34,152 bases of DNA from Nitrospirota bacterium (GTDB lineage Bacteria; Nitrospirota; UBA9217): contig JAOUEV010000038.1 in assembly GCA_029858565.1 (NCBI GenBank), positions 1 to 34,152 of the forward strand, read 5' to 3'. The first letter of the stretch is position 1, and every line of letters begins with the position of its first letter. The notes beneath the pieces are model-generated. The model was not told the origin of the DNA. It did not search any database and saw only the letters and a program-made list of their open reading frames with translations. This document shows, piece by piece, positions 1 through 34,152 of this stretch. The position numbers and the translations under genes are program-made.

Positions 1-618
1 TCGGATCACCTCGCTGATCGTGCCGTTGCCGATGCCGAGCACGATGATCGGAAGCAGCGCATATAACCATTTCTCGCCGCCTGTTGCGTAGCCGAATGCC
101 ATGGGAAAGAGACCGAGCTTGTGGGTAAAAAAATAGATGACAATATAGCCCAGCCAGAAGACCGGAAGAGCGGAAATGACATAGGAGAGGATGGTCAGAG
201 GCCAGGTGATCCGGCCCATGCCGTACATTGCCGATCGGATGGCGATCGGCGCCGCGATCAGGATCGTGATAAGGAGCGAGCCAACGGTCAGGAGCAGGGT
301 GTTCAGGCCCGTTCGGAGCACCTCACGAAGCACCGGCATGCCCGAGCGGATGGAGGTGCCGAAATCTCCCTTGAGCATGCCAAAGGTCCAGGAGAAATAC
401 CGGCCGTACCAGGTCTTCTGGACCCCCAGCGCCTCGCGCACACCGCTCCGCGCCTCTTCGGACATTGCCTGGCCTTCGAGCAATACGCTGAAAGGATCAC
501 CCGGTGAGAGGTAAAGGATGACGAAGACCACAAAGCTCACCCCAAGGAGCAGCAGACCGGTGATGACCAGCTCGCGCGAAAGGACCAGTGCTATGGGGCG
601 GAATGCTGAAAGTTTCAT
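1..618 (-). CDS. ABC transporter permease, DppB/OppB-like (3'-truncated by window edge)
   Basis: Not in the ORF track. Manual translation from ATG at 618 gives MKLSAFRPIALVLSRELVITGLLLLGVSFVVFVILYLSPGDP...GDFGTSIRSGMPV...SALPVFWLG. PGDP, GDFGxS and PxFWLG are OppB/DppB motifs. It starts 9 nt after the SBP stop. Confidence 0.9.
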   Translation of the reverse strand, partial: MKLSAFRPIALVLSRELVITGLLLLGVSFVVFVILYLSPGDPFSVLLEGQAMSEEARSGVREALGVQKTWYGRYFSWTFGMLKGDFGTSIRSGMPVLREVLRTGLNTLLLTVGSLLITILIAAPIAIRSAMYGMGRITWPLTILSYVISALPVFWLGYIVIYFFTHKLGLFPMAFGYATGGEKWLYALLPIIVLGIGNGTISEVIR

Positions 619-627
619 TGAATCGTC

Positions 628-2223
628 TTACTTCCCTTCCATGAACCACTCATCGGCAAAAGAGAAGAACTTGTACGGATGGATCGCTACGCGCCTGACC
701 TTGTCGCGGTAGGCCGCGAAGTTCGTGAGTGTCCAGAGGTAGGTGTAGGGATTCTCCTCGGCAAGGATCGCATGGAGCTTGCGGTTGATGGTACGCTTCT
801 TCTCGTGGTCCAGCGTGAGCTTGCTCTCGTTGATCAGGCCGTCAACTTCGGGGTTCGAGTAGCCGATGAAGTTGTTCTTCCAGGCCCCGATCTCGCCGGT
901 GTGGAAGAGCGACGAGATGTCAGCTGAATCGTCAAAGACCCAGGACGCGAACACGATATCGAAATCATGCTCCAGGAACACATCCTCTTTCCAGGCCTGC
1001 CACTCCTTGAACTCCACCTTGATGTCAGCACCCACGTTCTTGAGATAGTTCTTGAACGCCAGCACCACGCGCTTCACCGCCTCGCTCTCCTTCTCGATCG
1101 GCACTTTCAGCGAGAACGCGAGCCGCTTGCCGTCCTTCTGCAGGAACCCGTCGCCGGCTTTGGTGTATCCCGCTTCCTGGAGCAGGGCTGCAGCCTTCTG
1201 CGGATCGAATGCCAGCGGCTGCACATCCAGATTATAGGCCCAGCTGCCCGGAGCAAAAGGACCGGATATGATCGTTCCCCTGCCGTTGAAGAAAGAGTCG
1301 AGCATTTCCTGACGGTTCACCGCGTGCGTAAAGGCCTTGCGCACGTTCTTGTCCGCCAGGAGCGGATTGCGCATATTGTAGCCGAAGAAGGAGTAGGACA
1401 GGGCATTGTACGACTTGAGCACGAACCGCTTGTCGCCCTCGATCTCGGGGATGTCCCGCGGGTTCACGAGCACGATCATGTCGATTGCATTGAACATGAG
1501 CGCCTGGGTCATGATATTCTGGTCCGCGAAGGGTTTGGCCGAGAACTGGTTGATGTGCGCCCGTCCCTTGAAGTAGCTCTCGTTCGCCGCGAGCACGATC
1601 TCCCGCTCCGAGGTCACGTTCTTGAGCATATAAGGGCCCGTGCCGATGGGGTGCTGCACAAAAGGATCGTCGCGGGTCAGATAGTCCTTGTTCGCCGGCC
1701 CGTGCTTCGGGATGACCTTGAAGCTGAATTTCGCCAGGGCGTTCAGGATGGGCCGCTTGAGGCTGAAGCGCACCGCAGAGTCGTCAACCTTCTCCACGGA
1801 GGAGATGAACTCGTAGCGCACCTTGAGCGGCGTGATGGTCTTGGGATGCATCATGATATTGTAGGTGAAGACCACGTCGTCGGCGGTGAACGGCTTGGGC
1901 TGTTCCCCTTCCTTGGCGTGCCAGGTCACGTTCTTGCGCAGGTAGAAGGTGTAGGTCCGGCCGTCCTTCGATATCTCCCAGCGCTCGGCCAGTTCCGGGA
2001 CGATCTCCTGCTTCTCGTTGATGCCCACAAGGCCGTTGAAGATCAGCTCCGTGAGCCTGAGCGAGATCATCTCGTTGCTTGTGACCGGGTCGAGTGTGGC
2101 CGGTCTTCCGTACTCGCCGTAGCTCAGGCTGCCGCCGTCAGGCCGTCCGTCCTTCTTGGGCCCGGCATGGACCGCCGTCGCAATGACCAGGACCGCCAGC
2201 AACATCATCAGTATCCGTTTCAT
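628..2223 (-). CDS. ABC transporter substrate-binding protein, family 5 (peptide/nickel, AppA/DppA-like)
   Basis: Signal peptide ending AVHA. Motifs TLDPV, IFNGLV, PELAERWEIS.DG.TYTF.LR, FTADDVVFT, PIGTGPY and VRKAFTHAVNR. RBS GAGGAGG upstream. Confidence 0.95.
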   Translation of the reverse strand: MKRILMMLLAVLVIATAVHAGPKKDGRPDGGSLSYGEYGRPATLDPVTSNEMISLRLTELIFNGLVGINEKQEIVPELAERWEISKDGRTYTFYLRKNVTWHAKEGEQPKPFTADDVVFTYNIMMHPKTITPLKVRYEFISSVEKVDDSAVRFSLKRPILNALAKFSFKVIPKHGPANKDYLTRDDPFVQHPIGTGPYMLKNVTSEREIVLAANESYFKGRAHINQFSAKPFADQNIMTQALMFNAIDMIVLVNPRDIPEIEGDKRFVLKSYNALSYSFFGYNMRNPLLADKNVRKAFTHAVNRQEMLDSFFNGRGTIISGPFAPGSWAYNLDVQPLAFDPQKAAALLQEAGYTKAGDGFLQKDGKRLAFSLKVPIEKESEAVKRVVLAFKNYLKNVGADIKVEFKEWQAWKEDVFLEHDFDIVFASWVFDDSADISSLFHTGEIGAWKNNFIGYSNPEVDGLINESKLTLDHEKKRTINRKLHAILAEENPYTYLWTLTNFAAYRDKVRRVAIHPYKFFSFADEWFMEGK

Positions 2224-2240
2224 GGAAACCTCCTCAAGGA

Positions 2241-2318
2241 AGTGCGAAATGCGAAGTGCCGAGTGCGGAATAACATCGAAGAACGATTCAGGCTTTTCCG
2301 CACTTCGCGCTCCGCACT
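2241..2318. repeat. Intergenic inverted heptamer arrays (AGTGCGG/CCGCACT family), REP-like hairpin
   Basis: agtgcga-aatgcga-agtgccg-agtgcgg-aa (2241-2270) and tt-ccgcact-tcgcgct-ccgcact (2296-2318) are inverted copies of one 7-mer unit. Confidence 0.75.
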
Positions 2319-2322
2319 GCTG

Positions 2323-3846
2323 TTAGTTTATTTTTACGTCTCCCGCGCTCTTGTGCTCCATGGAGTAGATCCCCTGGAGCGCCTCCTGCAGCTGCCGCAC
2401 CTGGGGGAACTGCTTGCTCATCTCGAAATAGATCTCCAGCGCCTCGGAGTATTTCTTGGTCCGGTAATAGGCCTCCGCAAGGTCCACGAGCATCAGCGGA
2501 TCATTGAACTCGATCTTGTTCTTGTTTCCCTTGTCGCGTCCTGTCTCCAGATAGGTCAGGGCCCGGGCATAGTCTTTCCTGCCCACGTAGTATCTGCCGA
2601 GTCCGATGTTCGCCACGGCGAACCGCTTTCCCTCGCCCCGCTCCACGGCTGATGCAGCGGTCTGCGCCGGACGGGGGCACTCGATCGAGAGCCTGCCGCA
2701 GGCGAACAGCACGTCCGCCAGGAGCTCGGGGTCGTTCGGCTGGTTGCGCGTCAGCTCGTCCCAGAGGCCGATGGCGTCGGCCTTCTTGCCTTTCTGGTAC
2801 TGCACCAGGCCCTGGCGCACCATAGCCCGGTTCTTGTACTGCGGCGGGGCCTGGGGCGAAGCGAGGAACGCTGTTGCCGCCTTTGCCGCCTGGTCCGCGC
2901 TGCCTTCCAGAACAGAGGCTTCGCTCAGATAATAGTTCGCGATGCTCCTGAGCTGCGCATCCGCCGCGGCATGTTCGAGCGAGGCCGTTGCCGCCGCAAG
3001 ATAGAACTTCGCGAGGCTCGCCAGAAGCTGCACGTCGTAGAACGAGATCACCTTGCTCCTGCCGGCTGACTCGCGGTAGGCATGGGACTTGAGATCGCCG
3101 CGCTGGAGCAGGTCCATTCCTTTGTCCATCAGTCCGGCGGCCGCGTAGACCCCCAGGCAGTTCTTCACCGCAATGATCGACGGTGCGGCGCCGCTCTTCC
3201 TGCCCGCAGCCAGGACCTCATCGCACAGGGCCGGTGCGTTCTTGTCCGCCGCGACCGCCCGGCTCCAGGCAAAGGCAAGCTCGGTCTTCACGTCCTGGTC
3301 CGAGGACTGAACGGCATTCCAGGCGTCCTGCGCCTTTTGCTTGTTTCCGGCGTGATGCTCGACCATGCCGAGCCCGATCGCGGCAAATGCCTTGTGTTTT
3401 TTCTCAGCTGTTCCGGCAAGGAACTTTTCGAGCGGAGCTGCGGCGTTCTCGGGCTTGCCGCTCTCCAGCAACGTGAGGCCGAGATAGAGATCGCTGTATT
3501 TGCTCCTGCTCGACCCTCTTTCCCGGGCAAGCCGATTGAGATAATCGGCATTCACCACGACCGATGAGTGGAACAGTCCCTGGTGCAGCTCCGCGTTCTT
3601 AAGATAGAGCATTCCCAGGGCGAGCTGGGCCGCGGACTGCTTGTTCTGAGGCAGGGATGAAAGCGTCTGCCGCAAATCCCGGGCGCCTTCTTCATAACGG
3701 TGCTTCTCATAGGCCTTCATGGCCTTCTGCACCGCGTCATCGGCAGCGTGACCGCTGCCTGCGGCGCACAGCAAGAGCATTACGCACAAGAGGCCTGTTT
3801 TTGTTACCCGCAGCTTGTTCCGCACTCCGCACTCCGCACTCCGCAT
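2323..3846 (-). CDS. Exported tetratricopeptide-repeat (TPR) protein, ~507 aa
   Basis: Helical repeats such as AQLALGMLYLKNA, LYLGLTLLESGK, LGRYYVGRKDYARALTYLE and LAEAYYRTKKYSEALEIY. Start re-assigned to ATG 3846, 5 nt after the upstream stop and with GGAG/GAGG upstream. A signal peptide ending GHA-A follows. The ORF-track extension to 4068 overlaps the upstream gene. Confidence 0.85.
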   Translation of the reverse strand: MRSAECGVRNKLRVTKTGLLCVMLLLCAAGSGHAADDAVQKAMKAYEKHRYEEGARDLRQTLSSLPQNKQSAAQLALGMLYLKNAELHQGLFHSSVVVNADYLNRLARERGSSRSKYSDLYLGLTLLESGKPENAAAPLEKFLAGTAEKKHKAFAAIGLGMVEHHAGNKQKAQDAWNAVQSSDQDVKTELAFAWSRAVAADKNAPALCDEVLAAGRKSGAAPSIIAVKNCLGVYAAAGLMDKGMDLLQRGDLKSHAYRESAGRSKVISFYDVQLLASLAKFYLAAATASLEHAAADAQLRSIANYYLSEASVLEGSADQAAKAATAFLASPQAPPQYKNRAMVRQGLVQYQKGKKADAIGLWDELTRNQPNDPELLADVLFACGRLSIECPRPAQTAASAVERGEGKRFAVANIGLGRYYVGRKDYARALTYLETGRDKGNKNKIEFNDPLMLVDLAEAYYRTKKYSEALEIYFEMSKQFPQVRQLQEALQGIYSMEHKSAGDVKIN

Positions 3847-3847
3847 T
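3818..3847. repeat. Tandem heptamer (CCGCACT)x3 + CCGCATT inside the first codons of the TPR gene
   Basis: ttccgcactccgcactccgcactccgcatt uses the same unit as 2241-2318 and encodes MRSAECGVRN. Confidence 0.8.
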
Positions 3848-3851
3848 TCCC

Positions 3852-5042
3852 TCACTCCTTCATCTTCGCCACAAAGATCTGGTCCCACTGGTTCACCTGT
3901 GCCCGGAAAGCGATGCTCCCGTCGGGCCCGCAGGCGATATCGTGGTTCATCTTGGTCTCGGTGTGCAAGGGCCTGTCGCTCTTGTCCGCGAGGTTCACCA
4001 CGTGGATCGGATTGTATTCCAGCCGGTCGTTCTTCACGTACACGATGCGGCTGCTGTCGACCATCCACGCGGGCCCCCGCTCCACATCGGAGATCACGTC
4101 GAGCGCCGCTACCCGCTCAGCCAGCCCGTCGCCTTCCGCGGGATCGGTCCCGTCGGCATTCACCACCATGATGGACCAGATCCGGGGATCTCCCGCGGGA
4201 TTGTAGTTGCTGTAAAAGGCGATCTTCTTCCCGTCAGGCGACCAGACCGGCCGGATATCGTCATGAGACCAGGTCGTGATCGCCCTGCGGGACTCCGCGG
4301 GACGCGCCGGATCATCGATTACATAGATATTGTGGTCTTCGCTGCTCCCGGCCATGAACACGATGCGCTTCCCGTCAGGGGACCACTGGGGATAGAGAAA
4401 TTCTTTCCCTCCCTGGGTGAGCCTGGTCAGCACGCGGGTCGCGACATCGAGCAGATAGAGGTCGCCCTTTCCCGTGCGGCCCGAAACGAACACGATCCGG
4501 TCGCCCCTGGGCGACCAGTCCGCCTGGCCGTCCTTTTCCTTGTGCTGGGTCAGCCGATTGACCGCCTGGCCGCCCAGATCGCCAAGGTAGAGATCATAAT
4601 TTCCCGCGCCGCCGTTGCTCATAAAGGCGAAGCGGTACTCGTCCGGGGACCAGGTGATCCCCGTGTTGAAACTGATGTCCTCCACCACGCCGGGGAAGAA
4701 GAACTTCATCTCCCCGCCGCCGGAGGACGGAAGATAGTAGACCGTCTGGACCGGCGAAAGATCGTTGAGCAGGACGCGTATTTCCCGCTTGTCGCCGATG
4801 TTCCGCTCGAAGGTGAACAGGAAGCCGGAGCGGGACCAGGAAGGATTGCCGTCGTTCCTCCCGGTCTCGATCTCCGCGATGTTCTTTACAAAGAGCGGCA
4901 GCAGGGGCTCCGGCTTCTTCACGTCCTCGACCGCAGGGACGGACGGCGTGGGCGCGGTGACCGTCTCCTCTGCATTCAGAAGAGAGGCGCTCCCGGCAGC
5001 CAGCCCCAGCGTCATTACCATCAGAACGGTCGCTCTCAGCAC
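3852..5042 (-). CDS. Exported TolB-like beta-propeller protein (PD40 repeats)
   Basis: Signal peptide plus repeated blades PSWSRSG, WSPDEYRFAF, WSPRGDRIVF, PQWSPDGKRIVF and PVWSPDGKKIAF. No TolB N-terminal domain is evident. Confidence 0.9.
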   Translation of the reverse strand: MLRATVLMVMTLGLAAGSASLLNAEETVTAPTPSVPAVEDVKKPEPLLPLFVKNIAEIETGRNDGNPSWSRSGFLFTFERNIGDKREIRVLLNDLSPVQTVYYLPSSGGGEMKFFFPGVVEDISFNTGITWSPDEYRFAFMSNGGAGNYDLYLGDLGGQAVNRLTQHKEKDGQADWSPRGDRIVFVSGRTGKGDLYLLDVATRVLTRLTQGGKEFLYPQWSPDGKRIVFMAGSSEDHNIYVIDDPARPAESRRAITTWSHDDIRPVWSPDGKKIAFYSNYNPAGDPRIWSIMVVNADGTDPAEGDGLAERVAALDVISDVERGPAWMVDSSRIVYVKNDRLEYNPIHVVNLADKSDRPLHTETKMNHDIACGPDGSIAFRAQVNQWDQIFVAKMKE

Positions 5043-5061
5043 GTCAGGCCCTCGTCACAAC

Positions 5062-7632
5062 CTACATCTGCTTTTTGATCTGGTCCCAGTATTTCTGTCC
5101 TGCTTCCCTGCTCTGCTTGAAGCTGCCGTCGTTCTCCAGGGCCGCGGGAAAGAAATCGAAATACTCCTGCCAGGCCTGGTTCGCGTTGTTCAGGAGCAAT
5201 GACTTCTTCGTCAGGAGATAGAGCTTGTGATACGACAACGCCGTGTAGTAATAGGTGTCGTGGACCGCTTCGTCATAGCGCTCGGTCGGGAAGAAACGCG
5301 TGTTCTCCTTTGCCTTCTGGAGCGTCTGGATAGCCTTGGCAAAGCTCTGGGCGGAGCCGTCCCGGTCGCGCTGGACCAGCGCGTTGCCCCGCTCGTAGTA
5401 CGCATGTCCCAGGTTGGTGAAGGCCACGGAGTACTGCTTGAATATGAGCTGCTGGTTCTCGGGAAGCGAGAGCACCTTCTCGAACTCCCGGATCGCGGCG
5501 TCGTAGTCGTTCTTTTCGTCCAGGTACAGCTGCGCCAGCCGGTGGTGGGCATCGGAATAGTCCGGATGGTCCTTCTGCGTGGCCGCATAGGCCGCGATGG
5601 CGCCGTCCACGTCGTTGTTCTTCTCCGCCCGCTCGCCGATCTTGAGAAAATCCTTGTACAGGACGATCGCGCGGCCGGCGGTCCGGTCCTCGGTCTTGGT
5701 CGCGAACTCCACGACCTCCTCCCAGTCACGATAGTCGCCGCCCACGGTCAGGCGCACGGTATGGAACCCGAGCGTCACCGGCTTCCCCTCGGTCATGGGC
5801 GTTCTGCCGAGCTTCTCGCCGTCCACGAACACCTCCGCGCCCTGAGGACTGGAATCCGCCTTGAAGACCGCATTGTTCACCGTCAGGGAGTATTCCTTCA
5901 CATCGCGGCTCTTCTCGACGCGGAGCTTGTCGGATACCTGCTGGTAGCCGTGCCGATAGAGCACGAGGTCGTATTTCTTTCCGAGCCGGACCGGGACCTC
6001 GGCCTTGCCGTCGGCGTTCGTGGTGCTCACCCACTCCTCGTTCAGGTAGATGTTCACCCCTGCGAGCGGGCTCACATCAGGAGGCAGGCCGCCCTTGGTC
6101 GACAGGATGGCCACGTCCTTCCCGTCGTCATCCTCCCGCGCCGCGAGCCGGACGACCCGGTCTCCCACCGACACCTTCTCGCCTTTTTTCAGGTCATCGG
6201 CCTCGGCAAAGGAATGTGCGTCGTCGACCTTCTTGATCCTGAGCCTTCCTGCGTCGCGGTACCCCGTGACTTTGCCGGTCCCGTCGGTCTTGGGCGCCAG
6301 GAGGTTGAACTCCATGTTCTTGGCGATCTTGTAGCCGGACTTGCCCAGGTTGATGCGGTAGCGGTCGCCGTCAATGCCGACCACCGTCCCCTCGAAGGGG
6401 AACTTGGCAATGACCGCGTTTGCGATATCCTTTGCCGCTCCCGCTATATCCTTCTCACGTTTTGCACGCGCGAGCTGGCTGTGCACGATCTTGCCGCCGG
6501 AAGTGATGAACTTGACCTCGACCAGGAACCCCTGGTCGTCCTTGGCAACGCTCCCCATCACGATCATGTCCACTTTCTTCTTGAGCGGCGTTTCGCGCCA
6601 CCCCTTGGCAGTGATCTTGTCGATCTTCACCCGGGCCGCTTTCACTTCGGCATGGAGCGTTTTGGAAGGGACTTCCCTGAAGCAGGAATACTTGAACAAC
6701 TGAGCGGTCAGGGCATCCTCGGTCTGGGCCACGACCTCCTTCAGGTCCACGTTCGGCGTATTGCCGGTGACCCGATAGATGCCCGTCCGGATAGGCCGCG
6801 CCGTTGTGGGGGTGAAATACCGCTGAATGTCGATCTCCCCATCCAGGGATATCTTTGTTTTCCACGATTCAGGGATATACCCCGGCGCGCTGATCGCGAG
6901 CTGGACCTTTTTGCCCGGTTCGCCGTCGTAGGAATAGGTCACGGAACCCTTGGCGTCGGTCTTCCCTATCACGCGCTTGTCGATCGACACGGACAGGCCC
7001 GCGAGCCCGCCTGCCTGGCCGTACTCCTCCATGAGCGCGGTCACGGTCACGCGGGCGCGCTTGGACAGGATAGCCTCGATGTGTTCGCCCGGAACAAGCT
7101 CTCCGGTCTTTTTCCAGGAGCCATACCCCGGCTTCTTTACCGCAAGATCCGCGCCGCCCTTGGGCAAGGTCTGATAGGAGTACTGGAACTCGCCTTTTGC
7201 ATCGGTTTTCCCGATCTCCTTGCCCTCCGCCAGGACCGCCGCGTCCGCCACCGGCGCGCCCTTTTCCAGTGCGACAATGGTGACGAACCGCTCGGCCACG
7301 AGGTCGGCGTCAAGGACGTACTTCTCCACGATGCCTTTCTTCGGAAGTTTCATGAGAACGCTGGTCTTCCAGGGCTTGATCCGGTACCCCGGCTGCTCCT
7401 TGGTGACCGCGATCTCGACCTCCGCTCCCGGTTTCTTGGTAAGGATCTTGCCGAACATGCCGTCCTCGCCGGTCATGCCTTCCTGTACGCCATCGACGGT
7501 GACCGCGGCTTTCGCCACGGGCTGGCCATCCATCTTTGCCTTGACCTCAAGTGCCATCTTCTCGCCGCCGCAGGCAAACAGCAGGAGCGACGCCGAACCG
7601 GCAAGCACGAATGAGAGTAAACGCTTGAACAT
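5062..7632 (-). CDS. Large lipoprotein with carboxypeptidase-regulatory-like repeats, CsgG/FlgT-like central region, PEGA domain and C-terminal TPRs (~856 aa)
   Basis: Lipobox LFAC; ATG 7632 with RBS GAGGAGG. Repeated V.VDG...G.TD..G modules. The central ...IVMGSV...EVKFI...KFPFEGTVVGIDGDRYRINLG...GRLRIKKV...VGDRV resembles CsgG/TolB_N plus FlgT_C. PEGA-like SSPQGAEVFVDGEKLGRTP. TPRs AHHRLAQLY and AFTNLGHAYY. Confidence 0.85.
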   Translation of the reverse strand: MFKRLLSFVLAGSASLLLFACGGEKMALEVKAKMDGQPVAKAAVTVDGVQEGMTGEDGMFGKILTKKPGAEVEIAVTKEQPGYRIKPWKTSVLMKLPKKGIVEKYVLDADLVAERFVTIVALEKGAPVADAAVLAEGKEIGKTDAKGEFQYSYQTLPKGGADLAVKKPGYGSWKKTGELVPGEHIEAILSKRARVTVTALMEEYGQAGGLAGLSVSIDKRVIGKTDAKGSVTYSYDGEPGKKVQLAISAPGYIPESWKTKISLDGEIDIQRYFTPTTARPIRTGIYRVTGNTPNVDLKEVVAQTEDALTAQLFKYSCFREVPSKTLHAEVKAARVKIDKITAKGWRETPLKKKVDMIVMGSVAKDDQGFLVEVKFITSGGKIVHSQLARAKREKDIAGAAKDIANAVIAKFPFEGTVVGIDGDRYRINLGKSGYKIAKNMEFNLLAPKTDGTGKVTGYRDAGRLRIKKVDDAHSFAEADDLKKGEKVSVGDRVVRLAAREDDDGKDVAILSTKGGLPPDVSPLAGVNIYLNEEWVSTTNADGKAEVPVRLGKKYDLVLYRHGYQQVSDKLRVEKSRDVKEYSLTVNNAVFKADSSPQGAEVFVDGEKLGRTPMTEGKPVTLGFHTVRLTVGGDYRDWEEVVEFATKTEDRTAGRAIVLYKDFLKIGERAEKNNDVDGAIAAYAATQKDHPDYSDAHHRLAQLYLDEKNDYDAAIREFEKVLSLPENQQLIFKQYSVAFTNLGHAYYERGNALVQRDRDGSAQSFAKAIQTLQKAKENTRFFPTERYDEAVHDTYYYTALSYHKLYLLTKKSLLLNNANQAWQEYFDFFPAALENDGSFKQSREAGQKYWDQIKKQM

Positions 7633-7680
7633 ACCATTCCTCCTCAAAATTGACAGGTCCCGCGGATCAGGTGTGCCGTC

Positions 7681-8133
7681 CTACATGGTCGGCGGCTGGA
7701 TGTTCACCTCGCCGGGATTCACGATCTTGTCCTCGTCGGACCTGGATGCCTCGGTGGACTTGCGTCTGCCCTCGGAGATCTTCTTGAGCTTCAGGTCGAC
7801 CTTGGCGCCGCTGAACTTGCCGACCTCCACGGTCTGGGTCTCTGTCTGGTAGCCGATCCTGCTCGCTTCCACCTTGTAAACGCCGGCGGCGATCTTCCCT
7901 TTTTCCGACTCGAACTTGCCCTCGACATTCGCCGTCACTGCATGGGATGCCTCTTCGAGTGTCGAGGTGGTATTGATCATGTTTACCACCGTACCTTCGG
8001 GACTCTCCTTTGCCGGGGGGACCGGCTGCAGGTTGGCATCCACCAGCTGAAGCGTTCCATAGATCTTCGGCGAGCATGCGGCTAGGGAGAACAGCACTAC
8101 CAACAGTATGATGGTTCTGGACTGGAGCATCAT
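7681..8133 (-). CDS. Lipoprotein with carboxypeptidase regulatory-like (transthyretin-fold) domain
   Basis: Lipobox LAAC; G..V.M...ANVEGKF....IAAGVYKVEASRIGY pattern; RBS GGAGGG. First gene after the riboswitch. Confidence 0.8.
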   Translation of the reverse strand: MMLQSRTIILLVVLFSLAACSPKIYGTLQLVDANLQPVPPAKESPEGTVVNMINTTSTLEEASHAVTANVEGKFESEKGKIAAGVYKVEASRIGYQTETQTVEVGKFSGAKVDLKLKKISEGRRKSTEASRSDEDKIVNPGEVNIQPPTM

Positions 8134-8176
8134 GGGATCCCTCCTGAAACAGGCGTTAGTGGCATAGGTTATTCAG

Positions 8177-8236
8177 AAAACAGAAAACCGCCAAAGCTGA
8201 TATCCTACTGTGAAGTAAAGAGGTCGCTTTGGCGGC
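8177..8236 (-). terminator. Riboswitch expression platform: intrinsic terminator overlapping aptamer P1
   Basis: CCGCCAAAGC (8235-8226) pairs perfectly with GCUUUGGCGG (8197-8188), followed by UUUUCUGUUUU. The 5' arm includes the P1 3' strand CAAAG. Confidence 0.8.
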
Positions 8237-8329
8237 TCGACTGGCATGTAAGGCCTGCCTAGATCGGCAGGTTTACGTAGCCTCGTGGCTCTGCGTCCCC
8301 GGGTTTCCCCAGGTTTGCTCTGAGCAAAG
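8227..8329 (-). ncRNA. GEMM-I (c-di-GMP-I family) riboswitch aptamer, A20 variant predicted to bind 3',3'-c-AMP-GMP
   Basis: Minus strand: CUUUG-CUCAGA-GCAAACCUGGG-GAAA-CCCGGGGACGC-AGA-GCCACGAGGCUACGUAAA...AUGCCAGUCGAGCCGC-CAAAG. It has P1 CUUUG/CAAAG, a P2 with GNRA loop, and the GCAAACC and GACGCA conserved blocks as in Vc2. The base equivalent to Vc2 G20 (8319) is A. Confidence 0.9.
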
Positions 8330-8368
8330 TACGTATGTTCCCGGACGTTGTGTCCGAAAGTGGAATAT

Positions 8369-8397
8369 ACTGTAGCATTGGCAGACCTGATTGTCAA
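8369..8397 (-). promoter_or_regulatory. Sigma70-type promoter of the riboswitch-led operon
   Basis: TTGACA (8397-8392), 17 nt spacer, TACAGT (8374-8369) with extended TGn; 40 nt upstream of the aptamer. Confidence 0.7.
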
Positions 8398-8413
8398 GAT
8401 GTGACATGGGCAG

Positions 8414-9799
8414 TGTCAAGCCAAAGCAGAAATGTCCTATTCTAAAGGAACAGTTGACACTGCTGGTTTTTGTCTTAAGTCAGGGTTGAAGCTTTCTCTC
8501 CAGGGGTGTATGCGACCCGGTTTCCCCCGATCCCACGTCTTGTACAGCTTGGGCGATTGTTTATGTTCTTTCTGTGGGCGAACACTGATCTTCTGGCACC
8601 TCAAACGCTGGCCGTTATGCAGAATCCTCATTGAGCCGTCTGTCCGTTCTTCCACGGTTACCTTCTTGGCCCGGAGATTGTCTTTGATCTGATAAAGTTA
8701 TTTGTCGTGCGCTATGGTAAAGTCGTTCCGCAACGCCCTTGAGCTACGAATTGACAGGATTCGATCCTGCTCCCGATAGTCTTTGAACCGACGGTGCATA
8801 TCCGTGTTCTTGGCCGGAGACACCCGATACCGCCGGTTATAATCCGGCAAGTACGTTTGCAGAAAGACATTTTCCTCGTCTTTACTCCTGACACCTGCCA
8901 GCCGCATTTCTTTTATCACCCGGTCCTGAAACGTCCCGAACAGCCGCTCCACCCGCCCTTTGGCCTGGGGGGGAATATGCATGGATCACGGTCATGCCGA
9001 GCTCCTGAAGGCTCCTTTTGAACTGGCTCATCAACTGCCGGTCTTCAAGCTGCTCCTCGATCGCCTGGTGCTGAACAGTCGATTTATAGGTCGAATGACG
9101 GTCTAAATACACGCTCCGAGGAATGCCGTACTGCTTGATATATCCTTTGAAACAGTCCATGGCCGGAAGCGTTCCCTCATAATCATAGAACCAGGCGCAC
9201 ACCTCTCCCGTAGCATCGTCCACAAATGCCATCAGTGCACACTTTGGTCCCCGGCCCTCGAACCAGTCGTGATGAGAACCGTCCAACTGGACCATGGCAC
9301 CGCGGCATGCTTTCCGTTCCCGCCACTGCCTGTAGGGCCGTTTCTTGCGCTTCCGGTACGGCAACCCTGCCTCGAGAAACCAGGTCCGCAGCGTTTCGAC
9401 GCTTACCTTGATACGATTCTTTTCAAGAAGCTTTTCACTGGCAAGGGTAGGGCCGAACTCTTGATAGCGTTCGCGGCAAACTCGATTGTCTTGAGTTTTA
9501 CTGCCTCCGGGATCTGGTTGTCGGTTTCCTGCCGCGTGCGTAGTGGCAAACTCCCGCATCCCCCTCTGTCCTGACCTGCCGAATAATCCGTTGCAGCTGC
9601 CGCAGGCATAAACCTGCCATCTGTGCGGCTTCTGCCTGCGTAATTCTCTTCTCTATCGCCTTCCGTCACAAGATGCAGCAGCTTTGCTTCCTTCATGCTC
9701 ATCGTGATAACACCTCTCCCCATCGCGCCCTCCCTTAACAGGAGGACAATACGACATTTCTGCTTGGGGAAATGCGACATTATCACTTTGGGAAAAACA
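8414..9799 (-). mobile_element. Degenerate insertion sequence, IS1202 (ex-ISNCY)/IS481-like
   Basis: Ends TGTCAAGCCAAAGCAGAAATGTC (from 8414) and, read inward from 9799, TGTTTTTCCCAAAGTGATAATGTCG followed by a second CCAAGCAGAAATGTCG repeat. These are TGT...ACA termini with internal AATGTC repeats. No target duplication found. Confidence 0.8.
8437..9723 (-). pseudogene. DDE transposase pseudogene (several frameshifts and one in-frame stop)
   Basis: Fragments MGRGVITMSMKEAKLLH, FGPTLASEKL, VQLDGSHHDWFEGR, AFVDDATG, YLDRHSTY, PQAKGRVERLFGTFQDR and VEERTDGSMRI are spread over different frames. There is a frameshift at the G-run near 8970 and an in-frame TAA at 8698-8700. Confidence 0.88.
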
Positions 9800-9856
9800 G
9801 GAACTTGGCCGGAAAACCGTCAAGGTGATCAGCAGGCACGATCCGCGGCATTCTCC

Positions 9857-10321
9857 CTATTGCCGGACCATCCATTGGCCGTCGGGTATCCAGGGATCGC
9901 TGATCACCTGCACGATCTCAATGGAATGGGACGCATCCAGCATCTTCAGCCGCCGGAAGGAGAAGAACGAGACCGCGATCATCACGAGGAAGCCCGACAG
10001 GATCTCCAGGAAGGGAAGACCTGCATAAGAACCCAGCAAATGGCCTGCCGCGATACCGAGAAGCAGCGCAAGCGCGGGGACCACATAGGCCAGGACAAAG
10101 CCCTTGTATTGGACCCGCTTGACCAGCCCGATCTTCACGGTATCTCCAACGCGGGCGTTCTTCGGGTTCATCACCGTCAGCTCCTGCATCAGCCCGCCCT
10201 TGCAGAGTCCCATTGCCGCGGCTCCGCATTTATAGCACGACCCTTCGTGCTTCATGCGGACCACCGCGTATCCGCCTTCCAGTCTGATGACCGTGCCGGT
10301 GTCGGGGATCGAGGGCTTCAT
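9857..10321 (-). CDS. SoxR reducing system RseC/MucC family protein
   Basis: G.V.......A.V......SCYKC......LC, ARVGDTVKIG and LAYVVP followed by two TM helices. Start is ATG 10321 (TTG 10327 is an alternative). Confidence 0.85.
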   Translation of the reverse strand: MKPSIPDTGTVIRLEGGYAVVRMKHEGSCYKCGAAAMGLCKGGLMQELTVMNPKNARVGDTVKIGLVKRVQYKGFVLAYVVPALALLLGIAAGHLLGSYAGLPFLEILSGFLVMIAVSFFSFRRLKMLDASHSIEIVQVISDPWIPDGQWMVRQ

Positions 10322-10471
10322 ATCCAAGGATAGTACGCTGCAGCGGGAACGGCCATGATCTGCATCATACGGAACACCGGACGGTGCGGCCCTGGTACCC
10401 GTTCATCGGCCCTTATGCGCACATCCCTGCTCTTTGCGTCATGATCAGCTCGCATTTCCAAATTCATTACA

Positions 10472-10480
10472 TGGTATAAT
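10472..10480 (+). promoter_or_regulatory. Extended -10 promoter, probably leaderless, for the TSUP gene
   Basis: TG-G-TATAAT ends 5 nt before ATG 10486, with no Shine-Dalgarno in between. Confidence 0.55.
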
Positions 10481-10485
10481 CTCCC

Positions 10486-11241
10486 ATGCTTCCGGTCCTG
10501 AAATTCCCCCTGCTCTTTGCCGCCGGACTTTTCGCCGGGCTCATCGACTCCATTGCCGGAGGCGGCGGGCTCATAACCATTCCTGTGCTGCTCGGTATAG
10601 GCATGCCGCCCCAGACCGCGCTCGGCACCAACAAGCTTCAAGGCACTTTTGGCGCGGGCAGCGCCATGGTGCACTTTGCCCGCGCCGGCGCCGTGAACCT
10701 GAAGGAGTGCGGCGCAGGCATCCTCTGGACCGCGCTCGGCGCAGGCCTCGGCACCGCGGCCGTGCAGGGCCTTGACCCGGCGTTCCTGGGCCGGGCGATC
10801 CCGCTCCTGCTCATCGCCATCGCCCTGTTCATCCTGTTCTCGCCCAGGCTCGGAATGGAGGATGTCCGGGAACGGATGGATCAAAGAAAATTCTTTCTTC
10901 TCTTCGGGATCTCGATCGGTTTTTACGACGGCTTTTTCGGTCCTGCCACCGGCACGTTCTGGGCCATGGCCTTTGTGCTGTTCCTGGGATTCAATCTGGC
11001 CCGTGCTACCGCCTACACCAAGGTGATGAACTTCACGAGCAATCTTGTCTCGCTGGCATTCTTTTTTTCCAATGGCCTCGTATCGCTCCCCGAGGGGATA
11101 GTCATGGGGCTGGGACAGTTCGCGGGTGCCCGCTTCGGATCACGGCTCGTGATCAAAAAAGGAAGCCGCTTCATCAGGCCGGTGTTCATTACCGTGGTCA
11201 TTGCCATAAGTGTGAAGCTTCTGTGGCAGAACATAAGGTGA
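10486..11241 (+). CDS. TSUP (TauE/SafE, YfcA-like) family membrane transporter
   Basis: AGLIDSIAGGGGLITIP, ALGTNKLQ, GFYDGFFGP.TG.F and A.A.TK.MNFTSN motifs; about 8 hydrophobic segments. Confidence 0.93.
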   Translation: MLPVLKFPLLFAAGLFAGLIDSIAGGGGLITIPVLLGIGMPPQTALGTNKLQGTFGAGSAMVHFARAGAVNLKECGAGILWTALGAGLGTAAVQGLDPAFLGRAIPLLLIAIALFILFSPRLGMEDVRERMDQRKFFLLFGISIGFYDGFFGPATGTFWAMAFVLFLGFNLARATAYTKVMNFTSNLVSLAFFFSNGLVSLPEGIVMGLGQFAGARFGSRLVIKKGSRFIRPVFITVVIAISVKLLWQNIR

Positions 11242-11438
11242 GATGTGGCGGAGGAAGGTGCAATGACCTGCCGAGGGAGGATCATAAGAGCTTGAGGCTC
11301 GTAAACGAAGATCGAGACCGGATCAACACGCGAGCAAACAGGTCTTCCCGCGGGCAATCGCCTGATGATTCCGATCACAATTTCTGCTTCGCGCTGATCC
11401 TTTTTCGACGAACTTGTATTTACTGCCAGCGAGCTCGC

Positions 11439-11963
11439 TCAACTGTACGTGAGCATGACCTCTATGTTCTTTATCAGGGCCTCTGCTTTTTTCCAGATCA
11501 CTTCCATCGAATCCGTTGAAATGCTCCTCCACCGCGCACCCGTGGCTTTATATACGTGGCTCTCGGTCGCGAGATCGTATCGTTCCACGACGGCGTCCAG
11601 ATCCTGGGACACGTAGATACGGCCCTTGGGCACGAACTGGAAACTGGTCAGATGGCCCCGCGACCTGCAGAGGTGCAGGGCATCGCGGGACATGACCACA
11701 AGGCCTTCGTAGGCGAAGAGCAGATCACGCTCGGCTTTTGACACAGCCTTGCCCTGTAAGGCCGTGGCTCCCGCGGCCAGCCGGTCCACCACAGCAGCCG
11801 GGGCCGCGCACTGGCCGCCGGACCTGAGAGCGGCCATCAAGTCCTGACTGGCGCTCCTCAGTTCCGCGAACTTTGCCTTGTCAAGAGACGGCTCCGGATC
11901 GCAGCCCGCGGTTACCAGCAGCAATCCCGCTATCACTATGTTGAAGATACGCACAAGGGTCAT
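11439..11963 (-). CDS. Hypothetical lipoprotein, 174 aa
   Basis: Hydrophobic N-terminus with lipobox TAGC; fills the gap between the TSUP and TfoX genes. Confidence 0.65.
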   Translation of the reverse strand: MTLVRIFNIVIAGLLLVTAGCDPEPSLDKAKFAELRSASQDLMAALRSGGQCAAPAAVVDRLAAGATALQGKAVSKAERDLLFAYEGLVVMSRDALHLCRSRGHLTSFQFVPKGRIYVSQDLDAVVERYDLATESHVYKATGARWRSISTDSMEVIWKKAEALIKNIEVMLTYS

Positions 11964-11982
11964 AGAGATACTGGTCGGCCGG

Positions 11983-12381
11983 TCAATATCCTTTCGATCG
12001 GTGCGCGCTATACTCCTTCAATGTCTTCGTTCTCTTTGCCGTCTTCTTTGCGGTCTTCTCCGGCAGGGACAGCGCGAACTCTTTTCCGATCTTCAGCCAT
12101 CGCGCAAGCCCCGCGGGGCTCTTCCATCCGGTTTCCGGAACCATCACCCACCCTGCCATGGGTCTGCCGGTAACGTCAAAGGGCCGAACGTTCCGCTGTG
12201 TCAGGCTTCTCTCCGCCAGGGCCTTGTCCATGCGCACGATCAGGAAGTCCTTCCAGATGCCGAAGCACATGTTCCCCCGGATCAACCAGCACACACCGCC
12301 GAACATCTTCTTTTTGTGCGTATCCTTCCAATTCTTCGCCGCGCTGTCGATCTTCTGCTCAAGAATTGTATTAAAGGCCAT
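11983..12381 (-). CDS. TfoX N-terminal-domain family protein
   Basis: KKMFGGVCWLIRGNMCFGI, LIVR and GRPMAGWVMV motifs; Lys-rich tail; ATG 12381 with GGAG RBS. Confidence 0.88.
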   Translation of the reverse strand: MAFNTILEQKIDSAAKNWKDTHKKKMFGGVCWLIRGNMCFGIWKDFLIVRMDKALAERSLTQRNVRPFDVTGRPMAGWVMVPETGWKSPAGLARWLKIGKEFALSLPEKTAKKTAKRTKTLKEYSAHRSKGY

Positions 12382-12646
12382 GGGTACTCCGCGGTAAAGG
12401 TGGGAATCGGTCTGCGGAGGTCCTGCCATGCCGTTCAGAACCGATTGTCATCAGGCGCCTGGACCAGCGCCGGATCCGAAAGCAGCGGCTCCCTGCAACC
12501 GCTTCACTTAAGGGTCCGCCACACCGACCGATGCGCCCGGATAACACTGCAAGCGGTAAGCAACGAAATGAACTTGATAAGCACATTGACCGCAGAACCA
12601 CAGGAGGGCAGGACCCCTGGGTTCATGTCCCTGCCGGTTCTCGCGC

Positions 12647-13018
12647 CTACGCGCCCGGCAGCTTGCACTGCGGGTTCTCCGCTCCCTTGTTCCAGGGCAT
12701 CATCTTCAGGACCAGCGCGATGCCGCACCGGTCGAAAAAGACCACCATGGCCGTACCCAGGAGCAGCAGCCCGTAGAAATAGAAACGCCCTGCGTCCCAA
12801 AGACCGAGCAGGGTATAGGTGAAGTAGACGATCCGTACCTGAGAGGGAAAGGAAATCGCACTGCCGGACCGGATGGCAAAGATGATCACTTGCGCAGCGC
12901 TCACCAGCATGACAGCGGCATAGCCCGGCTTCCACCCGGCTACCGCGGCGATGATGAATCCGAACGTCACGGCCCAGAGCCACCACTCCATGCTTGTAAT
13001 GTCAATCTTCAGCTTCAT
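12647..13018 (-). CDS. Hypothetical membrane protein (~123 aa, about 4 TM)
   Basis: ATG 13018 after AAGGGGG. MKLKIDITSMEWWLWAVT...SFPSQVRIVY...FDRCGIALVLKMMPWN. Confidence 0.75.
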   Translation of the reverse strand: MKLKIDITSMEWWLWAVTFGFIIAAVAGWKPGYAAVMLVSAAQVIIFAIRSGSAISFPSQVRIVYFTYTLLGLWDAGRFYFYGLLLLGTAMVVFFDRCGIALVLKMMPWNKGAENPQCKLPGA

Positions 13019-13091
13019 TGTCGCCCCCTTTTTTTGCGCGTAATAGGCGCTCCCCGCCGGCACCTTGTTTTGCTTTAAGCACAAACGCACC

Positions 13092-13129
13092 GGCCGGTCA
13101 AAGATGAACGGCTTCATACTCGACCGGCC
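13092..13129. repeat. 38-bp interrupted palindrome, copy 1
   Basis: GGCCGGT-CAAAG-ATGAA-CGGC-TTCAT-ACTCG-ACCGGCC. Confidence 0.75.
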
Positions 13130-13207
13130 CTGCGCTTTAACTATGTGACCACCCTTCACGGGGTAAATGCGTCCCGAGCGGCCTATCCGACCGCTTTCTT
13201 TCGACGC

Positions 13208-13411
13208 TTACCCGCGAACGCGCTTGAGAGTGCCGTTATTGATCATGGCGTGGAATTGGGCGAGCAGGGCCTGCTCTTCCTTGTCCAGGTGGCCGTCGGC
13301 CTGGGCGTGGTCCATGATCTGCTGATATTCCTGCGGCGTGATCTCCAGGTCGCTGATGGCGGCATTAATGAGGTCTTTGAGGCTTCCTGCGGACTTGCTG
13401 GGCTTCTCCAT
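13208..13411 (-). CDS. Small helical hypothetical protein (67 aa) with two D-x-x-I/L-x-x-x-E motifs (TerB/EF-hand-like)
   Basis: ATG 13411 with GGAGG RBS; motifs SDLEITPQEY and ADGHLDKEEQ. Confidence 0.75.
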   Translation of the reverse strand: MEKPSKSAGSLKDLINAAISDLEITPQEYQQIMDHAQADGHLDKEEQALLAQFHAMINNGTLKRVRG

Positions 13412-13528
13412 GGTGTTCCTCCGTGTGTAGTAAATTCTGCTGTTCAGGCTGATCAGATGCGCGGAGCTAGGTCCCGTCATGATCCCTGCAAAACTGTACT
13501 ATATGCGCGAAAAAAAGTCCAGTGGTCC

Positions 13529-13954
13529 CTACTGTTTCCGCTTCTTGAAATCCCTCAGGGACACTACCTGTCTTGCGTGGCTCTGCTCCCCGTCCCTTGG
13601 AGACGCTTCCGCCGGCACCTCTGCGGGAGCTTCCTTGCCGCTGTCGCTCCTGACAAACTGCACCTTGGCTTCCGGCGAGAACACACCCAGCAGGTCGTCG
13701 TGGTGGAGATAGACATCCTCCTTGCGCGTGCCGAATGCCAGTACGCAGGTGACATTTCCCTCGGCGTCCCACTCCAGCTTGGTGTTGGTCTTGTTGTTGA
13801 AGACCAGCACCAGCCCCTGCTTCATCTCTTCTTCCGTGAAGCCGCGCTTGCCAATGATCGTCCTCTCGGAATGCTTTACCAGAAGGTAAACGCTTCCGAA
13901 GTCGTTCCAGATGTCATAGAACAGCTTCTGCAGATATTCGACCTGTTTTTTCAT
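13529..13954 (-). CDS. SspB-like ClpXP adaptor (divergent)
   Basis: Core LVLVFN...LEWD..GNVTCVLAFG....VYL....LLGVFSPE, then an acidic linker and the C-terminal VVSLRDFKKRK, which resembles the alphaproteobacterial SspB ClpX-binding tail. Confidence 0.6.
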   Translation of the reverse strand: MKKQVEYLQKLFYDIWNDFGSVYLLVKHSERTIIGKRGFTEEEMKQGLVLVFNNKTNTKLEWDAEGNVTCVLAFGTRKEDVYLHHDDLLGVFSPEAKVQFVRSDSGKEAPAEVPAEASPRDGEQSHARQVVSLRDFKKRKQ

Positions 13955-13983
13955 AGGATGATCTAGGTTCGGGGAAAAGCAAA

Positions 13984-14021
13984 GGCCGGTCAAAGATGAA
14001 TTGTTTCATTTTAAACCGGCC
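13984..14021. repeat. 38-bp interrupted palindrome, copy 2 (overlaps a putative -10)
   Basis: GGCCGGT-CAAAG-ATGAA-TTGT-TTCAT-TTTAA-ACCGGCC. A minus-strand TAGACA (14037-14032), 18 nt, TAAAAT (14013-14008) overlaps it. Confidence 0.75.
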
Positions 14022-14084
14022 CATGAGTGATTGTCTAGACGTCTTTTAGCGCCTGTGACCCCCGCTTCGGCGATAGTTGTTTAC

Positions 14085-14177
14085 TTACCACCAGAGAAAC
14101 TGCTTGCCGATCGCGAATATCGTAAGCACAAACACAACAGCTATCGTACTGAAGAATATTATTGATCCTTTATTCAT
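14085..14177 (-). CDS. Small single-pass membrane protein, 30 aa
   Basis: MNKGSIIFFSTIAVVFVLTIFAIGKQFLWW* with a perfect AAGGAGG 7 nt upstream; too short for the ORF track. Confidence 0.65.
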   Translation of the reverse strand: MNKGSIIFFSTIAVVFVLTIFAIGKQFLWW

Positions 14178-14405
14178 GGTTTATCCTCCTTTCATAATCA
14201 TGGCACCGCAGGTGGGTTCTTCTAACATCTGCCGTAACCGCATGTTCGTTTCCGATTGAATATCATCCACGGCAAAGGATAGAGACGACCGCTCAGTACG
14301 CATCGGCCCACTATATGGGCAGTGCAGGCGCGTGATGACGCCAGAGCACAGAATACGTTCTCAAAAGCGTCTCCTCCGCCGTGCGCGGTCAACCTGCTAC
14401 ATGCA

Positions 14406-14846
14406 CTACGAGTGGGCGAAGATCGATACGATGTGCTGCGAATGGGAGGGCGGCGAAATGCCCGATCGGGCAAAGTGGATATCGGCGGAACGGGAATGCT
14501 GCAACAACGGATTGTACCATTCAGGATTACTGTGTGTTGATAAAGACAGGCCAGGTGAACTGGCAAGGACCGGGGTGTTGTTATAGGAGTCGCCGTGGTC
14601 CGTCTTTTCCGGGGCGGAGAGAAGCTGTTTGGCGGTGTGCTGCGTTTTCTTTAGGCTCTGCCATATCAGGATGTCGTAGAGGTACAGCGTAGTATGCTGA
14701 TAGTCCTTCACCAGTTCGCCGCTGTTCCGAATCCCGGGAACAGTGGCAACTGCCTGGCGAATCGCGGAAAGCGGCGGGATTATTAAAACGGTCAGATAAA
14801 GCAGCAGGCTCCAACAGATGATATTATGTGTCAGTGAACGACGCAT
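14406..14846 (-). CDS. Hypothetical protein, 146 aa, with N-terminal hydrophobic segment and RSGISPP near the C-terminus
   Basis: The only long ORF in the gap with a signal/TM-like start; no recognisable domain. Confidence 0.5.
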   Translation of the reverse strand: MRRSLTHNIICWSLLLYLTVLIIPPLSAIRQAVATVPGIRNSGELVKDYQHTTLYLYDILIWQSLKKTQHTAKQLLSAPEKTDHGDSYNNTPVLASSPGLSLSTHSNPEWYNPLLQHSRSADIHFARSGISPPSHSQHIVSIFAHS

Positions 14847-14979
14847 GGGGTAACTATACTAGACTCAGGGGTTATAGTACATAGAAATCGGTTGTTCTTC
14901 TCTGGAAATATATAGGGATTATTGCCAATTCGGCACGAAACCGGCACGAGACTTTCCATCCATGTTCCTGTAGTTCAAC

Positions 14980-15021
14980 AGACGAACCGTTGGAGAGTGT
15001 AAATGCTCCAACGGTTCGTCT
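14980..15021. terminator. Perfect 16-bp hairpin downstream of the giant gene (terminator or mRNA 3' stabiliser)
   Basis: AGACGAACCGTTGGAG / CTCCAACGGTTCGTCT with a 10-nt loop, about 90 nt past the stop; no clear U-tract. Confidence 0.55.
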
Positions 15022-15112
15022 CCCTCGCGAAGAGACTCAAGAAACACACAACGCTTCTCACGCCATAGCCGCGAGCTATTGGAAAAGATAGAGCATTCTC
15101 TCTTCTCGAGCG

Positions 15113-18100
15113 CTATTCGCTCAATTCAAACCATTTCCGTCCCCAGACTTTAAGAAGTTCATCGAGCTGAAGCCGGATCCGCCATTTAGCCGGTGTTGAT
15201 TTTTTCACCTCATCGATAGCGTTGAGGATCGCGATGATGTTCTGTTCCGCTGTCTTGCGGTCACCGGCTGATTCATTCACCGAGCGGAGATCATCCAAGG
15301 CTTTGAAAATCGCCAGGGCATCTTCCTTGCCTGCTGCTGTCGTCGTGTTCAGATCGTATAGAACGTCGCGCAGCAGCGTTCCGGAGCTCTTCTCTACCTT
15401 GACCATAAGATCGAGCCGATCGTAGAAGCGATACTCGCCTCCGTTCCGGTACCATGCCTCCGTCCGCGTGAGATAATCGGCCGCTCTGTCGTCTACCCTG
15501 AGGGAATAGCGGAAGGTCCCTGTTTCCGACGCCTGGAGGGACTTCTCCCATGTCAGGATGTCATCGATCAGCGGCGTGGCCGGCCGGATCGCGTCAACGG
15601 AAACGCCCATGGGCAGAAATTCGCGTATCTGTATATCCACAGGCTCCGTTGAATTGTTCACGCTGATCCTGATCGGCACGATCCCCAACGGCCGCGGATA
15701 GAATTCAGCAGGACGCACATAATTGATGCTGTTGATCAGGAGCGCCGCTGCCTTTGCCTGGTCCGGGGATTCCGGCAGATTGAACGTATAGAGAAGCACC
15801 TTTCCGCGGCCGTACTCCCGTGCCACAATCGAAGGATATGCCGTCTGTTTGTCCAGGACCGTGGCGAAGACCGTTGCATTCGGGTCAATAACCTCAGCGA
15901 CAACATGCTTGCCGCTGCTTTCGAGGGCCGATTCGGTGCTGAGGGGACTGTCGAGCAGGGAAACGGTCAGATTCTCGGCAGTCGTCCTTCCCGTGAATTT
16001 GACGCCGTACAATTCATCAAGCACCGGGTCCACCTCATGACGCGCCTTGATGAAGATCAGCCCGTCGCCGTAATGCACCGCATCCCTGATTTCCCGGCCG
16101 ACGAACGGTTCCTTCACGTCGACGAGCATGTAGGTGTTGTAGCGGCCTGAGCGATATTTCATCGCAAAATCGTCTTCGTCCTTTGCGATGCTGTAATTGA
16201 TGCCTGCTGATGACAAAAGATTGCTAAGGACATCCAGGGAAGAGAGCTCTCTCCTATCCCGACCTTCGTCATCACGATTATCTTCTCGTTTACATGCTGC
16301 ATCCTTCTTAATATCGGCACACCCTTTATTTTCCCTGTCATCATCGTCATGGCCGCCACGCTCATCTTCGCAGTCCGAATCATCCCCTTTTTCCCGCCCG
16401 TCAAACCAAACAAGAACAACGGGATCGGCCGCGATCTTTTTCGAAATTGTCATGGTGACCAAGTTAACAGTAATTGCCTGTTCAGTTTCTTCGTTCTGGA
16501 CATTATCGACGGATTTGAACAACACTGTATGCACACCCGACAGGCCATCCTTCAGGCTGAAGCTGCCGGTGTACGTCTGCCACGCGCCGTCATCAATGCG
16601 ATAGCTTGTCACACGAAGGCCGGACAGGTTGTCAGCGGCTGACAGGGTAAAGAATATCGACGGCGAAACCGCGTTCACCTGGCCTTCCAGCAGCGGCTCG
16701 GTCGCGGAAATGGTGGTAACCGGCGGCGTTGCGTCGACGGTAAGGACAAAAGACCCGTCCTTTTCGGTGTTTTCGACATTGTCAATGCTCCGATAACCGA
16801 TCGAGTGGGTCCCCTCCGTGGCAAGAAGGACTGGTCCTGCATAGCGCTCCCAGGACTTTTCATCGATTCGATATTCACTCCGGGCCACGCCGGAGGATGC
16901 ATCCGTGGCCTCAAAGATGATCTCGCTTCCGCCGGCAACGAACAGCTTTCCGTCAGCGGCACTGTACTCCGAACCGCTCACTGCCGCGGTCGTCTTCGGC
17001 GCGGTGTTATCGATGATCAAGGCAAGAGACTTGTCCGCCTCCAGGTTTGTTACCTGGTCCCGGCTCCGGTAGCTGATGGTATGAGTGCCTTCCGTGCTAA
17101 CCGTGAAGGCGGAATAGCGCGACCAGGCGCCGTTGTCGATGCGGTATTCCGTCAGCGCAACGCCGGACAGGTCGTCGGTTGCCGATACCGTGACCACGCT
17201 GGAACTCGATCCGTACAGGCTTCCGTCGCCTGCGGTATATTTCGGCGTACCAACGGAAAGCTCTGAGAGCGGAGGCATGTTGTCGATAATTACCGCTTCC
17301 GGTCCGATGGTTGCCCCATTGCCGAGACGATCCGATGCCTGCGCAACAATCCTGTGGCTCCCCGGCTCGCTGATCTTGAACGCACCGGCATACTCCTGCC
17401 ACGCGCCATCGTCGATGCGATAGCTAACCGCTGCGACACCGCTTCCTGCATCGGTCGCCGTGATGGTAACCGGCGAGGAGTTCTTCGCGTAGCGTGTCCC
17501 GTCCGCGGCAATAAAGACGGGCTCACCGACAACCAACTGAATCGCCGGTGCGGCAGCATCGACAACGAGACTAAGCACTCGCTCCTGCTCCAGGTTGCCG
17601 ATATTGTCCCTGCTCCGGTAACCAAGGGTGTGGGTGCCTTCGGACGATAGCGTAAATGGTGATGTGTAGGCAACATACTGGCCGCTGTCGAGCCGGTATT
17701 CCGTTCCAGCGACCCCGGAAATATCGTCGATAGCGCTTAGCGTAATTGCCGTGCTCGGCGCGAGGAACACGCTGCCGCCGGCCTCATGCTTCGGCGTGCC
17801 GATGATCGCCGTTGTTACCGGCGGCGTGGAATCCATCTGGACTTCAAAAGCCACGAGCGGCGTTGTTGCGGAATTGCCTGCCTTGTCAAATGCGCGGAAC
17901 GCAATCGCATGGGCGCCGTTGTCCGTTATTCCCGGCTCCCAGGTCGCAGCAAATTTCCCCCGGATCGGATCAGCCGGCGGGAGAAGTCTCCAGACGCCGC
18001 TGTCGATCCGGTACTCGACCCGGTCGATTCCCGTCCCGCTGTCGGATGCAGCGGCCTCGATTGCCACGGTCCCGCGATAGGAGCCGTTCGCAGCAGGCAA

Positions 18101-21100
18101 GACCGCGGTGACAACAGGCGCGATCATGTCCTTGACTGCAAAAGACGCGCTCGCCAGAGTTCCGTTCCCCTCTGGCCCGGTTCTCTGCAAAAGAACGGTG
18201 TAGGACTTGAAATCCAGGCCAGCCGTGGAAACGATCCATGTCCCGCTCCGCTCGGCCGATCTCGGAAGGTCTGCGGTTTGTTCGTGCGTGCGCAGGACCG
18301 CATTCGTCTCCGGATCCACCAAGACAAGCCTCGCGGCCACACCCGACGCATCCGCATTGCCGCTGTTCAAAAGGCTGTAGGTTATCGTTGCGTCGCTGCC
18401 AAAGGCCGTGACCGGCTGGGCTGTTTTGATCGATCCCGTGATCACCGGCACCGGCCGGATGCCGAAAGATGCGGATGCCGCGGCTTCCGGCTGGCCGTCC
18501 TGAAACACCTGCACCGAGACCGAATAGGTTCCCGCAGGGAAGGTTGACGTGTTCCAGGCAGCGCTGAAGGAGACAGCGGTCCCGGGAAGTATATTTGATG
18601 CATTATGTTCCGTCGTGGACAGCGCCGTGCCGTGAGCATCAAGGTAGTTCACCACGGCCCGGATCGCGGAAATAATGAAGTTCTTGCCGCTGTTCCTGAT
18701 GGTCACCGCCCCGGTCACGGCTTCCGCCGGGCCATACTCTGCCTTGTTCGTAGTGACCGAAGCCTGAATGTTCACATCCGGCAGGATGGTGAAATCAGCT
18801 GAGCTGCTCGCCAGGACAACGGTACCTTCCTTCAGCTCCGCCTTCACCCGATACCGGCCTGCAAGCGTTGTGCCGGTATTCCAGGCATACCCTCGCCTGA
18901 GCGGTTCGGCATATCCGACGGAGACGCTTTCCGCGGTGAACAGGACCACCGGGTACCCGTCGGCGTCCTCGATCCGCGTCTCGAGCGCGGCGGTCGTCGG
19001 ACGGCCGCTGTTCCAAAGCGATGCGTTGATCGCTACCGGCGAATCGCTCGCATAACGCAACGAATCCGCGCCCACTTCCAGTGCCACTCCCTCGCGATCT
19101 GTCACGGTGAAATCATGGATTGCCACATTGTTTGACTCGTCGCGTTCAGCGATCAGATCGTCAGCGTCCACGACGACGACAAGTCTGTTCTGTCCTGCTT
19201 TGCCGGAACTGTCCCACGGAACGTTCACCCACTCTTCCGAACCCGGCGCTATTTCGGGGATGAGCATCGAGAGCAGATGTTCAAGATTTCCGGCTCCATT
19301 CCACAGATACAAATCAACACTCACATCCTCTATCGGCGAACCGGACGGATTGCGGACAGGGACGGAGACCGCGACCTGCTCGCCCGCGATCGAGGCCGCC
19401 GGAAGAAGGAGAATGTCTTCGTCGACGACAGCGGCGTCGGGCGTCAAGGCGGCATCAAAGTTTATCGCGACGGAGGCGGATCGGTCGCTTTCATTCCCTG
19501 CTTTATCGGCGCAGGCGGCGTTGAACTCGTTCGATCCGTCGAGAAGAGCAACGCTTGCGAATTCGAACGACCCCGCGAGATCGACCAGTTTCACCGTCCT
19601 GGAAATCACCGCCAGGATCGTGCCATTCGCGGACGTCTCGATCTTCCCGATCGAAGACAGCGGCCCGAGCAGATCGCGGGCCGTTCTCGAAGCCGCCAGG
19701 CCTGCAATCCTGAGGAAATAGCCGCCCTTGGCAGAGTTATAGACCATATACAGAAGTTCATCGCCCGACGCGGACCATGAGGGCCGAAACGCGTTGTCGG
19801 CAATGCCTGCCGAGGCGGAGGCGCCGGTCGACAGATCGTAGATCATCACTTCGCTCGAGCCGCTGGCATATGACGTATACGTGAGCCGCTTGCCGTCGGG
19901 CGACCAGGTGAAAGAATCCCATCCGCCGTCGGGATCAATCGACTTCGATTGCATGGTCTCGACGTTCAGCAGCTGCAGTCCAGCCCACCGGACATAGGCC
20001 AGATATTTCCCGTCCGGTGAAATCCGATCGTCGTAAAGATCGGAAGCGGAGAGCAGGGATTTCAAACTTCCCGTTGTCAGGTCCTTCAGCATGACCGACA
20101 TGGTGTTCCCCGCAACGCTCAGCACGCAGACTTTCGCACCGTCCGCTGTCCACTGCGCGCCATATTCCTGCCTCGACGCGCCGGTGTTGACCGGCGCCGC
20201 GTCGCGACTATCCAGAGGCATGATCGCGATCCGTTCGTTTCCTGAATAACCCTCGTAGAACGAGTAGGCAATCTGCGTTCCATCGGGCGACCAGACGGGA
20301 TGGAACGCCCCTTCAATCGCCCGTTCTTCCGCTCCCGTCGCCAGCGTCTTGAACCAGAGAGCGCCGTCTTTTGCGTAGGCGAGGATCGCTCCGTCCGGAG
20401 AGAGCGCGGGAGACTCATCGATCCCCTCCAGCGCATAGGAGGTAACCTCGTCGCTGGGAAGCGCCGGGGTTTCGCCCGCCGGGCTCCCGTTCCGGTAGAG
20501 ATGCACGGTCGTACCGGGCTCTCCGATCCCGGTGATCGCGATCCTGGCGCGCGATGCCTGCGCCGGCGCGCCGGGCCGTGCCGGGAAAAAGATCCCGGGG
20601 GTGGACGGAGCTATCGTATCGACGACAACAGCGGAAGCTTCGTCCGAATAGGGGCTTTCATTGCCGACCCCGTCAACCGACGTGACAACGTAGAAATATT
20701 CCACGCCGTTCGTCAGACCGGAGTCCTCGTAGAGGGTGCTCGTCAGCTCCGCCCTATTCACCCGCTCGTAGGGGCCGCCTGTCTGCAAACCACGATAGAG
20801 CGCGTATTTCGCCTGCGGTGTAGGATTCCACTCGATCCTGAGGCTCCCCCCCTCGGGGAGCGACTGAATATGGAGACCCGCGGGCGCGTCAGGCAGCGGA
20901 ACAGCAACGGTGGCCGTCGCCTCTTCGGACGGCGCGCTTTCGTTGTTCTTCGCGTCAACCGCGGTTATCCGGTACCGATAGTTTCCGTTGGCAAGATCGG
21001 TGTCCCTATAGGTCCGGTCGGTTGCAGGCGTCGCACCTAGCAGGATCCATCCCGACGGGCCGCTCCTGAACACGCGGTACGTCGCGACGTCGGGCTCCGT

Positions 21101-24100
21101 GTTCGGGACCCACGTCAGAAGCACGCGGGTTCCGTCGGGAACCGCAAGAAGACCCTGCGGCTGGCCGGGCGGCACGACATCCCCGACCTCGGCCGAAACC
21201 GACTGGCTCGGCATGCTCTCCGCTCCATAGCCGTCGACCGCCGTGACGGAATATTGATAGACGCCGTCGTCGAGCGCGACATCCTGAAACGAAGGAATAT
21301 CGATCAGCTTCGCCTCCGTCAATCGGATCTCGGAAATACTCACGATGCCGTCAGCATAGGGGTATGCCAGCTCCGTTATGTACAGCCTGATCTGCGCGGT
21401 GCTCACGGGCGGCGACAGCGAGATCGTGTTCCGGGTGAGTTGGTTCCCGGTGACCGTCGCCGCCGTGACCCAGGCATCGCCGGTAAAGAACTGGACTTTG
21501 AAGGCCGCGGCAGCCGTGTTCGCGTCCAGCCAGTCGACCGAAATGCCCTTGATCATCTTCGTTTCCGGAAGCGTGATGCTCAGCCATTGCGGCGTGAAAT
21601 CCCACCAGCTGTAATCGGACATCCAGAACGTGTCGGAATTGCCGTCAAAGGCAAGGGGACCCGACACATCGACGCCCCAATAGTAATAATCCCAGTTGAT
21701 CGAGGAAACGTTGACCTCGCCTTCGGTGACGGCCGTTTCCGGATTCGCCTTCCGACCGTTTCTATACAGGTTATATCCGCTCACGTCGGCTTCGGGATTC
21801 GCGGTCCATGCCAATGTCACCGTATTGCCGGAGACTGCCGCCTGCAAATCCGCCGGCGCTGACGGCGGTTCGTTGTACAGCACCGTAACGGGGACGGACC
21901 ACCTGCTCGCATTGCCCGCGACGTCAACCGCCTGCGCGACGATAGTGTTCATCCCGTCGTGTAGCGTGATATCGGCAGAGAAGCCTCCTTCTCCGTCCGC
22001 ATCGACGACAGCGAGCGGCGCGGAGCCTTCCGACGGATCCGCATAAATGCCGACCGAAGTATTCGGCTCCGCATTGCTCCCGAGGAGGAGGACAGGATCG
22101 TCCGTCACCGGCGATTCCGGTTGCGCGATCACGGGCGCGTACACCCGGGCGATCGCGGATTGTGACGGAGCGCTCTCATTGCTGAACAGATCGACCGCCG
22201 TCAGTTCGTACGCATAGATCCCGTCGGGGACATTCTTGTCCAGATAGATCGTCGTTTCCTTCTGCATCGAACCGCCGCTGATTCGCACCCTGCTTCCGTT
22301 CGAAGTTCGGTACAGATAGTAGCCATCCAGATCTGACTCTTCGGTTCGCGACCATGTCAGCGTAACCTGCGATCCGTTCGTCCGCGCGAGCAGCCCGTTC
22401 GGCCGTACAGGCGGCGTCAGATCGGCATAGCGTATCATGACGGGTATCGGCGCATGGTCCCATTTACCTGACCGGTCGGTTGCGACCGCCTGAATATAAT
22501 AGTCTCCGTACGGCAGGCCGATCGCGGCGGGATCGAAGATCGTCGTATAGGGCCGGAGCGTCACGCTCGCACCGATATCCGTCCATGTCCCGTTTACGGT
22601 TTTGTACTGGAAAAGAACCGATGCCACGTCGAAATCCGGCGTTTCGGCTTCGATGGATAGGGCTGATTCGAAACGGGCAAGGTGAAGCGGTTCGACGATC
22701 GTGGCTTTCGGTTCCCGTTCGTCGATCATTACCTGCAGGCTGTTCGACGGCATGCTGCTGTTCCCGGCCATGTCCACCGCAACGACGGCATATGCATGGG
22801 ACCCGTCGGGCAATGCGGAATCCGCGTAACCCGTGCCTGCCACGAGATAGGGCTTGATGTCGACAGGGAGATCGACGCCGGCATTCGCAAGCTGATCATT
22901 GCGATATACCAGATACCCAGCCAGGTCGGTCGTATTCGCCGACGGCTGCCAGAAGAGCGTTGTCGTCAATCCCGAAGCGATAGCCGACACCAGTATCGGC
23001 GCAGGCGGCGCTGTATTATCGACCGTGACGGTTACACGCCATTCCGTGACATTTCCGGAGATATCCTCGGCTTCCAGCCTGATAAGGTAAGAACCGTCTG
23101 CGACACCGGCGGTATCCCATGCGCCGAGAAGACCGGCGGAGACCGAAACGGGCGACAGGCGCAGGGAAGTCCACTGATCCGGCGTTTCGCTCCGTGCCGT
23201 CGCGAGCCGATATTGCTTGAAATCCTTCCTGCTGAACGCCGTTCCCTTGACGTCCACGACACCGTGAACAGAGGTCCCGTCTGCGGGAGCGGAGATGCGC
23301 GCGTCCGGCCCGGTCAAATCGATCGTAAGCGTAACCTCATTGGACGCGGCGCTCTCCGCAGTCGAGCTTCCGACGGCTTTCAAGGTATAGGTATAAACGC
23401 CACCGGTCAAATCGTAATCGCTATATGGCGGCTCCATGATTGGCTCGCTGTTCACTTTCACACCGTTCCGGTACAGGTTGTAGCCGACGACGTCCTGGTT
23501 CCGGATGAGCGGCCAGGCGAACGCCGTCGTCTTCCTGTCTTTCAGCCATCCGGAAAGAGCGGGAGCCTCCGGCGGCCGCGCGTCGACAAGTACGCCGACC
23601 GTCGATTCGGCTTTGTTCCCCGCTGTATCGCTGACGGTCAACCGCAGGCAGTACTCGCCGTCCGGCGGCAGGGCCTTCCAGGCGGCGAGGACATCGTTCT
23701 GCACCGGCGCACTCCCTGACTTCAGGACGACCCATTTCAACGCATCAGGGCATCTTCCTTCGGCCAGGTCGAGAATATAGTCTTCCAGATTTGCATCCCT
23801 GGCGCTTCCACGAACATCGGGCGGCGACGTTATACGGTCCCCTTCTTTCGGCACCGTGATGATCGCTTCCGGCACTGTATTGTCGATAACAACCCGGACC
23901 TTCGCTTCCGAGGTCGTTCCCGCCTTGTCCTTCGCGACAAGCGACAGCGTATACAGTCCGTCGGGAACGGCATCCTGCGCCCCGACATGCCACTCGGCGA
24001 AGCGGGGTGCCGCGGGAGCGCCTTCGCCGCTGAACAGGTCGGTCCAGGACGCTGGCGCATCGCCGGATCCGTAGCGCACCACGTACCCTTCGAGATTCTG

Positions 24101-27100
24101 ATCCGTGATCGCCCCATCGACGGCGATGACGCTCCGCGCCGAACCGAAATGATCGCCCTCTTTCGGACCGGTGATCTTCACCTCCGGCGCCGTTCTATCG
24201 ACGGAATACAATGCGGTTCTGACCGTCTGGTTCCCCGCGCCGTCGGACGCCGTGGCCTGTATCTTATATTCGCCGTTCTCCACCTGCGCCAAAGCGCCGA
24301 AGATCGCCTCCGATCGCGACACCGAGCCTCGCGCGATAATCGCTGAACCGGACGGCCCCGACACAAGAACCGTATACTCCGCCAGATTCAAGTCTTCGAT
24401 CGTTCCGCTGACGACGATATCCTCCTCGGTTCCATACCCGTCTCCCGGAGAAAGAATGTTCACGACCGGCAGCGTTGCATCGACGACAAGCGACAGATCT
24501 TCCGTCTGGCTGACCGTCTCGTCGTTCAGCAGAGTCGCCGCTATCGCGGCGCGATAGACACCGTCGGCGACCGCGGCGCCGCCGTCGTTCCTGCCGTCCC
24601 AGGCGAACGTAAACGTTCCCGCGGCAGCGGCGACGGTGTCATAGGTACGGATCGCGGCGCCGTTCGCGGCGCGGATCGCGAGATGCACCCTGGCTGCGTT
24701 CACGAGCGTCCAACTGACGGTCGACGCATCCGACGTTCCGTCGCCGTTCGGGGAAAACAAGCGGGGAAAAATAGCGTAATCGCTGATCACCGCATACCGC
24801 ATGCCGTTTCTGAGATCGACGAGGACCCGGCTCTCCGTCTGGTTGCCGGCGGCGTCGAACACGATTAGCCTGAGCGTCCACAGGCCCTCGCCGTCGGTGG
24901 TCTTCCAGACTCCCAGGACGTCGTTTCTCACCGGCGCTGTTTTTGTCGCGATCAGCGTCCAGGATTTCGGCGCTTCGCCCATGCCCGCGTCGAGTTGATA
25001 ATGGCTGAAATGCGCATCGTCGGCGGTGCCGCGCACTTCGATGATATTCCCGACAACCGTGCTGGGCGTTGGGTAGGTGATCAGCGCAGCCGGCGGCGTT
25101 GTATCGACGTCGGCGAATAGCGTCGTATTCGTCCCGTTTGCGCAAGCGTCCGTCACAGTGACGTGAAGCTCGTAGCTCCCGTCGGCGACAACGCGGTCGG
25201 CGTCATCCCATCCGTTCCAGAGCATAGTACCGCCTCCGGTAGCTTCGTTGCTGCTGATGCTGCGCACCAGCGATCCGGATGCGTCCCCTTTTCTGAAAAT
25301 ATCGATATTGATGTGAGCGAATTCGTCGAGCGAGAAAGGAATCGCCAGGTCGTCGTTCCTCCCGTCGCCGTTCGGCGAAAGAATTCCGGTCGGCATTTCG
25401 ATGGCGAGTTTCGGCGGAACCGTATCGAGCTGCACCGGCGCATCCAGGCACCCCGTATTTCCCATGGGATCGGTGGTTTTCATCTTCAGCAGGTAATTCG
25501 ATCCTCGTTTATTGGTAACGTCCCACGTTGCGAGCATCCCGTCGATGGTCCCGTGTTTGACGATGTCGCCGCTGCTGTCCTTGGCCGTGCACTCGATGGA
25601 GCCAAGAATCTCGCAGGGGGTGTAGGAAAGTGCGGTTGACATCTGCCGTTTTCCGACAACGGGGAAATTATCGTGCACCAACGCCTGGAGCGGTATTCCG
25701 AACCGGTCTCCCATCCTGACGGGACAGGCTTTTTGGTCCGCAGCAGGGGAGAGCAACGATACCTGGGGAACTGAGTGATCGACCGTCAGCGTCTGATGGT
25801 CGCGAACCGTCTTGATCGAATTATCGCTCGGATTCAGGTAGGTCAGCGCCGCATCGACGGCATAACCACCCTCGATCAGGTTGCCGATATCGAGATCCAT
25901 TGAACCGCCGAGCCCCGCGAACACTTCGGCGCCGTCCGCATGATGGACCTTCGTTGTTCCGTCCTTCATGAAAATCGTAATATCCAGTGCGGTTTCGGGA
26001 GCCGCCCCGATAAGCCATTGCCCCTCGGTAACTTTCGCAGCGACCGTTACCGTCCTGACCGGCGTGTTGCAGCCTTCCAGTCGCGGGGTAAACATCAGTT
26101 CGAGCTTGACGTCGCAGTAGCCGTCTACGATATTTGACTGGCGAACGGTCCCGGCGACCGTCGTGCCGGTCATGCGGAGCAGGTCGCCGTTCTTTATCTG
26201 TCCGCCCGCATCGTCAAGGATGAACCCGCGTCCGGGAATCGCGTCGCCCCGATTGGCGTCGAAAACCGCGAAATCGCTCCAGACGGTCTTCTGCGCTGCC
26301 GGCGCCCGCTCCACCTTCAGCATCTGCAGCGGCGAGTTCAATCCGTTCGTGATCACGAGTTTCTTCACGGCATCGCATATCAGCGACAGCTCGAATGTCT
26401 CCGCATGCCTGAGGACACCCGCGTTGCTGAAATACTCATTACCACCGTCGTCGACCGCCTTGACCCTCACGAGGTGATCGATGTCGGAGCTGAGAAGCGA
26501 GTTGTCCCACTGTACGAGCACGTCGCCGTCTGCGGGAGATTCGATCGTCCTGCCATCCGTCCAGATCCCCGTCTGTTCATACTGGACGACCAGGCGGGAG
26601 AGCGACCGCCGAATCGTTTCCGCGATCCGCAGGGAGTGCACACCGAACGGACCACTAAGCACCGGCGCGGGCTGGCCCTCGGCCGGCGCGATGTCTATCG
26701 GAGAATCGTCCCAGGCGTGGAAGACGATCTGCTCCGGCACGAATCCGCTGATGAACGCGCTCCGGTTCCCGGCCCCATCCTCGCCAGTAATCCTGAACTT
26801 GTTGCCGGCAAGCCCCGTCACCTCATCCTGGCCGAACGACCGAGCTACCGAGTCCTGCGTTCCGCCCGCCGCTTGTCCGCTCTCCGGGACCGCGCTCCCC
26901 AGGCTCCCCGAACCGCTCGCGATTTCGATCCACTCCCGCGGATCTTCACCTGCTCCCCGCGAGACGACCCATTCCTTGATACCCTCATCCCTGGCATGCG
27001 CGTTCACATCGAACGCGAGGCCCTGCAGCACTTCGCCGTCTTTCTTTTGATAGATCGTCCCGGGAACAACGCGTACGTCCGGCGGCGTCGTGTCCACGGT

Positions 27101-30100
27101 CACGTACAGTTCGCTATTCAGCACCTTGATCCGGTACCTGCCGTCGGGGACGACAGACCCTGATCCGTCGCGGCCGTCCCATGAGACGACGTATGATCCC
27201 GTCTCGAGGTGGTTCATTTCGATCGAATTGACCGGATCATTATTGTCATCGTATATGGTGAAATCGAGATTCACCGGCTCGTTGACCCGGTAATGCACAT
27301 CCACCGATTCACGCACACCATCACCGTTGGGCGAGATGGTATCGACGCTCTGATAGATGTCCGAAATGCTTGAGAACTGGCCCCAGGAAACCGACTTGAT
27401 GCTTTCGGCCCGGTTACCCGCCTTGTCCCATCCCGTCAGTCTGACCTTGTAGGTGCCCGGAGCGGGCGGTACCCATTTTCCGAAGGTCCCGTTCCGGACA
27501 GGCGCCTCCTTCGGCGGCGCTATGAGGTTCCATTTTTCGGGATGCGCCGCGTCGGCATATTCGATGCTGTAGCCGGCGAAATTCCGGTCTTCGGCGGTTC
27601 CCGTCAGCAGCACGTCGGATTTTTCCCTGGTCGCGCGAAGCTCTACTGGCAGATTGAGAAATGATGAGATCACACCGACGCGACGGTCATAGACGCCGTT
27701 TAAATAGACATATGTCATGTGGCGTCCTGCAGGAGCCACCCCCCGGAAGTACTCCCAATTGGATGGACGTGCATCGAACGTCAGCGGGCCTGCCTTTTCC
27801 GTCCGCACATTCACGTAGCATTGGTTGTATAAATCGGAATACAGCAGGGTCTCGTCGTCCTCCAGCCAAACCGCGTCTACCCATCCCCAGTACCGGGTAA
27901 AAACCTTGTTTACCGCGGCTTTTGCAATATCGACAACCATCACGTCAGCCACATTTTCGTTATCTCTCAATTTTTCAGCTAAATAGATTATTTTTGTCCC
28001 GTCAGTCGACCAACGGACATCGTAGATATCCGAGTCCTCATATTGAACGATTTGTCCGCCATCAATATCATAGACTTCCAGGGGCATCGGTTTCCGATAT
28101 CCCCTATCGCGGGTAATCATGAAGGATCGACCTTCAGGTGCAGGGTAAAGATTGACATAATCCCCCGTGGTACCGGTCGCAAGTTCCTTGATCGTACCGC
28201 CCGATTCCGCGTCAACACTTACTACATGTTGCGAACAGGAGACCGGGCCGCAGAGATCATATTCTACGAGCAAACGCGTATTATTCAAAGCCCATGCAAC
28301 TTGCATGAGATCGTCGATCTTTGCAATTTCCCTTCTGCCGCCGGACATGTCCGCTATGTTCAGCGCATAGGTCGTGGAATATCCGTTATTCCGGGGCTTG
28401 TACGTTGCATACAGCAGTTTCCTGCCATCTGTGGACCAGTTGAAGAAATCGATATATCCCGTTGTCGAGACCACCAGCGATTTTCCGGTTCCATCGGATC
28501 GCACGGCCCAGAGATATCGCTGATAACCGTCATAGGTTTCATAAAGAATATATTGTCCATCGGGAGACCACCCCTTAGCAGAATTATTCAAGAAATTCCA
28601 GAGGTAGAAAGTGGCCCCGGCATCGACAACAGCCATGCCGGATCCGTCCGGATTCATCAACATTAGCTGTTCGCTGCTGTCGTAAGATTTCCGCCAATCT
28701 TTGTTCCTTTTCAGCACATAGACGGCGATCCTATCGCTTGTCGGCGAGATGGAATAATCGTAGTAGTACCTATAGACAGGATCGTTCTCAGCGCTCCATT
28801 CCAATGGGACGATGCGTTGCATCTCCATACCGTCCGGGGACATCATATACAGTCCCGAGCTGACACCATAATTCAGCAATTTATCGGGATTGCTTTCATT
28901 ATAAATATAGCAAAGCAGAATGCCGCTTTCGTCAGGCAACCAGCTGAGTCTCGTGTCATCGCTCGGCACGCGTTTGGAAAGTTCGTCGAACTGAAGATAT
29001 CCCGACGCTGCCGCTTCGAGAAGGAAGGACCGGTTGGTATCGACCACCACGGACGCGCTTTTCAGCACGTTCCCCGCGCTGTCGAGAATCCGGAAGCGGT
29101 ATTCGCCGTCGTCGGCAACCGTGCCGTTGTCCTGTTTGCCGTCCCAGGAGAAGGACCCTTCCGATTGGGGTGTTCCGCTCGCCTCGAACGATCGGACCGC
29201 CGCACCTTCGGCATCCACGACCTCGGCGCGAACCGTCGCCGGTTGATCGAATCGATAGAACAGCTTCGCGTTGTCCTGAACGCCGTCGTTGTTCGGCGAG
29301 AGGTACGTCGTTGACAGCCAATGCGTGCCGTCGAATACGCTCAACGGCCTGGATGCCCGGTTGTTGCTCGCGTCCACCTCGATCGCGGGGTCCTGGGCCG
29401 GATTGACGATGATGACGATATTCCGGCTCCCCGTCCTGCCGGACGTGTCGAAAGCGATCCGGATGATTCTTTCGTTCTTTCCGGGAACGCGGTCCACGAC
29501 CGTCTCCGCGATAAGCGCCTCCCCGTCGTACGCAGCCACCGGAACATTCACGGCATCCTGCCCGCCGGAATTGAACAAGGTCGCTATAATGTCCACGTTG
29601 TCGCCCTCTTTCGGGGCCGCAGGCTGAAATTCGATGAGATCGGAAGTGATCGACACATCAGGATAGCTCAGCACGTCCAGCGTCACAAATGCGCTGTTGT
29701 CGTCCTTCCGGATTTCCGCTCCCGCGTAGTCCGCCTGAACAAAGATGATCTTTTCGCCGGATTCCTGGATATCTGCCCATTCAGCCGTCACGGTCGCGCT
29801 TTCGTTCGGCGCGAGCTGCTGGATCACCGTGCTGTTGAGAAGCAAGCCATCGTCCCCCGGCACGCCGCGGTGGAAGGTCACGGTGATATCATTCGCCGCA
29901 GCAACGCCTTCGTTCTTCACAACCGCGGACAGGCGTGCCGTGCCGCCTTGGTTGACCGGCGAGGGAGTGACTGCGATGTCCTTGTACGAAATCGTGATGT
30001 TCGGATCTGTATAAACAACCGCATTCACCGTCACGGGCACGCTCGCCTTGTTGTTCTCCTCCGACACTTCGGCAAAATTACCGAGCGGGTCCGCCTGCAC

Positions 30101-32602
30101 CGCGAGCGGCAGGTTCGCGCCTGCCTTGTTCGCCCGCCAGGTGACTTCGCGGGTGATTGATCCGCCCGCGGGAAGCGTATCGATCGTCAGGGTGGCGATG
30201 TCGGCCGGCGTTGCGGGATCGTCGATAAAGAACTTGAGCTGCACGTTATACCCGGTCGTGGTCCCCTTGTTCCTGACTGTTGCCGTGATCTTCATGTCCT
30301 GGAACTGGTCGACTGTTGCCGGGGAAACCGTCACCTCCGCGGCAAGGACCTCGAATTCGTAGGTCGCCTCGGCCTGGAGGGTCCGCGATGCGCTATTGTT
30401 TCCCTCGTTCGGCTCTTTCACCGCATTGTCCGGGTCCACGACCACGGTGTACCGGCGCTCGCTGCCGTCCTTGACTTCGGACGGGAAGGTGACAACCGTG
30501 GCGCTCTGGCCCGGGAAGGTCAGGGTCTGTTCGCCGATGATTTTTCCCGATGACGGATCGCCATCGTACAGGACAACTTTGGCAGTTGCAGCGGTCCTGC
30601 CGATGTTCTCGACAGAGGCATTGATCACCACCGGCGACGGTAGGCTCCGGAGCTGCGCGGGAATGAAGGTGATGTCCGCGGACTTGATTGACAGGTCGGG
30701 ATCAACCAGCGCCTTCAGCATCGCCGCCGCGGCAAGACTGGTCTCGAACACACTCTGATTCCAGCTCCCGTTCTTGTCTTGGCGGGAGACGATGTATTGA
30801 AGCGCATTGGCTGTCGCGGTCCCGGCAGCGTTGCCGTCGAAGAGCGCCAGCATCGCGACCGCAGTGTCGTAGACCGTGCTCGGGCTGTTGCCGAAACCTC
30901 CGTCAATGTTCTGCTTCGACAGGAGCCAGGCAACGGCCTTTGCGATGGCGTCGTCCAGTTGGTAGGCCGTCCGGAATTTGCCGAAGGCGGACAGCACGTT
31001 CGCTGTTGCCTGGATTGTGCTCTCGCCGTTCCCGGTCCAGCCGCCGTCCTGCTTCTGCTTGCCCTTAAGATACTGAATCGCCTGAGCTATGACCTGCTGG
31101 TCACCGGAACCAGCTGTTGCCAGCGCTTTTAATGCCAGACCTGTGTCAGCTGCATTGCTTCCATAAGTCCGGTCGCTCCCCCAGCCGTTGTCGCTGTTTT
31201 TTCGGGAGAGCAGTTCCTGTACCAGGCCGGAAACATCCTGGCCAGCTGCAACACCGGCCTCGATCCGCCTGCACAAAAAGTCCGTATTCGCGCTCTGCGT
31301 CGCGGCCATCCAGGTCTGGCCTGCCTGGACTGCTGCCTGGGCCGCGGGAAATCCCTGCAGCACGCTGACTGCCGCTGCCGTGTCCCGCTCGGAAGTCTGG
31401 ACCAGGTCGCGCCAGGATCCGTCCTGCTGCTGGGCCGCGATCAGCCAGGCGATCGCGTCGTCGATGTTCGCCGGCGTGGAGCGCGGCGTTATCGGCGGAG
31501 GCAGGATGCCGGGATTCGTCGGTACGTCGTCCTTGGGCAATGCCGCTGCTTCCACGATGCTCGCGCCGTCGGTCAGGATCGAGTGGCGCGTCACGAAACC
31601 GTTCCGGATGTTCTCGATGGCGTAGATGTCCTGGGGCGCGAAGGTTCCCGGCCGGACCAGGTAGAGAAATGCCGTCTTGAAAGTCTTGGGAGACGTCGTT
31701 GTATCAGGTACGCGCGGTCCCATGGCCGCGATGATGTCGTCGATGGTCACGTTCCTGGCCGTGCCAATCACGGTCACGCCTGATTCAGGCAAGCGTGCCG
31801 GGTCGATGCCCGGGCTCTCGATCAGCAGCATGGACGGTACTTTCGACTTGTCGATCAAGCCCGCCAGATAAAGATCGAGCGGGCTGTAGTACTTCATCTG
31901 GTTCTGAGGCGTAGTCGACGTGAACGTCCCGTTCCCGTTGTCCTGCCACTGGTTGCCGTACATCACCGATCCGCGGGAGTCGAGCAGGAAGCTCCAGTGG
32001 TCCTTGTCCTTGCCCAGCAGCGACTGGCTGATGCTCCCGTCGGCGCTCTTGAACGTTCCTTTCGCTCCCCACCGGTGCATCAGCTCGTGCGACAGAACAT
32101 AGAGCGTTTCGTTGAAATTGGGATCCAGCGGATCGGATGCGAGCGCAGTCAGGTCTCCCATGTCGATCGTGCCCTGGAGCCTGCTGTTGCTGCCGAAGGC
32201 CGCGCTGTTGTCGAACAAATCCTTCCCGATACCGTGCGTATCGTTCCTGACGCCGAGATAAAAAGCCTTTGCCGCGCCCTCGGACGGCATGGTGTAGTCG
32301 AAGTTCGTGAAGAAAACCAGGAAGTCGTACTCGTCCCTGTGGGTCTTGAAGAACTCCTTTACCACCGCCTCCCGCGCCGCGCTGTTCACCGACCCGTCGG
32401 GGTTCTTCGCGTCGAACCCGCCGGAGATCTCCAGGACCGAGACGTTGCCGTAGTCGGCGAGGTTCGATACGGCGATCTCGGCGGCAGCGACATTCGCCGA
32501 ATTCAAACAAAAGCAGAAGAGAAACATAAGAAACAAAATCAGCTTATCCACGAAGGACACGAAGTGTATTCGTGAGTTTGCAATCCAATTTTTCTGCACC
32601 AT
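15113..32602 (-). CDS. Giant secreted multidomain protein (~5,829 aa): Zn-metallopeptidase, prenyltransferase/squalene-cyclase-type barrel, CARDB, FlgD-Ig, PD40 propellers, FN3, F5/8C discoidin, Ig-like repeats
   Basis: Uninterrupted ORF; ATG 32602 with GGAGG RBS; signal peptide ending VAAA. HELMH at 32089-32075. Five QxxDGxW-like repeats (~31460-30720). CARDB D...E..E.NN motifs. Four SPN.DG..D/E...W.G FlgD-like modules. WSPDG blades, FN3 Y..YR...Y.VTAVD and six EYRID.G.W repeats. Confidence 0.93.
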   Translation of the reverse strand: MVQKNWIANSRIHFVSFVDKLILFLMFLFCFCLNSANVAAAEIAVSNLADYGNVSVLEISGGFDAKNPDGSVNSAAREAVVKEFFKTHRDEYDFLVFFTNFDYTMPSEGAAKAFYLGVRNDTHGIGKDLFDNSAAFGSNSRLQGTIDMGDLTALASDPLDPNFNETLYVLSHELMHRWGAKGTFKSADGSISQSLLGKDKDHWSFLLDSRGSVMYGNQWQDNGNGTFTSTTPQNQMKYYSPLDLYLAGLIDKSKVPSMLLIESPGIDPARLPESGVTVIGTARNVTIDDIIAAMGPRVPDTTTSPKTFKTAFLYLVRPGTFAPQDIYAIENIRNGFVTRHSILTDGASIVEAAALPKDDVPTNPGILPPPITPRSTPANIDDAIAWLIAAQQQDGSWRDLVQTSERDTAAAVSVLQGFPAAQAAVQAGQTWMAATQSANTDFLCRRIEAGVAAGQDVSGLVQELLSRKNSDNGWGSDRTYGSNAADTGLALKALATAGSGDQQVIAQAIQYLKGKQKQDGGWTGNGESTIQATANVLSAFGKFRTAYQLDDAIAKAVAWLLSKQNIDGGFGNSPSTVYDTAVAMLALFDGNAAGTATANALQYIVSRQDKNGSWNQSVFETSLAAAAMLKALVDPDLSIKSADITFIPAQLRSLPSPVVINASVENIGRTAATAKVVLYDGDPSSGKIIGEQTLTFPGQSATVVTFPSEVKDGSERRYTVVVDPDNAVKEPNEGNNSASRTLQAEATYEFEVLAAEVTVSPATVDQFQDMKITATVRNKGTTTGYNVQLKFFIDDPATPADIATLTIDTLPAGGSITREVTWRANKAGANLPLAVQADPLGNFAEVSEENNKASVPVTVNAVVYTDPNITISYKDIAVTPSPVNQGGTARLSAVVKNEGVAAANDITVTFHRGVPGDDGLLLNSTVIQQLAPNESATVTAEWADIQESGEKIIFVQADYAGAEIRKDDNSAFVTLDVLSYPDVSITSDLIEFQPAAPKEGDNVDIIATLFNSGGQDAVNVPVAAYDGEALIAETVVDRVPGKNERIIRIAFDTSGRTGSRNIVIIVNPAQDPAIEVDASNNRASRPLSVFDGTHWLSTTYLSPNNDGVQDNAKLFYRFDQPATVRAEVVDAEGAAVRSFEASGTPQSEGSFSWDGKQDNGTVADDGEYRFRILDSAGNVLKSASVVVDTNRSFLLEAAASGYLQFDELSKRVPSDDTRLSWLPDESGILLCYIYNESNPDKLLNYGVSSGLYMMSPDGMEMQRIVPLEWSAENDPVYRYYYDYSISPTSDRIAVYVLKRNKDWRKSYDSSEQLMLMNPDGSGMAVVDAGATFYLWNFLNNSAKGWSPDGQYILYETYDGYQRYLWAVRSDGTGKSLVVSTTGYIDFFNWSTDGRKLLYATYKPRNNGYSTTYALNIADMSGGRREIAKIDDLMQVAWALNNTRLLVEYDLCGPVSCSQHVVSVDAESGGTIKELATGTTGDYVNLYPAPEGRSFMITRDRGYRKPMPLEVYDIDGGQIVQYEDSDIYDVRWSTDGTKIIYLAEKLRDNENVADVMVVDIAKAAVNKVFTRYWGWVDAVWLEDDETLLYSDLYNQCYVNVRTEKAGPLTFDARPSNWEYFRGVAPAGRHMTYVYLNGVYDRRVGVISSFLNLPVELRATREKSDVLLTGTAEDRNFAGYSIEYADAAHPEKWNLIAPPKEAPVRNGTFGKWVPPAPGTYKVRLTGWDKAGNRAESIKSVSWGQFSSISDIYQSVDTISPNGDGVRESVDVHYRVNEPVNLDFTIYDDNNDPVNSIEMNHLETGSYVVSWDGRDGSGSVVPDGRYRIKVLNSELYVTVDTTPPDVRVVPGTIYQKKDGEVLQGLAFDVNAHARDEGIKEWVVSRGAGEDPREWIEIASGSGSLGSAVPESGQAAGGTQDSVARSFGQDEVTGLAGNKFRITGEDGAGNRSAFISGFVPEQIVFHAWDDSPIDIAPAEGQPAPVLSGPFGVHSLRIAETIRRSLSRLVVQYEQTGIWTDGRTIESPADGDVLVQWDNSLLSSDIDHLVRVKAVDDGGNEYFSNAGVLRHAETFELSLICDAVKKLVITNGLNSPLQMLKVERAPAAQKTVWSDFAVFDANRGDAIPGRGFILDDAGGQIKNGDLLRMTGTTVAGTVRQSNIVDGYCDVKLELMFTPRLEGCNTPVRTVTVAAKVTEGQWLIGAAPETALDITIFMKDGTTKVHHADGAEVFAGLGGSMDLDIGNLIEGGYAVDAALTYLNPSDNSIKTVRDHQTLTVDHSVPQVSLLSPAADQKACPVRMGDRFGIPLQALVHDNFPVVGKRQMSTALSYTPCEILGSIECTAKDSSGDIVKHGTIDGMLATWDVTNKRGSNYLLKMKTTDPMGNTGCLDAPVQLDTVPPKLAIEMPTGILSPNGDGRNDDLAIPFSLDEFAHINIDIFRKGDASGSLVRSISSNEATGGGTMLWNGWDDADRVVADGSYELHVTVTDACANGTNTTLFADVDTTPPAALITYPTPSTVVGNIIEVRGTADDAHFSHYQLDAGMGEAPKSWTLIATKTAPVRNDVLGVWKTTDGEGLWTLRLIVFDAAGNQTESRVLVDLRNGMRYAVISDYAIFPRLFSPNGDGTSDASTVSWTLVNAARVHLAIRAANGAAIRTYDTVAAAAGTFTFAWDGRNDGGAAVADGVYRAAIAATLLNDETVSQTEDLSLVVDATLPVVNILSPGDGYGTEEDIVVSGTIEDLNLAEYTVLVSGPSGSAIIARGSVSRSEAIFGALAQVENGEYKIQATASDGAGNQTVRTALYSVDRTAPEVKITGPKEGDHFGSARSVIAVDGAITDQNLEGYVVRYGSGDAPASWTDLFSGEGAPAAPRFAEWHVGAQDAVPDGLYTLSLVAKDKAGTTSEAKVRVVIDNTVPEAIITVPKEGDRITSPPDVRGSARDANLEDYILDLAEGRCPDALKWVVLKSGSAPVQNDVLAAWKALPPDGEYCLRLTVSDTAGNKAESTVGVLVDARPPEAPALSGWLKDRKTTAFAWPLIRNQDVVGYNLYRNGVKVNSEPIMEPPYSDYDLTGGVYTYTLKAVGSSTAESAASNEVTLTIDLTGPDARISAPADGTSVHGVVDVKGTAFSRKDFKQYRLATARSETPDQWTSLRLSPVSVSAGLLGAWDTAGVADGSYLIRLEAEDISGNVTEWRVTVTVDNTAPPAPILVSAIASGLTTTLFWQPSANTTDLAGYLVYRNDQLANAGVDLPVDIKPYLVAGTGYADSALPDGSHAYAVVAVDMAGNSSMPSNSLQVMIDEREPKATIVEPLHLARFESALSIEAETPDFDVASVLFQYKTVNGTWTDIGASVTLRPYTTIFDPAAIGLPYGDYYIQAVATDRSGKWDHAPIPVMIRYADLTPPVRPNGLLARTNGSQVTLTWSRTEESDLDGYYLYRTSNGSRVRISGGSMQKETTIYLDKNVPDGIYAYELTAVDLFSNESAPSQSAIARVYAPVIAQPESPVTDDPVLLLGSNAEPNTSVGIYADPSEGSAPLAVVDADGEGGFSADITLHDGMNTIVAQAVDVAGNASRWSVPVTVLYNEPPSAPADLQAAVSGNTVTLAWTANPEADVSGYNLYRNGRKANPETAVTEGEVNVSSINWDYYYWGVDVSGPLAFDGNSDTFWMSDYSWWDFTPQWLSITLPETKMIKGISVDWLDANTAAAAFKVQFFTGDAWVTAATVTGNQLTRNTISLSPPVSTAQIRLYITELAYPYADGIVSISEIRLTEAKLIDIPSFQDVALDDGVYQYSVTAVDGYGAESMPSQSVSAEVGDVVPPGQPQGLLAVPDGTRVLLTWVPNTEPDVATYRVFRSGPSGWILLGATPATDRTYRDTDLANGNYRYRITAVDAKNNESAPSEEATATVAVPLPDAPAGLHIQSLPEGGSLRIEWNPTPQAKYALYRGLQTGGPYERVNRAELTSTLYEDSGLTNGVEYFYVVTSVDGVGNESPYSDEASAVVVDTIAPSTPGIFFPARPGAPAQASRARIAITGIGEPGTTVHLYRNGSPAGETPALPSDEVTSYALEGIDESPALSPDGAILAYAKDGALWFKTLATGAEERAIEGAFHPVWSPDGTQIAYSFYEGYSGNERIAIMPLDSRDAAPVNTGASRQEYGAQWTADGAKVCVLSVAGNTMSVMLKDLTTGSLKSLLSASDLYDDRISPDGKYLAYVRWAGLQLLNVETMQSKSIDPDGGWDSFTWSPDGKRLTYTSYASGSSEVMIYDLSTGASASAGIADNAFRPSWSASGDELLYMVYNSAKGGYFLRIAGLAASRTARDLLGPLSSIGKIETSANGTILAVISRTVKLVDLAGSFEFASVALLDGSNEFNAACADKAGNESDRSASVAINFDAALTPDAAVVDEDILLLPAASIAGEQVAVSVPVRNPSGSPIEDVSVDLYLWNGAGNLEHLLSMLIPEIAPGSEEWVNVPWDSSGKAGQNRLVVVVDADDLIAERDESNNVAIHDFTVTDREGVALEVGADSLRYASDSPVAINASLWNSGRPTTAALETRIEDADGYPVVLFTAESVSVGYAEPLRRGYAWNTGTTLAGRYRVKAELKEGTVVLASSSADFTILPDVNIQASVTTNKAEYGPAEAVTGAVTIRNSGKNFIISAIRAVVNYLDAHGTALSTTEHNASNILPGTAVSFSAAWNTSTFPAGTYSVSVQVFQDGQPEAAASASFGIRPVPVITGSIKTAQPVTAFGSDATITYSLLNSGNADASGVAARLVLVDPETNAVLRTHEQTADLPRSAERSGTWIVSTAGLDFKSYTVLLQRTGPEGNGTLASASFAVKDMIAPVVTAVLPAANGSYRGTVAIEAAASDSGTGIDRVEYRIDSGVWRLLPPADPIRGKFAATWEPGITDNGAHAIAFRAFDKAGNSATTPLVAFEVQMDSTPPVTTAIIGTPKHEAGGSVFLAPSTAITLSAIDDISGVAGTEYRLDSGQYVAYTSPFTLSSEGTHTLGYRSRDNIGNLEQERVLSLVVDAAAPAIQLVVGEPVFIAADGTRYAKNSSPVTITATDAGSGVAAVSYRIDDGAWQEYAGAFKISEPGSHRIVAQASDRLGNGATIGPEAVIIDNMPPLSELSVGTPKYTAGDGSLYGSSSSVVTVSATDDLSGVALTEYRIDNGAWSRYSAFTVSTEGTHTISYRSRDQVTNLEADKSLALIIDNTAPKTTAAVSGSEYSAADGKLFVAGGSEIIFEATDASSGVARSEYRIDEKSWERYAGPVLLATEGTHSIGYRSIDNVENTEKDGSFVLTVDATPPVTTISATEPLLEGQVNAVSPSIFFTLSAADNLSGLRVTSYRIDDGAWQTYTGSFSLKDGLSGVHTVLFKSVDNVQNEETEQAITVNLVTMTISKKIAADPVVLVWFDGREKGDDSDCEDERGGHDDDDRENKGCADIKKDAACKREDNRDDEGRDRRELSSLDVLSNLLSSAGINYSIAKDEDDFAMKYRSGRYNTYMLVDVKEPFVGREIRDAVHYGDGLIFIKARHEVDPVLDELYGVKFTGRTTAENLTVSLLDSPLSTESALESSGKHVVAEVIDPNATVFATVLDKQTAYPSIVAREYGRGKVLLYTFNLPESPDQAKAAALLINSINYVRPAEFYPRPLGIVPIRISVNNSTEPVDIQIREFLPMGVSVDAIRPATPLIDDILTWEKSLQASETGTFRYSLRVDDRAADYLTRTEAWYRNGGEYRFYDRLDLMVKVEKSSGTLLRDVLYDLNTTTAAGKEDALAIFKALDDLRSVNESAGDRKTAEQNIIAILNAIDEVKKSTPAKWRIRLQLDELLKVWGRKWFELSE
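32544..32564. repeat. Half-copy of the GxxExxY-flanking palindrome inside the giant gene's signal-peptide codons
   Basis: TTATCCACGAAGGACACGAAG is the exact reverse complement of 33261-33281. Confidence 0.8.
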
Positions 32603-32709
32603 TTGAGCCTCCGGAGATTGCTGCAATCCTTGATTTAGGGTGTTCATCCAAGAAGAACGGCCAGGATCTGCCTTATCGCCTAACTTTCGAGAGCAATGCC
32701 TGTTCATTT

Positions 32710-32796
32710 TTATCCACGAAGTACACGAAGAAATGCCAAAACTGCCTTGCCATCTTTACACTTCGTGCTCCTTCATGTCCTTCGTGGATAACGATT
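32710..32796. repeat. ~87-bp palindromic repeat, copy A (downstream of GxxExxY gene)
   Basis: ttatccacgaagtacacgaagaaatgccaaaactgccttgcc...cttcgtg...ttcgtggataacgatt; the arms TTATCCACGAA/TTCGTGGATAA are complementary. Confidence 0.85.
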
Positions 32797-32800
32797 CTGC

Positions 32801-33187
32801 TCATAAGACGAATTTCTCCCACTCCAGCTTTCCCGCGCTTCCGAAGTTAACCAACAGCCCGACTTTAATCCCCGTAGCCTTGAGATAATTGATGATTTGC
32901 GCCCTTTCGCCGTTTATCAGTTTATCCAGCGCCTTAATCTCCACAATGATGCCGTCGAAACAAACCAGGTCTGCAACGTATTCCTTCTTGAGCGGACTGC
33001 CTTTATAGTCGATTTGCAGCAAAACCTGCGAATTCCAGGGAATACCCGCTGCCTTCAACTCAATCTCGAATGCTTCGTGATACACCGCCTCGAGAAAACC
33101 GGGGCCAAGTGTCTTGTGTACTTCAATCGCCGCGCCGATGATCCTGTAGACTTCCTTTTTCATGAAAATCTCGACGTTCATCGCCAT
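32801..33187 (-). CDS. GxxExxY protein (PD-(D/E)XK nuclease-fold family)
   Basis: IIGAAIEVHKTLGPGFLEAVY, ADLVCFDGIIVEIKA and AQIINYLKATGIKVGLLVNFG; ATG 33187 after AAGGA. Confidence 0.95.
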   Translation of the reverse strand: MAMNVEIFMKKEVYRIIGAAIEVHKTLGPGFLEAVYHEAFEIELKAAGIPWNSQVLLQIDYKGSPLKKEYVADLVCFDGIIVEIKALDKLINGERAQIINYLKATGIKVGLLVNFGSAGKLEWEKFVL

Positions 33188-33200
33188 CAAAAGTCCTTTT

Positions 33201-33286
33201 TTATCCGCGAAATTCACGAAGAAATGCCAAGAACTGCCTTGCCGCCTTTCCTTCGTGCCACTTCGTGTCCTTCGTGGATAACGATT
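33201..33286. repeat. ~86-bp palindromic repeat, copy B (upstream of GxxExxY gene)
   Basis: ttatccgcgaaattcacgaagaaatgccaagaactgccttgcc...cttcgtgtccttcgtggataacgatt; a direct repeat of copy A. Confidence 0.85.
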
Positions 33287-33350
33287 TGTCTTTTTGATCT
33301 TTTCGAAGCATCGTAATGCGACTTACGATTTCATCACTTGCACTGCTTTT

Positions 33351-33383
33351 ACTGAGAACCGCGTACTACGTACCGCGAACTAT
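33351..33383. repeat. Short GAACCGN-type heptamer array
   Basis: actga-gaaccgc-gtactac-gtaccgc-gaactat. Confidence 0.6.
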
Positions 33384-33385
33384 TT

Positions 33386-33754
33386 TTACTTCCCCGGCGC
33401 CAGCAGCATCGGCTTCGGATCTGCGACTTTCTTAATCCGCTCAACCGTCTGCGTCCCCCGCTCCACCCGGATGATCACCGTCTCCACGTCCTTCCCCGCG
33501 CCTTCCTCGATCACCACCCGGCCCTCGGCGATCTCGGTCACCTTCCCGTCTTTCCCAACCTTCTCGCCCACACGCACGAGCTTTGCCGGGCCGTTGTCTA
33601 TCCGCATCACCGCGGCATGATCTTGAGGAGATATTTTGAGAACATGGAACTGCTGCTGGTGCTCATTCCCCGCATGGGAAACGGCTACAAGAAGTCCAAA
33701 AATCGCAACAATGATGAAAGTGGTCCTTACAGTCTTCTCAATCTTACGTGGCAC
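33386..33754 (-). CDS. Exported protein with PilP/GspC-HR-like beta domain, 122 aa
   Basis: Signal peptide ending SHA. AVMRIDNGPAKLVRVGEKVGKDGKVTEIAEGRVVIEE resembles the PilP core (V..G..IG..G.V..I....V.I.E). GTG start with GAGGA. Confidence 0.65.
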   Translation of the reverse strand: MPRKIEKTVRTTFIIVAIFGLLVAVSHAGNEHQQQFHVLKISPQDHAAVMRIDNGPAKLVRVGEKVGKDGKVTEIAEGRVVIEEGAGKDVETVIIRVERGTQTVERIKKVADPKPMLLAPGK

Positions 33755-33812
33755 GCCGCTATCCTCACTTAATGTCGCGTTCGACCGTTTAGATCGATTT
33801 GCTTTGATTCAC

Positions 33813-33946
33813 GAACAGAGAACTGGAAACCGCGAACTGTGCACCGTGAACTGCTCTATATACCGCGAACCGAGAACTGCGCACTGGGAACCGGTTTTTA
33901 CTGCGAACCGTGAACCGAGTACCGTGAACCGAGTACCGTGAACCAT
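33813..33946. repeat. Degenerate tandem heptamer array (GAACCGN consensus)
   Basis: gaacaga-gaactgg-aaaccgc-gaactgt-gcaccgt-gaactgc ... gaaccga-gaactgc-gcactgg-gaaccgg ... gaaccgt-gaaccga-gtaccgt-gaaccga-gtaccgt-gaaccat, in three blocks. Confidence 0.85.
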
Positions 33947-33948
33947 CC

Positions 33949-34152
33949 TTAAAGGTTTATAGCTTTATCCTTATTCACCGCCCACCAGTCCTTGTATTCC
34001 TTGAGCTTCGTCTTGATGCCCGTGCCATTGTTAGTGTCTAGATAGACCGCAAGAAGGTTTTTCTCGTCAACGGCTTCCGTACGATAGTACTTCTCCCGGT
34101 AATCCAAGAAGATATTCATGCTTTTGACGGCCTGCTGATAAACCTCTTTATC
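33949..34152 (-). CDS. C-terminal fragment of a hypothetical protein (5'-truncated by window edge)
   Basis: Open frame DKEVYQQAVKSMNIFLDYREKYY...KLKEYKDWWAVNKDKAINL* ends in TAA at 33949-33951. Confidence 0.7.
   Translation of the reverse strand, partial: DKEVYQQAVKSMNIFLDYREKYYRTEAVDEKNLLAVYLDTNNGTGIKTKLKEYKDWWAVNKDKAINL

Follow-up and report, generated by a model that had tools for sequence, protein, structure and literature searches.

Nine genes starting in the window (the whole stretch of DNA analysed, a complete contig of 34,152 nt) very probably form a single operon gated by a cyclic dinucleotide. They join an ABC importer to four envelope proteins, an arrangement that has no name in Pfam, NCBIfam, the solved structures or the literature searched, as the sequence-only reading of this DNA had supposed. 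Public annotation names the parts only "PEGA domain" or "TPR repeat" proteins. The reading somewhat favoured here is that the whole is one riboswitch-gated system in which the four proteins serve the importer as a scaffold.

Organization of the locus

Promoter, aptamer and genes are all located on the minus strand, so the operon runs from about position 8400 down to 1. Apart from this orientation, the layout agrees with the sequence-only reading: a promoter-like site, a riboswitch and six co-oriented genes are all present. Gene A (7681..8133) encodes a 150-aa lipoprotein with the lipobox LAAC and a CarboxypepD_reg-like beta-sandwich. It is followed by gene B (5062..7632), an 856-aa lipoprotein (lipobox LFAC) with PEGA, CarboxypepD_reg and TPR domains, gene C (3852..5042), a 396-aa exported, TolB-like PD40 beta-propeller, and gene D (2323..3846), an exported all-TPR protein of ~507 aa. 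Gene E (628..2223) encodes a 531-aa family-5 solute-binding protein of the peptide type. Gene F (1..618) is the first permease; the window holds the N-terminal 206 of its 319 residues, with the N-terminal part of the BPD_transp_1 domain. The intergenic gaps from A-B to E-F measure 48, 19, 5, 99 and 9 nt. Five export signals had been claimed, and all five were seen by eye in the translations: the lipoboxes of A and B and, in C, D and E, a hydrophobic N-terminus followed by an Ala-X-Ala-like site.

A second contig, C29, overlaps positions 1-128 of the window, and gene F continues there in frame. The same contig encodes another permease and a pair of ATPases, both with an oligo_HPY tail, the very genes that had been proposed for a search to the left of the window. 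With these and the rest of the first permease, the unit consists of nine genes (A to I). The nearest related loci are labelled Nitrospirota, and the organism is not a Geobacter.

Promoter, aptamer and terminator

A sigma-70-like promoter can be proposed at 8369..8397 (minus strand), with TTGACA at 8397, separated by 17 nt from a TACAGT that ends at 8369 and is preceded by TG. This is a consensus match only (10/12), and a second promoter-like site (8419-8390) overlaps it. The call itself is weak, as four such sites were found in 9 kb compared with 2.2 ± 1.4 in shuffled sequences.

Downstream lies an aptamer of the GEMM-I (c-di-GMP-I) family (8228..8329, minus strand), with an A at the equivalent of G20 of Vc2. 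It matches the full RF01051 model (1-87) with 54.8 bits, compared with a gathering score of 35 (E = 3.1e-08), is the sole Rfam match within the window and was recovered again by the whole-genome search. Gene A begins 94 nt further on. Across 28 aligned sequences, 97.1% of the cells in the helices are paired, compared with 91.3% in shuffles and 26-37% when the partners are slid. Both sides changed in five pairs, a covariation seen on a structure derived from the same alignment.

The 3' strand of the aptamer, GCCGCCAAAG, is at the same time the 5' arm of an intrinsic terminator (8174..8238, minus strand), whose 3' arm is followed by UUUUCUGUUUU. The terminator has a folding energy of -29.3 kcal/mol (z -4.4), and none of 200 shuffles was as good. 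Without ligand, the 3' strand of the aptamer would pair into this strong terminator; with ligand bound, it would be held in the aptamer and RNA polymerase would read through. We infer this ON-switch logic from the structures, and the arrangement, a hairpin and T-run downstream of the aptamer, is kept in all 29 copies.

The anticipated conservation of a GEMM-I element together with the gene order holds for part of the loci: the riboswitch precedes the operon in 28 of the 57 testable ones, mostly labelled Nitrospirota, and the remaining 29 have no aptamer there. In locus L050, the same operon is preceded by a canonical G20 aptamer (53 bits). Both observations indicate that the system does not need this particular signal.

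The envelope proteins

The 856-aa protein B consists of three Ig-like domains, a FlgT-like module (residues ~278-498), another Ig-like domain, a PEGA domain and a TPR domain (656-856), the PEGA and TPR domains being its most conserved part. At least 90% of 53 homologues retain the lipobox Cys, and the predicted structure has a pLDDT of 88.3. The FlgT-like module is built of an alpha/beta domain of the TolB-N/PelC/CsgG kind and a beta-barrel. Foldseek retrieved FlgT (3w1e, E = 1.4e-10). In fold comparisons of the module, Z was 11.5 with the TolB N-domain, 10.9 with FlgT (198 residues), 10.6 with CsgG (6lqh, 119 aligned) and 10.5 with PelC (5t0z, 111 aligned). The PelC and CsgG scores are tied with those of TolB and LpoB-like folds. 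Further matches include LpoB (Z 8.8) and MreC (Z 8.6), and the TPR domain reached a Z of 16.8. The earlier label "CsgG/FlgT-like" is thus borne out at the level of the fold; the FlgT family is absent from the Pfam and NCBIfam matches of B, and no Pfam CsgG match was found.

FlgT, known from the H-ring of the Vibrio flagellar motor (3w1e) and from the LPHT ring (8z5n), is the only solved protein that covers both central sub-domains of B. In the alignment with 8z5n_5 (model positions 2-222), the rmsd is 8.1, so the angle between the two sub-domains differs. FlgT belongs to a periplasmic ring next to the outer membrane. B, on the contrary, is a lipoprotein that has a TPR domain and five Ig-like domains in addition, and it lacks both a sequence-level family match and flagellar genes nearby. 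With PelC and CsgG, B appears to share the alpha/beta fold of residues ~278-412. These are lipoproteins that form rings of 9 to 12 subunits, and in the Pel system, which is under second-messenger control, PelB adds TPR repeats. Unlike Pel and CsgG, the present unit is devoid of a porin, a barrel and a polymer synthase, and the partner is an importer rather than an exporter.

Gene A, with a homologue in 59 of the 66 related loci described below, matches PF13620 (CarboxypepD_reg-like) at 4.5e-06, below the Pfam cut-off. Gene C contains four PD40 repeats (2.5e-32). Its identification as TolB was rejected: the score against TIGR02800 is 122.5 bits for a cut-off of 343, over profile positions 237-399 only, and the TolB N-domain is missing. 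Gene D, the fastest-evolving member (median identity 48%), gives a YbgF-like match of 2e-09, below the cut-off; its start codon is uncertain, since the first codons overlap a REP-like repeat. The set therefore recalls Tol-Pal by the PD40 propeller of C, the TolB-N-like domain of B and the weak YbgF-like TPR match of D. It differs from Tol-Pal in scores far below the equivalog cut-offs, in the absence of TolQRA and Pal genes from the unit and in the distribution of the two TolB domains over two proteins, B and C.

The importer

Genes E to I form an importer of the Opp/Dpp type, with a family-5 binding protein, two BPD_transp_1 permeases and two oligo_HPY ATPases. Protein E matches SBP_bac_5 at 1.5e-84, and its closest solved relatives are AppA (1xoc, 1.7e-59) and DppA (1.2e-47); the murein-peptide binding protein 3o9p is also among them (1.5e-26). 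None of the cut-offs of the NCBIfam equivalogs OppA, DppA, NikA, SapA, GsiB and CntA was reached, and the best equivalog, Opp4A, scored 202 bits for a cut-off of 650. The invariant Asp431 of E aligns with Asp408 of DppA, which we take to bind the amino group of the peptide. The chances appear balanced that E-I transport a peptide whose N-terminus is free.

The gene content and the conserved Asp are thus those of the Opp/Dpp/App (PepT) family. Apart from the equivalog scores, the importer departs from this family in having a Val at the position of DppA Arg355, in the constant company of four envelope proteins and in the conservation of its binding protein. E is the most conserved extracytoplasmic member (mean column identity of 85%, with 62% of the columns at least 90% conserved) and the slowest-evolving member of the whole set, with a mean pairwise distance of 0.19 compared with 0.24-0.35 for the permeases and ATPases.

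Conservation of the gene set

With B as the query, 66 related loci were collected, in MAGs whose labels place them in several phyla. The complete set of nine (A-D plus the binding protein, both permeases and both ATPases) is found in the order of the window in 37 of them, and a 38th locus is complete if a 36% match to D is accepted. Another 25 are cut by contig ends yet hold every gene that fits. Only three depart: in L012 and L061, no second permease or ATPases were found past the first permease, and L070 contains B alone, at 30% identity. The synteny of B with the binding protein and the permease, put forward by the sequence-only reading, is upheld by these numbers. Other flanking genes are each common to at most 12 loci. 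No flagellar gene, polymer synthase or porin was found among the conserved neighbours, and the unit itself contains neither a wall-active enzyme nor an outer-membrane channel gene.

A similar picture was obtained from 301 genomes of the phylum. B is present in 52 of them and an E-type binding protein (all at least 72% identical) in 50, each of which also has B; completeness is 88% and 70% in the two genomes where B occurs without it. The divergence of E correlates with that of A-D (r 0.87-0.90) and, to a lesser extent, with that of its own permeases and ATPases (0.65-0.81). After removal of the G/H/I trend, the correlation is 0.72 for E-B and 0.28 for E-F. The correlated divergence of E and A-D may simply follow from the residence of all these proteins in the periplasm, and the loci are related by descent rather than independent.

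Ligand of the riboswitch

The A at the G20 equivalent (Rfam model position 11) is invariant in the window and 27 loci, and all 28 aligned aptamer copies read CAGAGCAAA. This base points to 3',3'-cGAMP, or cGAMP together with c-di-GMP, as the signal. According to the available portions of two papers (PMC6456294, PMC6140456), an adenine at this position is the rule for cGAMP-type aptamers; in the first, replacement of A20 by G converts a cGAMP-selective Geobacter aptamer into one for c-di-GMP. As given in the accessible part of the second, binding by the Vc2 G20A mutant occurs at 53 nM for c-di-GMP and 120 nM for cGAMP, and a natural A20 variant from Clostridium binds both. Of the earlier claim of activation by cGAMP, the A20 signature and the ON logic of the terminator therefore stand, and the exclusive ligand is put in doubt by this bispecificity. 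A slight preference goes to cGAMP as the main ligand, a prediction that rests on one nucleotide.

The genome encodes 28 GGDEF domains, mostly with ordinary motifs. In a PAS-PAS-GGDEF protein (C14:137591-138064), a Thr is aligned with the canonical Asp/Glu base-selecting position and is accompanied by GGDEF; a second GGDEF protein, on C103, also has a Thr at this position. As Hypr enzymes have a Ser or Thr at position 348 with GGDEF/Y, the protein on C14 is a possible candidate for the signal source. Furthermore, a Rec-GGDEF gene is located directly upstream of the riboswitch in the eight closest loci; at the selecting position, the encoded protein has a Gln where Hypr enzymes have Ser or Thr. 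In the present genome, it is found on contig C46, not adjacent to the riboswitch.

Proposed function and alternatives

Co-occurrence and correlated divergence suggest that A-D and E-I are likely to be one functional system; to this extent, the earlier proposal that the exported proteins work with the ABC system is supported. A and B would be lipoproteins of the outer membrane and C a periplasmic beta-propeller, next to the TPR protein D and the complete importer E-I. B would hang from the outer membrane and, by analogy with the fold-sharing FlgT, PelC and CsgG, probably forms an oligomeric collar. Its PEGA and TPR end, with C and D, would hold or feed the dedicated binding protein E, and a peptide-like ligand captured under the outer membrane would be passed to the importer. 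Direct docking of E on the scaffold is a tentative element of this scheme. A bolder version, which we regard as rather improbable, is a self-contained cassette: the Gln-type Rec-GGDEF would make cGAMP or another mixed dinucleotide, to be read by the A20 riboswitch downstream, and the collar of B with A, C and D would dock the binding protein, so that the importer reaches the underside of the outer membrane for an envelope-spanning capture of a specific peptide. Such a cassette would have spread horizontally between subsurface Nitrospirota, Rokubacteria, Gallionellaceae and Desulfuromonadales.

Concerning the signal, it is conceivable, though not the explanation we would choose, that in the cell the A20 aptamer responds to c-di-GMP or, being bispecific, to the two dinucleotides alike, and that the operon is part of a usual c-di-GMP regulon for envelope or biofilm functions. 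The behaviour of natural A20 variants and of Vc2 G20A (as far as the available part of PMC6140456 goes), the G20 aptamer of L050, the many ordinary GGDEF domains and the Gln of the neighbouring Rec-GGDEF are consistent with this. However, the A is invariant in 28/28 copies of the subfamily while paired positions vary, which argues for selection on that base. Moreover, the same genome keeps another aptamer, of the G20 type, on C135, which makes two specificities plausible, and it encodes the Thr/GGDEF enzyme. A much less probable possibility is that the riboswitch controls A-D alone, the transcript being ended or processed in the D-E gap and E-I having their own start. This gap (2224..2322, minus strand) is the longest in the operon, and the hairpin noticed earlier at 2241-2318 is real and very stable (-44 kcal/mol, z -4.2); the Shine-Dalgarno sequence of E lies within a second, small hairpin. 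On the contrary, the large hairpin has no U-run after it and is not listed by the terminator scan, it is a REP-like repeat of which the genome contains 15 other partial copies, the scan of the gap gave no promoter-like site, and the same gap measures only tens of bases in related loci.

The gap with its hairpin, placed exactly between A-D and E-I, would also suit two independent modules that share a transcript and are linked neither physically nor in function: an envelope structure, such as a collar of the PelC/CsgG kind serving polymer secretion or a ring like that of FlgT, and a nutritional peptide importer. The central module of B, whose fold is that of secretion or flagellar lipoproteins forming rings, and the standard Opp/Dpp appearance of the ABC part point the same way. 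This is nevertheless unlikely, as the halves are never apart in the loci and genomes searched, the genes keep one order even between distant lineages, E shows a conservation unusual among binding proteins and follows A-D over its own transporter in divergence, and the unit has none of the polymer synthase, porin or flagellar genes. A role linked to peptidoglycan, in which the TolB-, CpoB/YbgF- and LpoB-like proteins B, C and D act on wall synthesis or turnover during a lifestyle switch and E-I re-import the released murein peptides, as MppA-Opp, seems less probable still. It draws on the TolB, LpoB and MreC folds of B, on the weak TolB and YbgF matches of C and D, on 3o9p among the solved relatives of E and on the lipoprotein transpeptidases that the available part of PMC6456294 places within the Geobacter cGAMP regulon. 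However, there is no wall-active enzyme in the unit, the matches to TolB, YbgF and LpoB either miss the family cut-off or concern the fold only, and E is nearer to AppA and DppA than to MppA.

Comparison with Geobacter and significance

The riboswitch resembles the GEMM-Ib elements of Geobacter, such as the pgcA/Gs1761 element, in its Rfam family, in the A at the G20 position, in the predicted transcriptional ON switch via a terminator and in the control of exported or envelope proteins. In contrast to these, it occurs mainly in MAGs labelled Nitrospirota, besides one Geobacteraceae and one Desulfuromonadales MAG, consists of a single aptamer instead of a tandem pair, has a ligand preference predicted from its sequence and precedes a gene set that is not named in the available text of the cited literature.

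The gene set occurs in abundant but uncultured lineages of groundwater, soil and sediment. If the two halves work together, this would be an ABC importer for which an envelope scaffold of four proteins is obligatory. The A20 (cGAMP-type) GEMM-I class is extended beyond Geobacter, where it has been characterised. It also gains a clean one-operon read-out with, in eight loci, a candidate synthase next door, so that cGAMP signalling in Nitrospirota would be directly testable.

Gene content and limits of the operon

The promoter-like site, riboswitch and six co-oriented genes noticed from the sequence alone are confirmed, all on the minus strand, and the unit extends to nine genes. Behind the leader, genes A to F follow each other on this strand with gaps of 48, 19, 5, 99 and 9 nt: a 150-aa lipoprotein (A), an 856-aa lipoprotein with PEGA, CarboxypepD_reg-like and TPR matches (B), a PD40 propeller (C), a TPR protein (D), a family-5 binding protein (E) and the first 206 residues of a permease (F). 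The window is one entire contig of a 3.9-Mb genome in 144 contigs (G000). Its positions 1-128 overlap, with one mismatch, the end of contig C29, on which permease F runs on in frame to 319 aa; the contig break lies inside this first permease gene (12055 of L009, the fetched stretch of C29, and window 1-128). The mismatch introduces a stop confined to the final bases of C29, most likely an artefact of the assembly end.

On C29, F is followed by a second permease (G) and two ATPases with oligo_HPY tails (H and I), the kind of genes that the sequence-only reading had suggested looking for to the left of the window. They complete an ABC importer, hence the nine genes of the unit. Beyond the ATPases lie two family-less ORFs (239 and 238 aa), then ffh, rimM and trmD. 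The two ORFs were rejected as members, since neither falls into a family or recurs in the other loci.

In the first ATPase (L009:9599-10702, minus strand), the ABC_tran match spans 191 residues against a 137-position profile and the NCBIfam matches fall in two stretches, which suggests an insertion of ~50 residues in the nucleotide-binding domain. Elsewhere in the window, a single open frame of 5864 aa (15113-32707, minus strand) resembles the gene of a giant surface or adhesin-like protein, with many Ig-like, CARDB, FlgD_ig, PD40, F5/8-type-C and prenyltransferase/TED-like domains.

Conservation of the gene set

With B as a query, 66 loci were retrieved from species-representative genomes, every one a MAG. 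They bear the labels Nitrospirota, Thermodesulfobacteriota or delta, Rokubacteria, Gallionellaceae or Nitrosomonadales, Geobacteraceae, Desulfuromonadales and others. The gene content of the loci was determined by tblastn with all nine proteins. This neighbourhood search bears out the predicted link between the scaffold and the ABC genes: in 37 of the 66 loci the nine genes are complete, co-oriented and ordered as in the window, and contig ends cut another 25, in which every gene that fits is present. L075 is also complete if a 36% match to D is accepted. L012 and L061 gave no match to G, H or I in the sequence following F (4.7 kb and 1.35 kb, respectively); in L070, where B is only 30% identical, the other eight genes were not found. 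Matches are broken or piecewise in L038, L039, L069, L071 and L074. Clustering of the flanking ORFs of all loci gave no extra gene common to more than 12 of them; hence, the unit consists of these nine genes.

B and the E-type binding protein also co-occur within the window's phylum. Among 301 evenly drawn genomes of this phylum, B is present in 52 (45 of 63 in the window's own family, 5/6 and 1/5 in two others, none in the rest) and an E-type binding protein in 50, every match being at least 72% identical. All 50 genomes with the E-type protein also have B, and no E-type protein without B was found among the 301. Completeness is 88% and 70% for the two genomes that have B without the E-type protein.

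Promoter-like sites, aptamer and terminator

Two overlapping sigma-70-like sites lie on the minus strand from 8419 downwards. The better one has TTGACA at 8397, a 17-nt spacing and TACAGT with a TG, such sites being only ~2 times commoner than in shuffled sequences. The sole Rfam match in the window is a c-di-GMP-I (GEMM-I) aptamer at 8329-8228 on the minus strand (54.8 bits, gathering score 35). Directly after it, a terminator hairpin (8238-8188, minus strand; -29.3 kcal/mol, z -4.4) is followed by UUUUCUGUUUU. The 5' arm of this terminator is the 3' strand of the aptamer itself, and in the ligand-free fold of the whole leader, the terminator prevails; ligand binding should hence block termination. 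The leader would thus be an ON switch. A terminator comes after the aptamer in all 29 copies.

A second hairpin, between D and E (-44 kcal/mol), at which the sequence-only reading saw a possible stop of transcription, lacks a U-run and is not called terminator-like. It is a REP-like inverted repeat (window 2230-2310), with 15 further partial copies on other contigs, and may modulate the ratio of the two operon halves. The first codons of the 507-aa reading of D, judged by eye on the translation, also lie in a REP-like repeat (~3800-3850), and the true start of D may be further in.

Distribution and probable ligand of the riboswitch

Searched with a covariance model derived from 28 copies, the window and 28 of the 66 loci have the aptamer. 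Counting only the 57 loci with at least 350 nt upstream of gene A, it is present in 28, so that the expected conservation of an upstream GEMM-I stands for about half of the testable loci and fails for the other 29. Its distribution follows the labels: Nitrospirota 22/23, Nitrospiria 1/2, Geobacteraceae, Desulfuromonadales and Betaproteobacteria 1/1 each, delta 1/8 and unlabelled 1/3, with 0/7 in Rokubacteria, 0/7 in Gallionellaceae, Gallionellales or Nitrosomonadales and 0/4 in others. A Rfam search of six aptamer-negative loci found nothing. The sigma-54 promoter has a -24/-12 consensus, which is the basis of a comparison with six riboswitch-less, delta-labelled loci (L021, L023, L024, L025, L052 and L063): a conserved TGGCA-N7-TGCA upstream of their gene A resembles it.

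In the alignment to the Rfam model, the window's aptamer has an A at the unpaired nucleotide that precedes the first helix and is G20 in the Vibrio aptamer (Vc2). This A is invariant in the window and 27 loci, and the helices co-vary. The remaining copy, in an unlabelled MAG (L050:214-311), is by Rfam a canonical G20 GEMM-I aptamer (53 bits) before the same operon; ligand specificity of the leader hence seems to differ between lineages, judging from this base. According to PMC6456294, a cGAMP-selective Geobacter aptamer is turned into a c-di-GMP aptamer by A20G, which speaks for cGAMP; in PMC6140456, both ligands are bound by the G20A mutant of Vc2, and likewise by some natural aptamers with A20. 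Weighing the two, cGAMP is slightly more likely than not to be the main ligand of the leader. No description of A20 riboswitches in Nitrospirota was found in the literature searched.

Three GEMM-I elements exist in G000, the window's included. The second, with G20, precedes a rhodanese-domain gene (C135:69608-69695, minus strand); the third is weak (37 bits), possibly with an A, and lies before a CBS-domain gene (C18:32674-32751, minus strand).

Possible sources of the signal

The genome encodes 28 GGDEF domains, whose base-selecting residue was assigned by alignment and checked against solved cyclases. A 543-aa PAS-PAS-GGDEF protein (G000:C14:137591-138064; 361-1989 in L086, the fetched stretch of C14) has a Thr at the base-selecting Asp/Glu position, together with a GGDEF motif, the pattern reported for Hypr enzymes in an eLife paper. 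By these residues, it is a candidate hybrid (cGAMP-making) cyclase. A second Thr-bearing GGDEF domain is encoded on C103. The literature searched gave no description of Hypr enzymes in Nitrospirota.

The eight closest loci share a 300-aa Rec-GGDEF gene that directly precedes the A20 riboswitch and is co-oriented with it (L010:2189-3088, with matching genes in L011, L012, L013, L014, L028, L041 and L061). Its product has the domain layout of the Geobacter cGAMP synthase and possesses the GGDEF motif. Alignment to solved cyclases places Gln at the selecting position in seven of these loci and Val in the eighth (L028), where canonical cyclases have Asp/Glu and Hypr enzymes have Ser/Thr. An orthologue, 72% identical, is present in G000 (C46:26097-26960, minus strand), followed by a PD40 protein. 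Next to the operon itself, immediately upstream of the promoter, the place of the relatives' Rec-GGDEF gene is occupied by a transposase remnant (rve integrase core in at least two frames, window 8432-9800), single-copy in the genome.

Envelope proteins

B was modelled with 53 homologues (pLDDT 88.3). Among solved structures, Foldseek ranks FlgT (3w1e, E 1.4e-10) and the Vibrio LPHT ring (8z5n) highest; pilin-like Ig domains and TolB come next. The C-terminal 200 residues form a TPR array (Z 16.8). Since TPR matches filled the structure search with whole B, the middle module (residues 276-505) was folded separately (pLDDT 91.7, pTM 0.82) and compared with 48,161 chains. Its first sub-domain resembles the TolB N-domain (Z 11.5, 115 residues aligned), CsgG (Z 10.6), PelC (Z 10.5, 10.1 and 9.6) and LpoB (Z 8.8), as well as LptE and TraT; its second, the N-terminal barrel of F1/V1/FliI ATPases and MreC (Z 8-9). 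FlgT alone spans both sub-domains (Z 10.9, 198 residues aligned, rmsd 8.1). Several of these fold relatives are ring-forming lipoproteins at the outer membrane, and B could, by analogy, form a collar there.

Conservation in B is highest in PEGA plus TPR, where 41-43% of columns reach at least 90%, versus 14-23% elsewhere. Atlas searches returned only generic PEGA/TPR names, with weak leads to CsgG in the case of B and generic TPR in that of D. C matches TolB over the propeller only, far under the cut-off, and D has weak YbgF, LapB and BamD-like TPR matches.

Importer and its relation to the envelope proteins

The closest solved relatives of E are AppA (1.7e-59), an unnamed family-5 protein and DppA (1.2e-47); E meets no named equivalog cut-off. 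In the alignment to DppA, the invariant Asp431 of E falls on Asp408, and a Val stands at Arg355. These two DppA residues we take to bind the amino and carboxyl ends of the peptide, respectively. With the Asp kept and the Arg replaced, the alignment suggests a peptide with a free N-terminus, longer than a dipeptide, as the substrate.

Median identity to the window's proteins is 65% for A, 62% for B, 61% for C and 48% for D, and 81% for E, 71% for F, 83% for G, 72% for H and 76% for I. Binding proteins generally evolve faster than the ATPases of their transporters. Here, among the window and the 28 of the 37 complete loci passing a stricter filter, no member of the nine has a smaller mean pairwise distance than E (0.19). 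Conservation reaches at least 90% in 62% of E's columns. The pairwise distances of E correlate better with those of A-D (0.87-0.90) than with those of F-I (0.65-0.81). With the mean of G, H and I regressed out, residual correlations are 0.72 for E-B, 0.71 for E-C, 0.66 for E-A and 0.62 for E-D versus 0.28 for E-F. This pattern is consistent with contacts to the envelope proteins that constrain E. A similar signal would come from a shared compartment, and the loci compared are kin.

The gene set is undescribed in the literature searched, and a homologous operon among the riboswitch-controlled Geobacter genes of PMC6456294 is possible. Relatives of B carry public names such as 'PEGA domain-containing protein', 'TPR repeat protein' or 'hypothetical'. 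The riboswitch class and the Opp-type importer are known, and the absence of a named system claimed in the sequence-only reading holds for the conserved four-protein envelope module, which could not be matched to any. The proposal of an envelope machine working with the ABC system is supported in part: the ligand of the leader, the contacts between the proteins and the substrate are what we infer; that the genes form one riboswitch-gated operon, in which the envelope and importer halves are obligately linked, is well supported.
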